Below, piece after piece: positions 1 through 64,000 of a stretch of DNA of 64,000 bases. The notes beneath the pieces were generated by a model. That model made no database searches. It was not told the DNA's origin and saw nothing but the letters and a program-made list of their open reading frames with translations. The translations under genes were made by a program, and so were the position numbers. Every line of letters begins with the position of its first letter. Position 1 is the first letter of the stretch. The stretch is from Trichoplax adhaerens (Eukaryota; Animalia; Placozoa): contig NW_002060944.1 of the NCBI RefSeq assembly GCF_000150275.1, positions 4,964,123 through 5,028,122 of the forward strand, read 5' to 3'.

Positions 1-1050
1 AGCGCGTAGATTGCTGCTATTGCATTAGTCTGATGATGATTACAGTACTGTCCAAAATAACATTGATATCGGGCGAATGAATTGTCGCTTTAGAACGACT
101 ACGTATGATACTAAACTGGTGGATAGGTTGAAGAAAATAATTAATCTTCCATACTGGAATTTTGATATGATCTGCTTGACTCCTTTTGCATATTCATCAG
201 TCATGTGATGAATACCCGAGATTGGGAAATAAAAGGATGAGAATTGAAATGAATAAGCAAGTATAAAATAAAGTAAGAGCGTTGTCTTGAGGATGTGATT
301 TTTGGACATGAAAGAAATGGTTTTATCCATCGCATCTCATAATAAGATGCAATCTGTTGGATTAGTTTAAACACTAATTCATCATCTGGTGTTCATCTCA
401 GTTGGGATTTTGGAGACAATATGCAATGTTGGTGTGAAGAAGAAGAAGGCAGTCCATTACTCTACACGTACATAACTATCATGAAAGTATGATGATTTAA
501 CACTGGATTACAATCTTATGTTTCATCAATTCAGCGCAACAACAACATCGTCAAAACAAGACTTCAGGCAAACTCCTTCTCTACGTGTCTATCACGAGCT
601 AGTCGTCGTTTGAAGGGATCGTCGATGATGATCTGTAGGCGATCATTTCTATTGACGTACAATAGTAGTATGGAGAAGAAGAAGTAAAGATCAAGTTGTC
701 TATTGCCATTTTATGTTCATTCAATCAAGCGTAACAACACCATTGACTCAATGCGTCGATGGCGAACAAGTCGTCATTTTAAAGGGATCGCTGATGATCA
801 GTGGTAGTATCGAACGATGAAAATAATCTCTGGGTTGGTCCAAGTGTAGGCAATCTCTTAGTGGCACTGGATCATCATTGATATTCATTCAATCCAGTAG
901 ACCAACGTTATCGCCTAACAAGACGCCCATGATGATGATGATGATGGCACTTTTAGGCGTTGACCATCTACACTAGTCTCGTCTATAGTACGCGTAGTTG
1001 CACACTGATTGACAATGAATGATCGATACGTGTATCATGAATTATCTTAC

Positions 1051-1160
1051 TTGTATTCCTTCTTTTCGGCAATACTCATACATGATCCACGCTTGGAATA
1101 GGCGATAATAATGGATACCAGTAAGAAGGCCAAGGCATGCAGTAATATCTTGATCGTCAT
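1051..1160 (-). CDS. First coding exon of a secretory-pathway protein, tentatively EDEM3-like (GH47); downstream exons not identified in the window
   Basis: ATG at 1160 gives MTIKILLHALAFLLVSIIIAYSKRGSCMSIAEKKEY followed by donor GTAAGA at 1050. It has a hydrophobic signal peptide, and MSIAEKKEY resembles the EDEM3 N-terminal MSREEKQKL. An upstream in-frame stop precedes this ATG. Confidence 0.4.
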
Positions 1161-1571
1161 CTTCTCCTTGCCTTCATTCGTTTCGGTAGCCACTTTTTCC
1201 CTTGGGTTAGACTCTTGTACCTCTTGTTGTTCTATCTTGACAATGTCGTTTCACTCTTTTACTCCGATCGATTTCTTACTCGTTGTAACGGCAGGAATCA
1301 TCGATCACATTGACAGCACACACAACACATACAAATAGCAACAATCTTTCGTCTCTAATCTGCAAGAAATAAATCAAATGAAGGATTGGATGATAGAACA
1401 ACTAAGATTGGAGGGGGGGGGGGGGATAGTCGATTGATTGGTTGATGTTTCTACGTTCTCCTTGCTGCCACCAAGGCACTCAGTGGGTCTGCCGAGGTTA
1501 TGCAATCGAGACTGCGTCCAGTATGCCACTGGATGCGTACTTGCGTACTCTGAACGCTTACCGTATTGATT

Positions 1572-2690
1572 TTCAGTCTAGTACTGTACTCAGTCGGCTC
1601 CAGCTGACATCTCCGTCCGTAATCGAGGTTTGAGTTGCTCGCCATCAGCCGGACCGACGGCTGCAGCGTCGTCAGTCCAGTCTAGAACTGTACTCAGTCG
1701 GCTCCAGCTGACGTCTCCGAGGCTTGAGTCTTCCAACCAGTTGTTGGCCATCAGCCGGACCGACAGCTGAGTCATCAGTCCAGTCTAGAACTGTACTCAG
1801 TCGTCTCCAGGCTCCAGCTGACGTCTTCGAGACTCCGTCCATAATCGAGGTTTGAGTTGCTCGCCATCAGCCGGACCGACGGCTGCTGCGTCATCAGTCC
1901 AGCCATCAGCCGGACCGACAGCTGAGTCATCAGTCCAGTCTAGTACTGTACTGTACAGTACTCAGTCGGCTCCAGGCTCCAGCTGACGTCTCCGAGACTC
2001 CGTAATCGAGGTTTGAGTTGCTTGCCATCAGCCGGACCGACGGCTGCAGCATCATCAGTCCAGTCTAGAACTGTACGCAGTCGGCTCCAGCTGACGTCTC
2101 CGAGACTCCGTTAATCGAGGCTTGAGTCTTCAATCCAGTTGTTGGCCATCAGCCGGACCGACAGCTGAGTCATCCTTCTAGTCTAAAACTGTACGCAGTC
2201 GGCTCCAGGCTGACGTTTCCGAGACTCCCTAATCGAGGCTTGAGTCTTGGATCGAGTTGTTCACCATCAGCCGGACCGACGGCATAGTCATCAGTCCAGT
2301 CTAGAACTGTCCTTGTCGTCCTGTGATCGATGACGATCCAGTTGAAATGACCGCTTACCTCTTACCGTATGCATTTTCACTCTAGTACTGTACTCAGTGT
2401 ACTGTACTCACTCGGCTGCAGGTGACGTCTGCGAACTGCGTAATCGAGTCTTGGATCCAGTGCTTGGCCATCAGCCGGACCGACGGCTGAGTCATCGGTC
2501 CAGTCTAGAACTGTACTTGACGTCCTGTGACCGATGACGATACAGTTGCAATGACCGCTTACCTCTTACCGTATGCATTTTCACTCTAGTACTGTACTGT
2601 ACTCAGTCGGCTGCAGGTGACGTCTGCGAACTGCGTAATCGAGGCTTGAGTCTTGGACCCAGTGGTTGGCCGTCAGCCGGACCGACGGAG
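1572..2690. repeat. GC-rich degenerate tandem repeat, about 100-150 bp unit, about 8-10 copies, with internal inverted arms
   Basis: Recurrent blocks CAGTCCAGTCTAGAACTGTACTCAGTCGGCTCCAGCTGACGTCTCCGAG...AATCGAGG...GCCATCAGCCGGACCGAC at about 1576, 1678, 1782, 1936, 2061, 2179, 2298 and 2501. Confidence 0.9.
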
Positions 2691-3885
2691 AAAGTGGCTC
2701 GATCATTTCGACTCTGAAAAGTACAGTATAGCAGAGCACAGTACTTTACACTGTGCTGCCATGGAGTACTGTAGACTTATGCTACAGATAGACGGTAGGA
2801 TGGCCGTTGTTACCGGTTCCCAAGCAAAGCGATGATTTAACTGCTGGAGAAAGTGCCTCCATCATTTTGATATTCGTCTACAATCACCAAAGTGCAAGAC
2901 TACATTATTACTTGAAAACGCTGAAAGGAGCACCAAGGTATTTGACATTGTCAAGGGATCCATTGGATCGTCTACTCTTGCTTGTAGTCAATCGATCGAG
3001 TTTACTGTCACTCGCTAGCCTTGATCGCAGTCTTGCTACCCTTGGAAATGTGGTAGAGGCATTGCTGGCAATACAACACAATATACACCATTCATCGATA
3101 CTAGCTAGAGGCTAAAGATTGGACATTTCCATCGTCAAGACAAGAAGAATCGCCTGCCTTTTTTTAGTCTATTATTCTTATACTTTCCCTACTCGGCTAT
3201 CTTGTAAGCATGACATCGAGAAGCAAGTAAGAAAACACAGTGATGTAATAATGATGCTTGTTACAAATGGAAATAATTGCAACATTGGTTTAGTTACGCC
3301 TGTTTCAACAGTCCTTGTTACAACTGTATGAGATGGCAATACTTTATTTCTCAATGCAGTACAAGAGTATATGCAGCTAGACAAACTGCACTTTTGCCAG
3401 GCAGTTGTGAAGCTTACGATAGAAGTAGGTAAAATCTTGTATTGTACTACAGCCTACAATAGGTTACTGATCTGCATCTTTTAGTCATCAAGTTGATAAA
3501 GGACTCGTCTCTTTCGCCATCTTTACTTTCAATCACGACTCTAGATTCGATCGGAGAACTGGCTTGTTTTATTGACACGCCAATCGCCAGATATTACACA
3601 AACCCTAGTGTTTTCTTAGCATAGCATGATTAGCATCCTTGTATTTCCTATTCCCAACGAGTTTACTACAGTAAAAGAGTCTTTGATATCTAAAACACGC
3701 ACACACAACGGTTGCAAAACAAGACGTCATCAGCAACTATTCTACTTTATTGATTGCAACACTGCTCAGTATAGTCGACGATGAAATACTCTGTTCCTAC
3801 CTGATTGCATTCCAAAAGTATTTTACTATTTCAGCGTTTTGTCATCTCATGCATTCATTTTATATCTACCTGTACTGGAATATAG

Positions 3886-6675
3886 GGCTACCACCGGCAT
3901 TCAGATACGATGCCCTAGACATCCCCAAGCTAACCTGATTGAAGATTATAGTGCTGGCGATATCGTTTGTCCAGAATGTGGTTTAGTAGTTGGAGATCGG
4001 TATGTCAATTTCTTAACGACAAGGACTAAAAAAACGATTGTGATTGATGCAGTATAGATGTGTACATACAGCTTGTACAAATTGTATCGATATTTGCTTT
4101 ATGATCATTCTTTATAGTACATTCTCTATCGTAGTAATTTACTCCTTCCTAGATGTCGAATTGAATATCATGCCCCTTTAATAGTACTTTCAGTTTGAAA
4201 TCAAACCTAAAGTGTTTTACAGTACATCAGTACTATCTAATTGATATACGAGTACGTAATAGTATCAGAGAAGAATCCAGCTTGTGCAACTCTGAAGTTA
4301 ATTGAAGCTAGTATAGATCTGCTGATGTAGAATAATTTTTAAACAATTGTGAATAACATATTGAAATCCATCGTTGTCCAATTTACTGTAATCAGCTTAT
4401 TGGCAGTTCCTGGTAGAGAAAACCTTGGTACAGTACAACACTACTGTATGATTGTATCATAGTAGTAAAAACTACCTCTAACGATTGTATAAATTAATTC
4501 TGGTTTCCAATAATTATTTACCTGTAACATATACTGTATATATTGTTATCCCATAGAATGAGAAATACTCATTATACTCGTAGTCACGTATATCTGGAAT
4601 TAAAATTGACAGTATATTTTTGATTGTTGTACCTAAACTTTAGCTTAAAATAATTCTCCTAGTTCACAAGAATTCTTCAATTTCATACAAGATGGATGAA
4701 TAAACATTACGATATGGATAGTTTAGTTATAAAACTTATTTAATGCTATCATTTAGGATCATTGATGTTGGATCCGAATGGAGAACATTTAGCAATGAAA
4801 AGGCTCGATCTGATCCATCTCGTGTTGGTGCTAGCGAGGTGGGATATAGTCTATTCTACTCTGTTATAGTATCCAGCTTAGTAACAATTTACTAAAACAC
4901 AGCTAATGCGTGTACTATGAATTGAACCACCTCTACTGAACTCTTAGATGATGATATCATTTATCATTTCTTTTAAAATGCTTACCAAATTGATAAACTT
5001 GATTCAGTTGAATAATGTTTACAGCTATAATTTCATTATAATACAAAGTACCCAAAGAAGCTAATCGGATTCTAGCCCGTAAAATTCTACTAATCCTGAA
5101 TATCATTTATACAGTGATACAATACTACTGCAGTAATTGTACAATTGCTTCATCAATGACCTTTTCAGTTGTATGAAAGAAATTGATCATGATGCTTATG
5201 TCTTATTTGTAGAATCCATTACTGAATGGCAGTGATCTAACCACTGTCATTGGTAAGTCGCCATCAGGTTCAGCAGCTTACGATGTTGATGGCAACGCAC
5301 TATACCGGAATCGCTCTGCGGTAATGTAAAAATATTCGATCTTAAAAGACTGCAAACTTTATCACTAGAAATACTGTACTTATATAGAGCTACTGCTATC
5401 ATAAAACGTATATGCAAATGCAAATATGGCATTATCTTGTCAATATGCAGTAAGTTGTTACGCTATACTGATTGCCGCAGAGTACATTCTTACTATTGTA
5501 TAGTTTCGTGATATATCTTGAACGTCAAACGACTGCATTAAATTATAGATTAACAAGATCAATGTAGAAACTAGAGATTGATTGTATCGATTTTTCTGCA
5601 TGAAACTTGATTCTATCCTCTTGATGTAGCTACAACACGCTAGTATATAGACTATCGTATCCTTATATCTACATCCTTACTCTAATTAGATGAATGGTAC
5701 GGACAGAAGCTTAGTCAATGCCTTTCAGGAAATTGCAACCATGGCCGATCGAATTAACTTACCAAAAACGATTGTTGTAAGAAACTTTGTTCATAAATAT
5801 CATGTAGCTAAATGAAAATTACCCTACTGTCTACAGTAATACAATATCGATCATTTATTAGGACCGGGCTAAAGTACTATTCAAACAAGGCTATGAATTG
5901 AAATCCCTCAAAGGCCGTAGTAATGATGCTCTAGCATCAGCTTCTTTATATATAGCTTGTCGGCAAGAAGGCGTCCCACGTACATTTAAGGGTAAGACTT
6001 TCTTCAAAGTAAGTATGAACACTGTAATACCCTCTACTGCTAATGCATTAAAATATCTTCATCTTAATGAAATACAGAAATTTGTGCTGTATCGAAAATA
6101 TCAAAGAAAGAGATTGGACGATGTTTCAAAGCTATCCTTAAGGCCTTAGAAACTAATGTTGAAATGATATCAACACAAGATTTTATGGTAACTTGAACTC
6201 ATGTCATGCAACTTGTCAAGTTACACCATATCGCGCCTAATATCGATGTAATTCTTATTCCTTGCTAGTCTCGTTTTTGCTCCAATTTAAATTTGCCCAA
6301 CTACGTTCAAAAAGCAGCCTCTCATATCGCTCATAGAGCTATCGAACTTGATCTTGCTCCAGGGTAATGTCGACTATTACAAGTATTTCTAATTATCTTT
6401 TAGATGAAGTAATTGAAAGGATAAATAATTGGAGCCTAACGGTTATTTGTAATTATTTGACTAGTCGAAGTCCTGTTTCCGTTACTGCTGCGGCGATCTA
6501 TTTAGCGTCTCAAGCATCAGACACAAAGAAATCACAGAAAGAAATTGGAGATGTAGCTGGCGTTGCTGATGTCACTATACGACAGTCTTATCGATTATTA
6601 CTTCCACGATCAAAGGATCTATTTCCGGCAGATTTTGTATTCAAGACACCCATTGATCAATTACCGAGCGCTTAA
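3886..6675 (+). CDS. GTF2B: Transcription initiation factor IIB (exons 3886-3999, 4757-4838, 5213-5320, 5690-5776, 5862-5991, 6078-6187, 6269-6363, 6465-6675; short first exon not located)
   Basis: Zn ribbon CPRHP...[12 protein letters not shown]-reader [12 protein letters not shown], cyclin folds ([38 protein letters not shown]). All introns are GT-AG with consistent phases. Confidence 0.97.
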
Positions 6676-7172
6676 TTATCCTAGATAAATCTATTGTAAT
6701 TCTACTATAAGCATGATTGGTTTAGAATCGATAACAATGTTGCATAGCAATTCAAGGATGTCTTCTTGATCATACCGATATCTCTCTACTTCGTTGTTAT
6801 AGGTACTAGCCGTTGTTGTTGTAACTAGTGTAGAATAACATTTCTTCAGATAGAGCGAGGCACAAGCTTGGGTGATTTTAAAATTTTACATTACGATAGA
6901 ACTATGTAGTTGACAGCTGCCATAACAACAAGTGCACGTTCAGTCGCTAGAGTGCTTCTAGAAGCTAACGTACGGTTAATTACCATACTTGTGCTTCTGG
7001 TCAATTTTACAAACCATTCCGTATACTCTACAATAATTATAATTAGTCCAGTTTGGTCTATCAGTAATAACTTTATTAACAATTAAGAAAAGTAAATATT
7101 ACAAGAAAAGAATCAACAGATACATTAAATCCTATATAGATCCCCAATTGATTCGCAATGAGGAATTACTAG

Positions 7173-10100
7173 TTAACGTTGCCCTTGCATATTTGGCGGC
7201 AAAAACATTGCTTTAAGTTGCGAAGACATCTGAGCAATTTCTGTATCATCCTGTACATGTGCTTGTATTGCTTGCGCAAATTGTAACGATCCTGTAGATA
7301 CGCATAATGTATGTAATAACATTAGTAATATCGTCAACTTGTACTTAATCGTTATGTGAATTCTCTACATTTAATAGTGCCACAACTAGACTTAAAATGT
7401 ATGATGATTTGTGGTGAAATATTGATACTGAATTTTTTTAAAATTCCTAGAATAAAAGGTACCAGTGTTTTCACTATTCATTCAATCGCTTGAAAAACTT
7501 TTTAATAAGTTATAAAGCCCTCGCACATTGAGTATACTGTACATTAGTAAAGCAATGAAATTACTCTTGCCGCTTTTCAATAATGTTGTATTAGACCCTA
7601 CATATACTGCAACTTTCCGGTTATCATCTGTTATTACAAGAGTAAATGGAAAGCGATCGGGACCATAAAGTAAGATCTGATTCAAGACGTTCATAGTCAG
7701 AAACTACTGTGCAGTAGTCCCTGTCATCGTATCAACCAGAGAGAACAGCGATACTTTTAATGTTCGCAATTACTGTGAGAAGGTAAAGTTGTGGGTAAAT
7801 TCTATCATAATCCAGTAAACCATGTTGGGTTGCTTGCCTAGGTCATCAAATATCTTCAACTATAGTTATAGTCAATTCTCAGAATACTGTACTGTAACAG
7901 GGGGAATTTTTTTTCATCCTTTTTAAAATTAAAGTAGTAAAATATCAGTCTTCTCGGCCGTTACTAATACAGCTAACGAACAGCATATTTTGAGTGTACA
8001 TCTAAGTAATGTACATGCTATAAAGACACCTTAAAATACAATGCGAAAGTGCAATATACGCGTATAAAATTTAAATGTTAATATAAAACTACCCCACCAA
8101 ATACAGTCGATAATAAGATATCTTGCGACCCTGCAAAATTACCTTGTTGATCACTTGTGAAACCGTATTTTTCGATAACTCTTTGTTGTATTTGCGTTGC
8201 CACAGGTACTACAATTTGCATCATTTTAAGTAAGTCTGTACCAGCTTCCTCGCGAGCAGCATTCATTTTCGCTAGATTTTCCGGTTCCGTGAAAGCTTGG
8301 ACGACTTCCTTTAAGGCAGCTATAAATTACATGTAGTTATTGCAATATCAATTAGTTCACAATGCGTATCAAGTTGCAATTTAATCGGAAGACTTTTATA
8401 GGGTAATTGTGACTGTTGAATATCGATAAAACCACAAGGTATCAATTTTTACATAATCTAAATCAATACGTATCATGTCATGATTTATCCTGTAGAATAT
8501 TATCGGAGTAATTATTACTTTACGTGACTATTTAACATTAATAAAGCCAGCAGCTATAACTTTTTATATATCTAAATCAATATGTATCAAGTGACGATCC
8601 AATCTGAAGAATTTTTAGCAACTATAAACTCTTATATGTATAAATCAATAGGCATCAAGTTACGATCTATCCTGAAGATAGAATTTCATCAGGGTATTGT
8701 GACTCTAACTGACAATTGAATATTGGTAAAACCAACAGCTAAAACCTCTCATGCTCTATCCTGAACAATTTCATAAGGGTAATTGTGAATCTGTGAGACT
8801 GTTGAACATCGGCAATACCACAAGCTATAAACTCTCACATACGCGTATGTAAATCAACACTTATCTAGTCATAATCCTATCTTAAAGAATTTCAGCAGCT
8901 ATAGATTCTTACGTGTATCAATCCAATCACAACCTATCTCGACGAATTTCATTAGGGTAATTCTGATTGTGTAATTATTTAACTATTTAACATCGCAAAG
9001 TTCACTTTACTCCAATAATAGCAAGTCAGTCAGGTTCTATCCTAAAGAATTTTATTCGGGTAATTATGACTCTATAACTGTTTAACATCGCGAAATTAAC
9101 TTTACTACATTAATAGCCAGTCAGGATCTATCCTAAAGATTTTTATGGGAAAGAATTGTAGCTGTTTATCGTCGTTCAATGCCGGCAGTTGCAAACTAGT
9201 ACAATATCAAGGCGTATCAAGCCATGGTCTATCCTAAAGATTTTTGGTGGAGTCATAGTGACGGTTTAATATCGATAATTCAATATCAACTTCACTACAT
9301 GTACAAGAGTAGCAAGTTAGGATCTATCTTAAAGTTTTCAATAATGCGAGTTATAGCGAGGATACGCACGACTATGAATATATTCAACATTGTCTGCCGG
9401 GCAATGATTTGCAACTATGAATGTAGCCATCACACGCTACTTACAGACTATCCATTTCATATGGCTATTTATATCGTTTAGTACAAAAGTAATCATCATG
9501 GCAATTTTGTGATCACAACAGCATATTCCATTGCCTATACAGTACTCGATCATCACGGTAAAAGCTGAATTGGACTTATTAAACCGAAATATTTCACTTC
9601 TATGACCCAAGGAGACCCTATCTTACTATGGTATTGACATGATATATGTGCTGTAATAAGTGATTTCATCATTGATCGATTTCCATTGGATTAGTGGTAT
9701 CTAAAAGTCGATAAACATTGTTCAACGTTGGATCTTGATTCACCATTTACCTACAGTATACCATTTCCTGTATTCCTTTCTTTCACTACGATAATTTTAA
9801 AATTGAAGTGCTCAATGTAAAAACATTATTAATATAGATGTCGATAGATAACCAGTCATCGACGATCAGGGTTACGTACTGAAAATGATTCTAAACTATC
9901 AAGCATACTAAGCTTCAAGATCCAAATCATGACAATATCGATGGACGTCTATTTTCATTAAGCTATTCTTACTTCGATCGATTACCATTTTCACTACTAT
10001 AATTAATAGATAGGTAACGTATCCAATCACAAAAATCACCATCAAGTTTATTCGAACATCCTACGTGGCAATATGTTAATTGTGTAATACAGTAAGGCGA

Positions 10101-10489
10101 TCGAAAGGGGGATAACCAAATAGATCAAATCAACTTCATTTATATCTCTATGACGGCATCCTTTCTTTCTTTCTTGCTCAATTAGTCTCAATATACGATA
10201 AGATGAAATCGAATAGAGTGGGTCTTAAGCTACAATAGTTTATGGCATGACCATATTCATTGTCTACTACAGCAAACTAAATTTGTTGGCGGTAAAGTAC
10301 TGTAAGTATAAATGGTAGCAATCGCTCAACAGAAGGATCATCTCTAATATAATCGTCTAAGTAATTGCACGTGTTCTATATTATCAATAAAGTAGAAGAA
10401 CATTCTTAGTAATTAACGATATTTTCTACAAGTTGGACAATCTCCTTACTTCGTGCTTCTTCGCGATTCAATTTGGGGACTGCGGCCAT
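7173..10489 (-). CDS. C12orf57: Protein C10 / C12orf57 homolog (exons 10489-10450, 8319-8143, 7291-7173)
   Basis: MAAVPKLNREEARTALKEVVQAFTEPEN...MMQIVVPVATQIQQRVIEKYGF...FAQAIQAH...LKAMFLPP matches the C10 family (VLPVATQIQQEVIKAYGF, LKALFLPP). Confidence 0.93.
8376..9335. repeat. Degenerate intronic minisatellite (about 60-80 bp unit) in C10 intron 1
   Basis: Repeated TCAAGT...ATCTATCCTAAAGAATTT...AGGGTAATTGTGACT variants, roughly a dozen copies. Confidence 0.75.
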
Positions 10490-11194
10490 TTTGAACTGCA
10501 GCTCTCTTCACTGTGTAAAATCAAACGCTCAAGCTGTAACTTTCTACAATGGAAAAATTGATGGTACTGACAGGAGGACTCCAAGGAAAACTCGATAGAC
10601 TCCTTTCAATGCCTTTCAGTACTCAATAGGATTCCAGCCAAATGTCCGTCTGGTAACCGTTATGGCTTCCAGACTTCAAGACGGGCAAAAATGGGCATAC
10701 AAAATTCATAGCCAATGGATATTTTCTGCATAAACAGAATAAATTCATCATTGTACTCGTATTGTCTTTCAACATGGTGCCATCTGTATACTATCCATAT
10801 ATTAATAATCATAATAATAAATACAGTAGGTAAACCTCCTTCACTCGGAAGGATATTTCAAGATCCTACGAAATACCAATATGAACAAATTATTATTTAC
10901 AATGAATTGAATTTTAATAATACGCTGCACCAGTATAAAAGATGAGAGTATTCTACACTAATATGGTCTTCCAGCACTTGAAAGGAAATGTGAAAATTTC
11001 CGCGGTAATTATAAGAGTAAGAAAAATAAGAATGCAACGAAATGAGGAAAGATCGAATATTCTGTACCACAGTATAGGAGATTGCCTTTCTAGGATAAAA
11101 AAAAATATAATCATTTATACTAATGAGAAAATAATTATTGGCGTTTATACCGAATTAAGAGGATAAATATCCTATGCAGTTATTGTCTCAGCAT

Positions 11195-11452
11195 AATATC
11201 ATCCGATAACTGTAGAATCAGTAATGATAGTGTCTCTGTAATAATAAATACAATATACACTACGATTAGAGAAAGGGAAAGCAAGAAAATAATCGACATT
11301 GATGCTCAATTATGAAGATCGATATTCATCGGATAACTGTACAATAAGTGATGATAGCCTGTGTAATAACGAATACAGTATACAGTACAATTTAAATTAA
11401 GAATAGGGAAGAATAATAACATGGTCTACATTGATGCTAAATTACCAAGATT
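11195..11452. repeat. Diverged tandem duplication, about 127 bp x2
   Basis: ATCxGATAACTGTA...ATGATAG...TGTAATAA...ACATTGATGCTxAATTA occurs twice, at about 11200 and 11327. Confidence 0.65.
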
Positions 11453-12714
11453 GCATGTACACGTAATTAATGTACAATTGTATATTATCTTTTCAGCATG
11501 ATATCATCCGTATAGACGTGTGAATAAGCAAAGACCCCAGGCTTAGAAGGATATATTAAATCTCTGTATTAATGCAAACAAGTAGAATTTTTTTACTATA
11601 ATATGCAGACGTCAATACGCACTAAATTGGTTACTAATATCTCAGTAATCACGTAACCATGAACAGGGCTGTGGTATATGTAAAATATCACAAGATGGAT
11701 ATAGATTAGGAAAAAAATAAAGACGTGTACAGTCGAAATGGCACATGCATTTCCATTCAGTGTAAATTCATATTCTCGTACTATACAGATATTATTATAA
11801 TTATTATCCAAAAACATAGTTATCGTAAAGTAATGGGTGTTACAACGTAAATCGTTTATTAAATTACATGTTACATACGAGTAATGATTAGGTATTAACA
11901 ACTGGCCTACCGAGTAAACCAGTATCAAATTGGCATACAATCTGAGTCTCGCTACTAAATTACCAATAACTAGGAAAATTAAATTAATTTGGCAGGTATT
12001 GCAAAAAGCGTCTAGCAAGATATATTTATCTTGCAGCTTTTACAGTGCATTTAATCGCTTTAGATATAGGAAACTATCGAATGATAATTAATATAATTAG
12101 TCTTTTTACTATCCAATATGGTTTTCATGTTTTATTTATAGAAAAATTCAATTCACTCTCTAAATCATAATATCCTCCGGAGTAATACTACGTAGAATCG
12201 GTGCTATCTTACAAGTAGGTGGAGAATAGAGTTAAGGAGCGTATACATTGCATAGACAGCATACTGTATAACATACACTTAACACAAGCATACGAGTATA
12301 TACATTTTAGCTTAAACTCATGTTTTACTTCAATGATAACATACAAGAATGCATTATAATGGAATTTCTGAACATAGTTTACCGTACCAATAGCAATTGT
12401 TGTGACGTAAAAAATTTTGAAAGCATATTCGGCATATCAGATAGGATAATCTTAGATCAAGCCTCATGTTAGTATAGTAGCTATTCCTTCGATACAAAAA
12501 AAATTTGCAAACTAACGACATGATCCTATTGATGTATCTATGAAGAATGCACTAATAAAAAATATATTAATCCGATATACAATCTACATTAATCGACTTC
12601 TTTATTACGAGAAACTGTAATCGATGTTAACGCTACTCGTGAATAGTCAATCCTGTATATGAAACGGGATTAATTAATTTACACACTCTTATTTTATACG
12701 TAGAACAATTGATT

Positions 12715-15700
12715 TCATTTATTTAGTTTCGATTTAGCGGCTGCAAATACTTTCGGTCTTATTGTGGCCAAGCTAATTAACATCGCCTCCTGTAGGTAAA
12801 AATTCACAGTTTTATTACAGTAATATAAAATACCTTCAAATGTTCTCAAACAAAAATTCATGATTGCTATGAAATGTTTACCTCAGTTCTGATAATTCGG
12901 CTTCCTTGTCCAGGACAGGTATTTAAATAATAATCAAATAGTAAGCGTATATCTGATAAACGCAAGGATTCATCACTTTCCAAGGCTGCTTCAAGCCCAG
13001 AAAGTCCTCCAAAGGCTATTAAAATATGTCTAATAAATAGCGTTGATATTACGGTGTGAGATTACAAATTGCATACTAATGCTAGTTAACCTTTCTACGG
13101 TATCTATCGAGTAAACATTTGACTGGTAATAATTATAATTCCTCCTAATAAGATACTGAGTGTGGATTGCTCCAAATACCCTACTAGTAGACTGTATTCG
13201 TTATCATACAGATTCAAGGGCATCTCGTAACGACTATTTAGTCATACGTATTTGCGCATACTTAAAAGAAGACAAATTTAACTCTTCCATAGAGTCACCT
13301 CCATCTGATGTTCCTATACTTAAATCATAGCCACCCTAATACACAAGTGAAGGAAAAGAATTTTATCATAAAAGGTACTACATATACAGTCTAAATAAAA
13401 AATCACGTGTTAAAGACTATACAGTAGAATGAGTAGCAAACCTCATAAGGACATTCTGTAATGGCCGCACCTAAGCTTCGTGCAACTCGAACTCTATAGC
13501 CCCAATATATACCTGCATCCATCCGTGGAGCATCAGCACTAACAACTGTACCTTTGTAAGTTTTACTATCTATTTCATAAAACAAAAAGCGGATGTTACT
13601 TAGGGCGTATAATTACACGGCTAGACTTGTAGTGATCAAATGTAACGTGCTAATCGCATGAAAGGATTTCGCATTCATGCAAAATCATGTTATATTTAGA
13701 TAAGCAAACCTGAAGATTGTTCAGAATCCAATTTGACCGTTACTCTTAAGCCGGATTGAAGTTGTCGATCAATCCTTACCTCCTTAAAATGATATTCAGA
13801 ACAAGTTTATAACGAAGACATTGACTCAAAAAAATGGTACGATGTTGAATGGCATCATTATACAACAGAAATATTGTGAATATACATGTAGTGATTGCTT
13901 ATCCAATCTGATTGTTATCATACCTTCCTCATACCACAGTTTACTAATGAACCCTTTTTACCGACGGGTCTGTCCAATGTGACACCTTCCCTGTATGGTA
14001 CGTCTTCATCAATAAGCATGTGATGTGTGGAATTCAAGGGGTTCAATAGGCCTATCAAAAAAGGTTTATCTAGCGTTAATCCAGTCTTCTCACTTAAATT
14101 AGAATTATCTACTTGAAATGATATTACTGTACATAACAGAAACATATTTACCGGCATAACGTAAATCAGGATGCTTTGGGAAAAAAAATTTCCTCAGGTA
14201 TCTAGAAAATGTTGAAGAGAAAGACATGGATAAAATTATGAATCAATCTTGTCTTGATATGTAGTTGACTATAAGAAAGAATCCTACGCTGTATTTAAAA
14301 AAAAAACGTACTGGGGACATTCTAAGTACTGTAAAATATTAGCCAAAACTTTGTTAGGATCATAGTCCTTCCTTGTAACGCCAGTAAATTCACCAACATC
14401 TTCGCTATAATTCATGTTTAGGGTAACAAAAGAATAAAGTCAGAATACACAATATACACCATATTCTGTTGATTAAGCCGTATTACAAAGTGTGGCACTT
14501 ACTTAACAGTCTTGCCGCTCTCATCGAATATTACTACTTCGTCAACCTCAAAAATTACTAAAGCCCTTGCAATCTTTTGGCACAAAATAGAATTAATTAG
14601 TGTACAAGATATCCATACCTATTGATATTGACTGAAAATGATCGCCTACTTGTCCAGCTAAATAAGTACGTAATTCCGGAGACTGAGCATTGTTTAAAAT
14701 AGAGCCAGGCACGGCAACAGAAACAGTGTACGGGCGTCCTAAAAGGTGAGAAAGTTTGAAGTATCGAAACTCTTAATACTTTGGTATAATAATAAAATGG
14801 AGAGGAGTCTCAGGCAAAATGGTAAATCTGTAGCAAGTCGAACATAATTAATTATCCTTGACAGTTTACTAGAAAATAAGCTTCAAAGGCTAAGTATCCA
14901 TATTGCAAATAACTTGTGATAAGAATAGTGTATCGGTAGTGAAATATGGCATAAGTCGTAGTATTGCCATTTTCAATCCAGTAAATGTTACAAGTATTGC
15001 AATATTAAAGTACTCAGTTCGATTCCTATACCTTGTTGTAAAAATGCAGAACATCCGAATCTGCAACTATTAACGCACCTTTATTTTCGCTAGCAATATT
15101 GTTATCAGCAGCCTGAATATTGTTATTAATATTGGGCGCTTTTTGATCTCCTGCGGCTTGTACGTGGAGCTGAGCAGCCTCCTTAGTTATCGTTTTATCC
15201 TTCTTTTTTTTGTGTTTTGCTTTCTTTTGCTTAGCAGCCTTGTCTTTACTCTATTGATATAGAAAGAAATTGAAGTAAAATTGAGAGGAATTACTCGTTT
15301 AACACCATCGTGGCAGGTAAATTTGTATAGAACAATATACTCGTATCTAGAATTCATTACAGATCGAGCAGCAAGTGTAGCATTCGGACATATTGCATAA
15401 CAATGGAATGCAGTTATGGAATTCATGTACGAATACTTGTGCTATTATTACTATCCATCCATTACCATCCATCTTGAATACTTTTTTAATGCATGGATTA
15501 TACACGTGCTTGCATCAACATCGATCAGCCAGTGAACTGTAGAACTACTATCCTGTGTGCAATGTCTATGTAATCAACGAGTTATCATAGGCGAATTGTT
15601 ATCCTGTATGTCATGCACGCAACCAATGAGTTTTAATAAGCGATCAGTGTTTTGTAGTTTGAAAGAACGCTAGCTAAGTTTGCAGACAGCAATACTTGCG

Positions 15701-16087
15701 TAATGCGTATGTCATCTATCTCCATCATGACCTGCTGCTAAAATACTATAGCATAGCATTGGTCAATGGAGTAGGTGAAATCAATCTCTTTTCAGTCTCT
15801 TTTCAAATCAATTGCTTGTGCTGTTGTCATTTCTTGATACTATCTCCTACACAAAATGAAAAAGTGTGATCTGATGGCTGAAAGAGCTTGACCAATCAGT
15901 TTTGATTGATGATGGCGATTTGTCATCAAGCAGCTCACTCAATAACATACTACAAGTCTAGGAAAAGAGCTGCTGCTGCTGCCTGGCTGTTACTTGATTT
16001 AATACGCATGCTAAGTGGATAGAAATGATGCATTAGAATGATTTATTACCACCTATGTTGACTCACCAACTTCCCTGATTGACCCAT
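12715..16087 (-). CDS. SPOUT1: SPOUT-domain methyltransferase 1 (C9orf114/CENP-32), about 12 exons
   Basis: Lys-rich N-terminus, then GRPYTVSVAVPGSILNNAQSPELRTYLAGQIARAL, GLLNPLNSTHH, YREGVTLDRP, GIYWGYRVR, FGGLSGLE and NTCPGQGSRIIRTEEAMLISL. Start inferred from the short exon MGQSGKL (16087-16067, donor GTGAGT). Confidence 0.93.
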
Positions 16088-16910
16088 TTCGATCGGAAGT
16101 AGTTGCTATGGCTTTCCTGTTGGCAATATCATCGCAAGAGCCAAAAGGATTTTGCTCACAAGTTAGTCAGCTTTTCCAGACCTCCAGCAGTCCGTAGTGC
16201 GTACAGGACAGGCTGTACAGTGTACAGTGTACAGTACTGTATCAGCGACTATTACAGTACAGCTAGAGTAAACTGACTGAAGAAAGCGATTGTCAGTGTC
16301 GACGACTTGCTGACTATTTCTCAGGTGATTTCGACTATGGAGTACATCTAAAACTGTACACTGTACTAGCTACGCCTGGAAATGGCTACCAAGTGGGTTG
16401 CATACAGTACTGTGTGCAGTTCCAGTCTTCCGATAGAGCGAAATGATAAGTAAAATAGTCAGCCTCCCCATTTTTTTCAATGCAAAATGGTTGACAGTCC
16501 CTCTCTCACTCTTTCTTTGAGTAATGTCGTCACTGAACTGTACAGTAGTGACATTACTTTCGCTCGAGATTTTCAAAGTTGTCTACTTGTTTGACTTTAT
16601 ATTGGGTCTACGTCATCCATTGTCCTCACAATAGCCGATATCGTCGATTACTGCATAGTGTAGATAACACGAAACATCACCAACAAGGTAGTGTAGGGCA
16701 AATCATGTCATTAGTTATGCTTTGACGCAAAATCACTGTCAGTAGGTGACGCCATTTCTTATCCTGACACTACTATCTGTACTAGAGTGTGCTAATCCAA
16801 TGTCTAGAGTGGGCAGAGTGTACTGTATTATCATTCAATCGCTAGTAGAGATCATAAAGGAACCAAACCTTTCTCAGATCTAATCGCTACAGCATCGTGA
16901 CACGCTGCAT

Positions 16911-17056
16911 TGGACGAATAACCATAGGAGGTCCAGTACGGTCCATGAAAGTATAGGTTTTATATGAAATGTCATACTAAATCATATAAATACGATTTGG
17001 ACGAATAACCATGGAGGTCCAGTACGGTCCATGGAGGTCCAGTACGGTCCATGAAA
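16911..17056. repeat. Short direct repeat GGAGGTCCAGTACGGTCCAT x3 in the SPOUT1-eIF3g intergenic region
   Basis: Copies at about 16927, 17013 and 17033. TGGACGAATAACCAT precedes two of them. Confidence 0.8.
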
Positions 17057-18317
17057 GCATACTGGACACTAACCCTAACATGAGCAGTGGACAGTAGTAA
17101 CTCATTCAGATGTCAATCGTAGACAGTAGACGGTACAGCTACGCACTTTACAGACATACGGAGTTGCGGACGCAGTTAAAACGACCGTTCCAATAATCAG
17201 CCTTGCAATGATTCGTATCGTCAATGAGCGTTTGCTGTCCCGTTCCTTTCTTTTCTTAGTTTTGAGTAGTCCCTGCAGGCTGTTACTGTGTAACTTGATC
17301 GATTTCAACTTGAAATGTGAACTCATGTAAAGTGCAAACGTCGGCCGATCAACGTTTACTGTCTGCACCTTTGCACAATCTGACTCACTCATGATAACCC
17401 AAACGCAGTTCCACCATTTCTTTCCATACAGTACGTCTAGCTAGACCCATGGCTGCTCAGATGAATTGGATAGCGCAGTACACCACTCTACCGCTTGACC
17501 GGCACAGTACATTGCGTACAGTATGTACTAAAAGCTGGCAACTCTGGTTGACAGTCAATCATACTGGAAGTGAACGTTGGCGAACGTGTACTGTTGACAG
17601 CAGTGTCAAGTCTTCTGCTCACGATACTGTACAGTGTACTAAATTGCCAACCAACAGTGGACACCTTTTTGAACATAAGACTGTACAATGGAATCCGTTT
17701 TTTTCCCCTATGATTGAAGAGTAAAAACTACAAGTAAAACGCTTCAAAAAGGCCAATCGCCATCCACCTTCCTATATAGATCAATCTCTTCTAGACAGTC
17801 CTTGTTCAAACCATGCATTTGCGATCGATTTTGTACAAATTGATGCAAAAATTGGAGTATCCAATGGATCAGTTGACTGCACTGTCCAATCGGCTTCCTT
17901 ATACAGGACGTTCAAAAGGATATCACTAGTCATGGGTGACATTATTTCTCATCCTGGACCTAATGTGGTACATAATATAGTAGTATATGGTGTGCTAATT
18001 TAATGTCTACAGCCGTCATCGTCGGTCCCATTGGTACCGTGGCCGAGAGGGGCCACTGCTCTACAGTGCACTACTCCTGTGGCCAAATGATACACAGTAG
18101 AGGAGGAGTGCAGTGTGGACTATACTTGTCTGTGTGGTGTTTGAGTACTGAGACAATGTCCACAGTCCAGAGTACAGTAAAGAAAGTACTGTACTCACTT
18201 TCGCCCACTGGACAAATGGACGGTCGGACAACGGACGACCTGTGCGCCACACCAACGTGGTGTCCTAGTGGTAAAGCGATACGGTCTACCGCTATACAAG
18301 GTCTGATACAAAACGAA

Positions 18318-20188
18318 ATGCCAATCATGGACAACGACATGGTAGAGTAAGTTGGATCCATTTGAACATTCTCCATCATCGTCTATATTTGTTGTCGAGT
18401 TAGGCCATAATATAGATAGTATCTCATTTTCTTTTCTCATTTCAATTGTAGTTCCAACGCAACGTGGGGAGAAAGAATGGAAAATGAGGGTTAGTTGATG
18501 ATGATATCGTCTAGATAATGGATGCAGTAATATTTGGCATGCAACCATCGGTAGTCCATCTAGCCGGCTTTTCATCATGCTAGTTGGTGCTAAATTGTTG
18601 ATGACAAGGGGTGTTGATATTTCGTGTTGATTTACATTACTAATGAAATAAAGTAGATGTAGACGTTATGAAGTAGAGGATGAGTGGAGAGACTATTTTA
18701 CCAATTTCAAGATTGCTTGTCCTATCTAGACGATGAGTCCTCAAGTCCTAAGGTGGAAATTCTGGATAACGGTATTAAAATCGTAGAAGAAGAGAGAACA
18801 GAGGGCAACAGAAAATTTCTGGTAAGATCCTATCGTTGTTATGCTTGCTATTCGCTGTTATCACAGCCACCTTGAAAATGAAAATGTTCAATCTACCAGA
18901 TAGCAAAGAGTAACGCTTTCATACTACTGTACTCAATTGTTGATCTTCAACAAAGTCTTGAAGACTAATGCCGATGTATGATGGCTAATGCTTGTAGGTT
19001 AAACGAACATTTCGCATTGAAAACAAGAGAGTTCCTAAACCGGTTGCTGAAAGAAAGGTAGGACAATTGACCGACAAATAAATTATCAACTCCATTTGAT
19101 GACAGTTGGAATGCTGACGTGCGGCCATTCCATTGACGACTTGAAACGCTTGTGATAATGATTTGTCCATGCTTTGCAATAGGCTTGGAAGAAATTTGGT
19201 GCATCTACTGAAGATCCTAAAGGTCCTAGTTCTAGTACGACTAAAGTTGCTGAAGACACCTTCTTAGCATTTATAACAAATCGTGAAGTAAGTACAACCA
19301 CATACACTATTCAATACTAGCAACCGATAAAAGCATGAATTATCTTATTGGACTATAGGATAACAGTGACGAAAAGTCATTAAACAATATACCAAAAGAA
19401 AGATTTGGAACCTACAAAGCACCTTTTGCCGCTAATAAAGGTAATTAGTATGGATGATAAATACAGTACCTATCATTCAGTATTTCTCCAAAAACTTTTT
19501 CATCTGCTGTATGGCATCAATTTATAACCTTTATCCATCTTACGTAGAAAATGCACGAAGTGAATTGTCTAGGATGGCCAGTAGTCAATTGGGAGTTGAC
19601 AGTAAATATGTTGTACCAAGTCGAAGATTTGGAGGTAGTCAACTTGGTGACACTCTGGAATTATACAAGAGAGGTAAATTATAATTTTACTGTAGTATAT
19701 TTTAACCAGGTATCATGGTACAACTTTATTATCATAATCTTTCGTAGACGATCAGAATACAGTCCGTGTATCCAACTTATCCGAGGATGCCGACGAAGCC
19801 GATCTTACTGACTTATTTAGACATTTTGGTCAAATATCCAGAGTTTTTCTCGTTCGTGACAAAAAAACGCGTCGCTCAAAGGTCTTTTTAATCCTAAACT
19901 ATTCTCTTAATGAGTATTGCGTAGAAATTGACCACTTGAAACTTACTAATCAACATTTTCAATGTTTGCATCTTTTTATACAGTGCTTTGCTTTCATTAA
20001 TTATAAGAATCGTGAAGATGCAGCATATGCCATATCTCAGTTAAATGGTTTCGCTTATGATCACTTACTCTTGGACGTCGAATGGGCAAAGTAAGATTTG
20101 AAAATGTTTCTTACGTGGCATAATACAGAGAAATTGATGCTTATATCAATATTTCCCATTTCTTAATTGCAGGCCTCCTTCAAATTAA
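18318..20188 (+). CDS. EIF3G: Eukaryotic translation initiation factor 3 subunit G, 10 exons
   Basis: TWGERME, KRTFRIE, AWKKFGAS...DPKGP, SKYVVPS and C-terminal RRM NTVRVSNLSEDA...DLFRHFGQISRVFLVRDKKT...FAFINY...GFAYDHLLLDVEWAKPPSN*. Splice phases are consistent. Confidence 0.95.
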
Positions 20189-21201
20189 TTTGGTTTTTCC
20201 AATTTGTATCAATATTGTCGTATATATTAAGAGTCTTAATTAATTAATGCAATAACATATTGGTAAAATAAATTAAAACCCTATAAAATCAAGATCTAGA
20301 CTTTTTTTCTATGCATAAAGCTTTTGTATCACAAGCTATTAATTAAAATAGTGACTAAATTCAAATTCGTATCGTGTTGCAAGCCAAAGTTGCGCATGCA
20401 TTATTACTCCTGATACTTGGAATCATTAAGATGCTCATCTACTCTACTAAAGAATCTCTATGGATAAATGATAGAAAAAGCATAGCGCTACTTCGTAAAG
20501 ACAGTATAACTACCACTGGAATAATGCATGAATGTTAGTGTACTTCTTTACTATTGTCTATATAATTACGTAAAGTCAGTTTAGTAATGCCTTTTTGTCG
20601 ATAAATGTATAAATTTACTTATGTAGGAACTTATTTTGTCGATACATATCGATATATATAATAAAAGTCACTTTAGAATTCACATTTTTTGCTTGAATAC
20701 AAGAATATAAAAATATTTTCTAATTGAACAGTAAATATTAGATAACATGTAATCAAATCACATGAAAATTTGAGGTTGCACTTTAATACAGTAGTCTGAA
20801 GCTGACTTCTATATAAAGCCTAAAAACTTTCAATACAATACTAACATTGCTTGAGGCTATAATCGTCAACAGCAAGAATCAATTTTAGATAAATAGGTTA
20901 AAGAACCAATATTATATGTCTGTACCGTATACAAGTGCAACGCTCTTACATATGATACTGATCAGAATAACACAACGAGATGAAGTTCATTTCGCCAGCG
21001 AGACATTAGTGATGGAGCAAAATAAGCGTAGATTACAACAGCATTCGGTTTTTGCAACGTTGATTCTAACTAGTACTTTACGAATAATAAATGTGCTACT
21101 GCTTTCCTTTTTATTTCATAATCCATCTATTAAGCCTACAGCACACCCGTGATAAATTGATAATGTTCTAATTGTATCAAGATGTACAAAATCTTTAAAA
21201 A

Positions 21202-23824
21202 TTATTTAATTGACCAGAAAGTCGTTGGTTTATTTTTTGCGTCCCTTTCCCTTTTCGCAAACCCGGAAAACGATGAAATGCAATTTACAATGGCATGTTC
21301 AGCTCTGCCAATAATTGCCAGCTCAACATGAGGCTCGGGGGGATTCAGGCTTACAATTCTAATCTAAAATTTTGAAAGAAATGAACGGTATAATCAGCGT
21401 GTTGTTATTTTCCCTAAAAGTCTAATATCATCATCATCTGACAGATTAACTCGTATAAGTATCTACGTCCATACCTGCTCCTTTTTAAATTTCTGCTCTA
21501 ATCTATCTCGTACGCTACTTTCGTCCGTTGCAATAAAAACATTGGTAACGTTATACTTTCGGGCAATCCGTTTAGTCTGTCTGAAAATGTCATTTTCAGA
21601 CGGATAACATACTTTATACGGTATTGGCTTGACGTTATTATCTCCATAACACTGTGGCGATTCCATATAATTTTTAGCCTCGTGATCTTTTAAATGTTGG
21701 CAGGCCGATTTCTTAAGATGAATTAAATTAAATTTCGCAAAATCCACGGTTAGTCTTAGGCTATTATTTGATGGCTTATAATGCAATTCGTTATGTTACT
21801 TATAAACATTCAGTCATTGCGTACCCAATCTGAACCCATTCTTAAATGAATAGCAACAAATCGCTGCTTATCTAAGGAATCCTTTATGAAAGTCTTTACT
21901 TTTCCGGATATAAATTTAGACCATTTAACATACTTGTGCAATAGCCGGTCGTGTGCTTTAACCGGAAAATCGCCTGGTGGGCCAGAGAAAGCCATCACTG
22001 GGTACTTTTCTGCTGGAAAACTATCATTACATGGACCGTAAGTGAAACAGTTTGAATTTGAGCAGTACGTAAAATTAGATAATAACGTTACAATGATAAT
22101 AGCTAATCCAAGCAATCATATCCAGATTGCTATTGTGACATCATAACAAGATTTGAATTTAATTTATTGCAAACTGTATTTACTTTTGATTCCAAGCTGA
22201 ACGAACGTGCTCATTAAATGAATAATAAGCGTTGCCACCACCAATCCTATTTCCATACTCTACGTACGATTTGAATTGAATTTCAAAATGATTCCAAAAT
22301 GGACCAAATGGATTGCCCTCCTTCATTGCACACTAAAGTATTAAAGCAATTGCATAATCGATTCATTCCAATAAGTATTATTACAGTTACTGTAGTGGTC
22401 TACTATGCACAACACAGTCAAAACTTTAATCACCGTGATTTTATAAGATTAGAAAAATTAATCATCTTTATAACAGTATCCATACAATATCTCAAGGATA
22501 TAGTAAATAGAGACCGACATGTATGACTATAATACCTGTTTATTCTCTCTGTAGTAAAAGTATTATTACAGTTACAGTAGTGGCCTACTATGCACAACAC
22601 AGTCAAAACTTTAATCACCGTGATTTTATAAAATTAGAAAAATTAATCATCTTTATAACAGTATCCATACAATATCTCAAGGATATAGTAAATAGAGATG
22701 GACATATATGACTATAATACCTGCTTATTCTCTCTGTAGTAAAAGCAAAATCCGATCCGTTTGTTGGGTGGCCAAACAGTGGCAGCAAGATTACTCATGA
22801 ATGTTTCCATGGTGATAACACGATGGTATTGGCTTAGAGGCTGTACTCGAATATATTTATCGAAAGGAATTTGAACCTTCCAATTTCAATTAAAATAGGC
22901 AATATAGTTACCAATAATCAAATGAATCAATTGCCAAAGCTAGGAAATCCGTTCTATAAGCATGTCATACAGTACAATACTCTACTATATCGTATAAAGA
23001 TCAATACTACAGTATGGTATTATCAATATTAATTTACAGATGTTCCAGGGCTCCATTCAGGGTATTCAACCCATGGGGGTAAAATTAATGTTCTATTCAA
23101 TCCACGAGAAAATGAGAGAGAGCCTAGAAACTGATCAGCTTGATTACCCCAGCGACCTAGGATAAGCAAAGTTGATATTAGTATTTGCTAATACACCTGC
23201 ATTTTTCTAGCTGCAACTTTTTCAATAGGAAGGATTATAATTATCGAGAATTGACATATCTGTCCAGTAATCCATATTTCAATTCAAGTGTACTGATCGG
23301 AAATTCATGGCATTGTACACTTATCATGACATAGTAGAGCAATTACACTTGCAGCATGATTGTATAGGCGTATAGTCTATCAAAATTGAATTTTATTTAT
23401 AGGTATAATATTGTGATTACTGACTAACTGGAACGATCGCTTTAATAAGCGTGTAATCAATAATAATTGTTAGCTCATTCTGTTGATGCTACTACTTGTC
23501 ATCAACTGTACACTGTAGAGTACTGAAGCCAATGTCAACAAGGTGAGCAGCAGCATGCATTCTTAAACTGATAGTGTTGAATTATCAGCGGGTAGAGTAT
23601 GAACATTTCTTGACACAATCCATACAATCTGGATTTACTAAGGTAGACTTACCCATACATGGACAGTAGGCAATATATCCGTTTGGATCAATAGCAATAG
23701 CTTGACCTACGTTGGCTTGATTGTCTTGATGTGCTGGATATTGCGTGCAAGAGCCAAAGTTGATATCAAAAGGTACCACCAAGTGGATGGTTATCCATGT
23801 CAAGAGACACTTGTAATAGTGCAT
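21202..23824 (-). CDS. POFUT1: GDP-fucose protein O-fucosyltransferase 1, 7 exons
   Basis: Signal peptide, [70 protein letters not shown] and [14 protein letters not shown]. Confidence 0.96.
22373..22745. repeat. Near-identical tandem duplication of about 185 bp spanning a POFUT1 exon 3' end and donor
   Basis: AAGTATTATTACAGTTAC...AATACCTGxTTATTCTCTCTGTAGTAAAAG is repeated twice with few substitutions. Confidence 0.95.
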
Positions 23825-24143
23825 GAGTATCTTGTATGTTGTGATCCTACGTGTAATTTTCAATAACTTCCGATTTGACGATGGTTTTAAGTGACTATTT
23901 TCAGCATTGCAGATCGAAATCAGAAATGAGAATGGAGCTACAGCAGCAGACTTTCCACAGCAACATACAGTACAGTACAGTACAGTACAGGGCCTTCTGT
24001 GTACTGTAGGGGGGCGGTACAATACTGTACTGTACTGTATCATTATTACGGTACAGTACTGTACTATAGATTCGATACAGTTCATTTGAACTACCGTCTA
24101 CTTTTCCGTTGCCATTTGCAACCAAGATCAAGCTCTATCTACC
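23825..24143. promoter_or_regulatory. Bidirectional promoter POFUT1/PTPA
   Basis: The two start codons are divergent and about 320 bp apart. The interval has a GC box (GGGGGGCGGT, about 24009) flanked by CAGTA/TACTG pentamer runs. Confidence 0.7.
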
Positions 24144-27100
24144 ATGGCGACCAACGCTGAAAGTCAAGGTTAGTCTACGTGATAAATCGGCTTACAAGCG
24201 ACGATATATCCAATGATATCGTCAATAAATAGCCTCTGATGTTATTAAAGGTATCTACTGTTTTCAAATGCTTCAAGGCAAAACATTCATCCAACCGAAG
24301 AGAGAAATACTCTCCATGATGGACATGGCCAAATGGTTGCAATCATCGGTAAATTGTCAATATTTTGCTAAGTAGTATCTCTTCAAACTTGTCGGTAGAT
24401 CTTGTTTTGCTAATTAGGCCACTATCCCAGACTTGCATGACCCAGTTTAAAACAGACACGATTGAAAAATGCATTTAACGTCACCAAATTAGGCAATCTT
24501 CTTCATTGATTACCATTGATATCAATAGTAGAATACGTACAACGATGCTACAATCGATACATGCCCACAGTTTGTTATTCTTCTTGTCAATGATCAAAAT
24601 CGTGAAATCTCTCCTTGCATGCAATACAAACAGACGAAGAAATCGACTGTAATATCACTTACAGTGTACAGTATGTTATCCCATTACTTACCAAAGGTGC
24701 ATTTGTAGATGACATTGGCACATACGAATAATAACACCACAGCATTACAGTATTTCATTGCGTCGAGGTATACTATACCCGTATGTACACATTGTACAGC
24801 ATTGTAGGCAAATTTGTAATTATGTTGCTATATATCTTTTAAATGGTGAATGAGATAGATGTTCCTTGCTATACATTAGGCTTATGCGGAATTACTGGGA
24901 TTTATACAATCGCTTAATATGGCAATTAGAAACAAGAAAATTTCAGACGATTTTCCAAAATCAGAGGTACTTAAGCATCATACAAAGCTGTCCGTAGGGG
25001 TCATCTGACTACTTAATAAAATGAAGATTGGATTGATATCTCGAGAAGGAAAGAGTAGTATTTTTGTAAATAATCATATAGCTTAATTCTGTATCTAGGC
25101 TACCAAACAAATGCTACAGATTCTTGATACTTTGGATCAATGGACCGAAGAAATTAAGCCAATAGATCAACCTCAACGTTTCGGTAATGCCGCATTTAGG
25201 GATTGGCGGAATAGACTATGTGAGGTAATACAGGATATTGATGAAAGGTATCGTCTTTAAATTTGCGACTGTCATCATGGAGTTATAAAACTAGAAATAA
25301 TAAGATCGCAAGATCCACTTGGACCTGAAAACGTTATTGAATTTAGTTTACATCAACAACTAAAGCGTACTTGCAGGATCATGTTTTAGCTGTTATACAG
25401 CCATTTGTGCTCAGCCAGCATATTCTTGTCATATTTAAATATTTCGATTACACTCGATTAGAAAGCGGATGACCTAATTACCCCATTGCTACCTGATGAT
25501 GCTAAAGAATCAATAATAGAACTTAAAGCCTACTGGAAAGGTATAACCGTAACTGTTGTTGCTCACGTTTTACTCGGATTGCATTCAATATCTTTTATTC
25601 ATTCTTATTTTCTGTTTCTCATCTATGCGAATTTTGTTCTTGAAGAAAGCTTTGGTAACGCTACTAGGATTGATTACGGATCAGGTATGCTTAACTATCA
25701 AAACTGAATTTAATTTCTAATTGATTACAATTTAAAGACATTGATTAATTAACAATGAATATAGGATTATGAATGTTCATGGATGTTTAAAAAACTATCG
25801 TAATCTCGCTTAATAACATCACCATCTTTTATAATATGCTATCAAAGGCCATGAACTTTCTTTCGTTGCCTTCCTCTTTTGTTTATGCAAGCTGGAAGTG
25901 TTTCATGAAAGCGATTGTTGTTCTCTGGTTTTACAAGTCTTTAATAGGTTTCTATCACTTTTTATTATCTTCGTTGTTAGTTGAGACCCATACTATATGA
26001 GTACTAGTTGTAGGCTTCATTTTTACTTTACACTAGCGTAGTCATAGGTAATTTTTAATGATTATGTCTTGTGTTGACTAGGTACCTTGATGTTGTAAGA
26101 AATTTACAATCTAGATATAGGATGGAACCAGCAGGTAGTCACGGGGTATGGGGATTGGATGATTTTCAATTCCTTTCCTATTTATGGGGTAGTTCACAAT
26201 TAATAGGTAGGATGAGTGTACCATCATTCGTGTCTATTATACCAGTTACTCGTCTGATAAAAGCGAACACAATCATTCAAACTCGTATAATTTTGTTAAT
26301 TATCGTCAGTTTATATTTCATTATATCTTCAATGCGTCATGTTATTTAGATCACCCTACGATTCTACCAAAGTCCTTTGTAGACCCAAAGATTTGTCAAG
26401 AAAATGCCCACGAATATATGTTTTTAGACTGCATTAATTTCATTAATAAGGTAATCTTTACATGAATCTAGCGAAAAATATAATATTATTTTAAATATAA
26501 TAATTAATTATCTATAACTAACTTATCCTGTAATTATCGTGTATCTTTCAAATTAATAGATGAAAACGGGTCCGTTTGCTGAACATTCTAATCAGTTATG
26601 GGGTATTAGTGGTGTACTGTATTGGGCTAAAGTCAATTCTGGCTTAATTAAAATGTTCAAAGCCGAAGTAAGTTGGCTTTACTTTTGTGACTGTAATGTT
26701 CATATCATGTATAATTTTTTATAGATCCTTTAATTATTTTCAGTCAGTTCGAAATTATTCGAACAAGTTTACCAATACCCTTTACCTCAAAGGAACTACT
26801 CTACAATTATACTATCATTTAAAATCCTTACGTTAGTATTACCGGAAGAGGCGTATAATACTTTAATAGGGTAGGAATAAGATACCACGCTTTTATGAAA
26901 ATCTACCAACTTTAATTCAATAGAAATAACAACAATTACTGATAATTGTCCTCTACAGTTAGTGAACAATAATAACTTTATTGTACTGCATGACAGTAAA
27001 TTGATGACCGGATAGCTATTACCTATAAATGAAATTGTTTATAATTGTACACCACAGTAGTATATTTAGTAAGTTTCGAAATAATACGTATAGATAGGTC

Positions 27101-27427
27101 GATATGAATTGCGGTATTCTCTGGGATTTGAAAGCTTACGTTCAGCTATTTATAGATATTACTCTCATTTCTATTCTTAGCTCTTGGCAGATGTATCGTA
27201 AACAGTTCAATATTATATAATGAATCACAAGCTGTATGACTAGAAAGAAATGCCTACATTAGCATAAAGTATAGAGTGAGATATTCCATTGGAGTGAATT
27301 TTTCTCTCTAACTGTATTATATTATTATTATTATTTTTAGGTTGTAGGAAAATTTCCTGTAGTGCAACATTTTGTTTTCGGTTCATTGTTATCAATAGCA
27401 AAACATGAAGTGCCTAGGCGTGTATGA
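24144..27427 (+). CDS. PTPA: Serine/threonine-protein phosphatase 2A activator (PTPA/PPP2R4), about 11 exons
   Basis: [111 protein letters not shown]. Confidence 0.97.
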
Positions 27428-28976
27428 TATTTCTTTCTTCGATGAGTCCCCCATGTAATAAAAGCAAATTACTGCATATTAAGGATACATTGGTGATTTA
27501 TGCCAACGGATTTCAATTGCGTCATCTCTTAATAAAATCACTAATAAACAAACTACCTATCAAGGCGCTCACTACCTAGTTTAGCCTATATCGTCCTTGT
27601 ATGGGAGTGAGACAAAAACGAAATTGAAACTGTGTAATACGACCTCGATATTAATCTGTTATATTATTATGCTATCAGAATAGATTACAGTAAAAAGTGG
27701 CAAACGTTCTTCATTTTGCCCAAAAAAGGAACAGACATGAAGCAGTAGTCTAATTTATTTAAATAAGTTTGTAGTGTTTTGTATTAATATTAAGTATGAG
27801 TTTCTAATTCAGTTTCCTTAACTCTGTATAACGTAATCCAAAACATTTACCCCTTGTCTGAAATAATTCTTTTATTGTACAATAAATTATAAATTAGTTG
27901 ACAATTCGTTTGCTTTACGTCGGAATAATGTTTTTTCCAATTTTTTGGCACAAAAAATAACATTCTTTAATAAGTCATCGTCATATAATAATAACAAATT
28001 GCAGCTATACAGTATACAATACTTTAATACAAAGTATTGATATAAATTTCTTCATTCAAGAGCTTTGATGAAAGTTGACATTACCTATTGAAGAATAAGT
28101 AGTGAGCAACTTCAATCTATTAACAAACGCGTTAATAGATCATTTTTTTTACAATATCATACAAATACCTTGCTCTAATTTATAGCTAGCATGAGTAGAA
28201 ACTGTATAGTACAGATAGAAACAAAAAAGCAGGCAAATATATAATGTATATCAAATAAAATGGTTCATTTTGCACCGTTACGGTCAAATATTTCGTTCTA
28301 GAAGAATTGAAAATGTTTTCTGTAGCAAAGGTTTTAAATCAGTGTTGATATAATAGATATTGAGGAGTATTACTACATTTAGTCTACATTCAATGACATG
28401 GTATACGAATATTTAGTATTAAAGTATTGACTAATTTAATGGATTGTTTAATATAATAATTTATTGCCAACTAAGTACGATATATTAAGTTAAGATTGTT
28501 TCTTTCAATACAGAAAATTACTGTATCAACATAGTTTTTATCCTGCTTCATAAATAGCATAGTAATACCTAATGTAGGATATAGACTGCTCACAGAGCAG
28601 TCTTGACCAATTGAAATTATTAACAGTTTGCTACCGGTGCAGAGTGTTTTTTGATATTGATGATATTTGATAGTATCATGGTATAACCAAACAATGCTTG
28701 CAACATTGCTGCTTAGCGGACAGGACGAAGTGAAGCGCGTGTCATTTTAGATCATTTCTTCAGTCCTCCTCTAAGCTAACTTCAAATCTTGTGTCGGCAA
28801 CAAAACAATATACTATGAAATCTATTGCTGTATTAGCTAGTATTTTTTATGTCAGTCATTGCTCAATGGAAATGTTGAGTAGGAAGTTCTTTCTATCGTT
28901 GAAGTAATTCTTTATCCAACTAGGTTAATTGATGTAAAATAAAAAAAAAACTAGTGAAGATAGAGTCTATGTTGCT

Positions 28977-29576
28977 TTAGAAAACTTTAATACGCTTTGT
29001 GGGTGAGCATAAATCCATGAGTGAATTTTCATCTTTTTCATCTTCTTCCCGATAGTACTCCAATTCAGTAATTTCAACAGAATCACCGGGAACAACTTGA
29101 TCTTTATTAACAATGAGTAACTTTCTTTTTTGACCGTTGCAATGGTCATCATCTCTTAATTTCGGCTGATGGGATGGATTGGCATCATTGTGATGGATAT
29201 CATCACTCCTTTGAGAGTCTTTCTCTAGTATCAATTTGCTGTCGTCCGCTACGCTTTCACAATCCATCGACACTGTGGATAAATCTTCCATTCCTTGTTG
29301 GGATTGTTGACAAACAGCATCATTTTGGCTTTCATCGTAATCGTTTGCATGGGCCACTATCGCATTTTGACATGAATTTTTGTTGTCATCATTTCCGATT
29401 ATCATTTCGTCACTTTCACTGCATGGTGTCGTAGCACAGTATCTCGCCCGATCTAAGATGGAACTTAATAATAACGTCCGTCTCAATTCGCAACCTTTAC
29501 GGCTTTGTAAATTCTTGGCAATTTTAACCAGTGAAAGATGTATCAAATGATTTACATTAACGTCCGACATGATCAA
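28977..29576 (-). CDS. Intronless immediate-early-response (IER2/IER5/IER5L-family, SERTA-like N-terminus) protein
   Basis: N-terminus VNHLIHLSLVKIAKNLQSRKGCELRRTLLLSSILDRAR aligns by eye with the IER domain ([38 protein letters not shown]). It is followed by an acidic disordered tail with KRK and KRIK NLS-like motifs. Confidence 0.8.
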   Translation of the reverse strand: MIMSDVNVNHLIHLSLVKIAKNLQSRKGCELRRTLLLSSILDRARYCATTPCSESDEMIIGNDDNKNSCQNAIVAHANDYDESQNDAVCQQSQQGMEDLSTVSMDCESVADDSKLILEKDSQRSDDIHHNDANPSHQPKLRDDDHCNGQKRKLLIVNKDQVVPGDSVEITELEYYREEDEKDENSLMDLCSPTKRIKVF

Positions 29577-29933
29577 TGTGTATGCTAGAAATCAATGACG
29601 CATAGGATTGATTTGGGCCGGGGGGGGATGCTTGAACTAAACAAGTAATGTATGAATTGAGAGAAGTCCTGTTGGATTGAAATACAATATTGGAGGAATA
29701 CAACACGAGTTTAGTAGTGCAAAAACAAGACGATGATGGGAGTCGATAGAATGATTGGAAATTTTCCTCGTTGGCAAGCCACAACACGACACAAACTCGA
29801 ATGGCAATCTAGTGACAAGCGTACCCAAGTTGACGTATGGCGGTTACCCAATCAATGAACACCAACGCGCCAATTGTACCGTCGTCCTCTGCTGACGGAA
29901 TCCGCGAACTGTGCACCGACTGGCAAGCTCTTT

Positions 29934-31330
29934 CTTTTATATGCCACGATACGGTACAATACGCGCGTATCGTACAGTTCGTGTCTTGGGTACGCTGAAT
30001 GGCTTGAACAATAAGCAAATGTCAATGTCAGCCGCAACGTCAACCTAGCCAGCTAAAAATAGCACATGGAGAACTGTACCATTACTACAGGAGGTGTTGA
30101 AACGTGTTGTGTTTACCTTTTGTTGTACTCTACGCTACAGTACAGTTAGTCGATGGTCAGGGACTACTTCCACGTTGGCATAGTGACGCAACATGACTGC
30201 TATTGTGTCTGATCCACCGTAGCGCCGTTGGATGACATACAGTATAAAGTACTGTACACTGTAGACGGGTTGACAAGTTGAGGCATGTTTTGCAAGTGAA
30301 GCTACAGTACAATACAAGAACCTGTACAGTACTGTACGGACAGCGTCGTACCTGTACGGTACGGTACCGCCAAATGCCTTTTGGGCTGATTATCTCCATA
30401 TATGGCGACGAGTAGGGGAGTAAATGGCCGCTCAACGTTGAAAACGTCGCGGGAACGTCAGAACGTTCAATGACTCTACAGTACGTTGAATACGGCAAAG
30501 AAAGAAAGGAAATCCTACACTGACTCATGTGATGCATGTCCATCCTAATTTACAGTACAGTATACAGTACAATACTTGCAGATTGATGTATCATCGATAT
30601 CACTACTTCCGCACTGTAGCATTATTGTTGACAACAGCCTCTACTGACATGGACAGACTCCATTGCCAAAATAATGGCTGTAAAAGCTCAACGAGTGCAA
30701 TAATATTAGTTTAAATCAAAAATATATTCTCCAAATATGGACAATCTACAGTACAGTATTCTTCATTTCCCAAACAGAGTACTGTACATTACAGTACACT
30801 GCACTGTAGATTTGCTTACTCAGCCAATTTCTTCACTTTGACTTACAGTATTGCTGGTCCTAGCCCCTGACTGGCTGCTTTGGCGATGGGCGGTTACGTC
30901 ACACCCATGATGACGTAATCGCTCGGCCTTGCCCATCTAGACTACGGTAGTCCTGTTACTGGTGGTACAGTAGTAGTACTTACACTACTCAACTTGTACT
31001 AGTAGACTAACTCGCTTTTCACCATGCCATTTTTCAGCAAAAGAAATCCCTGCTTCTGCGCAGAAATCATTCAAGGGTAATCAACCCAATCCTGTACTGT
31101 ACTGTCTGTACAGTGTACAGTACACAATCTGTACAGTGTACAGTACATAATCTGTAGTTGTACTGTACTGTACAGGCTCACTCGAGTACAGTACAGTACA
31201 CAATCTGTACAGGCTCACTCGAAAGCAACTCCAACTTCCATTGACGAATGACAGCTCGAGCATGAGTCATAACTCATGACATGATTCAACCATCATGAGT
31301 CATCTTTCCGAACTTCAACTACTTGCGCAA
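29934..31330 (-). promoter_or_regulatory. Promoter/enhancer of the IER-family gene: TATA, CArG, CRE-like, AP-1 and C/EBP sites
   Basis: TATAAAAG on minus at 29934-41; CArG CCATATATGG 30396-405 and CCAAATATGG 30731-40; TGACGCAA 30184; TTACGTCA 30894; TGACGTAA 30911; TGA(C/G)TCA at 30521, 31263 and 31296; TTGCGCAA 31323. Confidence 0.65.
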
Positions 31331-34300
31331 TGACGGCCGTCAGCTTGGCCATGGAAGACCAAAGTCTTTCTTCTAGTAGTCCAGGACTTGGCATATTTCC
31401 CCATGCTTTCCCTATATAGTTCGTATATGATGCCTATATAATGTATCTATCTACCCATGCACGATCCATTTTTCCCTCATTTTCTCACCTATACTTTCAT
31501 TCTACGACCGTAGTACAAGCACTGTAGTGGATTACTGGCGTTAAAATAATAATCAGTAACATCATTCAACACCTCTACTGTACTTACTGTACTACTGTCG
31601 TGTGGAAGCCATGCTATACTAATCATACGTCATCCTCAACAATACTCTACTTGTACACTGAATGACTGAATCATTCTGAATGGCCCATTATGGAAATAGG
31701 ACTCTGATTTACGCACAGATTGTATTGGAATGGAAGGATTTCCCAAAAGGAGTAGATGGGGTTACAGAAGGATGGAAGATGGATTCTTTCGTCCATAGCG
31801 ACAGTGGGGGGCCAACGTCACTCATTTCCACAAATTCTCGACTGATCTATACTGTACATTAAGCCGAGTGTATATTCTGTGGGGATGGTGGATTCCTTGA
31901 AGGTTAAGCGGCATTTCTTCTAGCTATATAATATACGCAAACATTCACTTACTCCAATTTCATGAACAGCAGCATGATATCAGCACATACACGTAGTCTA
32001 TTGTAGATTGCAAATTGACTCAAAATGATTCAATTTCTGAAACTTGATAAAATTACATTTGACCACATGCTGGCCCACGGTGACCGCTCTCTACTGTACC
32101 TTTAGCTCAATTCGTTTATCAAGTAGAATATCTTGGTCCTACATTGCCATAAGCTAGTATGATGAATACAATGGAAAGAAGATTCATCATCTTGGACTTG
32201 TATTTATTCCATTTCTCCAATAGCAACCAAATAAGATCATGACGGTATGCGTCTATTCAACGATGACATCATACCACTCAGCTACCAATTGAAAACGCGG
32301 TATCGTCTCAATTTCGTGCATAGGTTATTTCTCCATCGTCTTCATCAATGCCTTTATTGATTTCGTCGTATACTGTAGAAGAAGGTGAATTGAGTGATAT
32401 GATAGGATGATACTGCATTGCATGATGGAATCAATCAAGGTAACACATTGAGTATGAAGAAGATAGAAACATGACAGGGGTAATTCATAACTTATGCTGG
32501 CAAGTTACAATAAATCACGGATGGGCAATACCGGAAACACATCATAGCACTTTCTCCTAACTTACTCTACAGGATATTGCAAATCTATTTCCATACAACC
32601 TTAATTAAACAGCGGTAGAAATGGACACGCTCAACTAATGTTATTCATTGCCTAATGGTAACATCTAAAGGAATGATAATTAGCAACCTAGTATGGAGCA
32701 ATATTCCAAATCTAAACAATCTTTTTGACAGTCAAAACCTCAACACAAGTGCAGTCTCGTTCCAATGTTAGATTATCTAAGTAGAAGCAAACGTTGGCAA
32801 CAATGTAAGGCCGATATCAAACTATTCCAAAGTAAAATATTTCTTTACAGACTCGTTAATAGAAAAAAAAAGTAGTTTACGAGCAACGGCATCCGATTAA
32901 GAAATCATTCTATGAGGGGAATTCTACACTATACCATTTTCAAGTCAGTATCTACATCAAATGTTATACCGCATCGTAGAATAATTTTCAATATTACGAC
33001 ATGTACCGTAATTATTTTCCGCGGTATATTCAGGCCTAGCATGTGTTTAAAGAGCGCTGAAACAGGTAAAATCATTACATTTGACCTCATAATCCAAAAA
33101 ATAGCCTAAAAATTGACAGCATTTGTAAATAATTACACATAATAACTTATAGCAAATCCAAAGCGCTGAATGTTCATACCATAGAGATAAATAAAAATGG
33201 ACCTGAGTTGCTTCTATGATTCACGTAGAATGTTGTAATATCTTAAATAAAAACGAGCGCAATACCATTCATTTCCGCCATATTTCCTACACAAAATGCT
33301 GTTGTACTCTTAAGGTTACAAATTTTCCAAGCGATTTTATTTTATGGTACCGTTAGGATGCAAGCATAGGCAGTTATTGAGGGCCAACGTCGATTTACCC
33401 GATAGCAAAGTGATATTGGTGTACAAATATTTAACAGAAAAAAAGTTGCATCTCGTAGCACTTCATCACCAACGTTATATAAAGTCAATTCTGTACTGTA
33501 GTATAGCATTCCTTAGTCTGCAACATATATTCGAAATCTTTACATGACCTCGTAAAATAATACCAGTATATTTTAAGTAATTTCTTATTACCTAACGGTA
33601 GCGGAAATTAGCAAATAATTTACGCCGAGTTTGTTTATTGCAATACAATAGGAGTAAATAATAACAATCGAAAATGATGATTAATCTCAAAGTCCAGTAT
33701 GCCATAATATCCTAAATGAAGACAATTTTATCACACTTGCAATAAACTTGGGATTATAAATTTTCCTATCGACAAGAAAATGGTTTTCTTTTCGGGAAAT
33801 TTATATTGTTACTGCTTTACCCTAGCGTTAAGGTGCAAACACCGCCGGTAAATTAAGCCAATACTTCTAGATAAAACATAACATATACATACACAAAAAG
33901 TAAACGCTATAAATAACTTTTACATTACCTCACAGCCCTAATAACAACAACGACTAGAATTGATAGCAAATTGTTTCAAGCTCATTCTTTGTGAATGAGG
34001 TTCACATTATTAATATCGCAAAATTATCAGTAAGGTGCTGGGCAATGAGCTAGACAATAATAATTGCAATAGAATCAAACGGGATGATGAAGCATCTACT
34101 GCTAGCAGTATGGCATAATATCTCCTCCCCCAAAAGACAATCTACCCGCAATTAAATATTAAGTGCACAGTACGCTATGATATCACATATTTAAAAATTA
34201 GGACTGCCGTACTCCGTTAACCTACTCGTAATTGTATTACTCATCCGAATCAAGGGCCACTAGATACTTTATATTATATCGTATGGGGCCATAATGGGGC

Positions 34301-35629
34301 TACTGTTGCATAGAGATACACTCGGCACTGTACTTGTAGAATATCTTTTACATGAAATAATACGACTCGTTGCTTTCCCTTGCTATCATAGGACACTGAA
34401 TGTTCATTTTATATCATCTAATAACTCAAGCAAAGACAGAAATTCGCATTAGATAAAATCAATCGGTGCTAATCCATGTAAAGTTATATTGATCAATGAT
34501 AACAATCTAATAGTCATGATTAAGTATGCCGTACTTGATAATGTCTGAAATAAAAATAATCTAAAATCAATTTCAATACCACCAATTTTCCCATATTGAG
34601 CTACAAATTTTCTCTGGTTATAAGCCTTAACAAAGTAAAACTGATTCTATTTTACTGGTATGGTAAGATATTAATACTGGTGGCAACTTTTTATGGGTAA
34701 TATCGATGTCGCATGTGATAATGACCTTAAATGGCGATAATTCAAAATCAGTAAGTTATATTACCACCATCTTTTGGTACATCTAGTTGCAATATCCTGT
34801 TGATCACAGCTTTAACAATATGAAATTGATTTTATTTTACTGTGATATTGCGATGCAAACGCTAGTGGCAAAAAAAAACACTTTGTAAGGTTAGTACAAA
34901 TTCGTCCCATCAAAAATTAACATTTATGACTAGAAAATGACTGAAAAATAACTTTTCTTATACAACAGCTTAAGCTTGCATAGCACCCAAATCACCCAAA
35001 CTAACAAGGATCAACTTCAATTTATATGAGATCGATTCTATTTTCAATGACATTTTATTAAACCAGTTTGCTTTCTAGTTATCACGCTATTAGCTTATCG
35101 ATTAACTTTTCTATGTCTCATCAATCTTCAAGTCATTAGAAGTTCTAATTTACTACATAATAGCCTGTAGATTAATACAAGCCGTTAAATGCGTCAATTG
35201 TGTTAAAATATTAAACTTAATCATAGGATGTTGTTAAAAAGGGCTAATAAATTAAACTGATCAAGCTATGAATTCACATAGGAGCGAATGAGAATTAACA
35301 TTTGGCTAAAATGACTTTGATATAATGTCATTTCTGCAATCCTACTACACTCTAATACTATACAGTATAAGAAATATATAATGTAATCAATCTTACGATT
35401 CTGTGATATAGCAGCAGTCAAAGATACATTTAATTGGCATATTCCACTTAAGATATTTTGTGTAATGTTAAAACAAGCTCGCAGTACGATGGTGTAAATG
35501 GACATTGTTTAGAGTAGAAATGCCCTTTCTTAGATTATATGAAGTAACCAAAATTAAACTTTCATCATATCTTCAGAGAAAAATGTCTACCAATAAATTT
35601 ATGCGCTGTACTGTATTATTCAATCATTT

Positions 35630-37890
35630 TCAAGACTGTAATAAATCCAAGATAGATCTCATTATGGTTAAAGACGTTTCCTGGTATCGCCTTTCATCTT
35701 GATATCTCGTCTCTTCCCTCATTTGACGATAATTTTGAAGTTCAATTTCAAACTTCAACCTTCTTTCTTCTTGCTCATAGAACTTACCTTGTATTTGCAC
35801 TATTTCATGAAGATATTCCCCATACAGATTAATAGATTCATCCCTGAATGCTTCCTGGAAGGCATTCCTGTCTGTAAGAAGAATGACAGTATATACTTTG
35901 AGACATTTCTTATGTCATAATCATTGATACCTACTACTACAATTTGCAAGTAGCTAATATTGTATAAACTTTGCGTAATGATTTTCATTTCAAAGCTTTT
36001 CTTATTAATATATTATAGTCTTGGGAAATAATAAACGACTAACTTCATAATCGTATATATCTTTATACAGACCTGCTGAGTAGCTTTCTTCCGGCATAAA
36101 GTTTTTTGTTGTCGTTGTTATTCGTTGTGTAGATGTTGGAGATGTTTCAGAGCATAAATCGCGGTTTAGATGACTATAGTTCATTTTTTCATTAGCAATG
36201 TAGCATTCTTGTTGGATATCATCTGTATCCTCTTGAATATCCAAGATAATATGACTTAAAAACTACCTATGAGGGACTAATTTTACATAGTGTTATCCCT
36301 ACAAGAGTTAGCTTTCATTATATTTTATTTTCAGGTAGCAATCTAAATTGTTTTATAATTGTAGATACTTCTTAACTGTTCTTAACGTCTATTAGCTATT
36401 CTACTTATGATACTACAATCATAATTCAGCATTTCTATCGCTAACCTATTTGTTCCGTAAGTATTGGAATTTCATATTCTTGATTATTGAAAACGGTTGT
36501 TGGTGAATCTTGGAAAGAATCTTTTAGCATCTCCCGCTCATTTTCCAAAGTATGGTCATTCTCTTGTTGTAAATTTGTTGAATTTGTGCATCGAAAACTG
36601 CTAAAGCTTGATTTTGAAGAATCACCAATAAATTCATGAATCGAATTTGAATCACTCGTAGAGTTGTTAACTTCTTTTAGCAAATTTGTAGAATTTTCAT
36701 ATTCTAAAAGATTTAATGCTATCCTCTGTTTGGTGTTTGTCGTTAAATCGTTGGCCATCGATACTGTCTCAACTGGTAAACTTTCGGAAGAGTCTACTCC
36801 CTTTCGCTTAGTACTACGTTTTCTCAATACCATAGAAGATCTTACTGTAGTTGGAGATGATTTCTTTCCAGTTTTAGAGAGAATTTGTAAAGGTCTTGTT
36901 AAATTTTTCCGTAATGGTGTTGGTCCCATCAGCCTATCCAATTCTTAGAAATATTTGCAATATGTAACCAGACTGTCGCTTCGTTCTATGTATTACACAC
37001 AATTAACGTATTAATATCTCGTATAGGAAATATTATGAACATTTAAACAACCGTATGAGGTAATTTCCTATATCGTGAACCTCTGCTGTCAACGCAATTT
37101 AACTACCTTATTATTACATTCCGAATGTTGATAATCTTAGCACAAATGACCTATGTTTAATCTCACGGTCATAAATCAATCGAAGTAAAAGATTTTCTTG
37201 ATACCTCTGGTATAATTCAGTACAATATCGTTTGTAATCAATCACCTAAAAGTTTTCCGATTGGCTGCTTATATCGGAATGCGGCTTCCGAATACCGTTC
37301 TGTTAATATACCTTTGTCGTAGTCCTGCAATAATGAATTCATGAACTAAAGCATTATGCATAGACGTAGCCAGTTTAGCTTATACTTTTCATAACCCCAT
37401 ACGTTAATAAGTTTCCGCACGACTTCAGTTAACTCGGGGCATTAGCTCGGTTATTTACTTTTAAATCCATTATCAAAATAAGTGAGATAGGTAAATTTAT
37501 AAAGTCAATTAAACGGTATGTGCAAACAAGCAAAAACTGGGCCGAAATGATCATTGAAATTATTCTTTCGAATTTATGAATATTTGAGATGCGATAACTT
37601 GTATCTTTCATTAATTAATAGCCTATGAAAGACGAGAATCTGGAGGATTCTGCTGATGTATAACGGAAAATAATGTGAAAAGAAAAAAGATGCTGCTATA
37701 TATATTAAGTTGCATAATAGCTAAATCGTTATTTAAAGTAGTGTGACAACATTCACATTATCTCGTATATTAGCTTGCACAGTACTGTATTGGCTTTAGC
37801 GCTTGCTGTAATTTGATTTGTAAGTGGCAATCGCTATATAAGATTCGAATCTCAATTTTAAAATCAACTTACTTTTCCAATGTAAGACAT
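35630..37890 (-). CDS. Uncharacterised multi-exon protein with S/T-rich disordered middle and C-terminal coiled coil (exons about 37890-37873?, 37324-37246, 36943-36446, 36231-36073, 35871-35630)
   Basis: Phase-compatible GT-AG exons give ...KLLELDRLMGPTPLRKN...DRNAFQEAFRDESINLYGEYLHEIVQIQGKFYEQEERRLKFEIELQNYRQMREETRYQDERRYQETSLTIMRSILDLLQS*. The start exon is uncertain. Confidence 0.6.
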
Positions 37891-39897
37891 AACGTTATTA
37901 TCTAATTTAGTATAATACATATGCATGAATACGCATATTATTGCATACTAGTTTTTAGCTACTGTTTACCTTACTAAAGATATGGCCTTTAAAATACTAT
38001 TGCTAACCGTAAACGAAAAGAAGTATTAAATTAATGAGGTCTCGGACTCACGGCACTGCTATCTGTCGGGTTCTCGCATAAGCAGGTCAGTCTGAATATC
38101 GAACTGTTTGTCTATTTCTCTACTAATTACTCGTATAGCAGTTTCTCGGTAATCGGCGATTAACATGCAGTATATCTTGCCTAAAACTATAGGCGTGAAA
38201 GCAATTTACACTAAGAGGAATCATTTAAGGATTGCATGCCCTAATTAGGATTTTCTTCTCTAATTACGTAGATTTTGTGAAATTGCTCATAGTGCTTTGC
38301 ACCGTAATAGTTAACCTTCATGCTATAATTTAACCCCATTATGCTAGGGCTTTTTCGTAGTCAATCATTATCGTATACGGTATGAGCTAATGAACACTGC
38401 TTACGTATGACCGTATGAACATATAAGAAAGATGAGTTAATTTGACGGTTAACCTTATTATCATGTTTTATTCCATGAGATGAAACCTTACAGTTCCAGT
38501 GATACTTTCTGTAACCCTATGTTTGCAATTTACTAAAATCATGCAAAAGAGCTAATTAGAATAAAAACATTTGAAGAATGTAGATTTGTCGCACAAACGC
38601 CATTTTTGGCTCACAAGCAGTGAAGGATAAGAATGACTTAAAAACACTACAATTTTATATGATTATAATTATTTATAATCTTTAATTTGGAAGATAATAT
38701 TCAATCCAGTCAGATTATTATAAAGCCAATCGAAATGCTGAAATTTAGTATGGCAACATTTATTGGTTTAACGTTTTAATAAGTGAAAAATTTGTAATTG
38801 AACTTGTGCTTAATTATGATTAATAAGAAGGGAATTCACTATCTTCAACATATATTACTGTTGCCAATCATTATTATAAGGGAATATTATTTTAGCACGG
38901 CTACATTCCATTAAAAACTGCTTACATGACAATACTTATTTTACCCAAAATACTAACATCATCAAAGAGCTACTTTAAAACAGTTATTCCTATAGTTACG
39001 ATAGGTCACCAGTAAACAACTTAATTAACAGATAGAAGCTAATTCATAATTATAAGACTAACTATACGAGCGCATTAAATGATATACCACTCAATTACGC
39101 AAAAAACACACCGAAGCAAATTATTTAAGAGATTAAACAGCAAAGGGGAAGATTAGCGTGAAATCTATCTGTTTGTTACTGGTTAGATTAACGGACTAGT
39201 ATTCCAAATAAGAATCTATTAAAGTGCTTCACTAAGTTATCCTTTCTGCCCAAGCCAAAACAACATCCTAACAGAAAAGAAACGGTAAATATTTTCAGGT
39301 AATTTTAAAGGATATTAGGAACTTATACAGTACGTTATCATACATTAATGAACAGATCAATTGAAAATCTATGTTTAAAAATAAATTTACTTTGGAGTAA
39401 AATCGTAAAGAATACGCCTGTTACGTATTACATGTTTTAGTATTAAAAGAGGTCGTAAAATATGACTGCCATTGGATTAAATGATACCGCTTCTTGCGAT
39501 TAAAATCAATTTAGTAAACCTCTAAAACTCCAGATACAGTATTGTAACAAGGGACACCTACAACAGCAGTCATGACATAAAAATTGCACAGTCCTGTAAC
39601 GTAACTTAGTATTGGATTGTAGATTATTAGCCATTTTCAGTATGAAATACGGTATAGTAGCTTTCAACACTTATCATAAGCCTTTTTTAGTAGCCTGTAG
39701 CCATAGATTGTAATTGAAGATTCTATGTTAGAATACAGGTGACTATATGCTGTACTGTACAGTAGGGTGTTAGGTCACTATAGATTCTAGAGACAAAAAT
39801 AGATATGTAACTCATATACTAGGATATGGTTGGTTCATCGTACTTTGGCTGGTAAAAATAATGTCTACGTAAATACTGCAGCAGTTACCATATTAGA

Positions 39898-42800
39898 TTA
39901 TATAGATAGTCCGCTGTTAAACGTTGTTACTAATAATAATCTGAATAACTGTAAAATAAGGTAGAATGTTGCTATGCAGATTATAGCTGTCAATGCTACG
40001 AAGAGTATTCAAGTAGGCAACTTTAGCTTATTCAGTACTTCTGTCTAAAAGTCTTTCTAGTAATTGTATCCAGATAGAATAGAGCTTAGCGTAGATTAAT
40101 TATCTTTGCGTAAAGATCTAATAATTTTCTACAAATTTTGAAATTTCTTAATCGGTTTTATCACATGTCCTAACTTGCAATATCAAATAGATCACTTACA
40201 TTCCCTTGTATGAAAGCGGTTCCCACACCTGTTGTCGTGTCAGTTACTGAGGAAGAAAAAGATATGACCATTACATTCTATTTACATGGCTTTTTAGTAG
40301 ATTGCTCGTGTATTTATAATCTCGATAATACTAATACTAATCGAATCATTTTATTTCACTACGATAAATTAGTACATATCCAAGAAGCGTAAGTAAATGA
40401 AGTTTAAGGCCAAACAAATCGCCTAAATCTTCACTTGTACGGTAGTACTTTAGACAGGAACAAATCTATTCAAAGTGCGTTATTATAGCTTACTTGCTGA
40501 ACGAATTTTGATGACGATTATAATAAATATCCGAGTAGAAAAGAAAGCAAATTTTAGTAATACTGTACATAAGGCTTGCAATCTTATATAACTAGTAGTT
40601 CCGTCGACAAATTTAAATTTTAAGCAGTTAATAATCCAATAAATAATAGATCAATAAGAAAATTTTCAGTTTTTGAAATTAAGGAATACAAATTTTATCG
40701 ACATAAACGTTATTTCTAGTTACACTTACCTGCTGTAATATTTTCAACATTAGGACGTTATCGGAAAAGGAAAAAAAATCATAACGAATGTTAGATTAAG
40801 GAATATTCTATAATTTACTTTTGACTGGTCAACGTCGGACCTTTTCAATACTGTATTAAGTGCATAATATGATTCAACTCACTATCTCTGTTGTAACATT
40901 GTGTGCTTTCATTGGCGCTTTTCCTTTCATAGGGGGTTGTCCTTTCATAGGTGTTGGGCTTCGTCCAACTGAGGGTGATAAACGAAAGCAAAATTAATTA
41001 GTTCCATATTGAAAAACTGGTTTACACAATTACCTTTAGAGTATAAATTGAAAGATTTATTAATATGAGTTTTGTGTAATATTTATGACCATTCCGACTC
41101 GAGTTTGTAATATGATGATATAATTATATTATTCCCTATGATATAGAAGGTACCGGTACTGAAGCCATTCGTCTTTATATTATTACAACTAATTGCTAGA
41201 ATAGCTATTGCCGGTAATTGCAGTATAATAGTTTTGATAGTCAGTACCTTTAGGTTATTGTCACATAACATACAAAACAACTATCACAATTGAATTTAGC
41301 TAGCAATGTTTTTGTATACTGCTGATATGCAGATATTACACAGTGGTATCCTACGATGTAGTCACCGTTAATCTTATAAATCAAGACAAATTGTAATCCT
41401 CTAGAAAACTACTATAATCCCAAATAATCTGTAGAGAAAACTTATTGATGAAAACAAGAGCGCAAAGCATAGCATAAATATCAATATTTACCCGCTATTG
41501 TGCAATAAGGTTGCAGTAGCCATGAAAAGAGTGAAGAATAACATAATTAGTAATTCCTTATTGCAAAATGATAAAATTTTTTCCGATATGTTATATAACT
41601 AATTCTAATCTATAAGTATTTAATATTTGATGATAGCAATGATATCACTGATCAATTACAAATATATCAAGTGCAAAGCATCATCTATTAATACTAACGT
41701 AACCATCGATATATTTAATTGGTGCATGTTCTACGATTACATCATCAATATCGCATTTAACTTTGATGATCTAAATATATAATTGCATTACTAGTCCACG
41801 GCATTTGATTAAATTGATGCTTTCTACGAATAGGTTAGGGGTAGTAATGTAATGAATTACTCAAATATGCAGTGTCTTTATACATGCATATTAGTGATCT
41901 CATTTAACTAGTTACATTATGAGTACTCACAATCTGGGTTCCAGGAATTGAAATTTATTTGAGTGATGATTTGAAATTAGAAAATTTAACAACTTGTAAG
42001 AATGAGACTTTACGTTTCCAAGACTTAACGTAACATTAAGACTGCTACTATACATTGCTGTTGCTGGTACATGTTATTACATGATTACTAGGTACTTTAT
42101 TCAGCTAGTAATAGTAACAAAGTATACCATAAACGCATAGCCTATGTTACTTACTTCCTATATTATTGTAAATTCGCAGTGCGATAAAATTATCGACAAA
42201 AACCAATTCCAAGGTCGTCCGAAAATCACCATGTGAGGGGAAAAAATTGGGAGTATGTCATAAAAGTATTATAACAACTATGAAATCTATGCTACTATGC
42301 TAGCTATTGAGATAACAGAGTATGATCATTATATTAGAGTAGGCATGAAATTATAAAAATAAAATCGCAAATAACTTTAACATCGTTTCACAGCTGTGCC
42401 TATTTGACGTACGATTAAGTAAAATTAAGACTAACAATTATGGAATTAAGTTCAAGATTACTACCTTACTAATGTCATAGTCACTCATGAAATGATTTAT
42501 CCTACTAAGGTTATACAATACTGTACCATTACGCGTATTTCTCGATGGGCGCCGAGATAAATACAGTAGATAGATTTTAATCGTGTATTGTTGATGGTAA
42601 TACCTTCATACAATACAGCAGTCTCTACACTACTATAAATAAGATTACCATTCATTGCCGAATGATTACTTATACTATTCCGTATGTAAAAGATATTATC
42701 TAAATCAAAATAGTTATTGACATAGATTATGTAAGAGATATCATTACTACTTTGTATTAACTGAAAATTTACAACCGCTTTCATTTCTTGATATATTATC

Positions 42801-45800
42801 CAGCGACATTACAACGAAGAAATATAATCGTTATTTTTTAAGTGACTAGACATCTACGTTACTTACCGGCTGCCATATCGTCGAAGGATGCGTGAAGTAA
42901 TTAGCGAGAACGGATAAAAATTTAATACAACCAGTACTAACAGTTAGCAACAATTTGCTATAAAAGCACAAACATAGAACTACTATATGTAAATCTACAT
43001 AAGTACTGCCGTTAAATATTCTAAGCACTCATAAACTGCAGTATATAGACTATCCTAAATAGTATGCTTGTTTTTATAAATAACCTAATTCTCATTGGCG
43101 AACTATTGCTATCATTACCAAATTTAAAATTAACTTGATTGGTATTATCATGTACGTAATGCTGTACATAACTATCTACATAATACTTGAACATTATCAC
43201 TATATTGGTCGTGGCTATAGCATAAGATTTAGAATGCAACGCTCCAACCATCTATAATAACTGTAGCATTTTAATAAGTCAAATGACCGACTTTCTTTTA
43301 CACTCTGATATCAAAAAGTCGAATACTGTATACTTTTTACTAAACTCAGGCAAATACAATGTACTATGCAAGACCTAGTATAACTTCTTTACTAGATGCA
43401 TCATAACGATTATCACGTACAATTTTACAACCATTTTACTTACCACCTTTAATTAGCATTCATTCATGTTTAATTATCGAAACAGATAAATATAAAAATG
43501 ATGAAAGAAGCAATTTTTAGTATACAAATACAACAATCATTTGACTAATAATGACATATTAAGATTGACATATTTCAACCACTAACTCTATTCTAACGTA
43601 GACAACCAATTTGCTATTAACATATCTAATACAAATTTGCCTTTAGGTTATAATAATAACTTTGCATACTCCACGAAATTAAATAAAATAGTAAATCTTA
43701 AGACTGATCACATTTGTAATAATAGTAGATAAATCAGCTTACTTACTTTCTAGATTTTATTCGATAAGCACATACGAGGATTGAGAATTAATATGGAAGA
43801 AAATGAGTTAAACCGACAAAATCAGAATACAAAAGCTTCCTTATATTGAAAGAACTGAATAATTCACTCTTAAGTAAATAATGTCGTCTAACATATATAT
43901 ATATAATTTGTAGTAGTATCCTGACCAAAATTGGTGTAAAATTTTCTATTATACTTACGCCCTATATCGTACGTCAAAAGCCAAATACATTTAGATTTGA
44001 GGAATGCGGAATATGCAAATGCAAAATTTCCAGTTATTTAGTACAAAGTAAGTAAGCTATTATCCTTTATTTTTTACAGGTATATCGCCATATAATATTG
44101 CTGTTATAGTAAATATTCCGTCAAAATTTACTCATTATCAATTAATAGAATTTTTAAATTAATGTTATGTAACATTCATTTTTATTACAAACGCTATAGT
44201 TCAGTAAAAAAAAGTGCTGTAATACTATAGTCTACTGTAGATTAATTCATTGGATATATACGTACCATCTATCGGTTTTATTCGCAACAGAGCCGAGAAA
44301 GTTGAAAGAAAACAATAGAAAACAAGATTGTAACCATTACTTCAATTTTGAGATTCACTGCAGAGCAGTGGTATGTAAAGATTTATACAGTCACTAATTT
44401 ATAGCAATCGCTAGCCATCGTAAGAGTACTTTATAAAGAATAGTTAATCGAAATGGAATTAAAAATTAAATCCTTTAAAGCTTTAATTATTTGCTACATC
44501 ATATAAGTGTCATCTGCGCATATATCCGATTAAACTATAACAAAAAATTCAAAATATTTTTTCGGTAGCTGTAAGTTAGCTTGAACAGTCATAAACGTTT
44601 TCAAACTTACAATCTATTGGTAGATTGATCGTGTAATTTTCACGGCAGGATTGGAGAAAGAGTGTAACGAAAGTATAAATCAAAAATAGGCGAAGTGGTT
44701 AGGATATGAATATAACTCCTTCTCGGGTCACACAACCTCCTCTTATGGTATCTAATTTGCTAATAATATTTCAGCTCAGACAATATAGTATTTAATGGAT
44801 AGTTACAGTATATCATATTATACCACTCCGCTGGCGTATTGTTCACATAATACATCAAAATTTATTATTTCCAACACTAATGACACGAAGCTGACAAAAA
44901 TAAAGACTACATGTGGCATGTAAGAGATGACCTTGCGTAGATTTACGAGAGACAATTTATAACCAATCTCACTAAACACATCTCTAGTGCTACGTTATCG
45001 TAACATGATAATTCGTATGTATAGGTAGGTGTTACGAAGCCTCTGAGTCATTTCATGTAAGACGATTCTATCAACCATGCTCTACCAATGTAGGCTAGAT
45101 TATATTCCATTATTAAGATCGATCCTTCGATGACTATTCTACCTACTTTCTATAAAATATCATTTAATAAAAAATCAGTAACAATTAGTACTATCAAAAC
45201 TAATAAAACAATAACTTTAAACGAGATTAGGGTGAAGTTCTAGTACCTGTATATAATAACTATCAAGGACTTCTAAAAGTCCTCTTGAACTTATATACAG
45301 TATGACATAGTACACACTGTGATATGTAAATGTACATAATATGCAATGATGAAAACTGCCTAAATATCAATTTTTTACTTTAATGAACAAAAGCTTCAAT
45401 AATCTACCACTGATAACGTATATTCTGTCAACGTCAATATAAGCTTACTTCCTAAAGAATTGCGTCCAATGCCACCACGATTGCAATATTGCAATATTAC
45501 GAAAATAAGAGCTCAAGATCAGTATACATTACTTAGGCCATAACATTGAAAATTGTAAATACAATAAATTTACTATTACGAACTTTGTACAACAATACAA
45601 TCAAAGTGATTTTGTAGCTACAGAAGCTTCATTTTATATTGATTTGCCTTAATTATGTTAATTAAAAAAGACATAATGAATCTGAAGTGTCTATTACACA
45701 AGATTACAGCATAGCTAGTCAGATATAGATTGACTGCTAATATCCTTTCAACCAGTCATCAAACTATAGTTTTTGGCTATATAAATTATATAATATTTCG

Positions 45801-48800
45801 AAAGAATAACAGTAAATCATATAGTAATTAATTACTTACTTCCTAGAATTTCCAAAGGTGACGTTATTTATTAAAAGGGAATAAAAAAAGCATTCTGTTA
45901 GCTTGTATAGCAGTTAACGGATAAATCTTAAATAAGAATAGAATTACATATAATTTTGCAATCCTATCTAGATTAAGTTTGCTTATTACAGTATGCTATG
46001 CATCATAAAACAATAAAAATAAATCATAAATTACAATATTTTACAAAAGAGGTATTAGACGTCTATTATACAGTATTTAATCGTACAAGTACATTACAAG
46101 GTATCGCAGGAAGAAGTATAGAGGTTAATCAAATTGATGTTACGTATCCCATTGCAGATCTATTCTTTGTGAATTACTGCATTTCATCACATATCATATC
46201 CCTCCGCATATTTATTCATAAATACACTATGCATACAGTATATCGTATTCACTTTCATAGATAAAATCTACTTACTTGCTGTTATGATTGCCCAAATTTA
46301 AAGGTAAGTAAACGGTTGATGTATAATTTATTGCAGAGACAGACACACAAAATAAAGTTAGGAATGTCAGTACAATACTTTTACATTAAATTATACCACA
46401 TCCGTGAAAATCTTTGCCCAAAAAATCAAATTTAGAATTCATTATAACTTACTCGCTAAATTTTCATATTCCATTAGTGATCAGAATTTCATAAAGGTAA
46501 AGGAAAGATAATAAAATCTTATCGTCAATATCAGTATTTATCAGCGATTGTACCACATAGTTTCAAGCGATTAACATAACACTATATTAACGATGATATC
46601 CACTTCAGGCGTTCAACTAGGCAACATATTACTTTCTACCAATGCAATAATGCTACGGTAGATCCTTTATGACGTACTATTATTAAATATACAGTATAAT
46701 ATTGACTTAATAACAAATTTCAACAAGAAGATTCGTTAATCATTCGTGATATTAAATAATATCCAGAATCACTTTATGTGCCCAGTGAAGTATTATCGCT
46801 CCACTTACAATATCGTATAAAGATTGTGACTGCAAGTCTAACCTAGTGATACTTAAACTTAAACATGTCGTTTAATGCTATGTATAAACTAAAGAGAAGT
46901 ATGCTAAAGATAGTCATCGTAGAGATGTAACGCAAAGCATTCACATGATCAACGATAGTACTTACGCACTATTTCCCACAATCCAATGTTTCAATTTGCG
47001 AAATAAAAGTAAAACAGAAATTAGTTAAAAATTATATTAATTACTCAAGAACCTGTAACACTTTAAAGCTAATTAATTTAATTATAAGTCCTTCCTTTAG
47101 CACAAATACTGTAAACTTTCTATAATTATAATGTACTGTACTATATCCTGACCAAACTAATATAAATGTACGTACATGCAATTTTTTAATGCTATATTAA
47201 ATTATAGACTACTTGATATTAAGGCGTTGGACAATACTGATTGTTATGAAGGTAAAGCTTCGGCCTAGATCTTATGTACGTAATACTAGAATTTTTGCAG
47301 TAATATCTAGTTAATCAAGCAACTCGACGTGCCATCTTTGTAAGCCTAGACATGGCTAATCACTCTACAATGGGTATATACTGGATAAAAATGACTACCT
47401 ACAAGTAATGCCATTTTAAAATATACTGTATTAAGAAGGGAGTTAAAATTAGCAGCACTAGGGTAACTTTTTCCTATTGATATCTGCCTTATAAAGTTCA
47501 AAATAGCTATTAATAAGTCTATGTACTTACTTCCTGCATAGTTTGCATCAATAGGCGAGCATGACCGGTTACCAAAGAGGTAATATAAGGATTTACAATT
47601 AGATTTATAAATCTTAAGATCAATTAATCTAAGTACTCAACGTAAAATATCTGAACGCAATGTAACTAAATTTTAAATCTTGAAATAATATAATTTCTTA
47701 AAGCTAGTAGAGCAAATTAAAGTAACGGAAATGCACTGTAAACATTAAAATGAAACTAAACCCTCCTAAAAGAATATAGTACGGTATTAATTGTAAGCTA
47801 GTATTCATCGCGTTTTCTGCAGGTATTTATAATTTCATGTTTCGGAAAGCTTCATGTATGTATTTACAGTATATTATAAATAAAAAAATTGTCTCATACT
47901 ATTTTCGTATTTTTAACAGTTTTTTGACAAAAATTTGAAAATTTAGAATGCAATATAAAGATTTAGCAATACTAAACTTACGGTCTAAATTTTTTATTAC
48001 GTATCCGAAGCCATTACAGTTGGGCGTCATTATAACGAAATATAATTAAAAGATAGAATTGATCAGTTTAAGTAGCATCGTCTCAAATAAATAGCCTTTT
48101 ATTGAGCTAATGTCGAAGAATCTAGCGCTAGCTATGCCATATACAGCAAAAGGAAATTTTTATTGTCCTTTATAAACTAATGCTGTAATAAAAACATATT
48201 TATTTCCTTTCGTAATAAGTGATATTACTAAGCTGATTTTAAAGGCATTATGCCTACTTAATGAAAATCTCTTATAATCCTCTAAATACGAGAAATGTAT
48301 TTCTATTATGAGTCACTGGTAATTTGAAAGCTTCAGCAGCTTTTCACATTTAATCTCTATTATTAAAATAATAATTTTAATAATCGTAGATCTAGTTTCT
48401 TTCGATTATAATTTGTGGGTTTTATATAATCATATAAAATTAATACAGTTCTGATTTTCTTCTATATTCACAGGGAAGTGAGACATGTTTTGGGCACTAT
48501 ATAATTAACATTCGAACTTACTTGCTATAGGATTTCAATTTCATTGATATTAATCCGAAATAAAAGAGATGCCGAAGAGTAAAGTATACGAACAAAAATA
48601 ACAAAAATTGATTAGAAAAATTTTAAATTTAAAAAGCACCAACGGAATATTATGTTCAGTATGTATAGTTGTTAGAAAGAAATGATAATTTCGATAATTA
48701 TAGGCCTTTTTTGTATCTAATTTATGCTATATGCATGATGCTTTTCAATTAATTGCGGTCAAAAAGAGAAATCTCCGAGAAGCATTAAACTTTCAGAGAG

Positions 48801-51800
48801 TTATAAAATATCAGATTAACTATAGCTGAAGAACGATATAGTACAACTAAAATTATATCAGAGTCCTAACTTTTGAACATTACGACAGTGTAATTTACGA
48901 TCAAGCAACTAAATATCCGAAATTATTAATATAATAAAATGCCTTATAGGATGCTATTCTACAACTTTTTTTTATGGGAATTTTCAAGATTTTTTTACGT
49001 GAAATAATTCATACGTTACTTACCGACTGTAAAATCATTTTCAATTTCATGATTAGCCATCAGATATTACAGTATCATAAAAAATTCAAAGATATCCAAA
49101 ACTATTAGAGCTAATTTATCAGCATACAAGCAATTTTGTTGCATTTAATGTAGATAAATCAAACTATATAACCATAATGGAAATAAAGATAAGGATAGTA
49201 CTGTAATCAGTAGCAGAATAATACAAGATTCTAGCCACTATATTCAGTAATTGATACTTACCAGCTAATAAATATATAATTGTTGAAGGCACCAAGGTTA
49301 AATGAAAGAAAACATTACGCAAGGAATGGTTAGAAACAACAATAGGAAAAATTCTCAGAATTATTTTAATGAATTATCAAATACAACATAATATTAGTTT
49401 GCGATAGTGCTACTTACAGTCTATTGCAATCACGGTTGTACAACGCAGTATAGCATGTTGACGAAAAATAGACAATTAAAAACTAATCTACTTAAATAGC
49501 TTCCAAAAACTTTCATATAGGCCGAATATTAAATTACTAAACATAATTAACTATTTTACTTAAATCTCGTTCTACACAATACAGTATACAACGATTTGGT
49601 AAAGCTTAGATTAAAAAATCATCAGTTAATTTAAACAAGATGTTTCTTTTATAATAATGATATTAAATTGATACTAATTACTGACCTCCTAGTTTATTGC
49701 CGTATCCGATCATAAGACATACAAGTGAACAAATTAGAACAGAAATAAAAAAACGAATAGGTAAATTTTATCCTGAACCAGACTATATTAAATGCTCATC
49801 TACAATCTATCGCCGATAAGTAACAGAATTACATTTAGCAGGCTATATCTTAAATAATAATCTACGCTTAATATGATCATAAACATCATAATAAAAATGC
49901 CGACTATCAGTATGATCTCTACGAAAGCAGGGTAGAGCAATATAATAAAAAGAAATAAATACTAACCGGCTATAAAGATCACAGAACCGTCCGAGATTCC
50001 ATAAAACGAGATGTGATGAAAAGATAGATGCACATTTTCATTAGCTTCTGAGACGTTTAAATTTTTTTAAATATCAACGCAGAAAGATCTCTATAGGTAC
50101 TATATTCCTTTTAAAATGTCCCACTCAAACTGTTATCAGTACATGAAACTGGAAACTACTACACCTTTAACCTAAGAATATTTACTTAAAATTTGAAAGA
50201 TGTCAATATCAATCTGAAATTTTATGAAGCTTAAGTATGCGCAGATAATAATACAACTACTATCAGATAGAACGTTTTTTTCCACATTTTAAATATTATC
50301 CGTAAAATAACGTAATATTTCAAGGTTGATTTAAAGACATGCGAGCAGTTTCATGACCACTAATTAATATAGTGTAATTTACCGAACTATTGAAGTTTGA
50401 ATCGTTAATAACCATAATTAGTATATACTTAATTATAAAACTAATATTTTACGGCATATTCAGATTGCAACGTAATTCGGATATCATTAATACTGTACTT
50501 ACAGGCTATTGGTTGCCAGTACAGATCCAGTAGGTAAGTAAAGGATGAGAACATAGATAAAAGTCAGTTTCAATATAAGTACCGCTGTATATCGAAAACA
50601 ATTTTGCATGACATATAGAGTATTTACTAGGTATTTCAACAACTATCTAAAGTTATATTAAATTGATACTGTCATAAAAATTAATTGCTAATAATTCAAA
50701 TTACTTACCGTCGATGAGTCCTGGCACTAATACTGTTTGAGTTGATAGCAAAGATCATAATGGAATCCAAGTATTAAACAGATATAATACAACTCACATT
50801 ATAAAGGACAGCCTTTAATAAATCGATCTTATTCAATCTCTCAATCGACTTACAGTATATCTATCCTATATCGTCAATAAGTAAAATTGTAAATAATTAG
50901 TAATAAGCTGAAAGCGCATATCCTCTTTAGTATACTGGGGATTAAGATAATTAAAAATATCAAAAAGATTTCAGTTTAACTTACAAATCATCGATACTAT
51001 GTTATGAACCAGAAAATTGTGAAGCAAGATCCGTAAAAGTTAGTATTTTCAGATTGAACGTAAAATCTCTGTATAAATTCCTAGGCTTACCTATCATCGA
51101 TCCTAAAATAGATACAAAAGTAGTTAAGAATTAGTTAAGAATTGGTACTACAAAATATAAAATTTGCGGCTAAGTTGCCGTAAAAATCAACGGGTCATTG
51201 CCAACAGGTGGTAACTATCCGTATTGGTATTACTAAAGATTTTCCTCTGTGGTTGTAAACTTAGTACTTGTTAAATACTCCGTATACTTTAGTTTATATG
51301 TTAAGATTGTACTTACTGATACTATCAAAAGTACCTTAAATGTATATGCGCAGTTTGTAGCATTATAGGTTTACAGCTTACAATAAATAGCGATTTTAGC
51401 TCACTAAGATGTGCGCATGAATCATAAACTTGTAGTAAACTTATAAATCATCTATTAGGCTAATATTTTATTTGTATCCATACTTACGGCATGGAAATCC
51501 TGTTGTGTTTGGTCGTTAAAAGAATACACGAAAGCCAGTATTCATATTAGAAATTTTGCGTAATATCACTCGTAAATATATAACATCTACAACGAATATT
51601 CCGACTTACGGTAAGTCCAATCTACGAAATAGTTATTTAGGGTGTAGAGGGAAGATGTAATAATCATAAGTTCGTTTCTAGTCATTGAAATCTATCAGGC
51701 CGTACAATATCGCATTAACTTACGGAACTTCAACCCTAGTAACGATAACAGAAAGCGTACAATTATTTATTGTTGAAATGACCGTTATGTAATTGCAAAA

Positions 51801-54800
51801 TTATTGCTTATACCAATCTGGTACTATTTTAGCAATTACATACTTAAGGTAAAACGATTTAATGAATGTAACAAATAGTTTTACAGCTAAATATGCGATA
51901 ATTATAAAATAAAAATATTAGACATCCCTGAGCTGCTTAACTTATGAAAATGACTATGATAAATTATAAATATTTAGACATGAATTTAAATCTTAATGTG
52001 AAGTATTTCAATTCTATGATGACAACGTTATAGAAAGGTGCAATTATTTGGTATTCAGCCACAAATTATAATTTTTATAATAAAGCGCGATAAATTAACT
52101 ACGACGTATTTTATATTAAAATATTTCGTATACTAACGGTGCTTCGTCAATAAACATCTCGCTGATGTTTTCAGGAATCCAAAATAATCAGAAAGATATA
52201 TAAGCCATTACATAAACTGAGACCAGTAATCGCGGTATTAAGTTAATTTTCAACTTACGATAATTCCACTCTGCGAGATATTAATAATGAAGAACTAATT
52301 ATTTGCAAACATAGCAGCTCGATTCGTACTGAAAGTCATTGGAATGTTATTTCTTAACTTACGGTGCTCCGATCCTAATGACAATATTAGAAATTTAGAG
52401 TTAATTTGTATATAGAAATAACCATATAGCAGAGCAATCTTAAAAATATATCAATTCTATTACCACAGTATCTACATTTACAGGCTATATATAAGCTATA
52501 ATAACGTGTAGAATATAAGATTTGGAATAACTTACGATGCTTGCAAACTAAACGCAGAGCAATTAGTACCACAAATTGCAGAAATAAGATGACATAATTT
52601 TCATTAGTAATCAAGTAGCTTTAATTTCTTAGGTTTACTTTCAAATAATTGGCTTACTAGGCTGCGATCCTATCAGCAAAAACAACAAATAAATAATTAC
52701 ATTTGAAGAACTTGCAAATTTACCTTACTTTAATTACTAACAAAGTCAAGTAGTTACTATTCCTTATTAAAAACTTACGCTTCATCCATCCTAATAGGTT
52801 AGACCAAAAAACGGAACCATTTTAAAAATGACACATACCATTAGTGAATACGATTATCTATTTCCTAGCTGTTATTGTCTTCTATTATTCCAAAAATACC
52901 AAGCACTACTTACGTTGTATTAACCCTACCAGTACAACGTCGAAAGAATTCAATTACAACTTAGAACTACTCCGATCTTAGCAATATGCAATGAAGATAA
53001 AACAAATTTAAATCTTACGTCTCTTTCTCTCTGGAGTTCAATTAATAAGAATGGAAGAAATTGAAAAGTATTACCAATAAATTTTGTAAATGGAAACCCA
53101 TTGATAAGGGGGCTACAGGTATACGTAGATTCTATCTTAACTTACGTATTATTAACCCTAAATAAGCAATCAATTTAGAAGTCAATTTTTTTTGACTTGA
53201 GATCATAGAAGGCTTACAGCAGTTAGCAAACAGTTTAAACCTATAGCAGTTCAACTTACGGTGCTGTCGCTCTAAAATTGGGCGATTAAAGGAGCAAAAA
53301 TAAGATTTAAAATAATGTTGAAGATGTTACTAATCATTGCTTGCAAATAAGAGGAAGTCGGTCTATATTAATCATTAACTCACGGATCTTCAATCCTAAA
53401 TATAATAACGACTACCATTAATAAATTAAAAAATATCTTAATAAATCCTAAGATAGCTACGAATTGATAACATATCAGCTCAATGCAATAATAATAACTA
53501 AAATGTAAATCTCTTTGTAAAATATTCATTCTACGTTATTGATATCACTGTAGTCAGTCCATAAATGATTACAGAGCACTGTTGTATTCTCGTCTGTCTA
53601 GTGTCATACTGATATGTGGAAAAAATCTAGTAAGCACGAGACACGATCACAAAAGTGAAAACTTACATGGTGCTGAGAAATTAGTATCCACGATGAATAG
53701 TATTCCAATTAGTGATAAGAATTAAAGGATAGCAGGTAGTATTAAAGCAGAGAAGACATAAATTAACTTCTAGGACAATTTAAGGTTATAATTTGGAATA
53801 TATCCAACTGCAAATAGTTGTAGATAAAGCGATCAAATTTGCTAACTAGAAATAATGACAAGCTAGTTTTTGCCTAGCCATGTAGTAACACTATTGTAAT
53901 AATAATTGTAATAATAATCGATCTTAACATAAATAAAATTATGCAAGTAGTAATACCGTAATAGCTACGTTTAAGGAATTCCACATCATACTATTGCAAC
54001 ATAACTGAAGCAAAGCTAACAAGACAGAAATACTATCTGAGAAATAGCAACTTACGAAGTTCCATTCCTTCATATTTTATTGTTTCGGGCATGAAGTCAA
54101 GAAATTGAGAATTAAATTAGTGATCAAATTTCATTTTTACTACTACTGCATTTTCTAAAATAAAGCCACTATTTGCTATTAGATAGATCTTATGGTCAGC
54201 TTAAACTGACACTTGAAATATATCAAATATTTATTTAATTTGTAACCAATACGTTTAAATCTACTATTAGGTTTCTCCAGCCCAGCACTAATTGCAGCAG
54301 TTATTATAATTAAAAATTAGCTCATAATAAAAGCCCTATCTAACAACTATTTCAGAACCGTCATTTCAAGTTTACAACCACAAATTGCCTAGCTAATTGC
54401 AATCATTATAGGTGCGAGAAAGCAAAAGCTATTTTATTCATAATTTAAAATTATAAATAATTAGAAATCTGCTACAGTATACAGCTTCATCAAACCTAGT
54501 GCTAAGAACTGATTCCAATATTGCATATCATCGTAAAGCAAAAGCTAATTATTTTTTATGTATGTTTCAAAATTGGTCACTTAAGATAATGGGTGCAGCA
54601 GTATAGCTTTGACTTTTGAATTTTATGTCTATCAAAGTATCGCTTGTAACAAGAATACTAACTTTGATGTCTCCACTTCAAAGAAATGATGACTTCAAGG
54701 AAGAGACGCCAGCGGGAATGCATCCAATTGTAGTATTGTGAAGGAATGAATTAATAACCAGAGTAATTTTGGCATATTTATAAAGATAATCATAATTGAA

Positions 54801-57800
54801 AGCAAATAATCTTTAAGATGAACTAACGCTAATCAGAAAATAAAGGCAATAACAGGAAATAGACTAAGTTGTACTTGTTTAAATACACTTAATTGGAATC
54901 AGACTACTATACTCGTATGTGCAATAATATTGAGAATTTGTCTTAACTTACGTCTTTTTCGTTCTAAAAATAAAAAATCAAAGAAATACGAGTACAATTA
55001 GTCTCAGTGATTAGAGGAAAATATTTTTAGTACTTTTCCTCGAAATATTATAATTTCACTACATGAAAGCTTAGCAGCAGGTCAAAAATATTAGTAGTAG
55101 CAAGTCGGCATTAAAATTAGTTGTATACGCGGGACGGAGTAAGAAATAGTCTTGCTATTACGTCGACGGCATACGCGAATCGTAAAATTACATAAAGTAA
55201 TTTTATCGTCGTGTGTCCTATCATAAACTTTTAGAACTACATCGTTCTAGAGGGCCTTGGTCCTGATCATTTGCGTGGACAGTATTGTATACGTTATTAC
55301 TGTATTTTATACTGCGATTTACCAATAATTATATAAGTGCTGGTGATACTACTTCCCTTAATTAAGAAGGAGTTAGTATTATTAATACGCGGTTTTAAAC
55401 TACGGATAATATTGGAATCATTCTACTAGACGATGGTAGGAACTAAACAGGAATAATCAGAGTTTTTTCTACTATACAGTCTACAATAAAGGATAAGATT
55501 AGTCCCTGAAATTCGATGGCTATGGACGATCACTTACGTTGCATTTGCCCTAAAAAAGAAGCAAAAAAGATGATGTATTTTACTTTTACATCTTACCAAT
55601 AGCACTATCACATTTTCAAGACGCTCAATCTTCATTCGATAATCAGCAGTAGTTTTTACTATTCAATTTTGAAAGTTTACTTTGTTGTAAGCTAACATTT
55701 AGTTTTAACTATAGCCATGAATAACTTACGTATCTTCAATTCTATGCACCCATGTTACAGTACATTTTTGGAAGAAATGAAAAAAGTATTAGTAGTCCAG
55801 AATAATCACGGATAACTTCTAGTGAAGCAAATAGAATCATTGGACAGCTTACTCATCCAATTCGGAGCTAAATCAAAGAAAGAAAAGCAATTTTAATGAT
55901 CATGATAGTGTTCCGCCATTACCCTCTTTGAGAAGATTTCTGCTGATTAATATCATATACGCTATTAACGCTATTAAATTACTGACTTACTCTGCGTCAA
56001 TGTCGAGCCAATGACTACAAAAAGTGGCAAAGAAAGATAGACAAGTTATTCATTTTGAACATATAGACGAATGACCATAGATAAATTTTTGAAAGCTATT
56101 GCTATACAATATTGCTTATAAATTCTATAATGAATTCATTTCAGCTTGAGTTCTAGTAAATAACGTGTAGACTGCATTTCAAAGACAGTTTTTGAAGGCC
56201 TACTGTGTAATATAGCATGAGCACGTCAATTTCAAAGAGTAAAATGAAATATGCAAAATCAGTTATGAATATTTGCTTGTCGAGTGATTATCTTACATGA
56301 AGTATAATGTAGTCAAGGATATTGAGCAAGATAGCAATACGAATGACCATAGATAAATTTTTGAAAGCTATTGCGATACAATATTACTTATAAATTCTAC
56401 AATGAATTCATTTCAGCTTGAGTTCTAGTAAGTAACGTGTAGACTGCATTTCAAAGACAGTTTTTGAAGGCCTACTGTGTAATATAGCATGAGCACGTCA
56501 ATTTCAAAGAGTAAAATGAAATATGCAAAATATCAGTTATGAATATTTGCTTGTCGAGTGATTATCTTACATGAAGTATAATGTAGCCAAGGATATTGAG
56601 CAAGATAGCAATACGGTACGGAATTATTCATTAATTATTTAATTAGTGAATTTTTCGCCATATTGAATTGCCGCTAGAACTGACTGAGGTCAATTGGCTT
56701 TCAATTGGCTTGCTTATGTATGGTACTGTACAAAGTAAACTGTTCGTGAGTAGTGAGCACGTGTTAGCTAGACTTGACCCACGGAATAGACGTGTGGTAG
56801 CGAAGTGTCATGCACGAGTCACGACATCATTGGATTGACTTCTAAGACCGTAATTGTTTCAAAGCAAGTGGTGTCAACGTGTCAACTCTGTCACTCAAGG
56901 CATGACGCGACGAGAAAAAACGCGGGATCATACCGGAATTGACAATCCACAGGGAAGAATACTTAGTATAGAAACTATAGAAATTACAAAGTAGAAAAGC
57001 GAAATTCCATACAAACGTATTTGCGCCGTCTATCCGATATATACTGTAGAATCCCAATAACTTTTCTATGATGGCGCTTTATGCATTCAATGACGAACTG
57101 GAATTGTATCCATTTTAATGGATAGAAAAAATAAAAACATTCAATGCTATCCTTCTGCTAAAATTATCCTGTTGTCGCACCGTATTCGACAACGACTACA
57201 AAGTCTGTAGTCCATATCGTAAGAAAAGAAACTAGAATAAGTCCTGCCGTCCCAAGGTTACAGTAGAATAGGCTAAGACGCTTTTTTATGGTGCCGCTAA
57301 TATGATAACCGTTGTGCTCTAAAAGACTAAACTACTATTCATTTAAAGCAAGCAGTAAAAATAATGCTATACAATTCTTCGGATAAGTTATCATGATGCT
57401 TTAAATTACCTTCGGTTTCCCCTAAATGACACAGATAGAAGGAAAGAAACGGTCATTTGATTAATATACAATATAACGGCAAAGTGTGCACCCTATACGC
57501 GCACAAAATGGAGACAAATATTCTCATATATCAAGATAGATAACTTACGATCGTTTGCTTTCGTATCATTAAAATTGGATGGAAAATCATTGCATGGATT
57601 TATTCATTACTAAGTCGAAATTGTATGAAATATTATTAAATTTTATTAACTATTACAACGAGTTTCCAGTGAATAATGTCCAAAAAATTGACTTACTTTT
57701 TCATACGATTTCAAAGAGTTGAACCATCCGCCAAAGTCACATTGCGGAAAATAGCACAAAAGTAAGATTCACCATTCCATCAATATAATTATTATAATAA

Positions 57801-58092
57801 TGTCGGTTATACGTGCGTATTTGCTGAATATGATTGCTAATAACCTACCTCAAGATACCCCTAGATAAAAAGATAGTGACAAAGTCAAAATTATCATTTT
57901 ATTCCTGATTAAATTTTAAATTTAGAACAAGTCTATCGGTATTAAATTCTCGAACTCGGATTTAAAAAAATGTAATTGAATACTTTCATCGAAAAGATAA
58001 AATGACAAATATAATTACATTTCAACTGGTGCCATGAAATGGCAGACAAGAGCGATCGTTAAACTGATCGTTATCAATTTCATCGATGTCAT
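39898..58092 (-). CDS. Micro-exon gene encoding a secreted protein: signal-peptide exon 58092-58019, about 28 exons of 6-24 nt (mostly 12 nt), about 24-28 exons of 3 nt, then exons 40968-40883, 40246-40200 and 39948-39898
   Basis: First exon MTSMKLITISLTIALVCHFMAPVE is a signal peptide ending in phase 2. Dozens of AG-(12 nt or 3 nt)-GTAAGT units follow on the minus strand, and the concatenation stays open in phase 2. Confidence 0.8.
40494..50505 (-). other. Array of 3-nt micro-exons
   Basis: AG-NNN-GT with strong donors at (+ coords) 50503, 49967, 49686, 49418, 49262, 49024, 48522, 47982, 47531, 46966, 46453, 46276, 45840, 45449, 45147, 44611, 43959, 43747, 43444, 42867, 42155, 41931, 40730 and 40494. 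Weaker donors at 49804, 46633, 44266 and 41492. Confidence 0.82.
50709..57860 (-). other. Array of 12-nt micro-exons (plus 6, 15 and 24-nt exons)
   Basis: 12-nt exons start (+ coords) at 57849, 57410, 55730, 55538, 54952, 54056, 53384, 53260, 53146, 53019, 52914, 52779, 52658, 52536, 52363, 52259, 51724, 51610, 51488, 51091, 50985, 50854 and 50709 (12 or 18 nt). Others: 24 nt at 55991 and 52138, 15 nt at 55853, 6 nt at 53667. Confidence 0.88.
56069..56615. repeat. Near-identical tandem duplication of about 272 bp (intronic in the micro-exon gene)
   Basis: GAATGACCATAGATAAATTTTTGAAAGCTATTGC...GAGCAAGATAGCAATACG begins at 56069 and again at 56341. Confidence 0.95.
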
Positions 58093-61000
58093 CTTGATCG
58101 AAAGAACGTTAGAAAGTTTAATTTTTTGTGCTTCAGATATCAAATTCTTCACTCCTTCACCTAAGATGGCGCGACGAAATTTTTCAAACTCTGAAGAGAA
58201 AGGGATTAGGCTTAAATAGTATCTCAATTTATAATAAAAATACCTCGATCGGTCCTAAATAGATGCCACTAATGAATGCATTGTCCTTTTAGTGATATTA
58301 AAGATTCTCAATTCGACCACCCGCTAACTCATTCTAAATTGAATTAAATGTCAAGGGCTCCAAAGCATTCCAGCGAATACGACAGATACATCGAATATTC
58401 CTCTGATTATATTTCTATCACTAGATTAATTAAGGATAATTCGTTTTAGCAACAGATTTGCCCTTACAATTCGATGAGTCTCTCATTCATTTTTTTATTT
58501 TAATCTCCAATTTAATATGATACCGGTACTAATGCAAGCCGGTATGAAATAGATCTTAGACATGAAAACAGTTGCAATTTATCATTGATTTCCCTTATTA
58601 ATCTTAATCCTAACTATTTAATCCTAATACACGAGACTTTTTTTCATATTTAAGATCCATCTTGCATTACCGGTAATTTATCCCACTCCAGATGTTCATA
58701 AACCATGACAGACTATATTGCAGTTACGGATAAGTGCAACCCATTATTCTCTAATTTTAGCCTTTTTTAAAAATACCTAATTATACGACGTATGTACAGG
58801 GATTATTTTTTACAAATAAATAGCATAAAATAGACAAAACATATGATTAACAATTCTAATCATAGAATCTATTTATACTCAATCGTAAATAAAGTATTTA
58901 CCTACTTACGTTAGCAACGAACCGTTACGCAATAAGAGTTCCGCTTAATTTTTGCCTTAATAAAAATTATCATACTTTTTTAGCCGTATTGCAATTTTAT
59001 TAAAGGTTTCAGCTTATTTCGATAACGATAATATTCGTACATTTTAAAACCGCACGAATAGTAGATATAAAATTTCTGTACAATACTGGTACAGCTCTTC
59101 TTTAAATATATCACAGTATCTCATAAATATTTATACATGGATATAGGGTACCATAGGGAAAGTTAGAATTATCCTTAACCACAGTGGAGTAAATAGCTGT
59201 AGAAACATCATAATCAAAGTATTTAAAGCTTCTTCCACACTACTGAGTGATAACTTCTAATACCCTAACCCTGAAATTAGACTTAACACAGTGTTTCACA
59301 TATGTGTCTTTTGACCAATTACTGTACAGTGCTCGGTTAATGATGTGACTTTTATTGTAGAAAAAGTGCTATTTGAAAAGCAAATTATTTATGATATATA
59401 AAAAAATCGATTACGCATATCAACAGATTAGCCAAGATTTCTTGATTATGACGAAATTAATTTCATAATAATTTGTTACAGGTAATAAAAGGAACCAGAT
59501 TCAATTTTTTGTGATACCTTCTCAGAATCTTGTAGCCCATCCATTGTTGCCAAATTGATGATGTAAGGCTAAATAAATGCTACCATGTTAACCTAATTAA
59601 AATATTAATTATTACTGAATGATGAAATGGCCATGTTCATATGTTACTAATAATTCAATTTATATCTTATGATTATCATCTCTTCAAATCGGTCAGGTAC
59701 ATGTTCTATTTATGTAAGTATGAACGTCATGGAATAATTTCTTCAATTCAGCACGTGATAATCTGTCATACTATACATATTCCTACTCTAACAAAACAGG
59801 ATTCTAAATTTAACGCATAGCTTCAATTCAGCTAGCTCTGAATTAAGTCATACCACTAACAACTACGATATCTTACCCTCATGCACTAATCATATCTTTA
59901 ATTAACTACCTAAGACACTATCCCAGTTTATACTGACATTAATCTACAAATAGGTAGGAGTAGTGCTTTAATACATTGATCAAAATAGGATATCGGTAAT
60001 TTGACAATCCATTAATTGTACAATACTATAATAACAGTAATGAAAATCGACAGTAACCTCGTATACTAAGTATTAAAGCTTACGCCATCGTAAATGCTTC
60101 AAAATCACTTAAAATATTAGATCAAATTAGATAGAATGCTTATAAATTCACAGACGCTTTAGTTTCTTGTAGATACTCGTGTTGAAGCCAGATCTATCTT
60201 GCGTATTGAGTGTTCAACAGATAGGAAATGTTTTTCAAAAAAGTGCTATACATTTTCATAGAAATAGAATATCCCTAGACCTATTAGATAGAACTCTTAA
60301 AATTTAGCAAACGATTCCGTTTCTAATATTGATACCAAATTCATCTTACTTATCAAGCTTCCGGTTAGGCAAAATATATTTAGAATGCTTATTGCCTTGT
60401 AGCTATATACACTTGGCATAAGAAATACGAATAATAGACGTATATTGCGACAATGTCAAAAAGCAATAAATCTAAAAAGATTCTAACTTACAATTACTAC
60501 AATCTATACGTTATTTAGCAAATACCCATTAATTGTTGTATTCCTTTTTGTGGAGATCATTTATATTTTTCTTTCCAACCTACCGGCTACTCACAAACAA
60601 TCTATTATAAGCTATATGAAATGAAACTGAGGAAACAGGTTCAATATACTGTACTGCACAGCAAGCATAAAGTATCGTACTGCAGTAGCATTATAAACTA
60701 TGTAAATTTATTATACCTAAGAACTAGATAGTAATACAATTATTCATATCATGATATTCATTCGATCATAAATGAGTTTACTTGTAGGTAGAAGAATTAT
60801 TCTTACATGTTATATATCTTAAATTTTCCTATACAGGTATACGAGTATTTACTAACTTTGAAGACTCCTTCTGCTCTTAGGATCATATGAAGATGAGATA
60901 AACTGCGTAGGCAATCGAGCTGTTTACTTTTAAGTAGAATCCAGCAACCGTAGAAAAGAACATTTGGATTAATTACTCGTAATTTTATAATTTATCATAG

Positions 61001-62402
61001 GCAATAAACTATATCGTACTCTTCTCTTTAGACGCTAGGAAACTGGTTTAACTGATTAATTAGTGATTTATGAATTTACCGTGATGGTGTGTCCCAACGA
61101 AATGCCTATAAACTCATGGAAAACCACATAACCCACTAAAAAAATTTGAACATAACTTTTTAAATCATTTAACTTTATCTGTATGCATCAAAAATAAAGG
61201 ATAATTTAAGACTTCTGTTGAAAGAAGTTTACGCCATATAAAATTTTACAATCCAAATACGAAAATAATGGTATAATGGAATCATGCAGTGCAGTAATCT
61301 GTTTTACATTCATGTCATCATGATAACATCCGCATTTATAGTAGCTCAAAGAATCAAGATGTTCATTATAAGTAAATTTAGATTATTTTAATAAATAAAA
61401 CTAATCGCATACGACAAAAAGATAACTTCCACTGGGCATTACAATAATTATCAATAACATACGAATAAATAGTGCTACACATTCTATGGGATCTTTACCC
61501 TTTTCAGTGAAATGAATGTTTTATCGCTTGCATAACCTTTAGCTAGTCAATAAGCTAATCGCACCTTAGTACTATTGCTATCTTGAATTAATAATTATAG
61601 TAAAATTGTATTTTACTATACGGATAGATATTACTATTTTACACGTTGAGAAATCTATGAGAAGTAAGTAGCCTGCAATTTATTTTAATTTTCAGATATT
61701 GCTTTATAGTTTATATTGTTTTTCAGTATGAGACTACAAATAATATATAATATAGTCGTTAGCGATCATAGACTCCGTATCACGCTGATATTGCTGTATG
61801 TAAGGGTACATGTATATTGTATCAGTACATTAAAAATTATACAGTTTATCACGACAGGGATTCCCTTTCTGTATCCGTTGCCACAGCTGCATTGTAAACA
61901 ATTTATAATGCAGCGATGCCAAAGAATAGAAAAATAGAACCTTCACCGGGATAAACTGAATAATATACTGGTGTGGTATAGGGTTTTATTATTTTATTCT
62001 ACACAAATATATCAGCAGGGTATGGGATTTATAATGGCTAACGTCTACATTAGTCATAGATTTACATTAAGAAAAAGTAACAAAATCTTAAATGTTGAAA
62101 TACAAGTATAAGATCACGCTATCAATACTGGTGTCGGTAAATGCTCGTATGTATACTGTACAGCACTGTACAACAACATACAGTAGTAACATTATCATTT
62201 CATTACGACAACCTGTAATGCTCCATCTATAAGATTAATAAGAATAACTCTTGTTAGTTCAACGCTTTATGATTATATACATTGCTTCGATCGAATTAAG
62301 TTAAATAAGTTGGATTACTGTGGAAAGATTACTTATTACTCTGCAGTCAAAGATTAACACGTAACATAAAGTTTATGTGTAGGAAGATCGATACATTTAC
62401 AG

Positions 62403-64000
62403 AACAAGCTCCCAGTATGTTATCATGTCAACAATCTCTTCCTCATTTACCTGTACCACAGCTTCACGAAACATTGGCGAGATATTTACGTTCATTACAG
62501 ACACTGATAGATGATAATGAATACGAATCAAACAAACGAATCGTTCAAGAATTTGGCCGAGCTGGAGGTGTAGGAGAGAAATTAACAAGAATAATTCAAG
62601 AAAAAGCAAAAACACATGACAATTGGGTAAACATCGTACAATATATCGTGTGAAAAACACATGTAGTTATGGTTTAAAACTGTCAATAAAGCATAGCGTG
62701 AACTAAACATTGTTGTTGTTGTTTACATTACCCCCAAAACATAACACTCAGCTTTCCTTCTCTAGCAATTTAAGTAAAATGTTAAGCCTATAACCGAATA
62801 ATTAGAGTAATGTAATAACTGAGTAGTATGCTATATCTATTAAACCATTGATCAGCTACTTTCATGATACTCAATGCTGTATCCCTCAAATATTTATTTT
62901 TATTTTATTAAAGTTGTACGATTGGTGGGAGCATAGTGTTTATTTGAATCAACGGAGTTCTGTTTGTCTGAACAATAGTCCAGCATTTTTATTCCCGAAA
63001 CGCTCATTTCGAGATAGGGGCCAGCAAATTAAGTAAGTAAATGTATTAAAATAAATACAACCCATACGTAACTAGCCTTGACTAAATACATATATTCTTC
63101 ATTTTATTTATAGTGTAATTAATATTCATACAGTATCGAATCGGACTTTAAATATTGCATCAGTAGCTATAACTTCTTAATATGACACTAGTATGAGTCT
63201 TGTACTTCATTGGATTTTCGTGAATAACGAAGATCGATATACATAAAATTACTTGCTTTTATTCCAAATGATAGCCTTGATTTCTTCTTATACAGATTTG
63301 CCGCTAAGTTGATCATAAGTATCGTCGAATTTTATTACAAAATCAAAAGGTTAGTTCAATTTTTTGCTTAGAACTTGTGATCGAGCTTGGATAGGACTAA
63401 GTAATTATTGAGATTCCATAAAAAGAGATGCCGCCATATTTGAGAAGTATTGCAGCACTCTCGATTAAATCAACGACTAAAATAGTTATTAGTAAAAAGT
63501 AAATATTTGATAAGTTACATTAGACGAATCCTAGCAGCTGTCATGATAGAATCAGCATACGCTATATAGTATCACTCAACTGAAACTGAGTTTAATAACT
63601 ATGTTTGTACGATAATTATATTTAATTACTAGCGGGGATCTACCTGTGGATAAAATTAGTAATCAGCCAGCATGTATGATGCAGTACAATAAAATATTCT
63701 ATTCCTGTCGCATTCCGGGAAAAACTGTCGATAGTATTGCTCAATATTCTCCAGAATGCGGGCAGCCAGACTTTATCGCTATAGCACATAATAATCACGT
63801 AAGTACAAGCTACAAATAGTAATACTATGACTTATGCCAAAGGTTACTACAGATTATTACTCTTTATCATATAATGTATAGCAATATTTATAATTCTTTT
63901 GGATAGTTTTTTGCGATCGAGGTAGCGAAAAACGATCAAATCTACAGTCGAGAGACGATTGAACAACAGCTTAGTTATGTATTTCAAAAATCATCGAGGC
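62403..64000 (+). CDS. CRAT: Carnitine O-acetyltransferase-like (choline/carnitine acyltransferase family), 5' part; exons about 62403-62626, 62914-63032, 63296-63349, 63633-63798, 63907-end
   Basis: QQSLPHLPVPQLHETLARYL, GGVGEKL, NWLYDWWEHSVYL, QIKFAAKLI, LPVDK...PACMMQY...SCRIPG and HNNHFF resemble CRAT. The start is uncertain and the gene runs off the window. ChAT-like identity is not excluded. Confidence 0.8.

Follow-up and report, generated by a model that had tools for sequence, protein, structure and literature searches.

A probable gene of about 58 exons, most of them 3 to 24 nucleotides long, in the placozoan Trichoplax adhaerens

According to current splicing models, internal exons that are very short are recognised with difficulty and depend on special help. 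Genes made of runs of such exons have been described in the flatworms Schistosoma, Echinococcus and Hymenolepis as micro-exon genes (MEGs). A first exon encoding a signal peptide is followed there by long series of exons, each divisible by three in length, with much longer introns between them; the product is small and secreted, with no known domains and a basic C-terminal part, and both gene finders and read aligners have difficulty with these genes (PMC10526429, PMC7653826). In Schistosoma mansoni, a MEG has 10-20 exons, which measure 6-81 bp and most often 15 bp (PMC10526429); to be classed operationally as a micro-exon gene, a gene needs, among other things, at least seven exons (PMC7653826). 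The major spliceosome does recognise single exons of exactly 3 nt, as in Drosophila homothorax and in human RPS24 and MAP4K5 (PMC7392893, PMC12207440, PMC8632122).

The locus considered here lies in a window of 64,000 nt of Trichoplax adhaerens DNA (the whole stretch analysed, contig NW_002060944.1). This host is a free-living placozoan, whereas the flatworm MEG hosts are parasitic. Placozoans branched near the base of the animal tree. The general flatworm traits given above would recur in the locus as modelled on the minus strand, with a putative signal peptide and a predicted secreted product, and it falls within the published operational definition (PMC7653826), in line with the MEG-like architecture that an earlier sequence-only reading of the window had proposed. 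The model has 58 exons, 17 of them touched by RNA evidence; 54 of the 58 are only 3-24 nt long and divisible by three, and exons 2-53 form an uninterrupted run of 52, ten consecutive members of which are read in one RNA contig. Compared with the S. mansoni genes, the exons are more numerous (about 58), 27 of them being of 3 bp, 25 of these consecutive. The structure is more extreme than any gene structure found in the literature, and its origin is likely independent of the flatworm MEGs. It shares with the bilaterian 3-nt micro-exons their exact length and the major spliceosome, but these occur singly, or at most three together, in ordinary genes and are often alternative, whereas 25 successive ones make up a whole protein region here. 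Nor does the locus resemble the regulated bilaterian type, one alternative exon in a conserved multi-domain gene, since it combines 52 consecutive micro-exons with no domain.

The array was recognised from its splice sites. Within 39898-58092, the minus strand carries 42 GTAAGT donors, about 6.5 being expected from base composition; the other 46 kb of that strand hold 17, and the plus strand of the full window 25. The distance from an upstream AG to the donor is exactly 3 nt in 18 of the 42 cases and exactly 12 nt in 17; all remaining offsets from 0 to 39 account for 0-5 donors each. The two spacing classes occupy separate zones, at 50.7-55.8 kb (12 nt) and 40.5-50.5 kb (3 nt), with two more 12-nt units, with weaker donors, at 57.4 and 57.9 kb. 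Genome-wide (105.6 Mb, both strands), YAG-N3-GTAAGT occurs 1886 times (control 2065) and YAG-N12-GTAAGT 1898 times (control 1772). Against this background, the first motif is found 17 times on one strand of 10.2 kb, with 0.09 expected (Poisson P 5e-33), and the second 16 times on one strand of 5.2 kb, with 0.05 expected (Poisson P 2e-35). The recurrent minus-strand donors and the AG at fixed distances noticed in the sequence-only reading are thus matched by an excess over genome background with a P of about 1e-33 per spacing class. Its CTAAT/CTAAC branch-point-like motifs also stand, 22 of the 57 introns containing CTAAY within their last 60 nt against a 14% background (P 6e-6).

The resulting model (Table 1) opens with the signal-peptide exon and a stretch of 27 exons of 6-24 nt, of which 23 measure 12 nt. 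There follow 3-nt exons, 25 in uninterrupted succession, an exon of 82 or 86 nt, two further 3-nt exons and two 3' exons. The model bears out the claim of more than 50 symmetric micro-exons of 3-24 nt, with 54 such exons, 14 three-nt ones being seen joined in RNA. The 52 consecutive micro-exons (2-53), all multiples of three, supply 73% of the coding sequence. Introns range from 92 to 1395 nt (median 233), with a median of 115 nt for exons 5-28. Searching the 3-nt array for a hidden frame-shifting exon gave no 3n+1 or 3n+2 candidate, and AG-N4-GTAAG hits were discarded as such, all of them falling inside 12-nt exons.

Table 1. Coordinates of the modelled gene and neighbouring features (window positions)
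Feature	Position	Strand	Basis	Details
TATA-like TATAAAT	~130 nt upstream of exon 1	-	read from sequence	
Exon 1, coding part, 74 nt	58019..58092	-	read from sequence	ends in phase 2
Exon 2, 12 nt	57849..57860	-	predicted from sequence	donor GTAGGT; good pyrimidine tract; frame kept
Exon 3, 12 nt	57410..57421	-	predicted from sequence	donor GTAATT; frame kept
Exon 4, 24 nt	55991..56014	-	predicted from sequence	donor GTAAGT
Exon 5, 15 nt	55853..55867	-	predicted from sequence	donor GTAAGC
Exons 6-28, array of 23	50709..55741	-	predicted: splice motifs and open frame	21 of 12 nt; 6 nt at 53672-53667; 24 nt at 52161-52138; upper ends 55741, 55549, 54963, 54067, 53672, 53395, 53271, 53157, 53030, 52925, 52790, 52669, 52547, 52374, 52270, 52161, 51735, 51621, 51499, 51102, 50996, 50865, 50720; exon 28 alternative starts 50726 or 50732
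Exons 29-40, twelve of 3 nt	46633..50505	-	predicted from AG-NNN-GT sites	upper ends 50505, 49969, 49806, 49688, 49420, 49264, 49026, 48524, 47984, 47533, 46968, 46635; weaker donors at 49969, 49806, 49688, 46635
Exons 41-50, ten of 3 nt	43444..46455	-	RNA run X4	upper ends 46455, 46278, 45842, 45451, 45149, 44613, 44268, 43961, 43749, 43446
Exon 51 (CCG), 3 nt	42867..42869	-	predicted	strong site in window
Exons 52 and 53 with intron between	41931..42157	-	RNA run X4	42157-42155 and 41933-41931 (donor GTGAGT)
Exon 54, 86 nt in window	40883..40968	-		82 nt in X4 RNA and X1
Exons 55 and 56, 3 nt each, with intron between	40494..40732	-	RNA run X4	40732-40730 and 40496-40494
Exon 57, 47 nt	40200..40246	-		first three bases TAA, a stop if exon 54 is 82 nt
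Last exon, start	39898..39948	-		3' UTR in RNA form; in 86-nt form final 17 codons, stop at 39900-39898
Candidate extra exon, 21 nt	46809..46829	-		GTAAGT donor, CAG acceptor, open in exon-1 frame; outside model
Second candidate extra exon, 9 nt	57557-57549	-		outside model

The set of exons picked by motif only is open solely in the frame set by exon 1, with no stop against 10 and 3 in the other two frames; random pieces remain open in 0.0002 of trials. The micro-exons are also richer in GC (44.5%, or 44.6% for the 6-24-nt exons alone) than the introns (29.6%). A second frame, in which each 3-nt exon is a whole codon, is open as well over 87 codons, down to 39898, which weighs against the model. 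The single open frame formerly proposed through all units holds as far as the exon of 82 or 86 nt, and beyond it depends on the form of that exon. Compared with the RNA of run X4 and with the DNA-like run X1, exon 54 is 4 nt longer in the window (at about 40953-40956), so the product would end earlier than had been proposed, the 59 C-terminal residues of that proposal requiring these 4 nt. With an exon 54 of 82 nt, the exon-1 frame stops at a TAA (40246-40244) and the product has 194 residues.

RNA support comes from one true RNA-seq run (X4), read as contigs, whose source is a close relative or strain (contigs mostly at least 99% alike) and may not be the strain of the window. It touches 14 three-nt exons, exons 54 and 57 and part of exon 58. 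These three-nt exons appear in the order of the genome, linked across 14 junctions, which confirms that at least 14 of the tiny 3-nt segments proposed earlier are spliced into a transcript. In the 27-letter loose end of one contig, exons 41-49 succeed one another as in the genome until the aligned exon 50 (GTG) is reached, so ten consecutive exons are read in one contig. The intron 45448-45150 (299 nt) appears as an aligned joint with GT..AG ends, and it was this RNA that revealed the positions of the exons at 45149 and 44268. Further downstream, exons 52 and 53 and the beginning of exon 54 follow one another in a loose end of 26 letters, and the loose end after exon 54 continues with exons 55 and 56 and the start of exon 57. 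Partly spliced intermediates are also present, such as a 1345-nt contig spliced on both sides which retains two introns, the longest in the 3-nt part. Exon 51 behaves differently: the contig is unspliced there and shows C>T changes at plus-strand positions 42870 and 42874, by which the acceptor AG becomes AA in the X4 organism. Run X1 looks DNA-like, its depth being even (about 100) and joints absent, hence the joined form is not a retrocopy.

Ratchet points of long Drosophila introns, at which the acceptor AG abuts a regenerated donor and no bases are left in the mRNA, look similar to a near-perfect GTAAGT placed directly behind an acceptor. The units could accordingly be read as recursive splice sites removing one long intron stepwise, with their bases absent from the mRNA. 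The chances of this are very nearly nil: the spacing is 3 or 12 nt, with an AG directly upstream of just one of the 42 donors, the units carry an open frame, and RNA retains the three bases of every unit, in order. Recursive splicing is indeed refuted for exons 41-50, 52, 53, 55 and 56 by the bases retained in X4 RNA.

Given the motif statistics, the exon-1 frame, the uniform phase 2, the partition of charge along the product and the splicing seen in X4, the locus is probably one real minus-strand protein-coding gene, from about 58.2 to 39.5 kb, with about 58 exons and a putative secreted precursor as product. The 12-nt exons would be used in the same way, as judged from their splice motifs and open frame. 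In the proposed scheme, the 74-nt signal-peptide exon would be followed by 52 exons of 3-24 nt separated by phase-2 introns, then by the 82-nt exon (86 in the window), the two 3-nt exons and a stop codon opening the next exon. An ordinary U2-type spliceosome may join them in genomic order through near-perfect GTAAGT donors and YAG acceptors, most likely by intron definition in view of the intron lengths, and the longest introns would be removed last. The outcome would be a secreted precursor of about 194 residues, made of a signal peptide, an acidic region and a basic tail.

Exon 1 encodes 24 residues, M-T-S-M-K followed by a 14-residue hydrophobic core. Judged by eye, it looks like a signal peptide, with a Lys ahead of the core, in keeping with the signal-peptide exon of the earlier reading. 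The 12-nt exons would encode an acidic region of 113 residues (predicted pI about 4) with five N-glycosylation sequons; the predicted tail of 57 residues, strongly basic with a pI of about 11.5 and many Lys, Arg and Trp, would come mainly from the 3-nt exons. The change of exon size at 50.7 kb coincides with the change from acidic to basic. Cathelicidin- and defensin-type host-defence precursors associate an anionic pro-piece with a cationic peptide. The predicted product can be read along the same lines, with a signal peptide, an acidic region and a basic C-terminal peptide, an arrangement shared by many precursors of host-defence or signalling peptides, the likeness being one of order and charge alone. 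Secretion, processing and a biological role of this kind may thus be envisaged. An intronic open frame at 42500-42784 gave a Pfam match to a sterol-sensing domain below threshold, which was taken as chance.

Could the tiny exons be relics in a decaying gene or a non-coding transcript, spliced yet yielding no functional protein? Several observations would fit: the 4-nt indel in exon 54 sets the window allele apart from the sequenced runs by a frameshift, the acceptor of one exon is destroyed in the X4 organism, and perfect but unused donors at 51316 and 57696 have the look of dead exons. Searches with exon 1 also brought no homologue. A phmmer search (32 residues by reference, 1.84 billion representatives) found no match for a query in which 24 identical residues score just 40.9 bits, and a word search that took the 70-residue open frame surrounding exon 1 as query, and covered only proteins of 38-122 residues, found no candidate; given these limits, neither outcome is informative. 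This reading is nevertheless improbable, because the frame stays open over 52 micro-exons (P about 0.0002), the exon GC exceeds that of the introns by 15 points and the sequence is cleanly split into an acidic and a basic part. In addition, X4 depth is 305 on exon 54 and 8-18 on introns, an mRNA depth about 30 times that of pre-mRNA, and the introns have diverged beyond recognition while exons and splice sites were kept.

Starting from a functional protein-coding gene, one may ask whether micro-exons are also skipped in a regulated manner, as in flatworm MEGs, which diversify in this way (PMC7653826), one gene thereby giving many secreted variants. Its design would permit it: all 53 introns upstream of the 82/86-nt exon are in phase 2 and the internal exons are multiples of three, so that any subset keeps the frame. 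In such a phase-2 array, the loss of an exon also alters the codon at the junction, K-C-R-K becoming K-W-K without the CCG exon, and four 3-nt exons have weak donors. However, perfect GTAAGT makes up about 80% of the donors, in keeping with constitutive use, and the X4 contigs, which drop rare variants, contain a single ordered form including two weak-donor exons, in contrast with the skipping of symmetric micro-exons in flatworms. We thus regard diversification by regulated skipping as unlikely here. A broader proposition is advanced as a tentative possibility: dozens of consecutive 3-nt exons might be defined without error by the ordinary placozoan spliceosome, and a class of secreted cationic-peptide genes might exploit this, residues being added, lost or changed singly through gain or loss of splice sites (compare the AG-to-AA change at the CCG exon in the sister strain), perhaps also by regulated skipping within an individual, giving a peptide repertoire at the level of splicing.

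With 25 three-base exons in a row after 27 of 6-24 bases, the gene is a natural stress test for splicing models. Its splice-site array, a candidate intronic motif and the natural dead-acceptor variant provide a handle on the measurement of exon ends at the scale of one codon. It also indicates that micro-exon genes are not peculiar to parasitic flatworms, and that a class of small secreted peptides is probably missing from placozoan gene catalogues.

Exon 1 (as DNA and as protein) and exon 54 (as DNA) are single-copy, matching only themselves genome-wide, so these searches revealed no paralogue. Recent tandem duplication was rejected, all-against-all BLAST of the 57 introns giving just two trivial matches of 23-33 nt. 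The likeness among the 12-nt exons is no higher than their common position-specific composition predicts (P 0.13).

Three other 3-nt exon arrays of this genome (L002, L003 and L004) also read as basic peptides, a further point in favour of the gene proposed here. Motif clustering across the genome was sampled at three intron-length windows; among the arrays found, the present locus is the largest and the sole one with a 12-nt array. The other three have 10-17 AG-NNN-GTAAGT units and introns of 150-900 nt. Like these putative 3-nt exon peptide genes of the genome, the present gene has an AG-NNN-GTAAGT array, spliced in genomic order, and a predicted basic tail. They differ in phase, the basic reading of L002, L003 and L004 taking each exon as a whole codon (putative phase 0), whereas codons straddle the junctions here. 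L002 and L004 are recognisable tandem repeats, whereas the introns of this gene have no mutual similarity. The seventh donor position (+7) is an A in 18 of the 27 three-nt exons of this gene against 4 of its 27 longer exons; extended U1 pairing was rejected as a general rule for 3-nt exons, this position being a T in 15 of 17 cases at L002. The acceptor regions of the 3-nt array are A-rich and often contain a TYGRA-like motif, features which are found again in the three other arrays.

This is a real gene, with proof at the RNA level for its 3-nt part. Read on the minus strand, the region gives a model of 58 exons, numbered in transcript order (see the table). Four runs were compared with 39500-45499, a stretch chosen for its larger 3' exons, which served as anchors. 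X4 is an RNA-seq run from organism B, a close relative or strain. One of its contigs matches 42155-43446 and extends upstream by 27 letters that do not align; on the minus strand these are exons 41-49 in genomic order and run directly into the aligned exon 50. Its 26 unaligned downstream letters are exons 52 and 53 and then 23 bases from the start of exon 54. A different contig links exon 54 to exons 55 and 56 and to 30 bases of exon 57. The intron 45448-45150 also appears as a joint within an alignment, bounded by GT..AG. Two exons absent from the first motif list, 45149-45147 (donor GTAGGT) and 44268-44266 (donor GTACGT), were located from the RNA, each at a unique AG-NNN-GT site within the expected interval. 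In total, 14 three-nt exons and 14 junctions were seen in X4, spliced in genomic order.

X4 depth is 305 on exon 54 and 8-18 on introns, and the intron-bearing contigs have spliced ends; they are therefore pre-mRNA, not DNA. Run X1, with an even depth near 100 and contigs as long as 34 kb, behaves as genomic DNA; because it has no joint, the joined form cannot be a retrocopy. Of the words of 50400-56100, 41% are present in X4, in keeping with transcription of this part as pre-mRNA.

Coordinates of the gene model, of neighbouring matches and of other 3-nt exon arrays (G000, genome assembly)
Feature	Position	Strand	Description
Exon 1	58092 (ATG) to 58019	-	coding part, phase-2 end
Exons 2-28		-	6-24 nt: 23 of 12 nt, two of 24, one of 15, one of 6
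Exons 29-53		-	25 consecutive 3-nt exons
Exon 54	40968-40883	-	
Exons 55, 56		-	3 nt each
Exon 57	40246-40200	-	
Exon 58 (last)	start 39948	-	
TFIIB repeat exon	6367-6672	+	family match
GDP-fucose protein O-fucosyltransferase exons	21466-22115	-	family match
Carnitine acyltransferase exon (gene start)	62375-62650	+	family match
L002	G000:C1413:9350000-9359999, locus 2965-8591	+	17-unit 3-nt array
L003	G000:C1385:28000-37999, locus 3919-6789	+	eleven YAG-NNN-GTAAGT units
L004	G000:C1394:617000-626999, locus 4888-7891	+	10-unit 3-nt array

The motif pattern from which the model was first read is also real and exceeds chance by a wide margin. On the minus strand, 39898-58092 contains 42 GTAAGT words, about 6.5 being expected from base composition. 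The remaining 46 kb have 17 on that strand, and the plus strand has 25 over the full length of the window. An AG stands exactly 3 nt upstream in 18 of the 42 donors and exactly 12 nt upstream in 17, each remaining offset in the range 0-39 accounting for at most 5. The 12-nt class (50.7-55.8 kb) and the 3-nt class (40.5-50.5 kb) are spatially separate. Both the recurrence and the fixed spacing had been claimed earlier, the lack of an excess over background being named as a refutation. In the genome (105.6 Mb, 1414 contigs), YAG-N3-GTAAGT and YAG-N12-GTAAGT number about 1900 each, neither being commoner than its reversed control. From this density, 0.09 and 0.05 copies are expected on one strand of the 10.2 and 5.2 kb concerned; 17 and 16 are found (Poisson P 5e-33 and 2e-35, respectively).

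About 80% of the exons have a GTAAGT donor. Acceptors have T-rich tracts at 12-nt exons and are A-rich at 3-nt exons, with A at -4 in 15 of 27. The branch-point-like words reported upstream of many units are indeed enriched, 22 of the 57 introns having CTAAY in their last 60 nt against a background of 14%. A TYGRA motif, 4-35 nt upstream, is found at 10/27 three-nt exons here and 13/17 at L002, as compared with 3/27 twelve-nt exons and a background of 13.5% (P 0.002 for the present gene). Given the many words tested, it is a weak candidate for an intronic enhancer.

All 53 introns before exon 54 are in phase 2. Intron lengths range from 92 to 1395 nt; the median is 115 nt in the 12-nt part and rises to 304 nt in the 3-nt part. 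When 41 units picked by strict splice motif alone, blind to frame, were concatenated, no stop was met in the exon-1 frame, whereas the two remaining frames had 10 and 3; for size-matched random intron pieces, the fraction of trials that stay open is 0.0002. The micro-exons, which account for 73% of the coding sequence, have a GC content of 44.5%, compared with 29.6% for introns. On statistical grounds, the 12-nt part of the gene is very likely. Four perfect minus-strand GTAAGT donors lie outside the model. The one at 57696 is preceded by ATGAAAAA (phase 2) and might belong to an alternative first coding exon. Those at 57548 and 46808 follow in-frame units of 9 nt (acceptor poor) and 21 nt (acceptor good), and the units preceding 51316 break the frame or hold a stop, which looks like a dead exon. 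Within intron 3, a segment of about 273 bp is duplicated in tandem (56067-56615; two copies, 98% identical).

The single open frame proposed earlier stands from exon 1 through the micro-exons to exon 54, but its C-terminus requires 4 nt, at about 40953-40956, that are missing from X4 (RNA and pre-mRNA contigs) and X1. Exon 54 is thus 82 nt long in both runs, and the extra 4 nt of the window are either a frameshifting allele or an assembly error. With the 86-nt form, the exon-1 frame continues to 39898 and gives the 227-residue product first described. With the 82-nt form, it stops at the TAA that opens exon 57, after 194 residues, ending with a repeated P-M-K motif. A second frame, in which each 3-nt exon is a whole codon, is also open in the 82-nt form; it covers 87 codons between 50505 and 39898, and by a rough estimate its chance is well under 1%. 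A frame-shifting exon within the array was looked for and none was found. This second frame alongside the first is unexplained; the exon-1 frame is kept because its basic reading matches the other 3-nt arrays of the genome.

Partly spliced contigs gave insights into the order of intron removal. A 1345-nt X4 contig, with nine junctions spliced upstream and two downstream, retains exon 50 to exon 52, including the introns of 574 and 709 nt, the two longest of the 3-nt part. In a second contig, exons 44 and 45 are joined and the 533-nt intron after exon 45 is kept. The introns are thus not removed in a strict 5'-to-3' order, long ones going last, an order that intron definition would predict.

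Organism B also differs at exon 51 (CCG, 42869-42867). X4 reads T for C at plus-strand 42870 and 42874, where X1 has the window bases, and the acceptor AG becomes AA on the minus strand, so that exon 51 is probably not an exon in this organism. With a phase-2 array, loss of this exon would turn K-C-R-K into K-W-K; single splice-site mutations could thus add, remove or change single residues.

The predicted 194-residue form has three parts: a signal-like N-terminus of 24 residues, an acidic region of 113 residues (25 Asp/Glu versus 5 Lys/Arg, pI 4.05, five N-x-S/T sequons) and a basic tail of 57 residues (18 Lys/Arg versus 2 Asp/Glu, pI 11.5, with Trp and two Cys). The exon-size switch at 50.7 kb coincides with the charge switch. 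Judging from composition, the product is proposed to be a secreted precursor, in which an anionic pro-piece would accompany a cationic peptide.

The closest known kind is the flatworm micro-exon gene (MEG), which has a signal peptide and varies by exon skipping; its 10-20 exons measure 6-81 bp, 15 bp being the usual size (PMC10526429, PMC7653826). The model agrees with the operational definition in PMC7653826 in each of its three points, yet both the number and the smallness of its exons go far past what has been described. The MEG-like diversification by exon skipping suggested earlier is unsupported here. The Trichoplax and placozoan literature mentions micro-exons only in the mitochondrial cox1 gene, and that on 3-nt exons describes single exons, at most three micro-exons.

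With two intron-length windows sampled, 3-nt units were found clustered at three other loci (L002, L003 and L004; 10-17 units each), none of which has a 12-nt array. The composite pattern (donor, 92-122-nt intron, 12-nt exon and donor) occurs 28 times genome-wide, five of them in the gene, and its sole other cluster is a 132-nt tandem repeat. This repeat lies at G000:C1410:6210601-6211002 and C780:82-219, and each unit fits a donor, about 110 nt and YAG-N12-GTAAGT. L002 and L004 share a conserved pre-acceptor sequence (AATCTAAATCGAA, a few bases, ATAG) and are therefore related tandem repeats, whereas the introns of the present gene, compared all against all, showed no mutual similarity. The present locus is the largest and structurally most elaborate of the 3-nt arrays examined in the genome. 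Read as whole codons, L003 gives an Arg-rich peptide, S-R-R-H-G-R-R-Q-I-W-A, and its introns are not obviously repetitive.

The window corresponds to C1413:4964123-5028122 of the assembly. The TFIIB, O-fucosyltransferase and carnitine acyltransferase matches are ordinary eukaryotic neighbours. Within the GC-richer first 4 kb, a 21-nt word at 2583-2563 recurs 204 nt away at 2379-2359 (minus strand), 2359-2583 being a short tandem repeat beside CAGTA-like runs.

Follow-up and report, generated by a model that had tools for sequence, protein, structure and literature searches.

In the placozoan Trichoplax, 23 consecutive exons of three nucleotides each, spread across 8.6 kb, are predicted to encode the 24-residue cationic core of a small secreted precursor. 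The window that we analysed is a stretch of 64,000 nucleotides of the Trichoplax adhaerens genome. The run probably belongs to a micro-exon gene on its minus strand, extending from about 58.1 to 39.2 kb, whose two-cysteine core is written by 23 real three-base exons in a row, with 2 more after the next larger exon. The gene thus has 25 exons of 3 nt and, in addition, about 26 small exons of 6-24 nt, all in phase 1-1 (Table 1). The original prediction had put 24-28 exons into the run, and this number has to be corrected to 23, plus the 2 beyond the big exon.

Density of the triplet units

On the minus strand, exact AG-NNN-GTAAGT units occurred 18 times between positions 50505 and 40732, and the main run (50505-42155) accounts for 17 of these. 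This agrees with the initial reading of the plus strand, where 18 of the 19 ACTTAC hexamers in 40494-50505 were said to be followed by NNN and CT; the count is exact, and the exception lies at 46803. Seven further units of the series have a donor that matches at 5/6 positions, and the CGG unit that is skipped in RNA belongs to the same series. In the 105.6-Mb genome, AGNNNGTAAGT was found 3,744 times on both strands, from which 0.148 units are expected per 8.35 kb of one strand. The density is therefore far above chance, as had been claimed (P(>=18) = 1.6e-31, where 18 is the count for the whole interval and the 8.35 kb hold 17, which barely alters the order of magnitude). The introns are not copies of one another and the units are therefore not a tandem repeat. 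The order of the triplets read earlier also agreed with the sequence, but ATT (49806) and AAA (46635), which had been listed in brackets, are probably not exons, since they have 4/6 donors and AG-free zones of 34 and 15 nt.

Table 1. Features of the micro-exon gene in the window, in transcript order. RNA entries refer to contigs assembled from the runs X4 and X8.
Feature	Position	Strand	Evidence or remark
Predicted first coding exon	58019..58092	-	ATG at 58092; 74 coding nt; signal-peptide-like MTSMKLITISLTIALVCHFMAPVE; phase 2 end; from sequence and translation
Predicted array of small exons, about 26 in number and 6-24 nt long (21 have 12 nt), all multiples of 3	50709..57860	-	Sequence and frame
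Candidate 3-nt exon CCT	50503..50505	-	AG-CCT-GTAAGT; AG-free zone 77 nt
Candidate 3-nt exon CCG, donor GTTAGT	49967..49969	-	AG-free zone 73 nt
Candidate 3-nt exon GAG, donor GTCAGT	49686..49688	-	AG-free zone 82 nt
Candidate 3-nt exon ACT	49418..49420	-	AG-free zone 60 nt
Candidate 3-nt exon CTG	49262..49264	-	AG-free zone 87 nt
Candidate 3-nt exon TCG	49024..49026	-	AG-free zone 73 nt
Candidate 3-nt exon CAA	48522..48524	-	AG-free zone 179 nt
Candidate 3-nt exon ACC	47982..47984	-	AG-free zone 95 nt
Candidate 3-nt exon GAA	47531..47533	-	AG-free zone 77 nt
Candidate 3-nt exon TGC, would give first Cys codon	46966..46968	-	AG-free zone 73 nt
3-nt exon CGA	46453..46455	-	RNA: first triplet in 27-letter X4 loose end behind 43446
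3-nt exon CAA	46276..46278	-	RNA: X4 loose end
3-nt exon GAA	45840..45842	-	RNA: X4 loose end
3-nt exon GAA, donor GTAAGC	45449..45451	-	RNA: X4 loose end; X4 joint 45149->45449
3-nt exon AAA, donor GTAGGT	45147..45149	-	RNA: X4 loose end; X4 joint 45149->45449
3-nt exon ATT	44611..44613	-	RNA: X8 joint 43446->44611, 9 letters between; X4 loose end
3-nt exon ATG, donor GTACGT	44266..44268	-	RNA: inside the 9 letters of X8 joint 43446->44611; X4 loose end
3-nt exon GGC	43959..43961	-	RNA: X8 joint 43749->43959; between-letters of X8 joint 43446->44611; X4 loose end
3-nt exon AAA	43747..43749	-	RNA: X8 joint 43749->43959; X4 loose end
3-nt exon GTG	43444..43446	-	RNA: anchor at 43446 of X4 and X8 contigs
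Candidate 3-nt exon CCG, would give third base of second Cys codon	42867..42869	-	AG-free zone 65 nt; not seen spliced
3-nt exon GAA	42155..42157	-	RNA: X4 loose end before 42155 (GAA, ATT, big exon)
3-nt exon ATT, donor GTGAGT	41931..41933	-	RNA: X4 loose end before 42155
CGG unit, weakened donor GTAAAT, skipped in RNA	41492..41494	-	AG-free zone 60 nt; X4 contig runs from ATT straight to big exon
Larger exon	40883..40968	-	86 nt in window; 82 nt in runs X1, X4, X8 (4 nt missing at 40953); X8 contig depth 357
3-nt exon CAG	40730..40732	-	RNA: X4 and X8 loose ends before 40883; X8 loose end behind 40246
3-nt exon CAA, donor GTAAGC	40494..40496	-	RNA: X4 and X8 loose ends before 40883; X8 loose end behind 40246
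47-nt exon	40200..40246	-	Opens with stop codon TAA in 82-nt variant
Start of last exon	39180..39267	-	X4 loose end before 40199 matches from 39266 on

The triplets are retained in RNA

The joined triplets that the original prediction had proposed to look for in RNA were found in contigs of two public runs, X4 and X8. In these assemblies, 14 of the 25 3-nt exons are joined in genomic order. Taken in transcript order, the X4 loose end behind 43446 contains CGA CAA GAA GAA AAA ATT ATG GGC AAA, followed by GTG. An X8 joint from 43446 to 44611 carries TTTGCCCAT between its two sides, and further joints were observed from 43749 to 43959 (X8) and from 45149 to 45449 (X4). The X4 loose end before 42155 consists of GAA, ATT and the big exon. 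Before 40883, the loose ends of X4 and X8 contain the big exon, CAG, CAA and the 47-nt exon (contig depth 357). None of the joints was present in the DNA-like run X1, which had a uniform depth of ~100 over the introns and contigs of up to 34.8 kb. Since the RNA joints follow the genomic order and are absent from the DNA-like run, the triplets are real exons that are retained in RNA, as had been predicted. The joined triplets share contigs with flanking intron sequence, which excludes a retrocopy and shows that the molecules were partly spliced. The evidence consists of assembled contigs and not of raw reads; a long contig may combine ends from different molecules, and inclusion levels or isoform proportions cannot be derived. 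X4 and X8 come from a single study (P2), and the strain or species sampled diverges from the window by roughly 0.5-1%.

Alternatively, the AG-NNN-GTAAGT sites could be stepping stones of recursive splicing, or their relics, in one very long intron, in which case the triplets would not remain in the finished mRNA. An acceptor and a donor side by side resemble the ratchet points of Drosophila, and a mature contig of all microexons could not be anchored on the genome. We regard this reading as extremely improbable. Ten consecutive triplets are retained in joined RNA, as are CAG and CAA between two larger exons in the depth-357 contig; for the 14 joined units, this retention rules out that the triplets are recursive-splice intermediates or relics. 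Further, a donor placed between NNN and GTAAGT cannot remove the NNN, and the triplets extend the only open frame of the upstream array. Recursive splice sites do share with our units the acceptor AG beside a strong GTAAGT donor, the long transcribed stretch and the stepwise removal, but a zero-length AG/GT site leaves nothing behind, whereas here three bases lie between the two and are kept in the RNA contigs.

A common splice-site signature

We then compared the units with background sites. The AG-free zone is 39-179 nt long (at least 39 nt in 25/25 units, median 73 nt), whereas AG gaps in the background have a median of 11 nt and only 12% of them reach at least 39 nt. Decoy AG-NNN-GT sites have an AG-free zone of at most 37 nt, in all cases except CGG. 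Every unit combines a YAG acceptor that has no adjoining pyrimidine tract with a near-perfect GTAAGT donor and with CTAAT-type branch motifs, the branch points being inferred from the motif. The pyrimidine tract is located 33-62 nt upstream of the 3-nt exons, whereas it abuts the AG at the 12-nt exons; the median distance from its 3' end to the exon is 38 nt versus 15.5 nt (Mann-Whitney p = 2e-6). Enriched within the AG-free zones are TTTCT, TTTTT and CTAAT, the latter 4.7-fold. Long AG-free zones recur in 67 units at five other loci of the genome, where their median length is 79 nt and no tract adjoins the AG; the pyrimidine signal is weaker there and duplicated units are present. An A at donor position +7, found in 18 of the 25 units here, does not recur at these loci.

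The RNA comparison covered 6 kb up to 45860, and the ten units at 50505-46968 are known from their sequence signature. The true run might therefore be confined to the downstream part that is covered by RNA, several of the ten upstream units being optional, strain-specific or dead and the constitutive run much shorter. Two of these units have 5/6 donors (GTTAGT, GTCAGT), and the good-looking CGG unit (41494) is skipped in RNA. However, about ten upstream units carry the signature common to all 25. All ten match the confirmed ones in their AG-free zones (60-179 nt) and in the displaced pyrimidine tract, eight of the ten have perfect GTAAGT donors, and the skipped CGG is alone in having no G at donor position +5. 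A much shorter run is thus unlikely.

The CGG unit, the only one for which skipping was seen in the RNA contigs, is probably a decaying or optional exon. It had been listed in brackets, as had ATG (44268); ATG is used in RNA. In X4 and X8, which carry the exchanges 42870 C>T and 42874 C>T, the acceptor AG of CCG (42867..42869) is altered and a new AG is located 3 nt further upstream.

Introns are not removed strictly from 5' to 3'

The original prediction held that a long consecutive run needs an unusual splicing mode, either strictly sequential or intron-defined. The latter fits the cis signature of a long AG-free zone and an upstream-displaced branch site and pyrimidine tract. Strictly sequential splicing from 5' to 3', where every step regenerates the substrate of the next, would have the advantage that no 3-nt exon ever needs defining, and it resembles recursive splicing. 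It is contradicted at the level of k-mer-supported contigs and is highly improbable. In X8 record 30, the intron between GGC and AAA is gone and both neighbouring introns are retained. Similarly, GAA, ATT and the big exon are joined in X4 record 13 with the upstream intron 43443-42158 retained, and ATT through GTG are joined in X8 record 29 with the intron upstream of ATT retained. In these partly spliced contigs, introns are gone on either side of retained ones, and the splicing intermediates show no 5' to 3' order.

We propose that the introns are recognised singly, by intron definition. With the branch site and the pyrimidine tract moved some 40-70 nt upstream, the U2AF/U2 site would remain at a distance from the U1 site, which is only 3 nt beyond the AG. 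The first AG downstream of the branch site would be chosen as the acceptor, and the strong intronic half of the donor may compensate for its exonic half, whose bases are fixed by the coding sequence. After the removal of one flanking intron, the triplet is part of a longer exon, so that any order of removal works; longer introns may tend to leave last.

Alternatively, cis geometry alone might not suffice, and inclusion could be driven chiefly by a dedicated trans-acting factor that corresponds in placozoans to the SRRM3/4 eMIC system. Long AG-exclusion zones and strong CUAAY branch sites are shared by the eMIC-dependent exons of bilaterians (PMC8797185), and the arrays are confined to a small gene set, perhaps with cell-type-specific expression. 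Against this, a six-frame genome search, which an intron-split domain could escape, gave no match to SRRM_C (PF15230) at E <= 1. UGC is not enriched near the acceptors (TGC density 0.0129 in the spacer versus 0.0113 in the region), and the donors are strong. For the eMIC domain, an origin in bilaterian ancestors has been reported (PMC8797185), and its absence from our search is in line with the earlier view of the eMIC programme as bilaterian. Taken together, we consider a dedicated factor rather unlikely.

Reading frame and predicted product

The reading frame is phase 1, fixed by the first exon and by the sole stop-free frame of the 12-nt array. Over 321 nt of small exons, it contains 0 stops (offset 1), compared to 12 and 5 in the other frames. 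In phase 1, each 3-nt exon completes one codon with its first base and opens the following codon with its other two. The codons are thus split over exons and skipping of a unit would recode the neighbouring residues, which bears out what had been anticipated.

Translation of the gene predicts an N-terminus, MTSMKLITISLTIALVCHFMA, that is hydrophobic and by eye signal-peptide-like, followed by an acidic pro-region with N-x-S/T sequons encoded by the array at 50709..57860. Then the run encodes RLRRLCRKPNADKKKKLWAKCRKF, and a basic tail ends the precursor. The predicted precursor has 184 or 212 amino acid residues, with a net charge of -17 for residues 25-130. In the big exon, a 4-nt indel sets the window apart from the three runs that cover it, X1, X4 and X8, and alters the C-terminus that is predicted. 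Originally given as 86 nt, this exon has 82 nt in the three runs. The C-part has a net charge of +16 in the 82-nt variant and +11 in the 86-nt variant. The predicted C-termini are ...EIQQ and ...AERIT, and G-K and G-Q sites occur internally only.

That the triplets are spliced in yet untranslated, as part of an untranslated region or a non-coding RNA, is very unlikely. By chance, 24 random codons would be stop-free with a probability of 0.16, but the frame runs from an ATG and a putative signal peptide through the 321 nt of small exons and goes on into a coherent acidic-then-basic precursor, and every small exon is a multiple of three.

As translated, the product would begin with a signal peptide, continue with an acidic pro-region and end in a basic C-part, the layout of the arminin-like putative antimicrobial peptides of Trichoplax. 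The precursors of these peptides (AMP1-4) have 150-250 residues, a signal peptide, an acidic N-terminal and a basic C-terminal part, and a C-terminal glycine as amidation signal; the genes named are Ta 55945, 56030, 60631 and 64402, and exon structure is not mentioned (PMC12013895). In layout, our predicted product fits in length, putative signal peptide and acidic-then-basic order, but neither predicted variant has a C-terminal glycine.

Comparison with known micro-exon systems

The micro-exon genes (MEGs) of schistosomes have exon sizes of 3-81 bp (PMC10526429). Their products are secreted, as is predicted for the gene described here. In both, very short symmetric exons with lengths divisible by three, arranged in tandem between much longer introns, make up most of the coding sequence. 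In contrast, we find 23 consecutive exons of minimum size with one split codon each, in a free-living non-bilaterian and not in a parasitic flatworm. We know of no MEG with such a run of minimum-size exons. Schistosome MEGs vary by alternative splicing; here, skipping of CGG is the one event observed, in contigs that cannot quantify isoforms.

In bilaterians, the neural microexons that depend on SRRM3/4 (eMIC) are preceded by CUAAY-type branch sites and long AG-exclusion zones (PMC8797185). Both features were found here, and these exons also go down to 3 nt. However, they are single cassette exons in otherwise ordinary genes, and the Trichoplax locus differs by its strong donors, by the lack of UGC enrichment and by the genome in which no SRRM_C/eMIC domain was found.

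Exons of 1-15 nt in land plants are constitutively included, have strong GTRAGT donors and occur singly or at most as two adjacent ones (PMC8831610). They resemble the triplets in their very small size and strong donors, but do not form runs of 23. For the 9-nt mini-exon of potato invertase, Simpson et al. reportedly showed in 2000 that a U-tract is required, together with a branch point located about 50 nt ahead of the following 5' splice site.

Implications for placozoan peptide genes

According to textbook models, an internal exon shorter than about 50 nt is difficult to define because of a steric clash between the splice-site complexes. The 3-nt exons that are known stand alone and usually depend on special factors. 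Here, 23 in a row in a neuron-less animal with no detectable eMIC domain suggest that the core spliceosome copes with them routinely, given a particular intron layout. About 90 units, from this locus and the five others, provide a natural set for testing this layout. In our literature search, no paper was found that describes the 3-nt exon arrays of this genome.

Exons of this kind are beyond the reach of standard aligners and gene finders, and secreted-peptide genes of placozoans are therefore likely to be missing or wrong in current annotations. The genes affected are candidates for antimicrobial or signalling peptides. We tentatively suggest, as a possibility somewhat short of probable, that placozoans splice one-codon exons in a distinct, eMIC-independent way, which relies on a perfect donor, a long AG-free spacer, and a branch site and pyrimidine tract that are displaced. 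About ten genes might use it as a modular system for building and editing secreted cationic peptides residue by residue, by duplication, loss or 3-nt shift of units of intron plus triplet. If so, unit turnover would already be visible between close strains, in the decaying CGG and in the CCG acceptor that is shifted by exactly 3 nt. With every codon split, gain, loss or skipping of a unit alters the peptide in single-residue steps, which would be an unusual route of peptide evolution.

A run of 3-nt exons on the minus strand

The interval 40494-50505 had been predicted from its sequence to hold a long run of one-residue exons. A recount on the plus strand gave 19 ACTTAC hexamers, 18 of which are followed by NNN+CT, exactly the numbers of the original prediction; the sole exception lies at position 46803. 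Read on the minus strand, the 18 ACTTAC-NNN-CT sites are AG-NNN-GTAAGT units. When one mismatch in the donor was tolerated, the units CCG (49969), GAG (49688), GAA (45451), AAA (45149), ATG (44268), ATT (41933), CGG (41494) and CAA (40496) were added. The donor scores of the 53 AG-NNN-GT sites in the interval pile up at the upper end, with 18 at 6/6 and 11 at 5/6. Throughout the genome (105.6 Mb, both strands) the 11-mer pattern of the unit was matched 3,744 times and its reversed control 4,093 times. At the rate of the 3,744 matches, 0.148 units would be expected in 8.35 kb on a single strand; the probability of at least 18, the number counted over 40494-50505, is 1.6e-31.

The introns separating the 3-nt units range from 150 to 962 nt in length, with a median of 304 nt. 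An origin of the units from a tandem repeat or a transposon was rejected: a direct-repeat search gave short and weak matches only, and in pairwise local alignments the 110 nt upstream of the units behaved like shuffled sequences. Since the introns are not copies of each other, the series is no repeat artefact and the observation is real. We accepted 25 units as 3-nt exons, 23 in the main run and two behind a larger exon. The main triplets of the predicted exon list were retained, whereas the bracketed ATT (49806) and AAA (46635) are probably not exons, judged by their donors and AG-free zones, and CGG is not an exon in the sampled RNA. An isolated AG-TCT-GTAAGT unit was seen at 9442-9444 (minus strand), distant from the array.

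Joined triplets in RNA contigs

Four sequencing runs (X1, X4, X5 and X8), picked by their match to 39850-41000, were aligned as assembled contigs on 39860-45859. X4 and X8 are recorded as RNA and come from one study, whose strain diverges from the window by roughly 0.5-1%. X1 is DNA-like, with an even intron depth of about 100 and contigs of up to 34.8 kb, and had no exon joints in 39860-45859. In an X4 contig, the triplets CGA CAA GAA GAA AAA ATT ATG GGC AAA were joined to each other and to GTG, followed by the unspliced downstream intron. An X8 contig joined ATT to GTG via ATG GGC AAA with the introns before ATT and after GTG retained, and the GGC-AAA joint was found in an X8 contig with the neighbouring introns retained on both sides. 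The joint of GAA (45451) to AAA (45149) and the path from GAA (42157) through ATT (41933) to the larger exon were observed in X4, and contigs of X4 and X8, one of them with a depth of 357, ran from the larger exon through CAG and CAA into the 47-nt exon.

Altogether, 14 of the 3-nt exons were spliced in the RNA contigs, in genomic order throughout, and within the joined stretches none of the good candidates was skipped and none was extra. For these 14, the expectation that the triplets are kept in RNA was borne out. The remaining 11, ten at 50505-46968 and CCG (42869), are predicted from their sequence signature. A retrocopy as the source of the joined triplets was rejected because the same contigs bear flanking intron sequence, and the contigs therefore record partly spliced molecules. 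Since the RNA data are k-mer assemblies rather than raw reads, they carry no inclusion levels. At 39860-40160 the depth of X1 rises to about 490, compared with about 100 elsewhere, and several contigs of X1, X5 and X8 break there; the last intron probably contains a dispersed repeat or differs in structure at this place.

Gene structure and reading frame

The 3-nt run is part of a minus-strand gene that also contains an array of small exons. The concatenated small exons are free of stop codons at offset 1 but contain 12 and 5 of them in the two alternative frames, and offset 1 agrees with the phase passed on by exon 1. Since all small exons are multiples of three, the entire series is in phase 1-1. 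Codons are split as had been proposed, each 3-nt exon completing one codon with its first base and opening the following codon with its other two.

Features of the gene, and arrays of 3-nt units at other loci of the same genome (G000; C-numbers are contigs)
Feature	Position	Strand	Remarks
First exon	ATG at 58092	-	hydrophobic signal-peptide-like start; 74 coding bases, ends in phase 2
Small-exon array	57860-50709	-	some 26 exons, 6-24 nt in size (exactly 12 nt in 21 cases); adjoins the 3-nt run upstream
Larger exon	40968-40883	-	downstream of the main 3-nt run
3-nt exon CAG	40732	-	after the larger exon
3-nt exon CAA	40496	-	after the larger exon
47-nt exon	40246-40200	-	downstream of the 3-nt run
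Last exon	start 39267	-	placed from a loose end in the RNA
Array L001	C1413:9349000-9358999	+	
Array L002	G000:C1385:31000-38000	+	
Array L003	C1400:22000-31000	+	CGC/CGT triplets abundant; repeated blocks
Array L004	C1394:620000-627000	+	
Array L005	C1389:745000-751000	+	

Several exons of the small-exon array have flanks in common (plus strand TTAACTTAC...CCTA), which points to duplication of units. Its introns are frequently just 92-133 nt long. A 1.4-kb intron of the array contains a direct repeat of 162 nt (56067-56228 and 56339-56500; 98% identity, 272 nt apart).

Acceptor and donor signature of the 3-nt exons

Upstream of the acceptors of the 25 3-nt exons, AG is missing over 39-179 nt (median 73). 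In the same region, background gaps from AG to AG have a median length of 11 nt, and no more than 12% of them are 39 nt or longer. The 27 remaining AG-NNN-GT sites of the interval have AG-free stretches of at most 37 nt, except for the skipped CGG unit (60 nt). The zones are T-rich, with TTTCT, TTTTT and CTAAT enriched 3.5- to 5.5-fold. At 3-22 nt upstream, the pyrimidine fraction was 0.50 for the 3-nt exons, equal to the background, and 0.65-0.68 for the 12-nt exons, whereas at 33-62 nt it was 0.66-0.71 and 0.51-0.57, respectively. Pyrimidines of the 3-nt exons thus lie away from the AG, and those of the 12-nt exons peak close to it and drop further upstream. Accordingly, the 3' end of the best 12-nt pyrimidine window was at a median of 38 nt for the 3-nt exons and 15.5 nt for the 12-nt exons (p = 2e-6). 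By inspection, the pyrimidine tract adjoins the AG at the gene's three ordinary exons as well.

The donors of the 25 3-nt exons have G at +1 and +5 without exception and read GTAAGT in 18, and the acceptors are YAG in 24. RNA-confirmed and unconfirmed units did not differ in the AG-free zone or pyrimidine-tract measures, which is the main support for the ten exons at 50505-46968. No signal was obtained for an RNA fold linking the branch site to the AG (mean fold z-score +0.26). Donor position +7 is A in 18/25 3-nt units but in 3/26 exons of 12 nt (p = 1e-5, Fisher). Since other loci have T or C at this position, the idea that extended pairing with U1 is a general rule was dropped.

Splicing of the 3-nt exons

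In the splicing intermediates, short introns (209-345 nt) were removed and longer ones were still present on either side; the retained introns include one of 533 nt and one of 1,286 nt spanning the CCG unit. A run of this kind had been thought to need an unusual splicing mode, for example a strictly sequential or an intron-defined one. Intron definition, in which each intron would be recognised singly, is the mode we infer, whereas a strict 5'-to-3' order is contradicted, at the level of contigs, by the introns retained on either side of removed ones. Steric clash is the usual reason given for the skipping of very short exons, as for c-src N1 and artificially shortened exons. Here, a branch site and pyrimidine tract 40-70 nt upstream would set the U2AF/U2 site apart from the U1 site, which lies just 3 nt past the AG, and this displacement would relieve the clash. 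The AG picked would be the first one downstream of the branch site, which would account for the lack of AG in the spacer. Removal of one of the two adjacent introns would place the triplet within a longer exon, and a fixed order of removal would be unnecessary.

A dedicated trans-acting factor may also drive the inclusion of the 3-nt exons. The bilaterian exons that depend on the eMIC, the splicing domain of SRRM3/4, likewise have a long AG-exclusion zone and a CUAAY branch site (PMC8797185). However, the SRRM_C/eMIC domain was not found in a six-frame search of the genome, and UGC was not enriched close to the acceptors of the 3-nt units.

Variable sites in the gene

Four nucleotides inside the larger exon (40953-40956) are present in the window but absent from X1, X4 and X8, where the exon measures 82 nt instead of 86 nt. 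This indel is either an assembly error or a strain difference. The 82-nt variant leads into a frame ending in ...KFWTKPPMKGQPPMKGKAPMKAHNVTTEIQQ, where the 47-nt exon opens with a stop codon, and its predicted product has 184 residues with two cysteines in the basic part. The 86-nt variant has a different tail, terminates in the last exon and would encode 212 residues with three cysteines. Both frames are open.

In X4 and X8, the CCG exon has lost its acceptor AG through a C>T change at 42870, and another C>T change, at 42874, has generated an AG exactly 3 nt upstream of the old one. The expected outcome is a 6-nt exon, CAACCG, which would keep the cysteine codon and gain one residue. The CGG unit (41486-41496, minus strand) has a complete acceptor signature with a 60-nt AG-free zone and an upstream pyrimidine tract, and its donor is GTAAAT. 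It was bypassed in the single RNA contig spanning the site, in which ATT is joined straight to the larger exon (X4). The unit looks like an exon being lost or an optional exon.

Arrays at other loci

Six places of the same genome were compared, one of them on the contig of the window at a distance of 4.3 Mb and the others obtained by pair-pattern searches. Five of them carry arrays of 4-18 AG-NNN-GTAAGT units, each on a single strand, with 67 units in total. The AG-free zones of these units have a median of 79 nt and a minimum of 39 nt, and zones of 65-176 nt were noted across the arrays; a pyrimidine tract beside the AG is missing and pyrimidines are enriched 53-72 nt upstream. Units were recently duplicated at several of these loci and are therefore not independent there. 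The sixth place (L006, on C1412) matched the pair pattern but is a plain tandem repeat lacking AG-free zones, and served as a negative control. The pair counts exceeded those of the reversed control modestly (18 vs 10, 18 vs 19 and 15 vs 4), which we take to mean that such arrays are restricted to roughly ten loci. At G000:C645:737-1579 and C1411:3705757-3706271, units of about 170 bp, each with AGGATGTAAGT, are repeated in tandem; they may be a satellite or another unit array.

Known microexons and the predicted product

Vertebrates and insects are known to have lone 3-nt exons, and in plants exons of 1-15 nt occur singly or paired side by side (PMC8831610). For Trichoplax or Placozoa, our literature search on microexons found, besides unrelated papers, only a 1-bp exon of the mitochondrial cox1. 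The nearest known kind are the schistosome micro-exon genes, with secreted products and tandem symmetric exons (PMC10526429), for which exon sizes of 3-81 bp are reported (PMC10526429).

In the translated model, the precursor begins with a signal-like stretch (residues 1-24), followed by an acidic region (residues 25-130; 22 D+E against 5 K+R) with five N-x-S/T sequons and then by a basic C-terminal part. The small-exon array encodes the acidic, sequon-rich pro-region. The 3-nt run encodes residues 132-155, RLRRLCRKPNADKKKKLWAKCRKF, 24 residues of which 12 are basic, one is acidic and two are cysteines. Four or five 'arminin-like' genes for putative antimicrobial peptides have been described in Trichoplax, with high expression in peripheral ventral epithelial cells (PMC12013895). 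Their precursors have the signal, acidic and basic layout in common with the precursor predicted here, and by this analogy an antimicrobial role of the peptide would be our guess.
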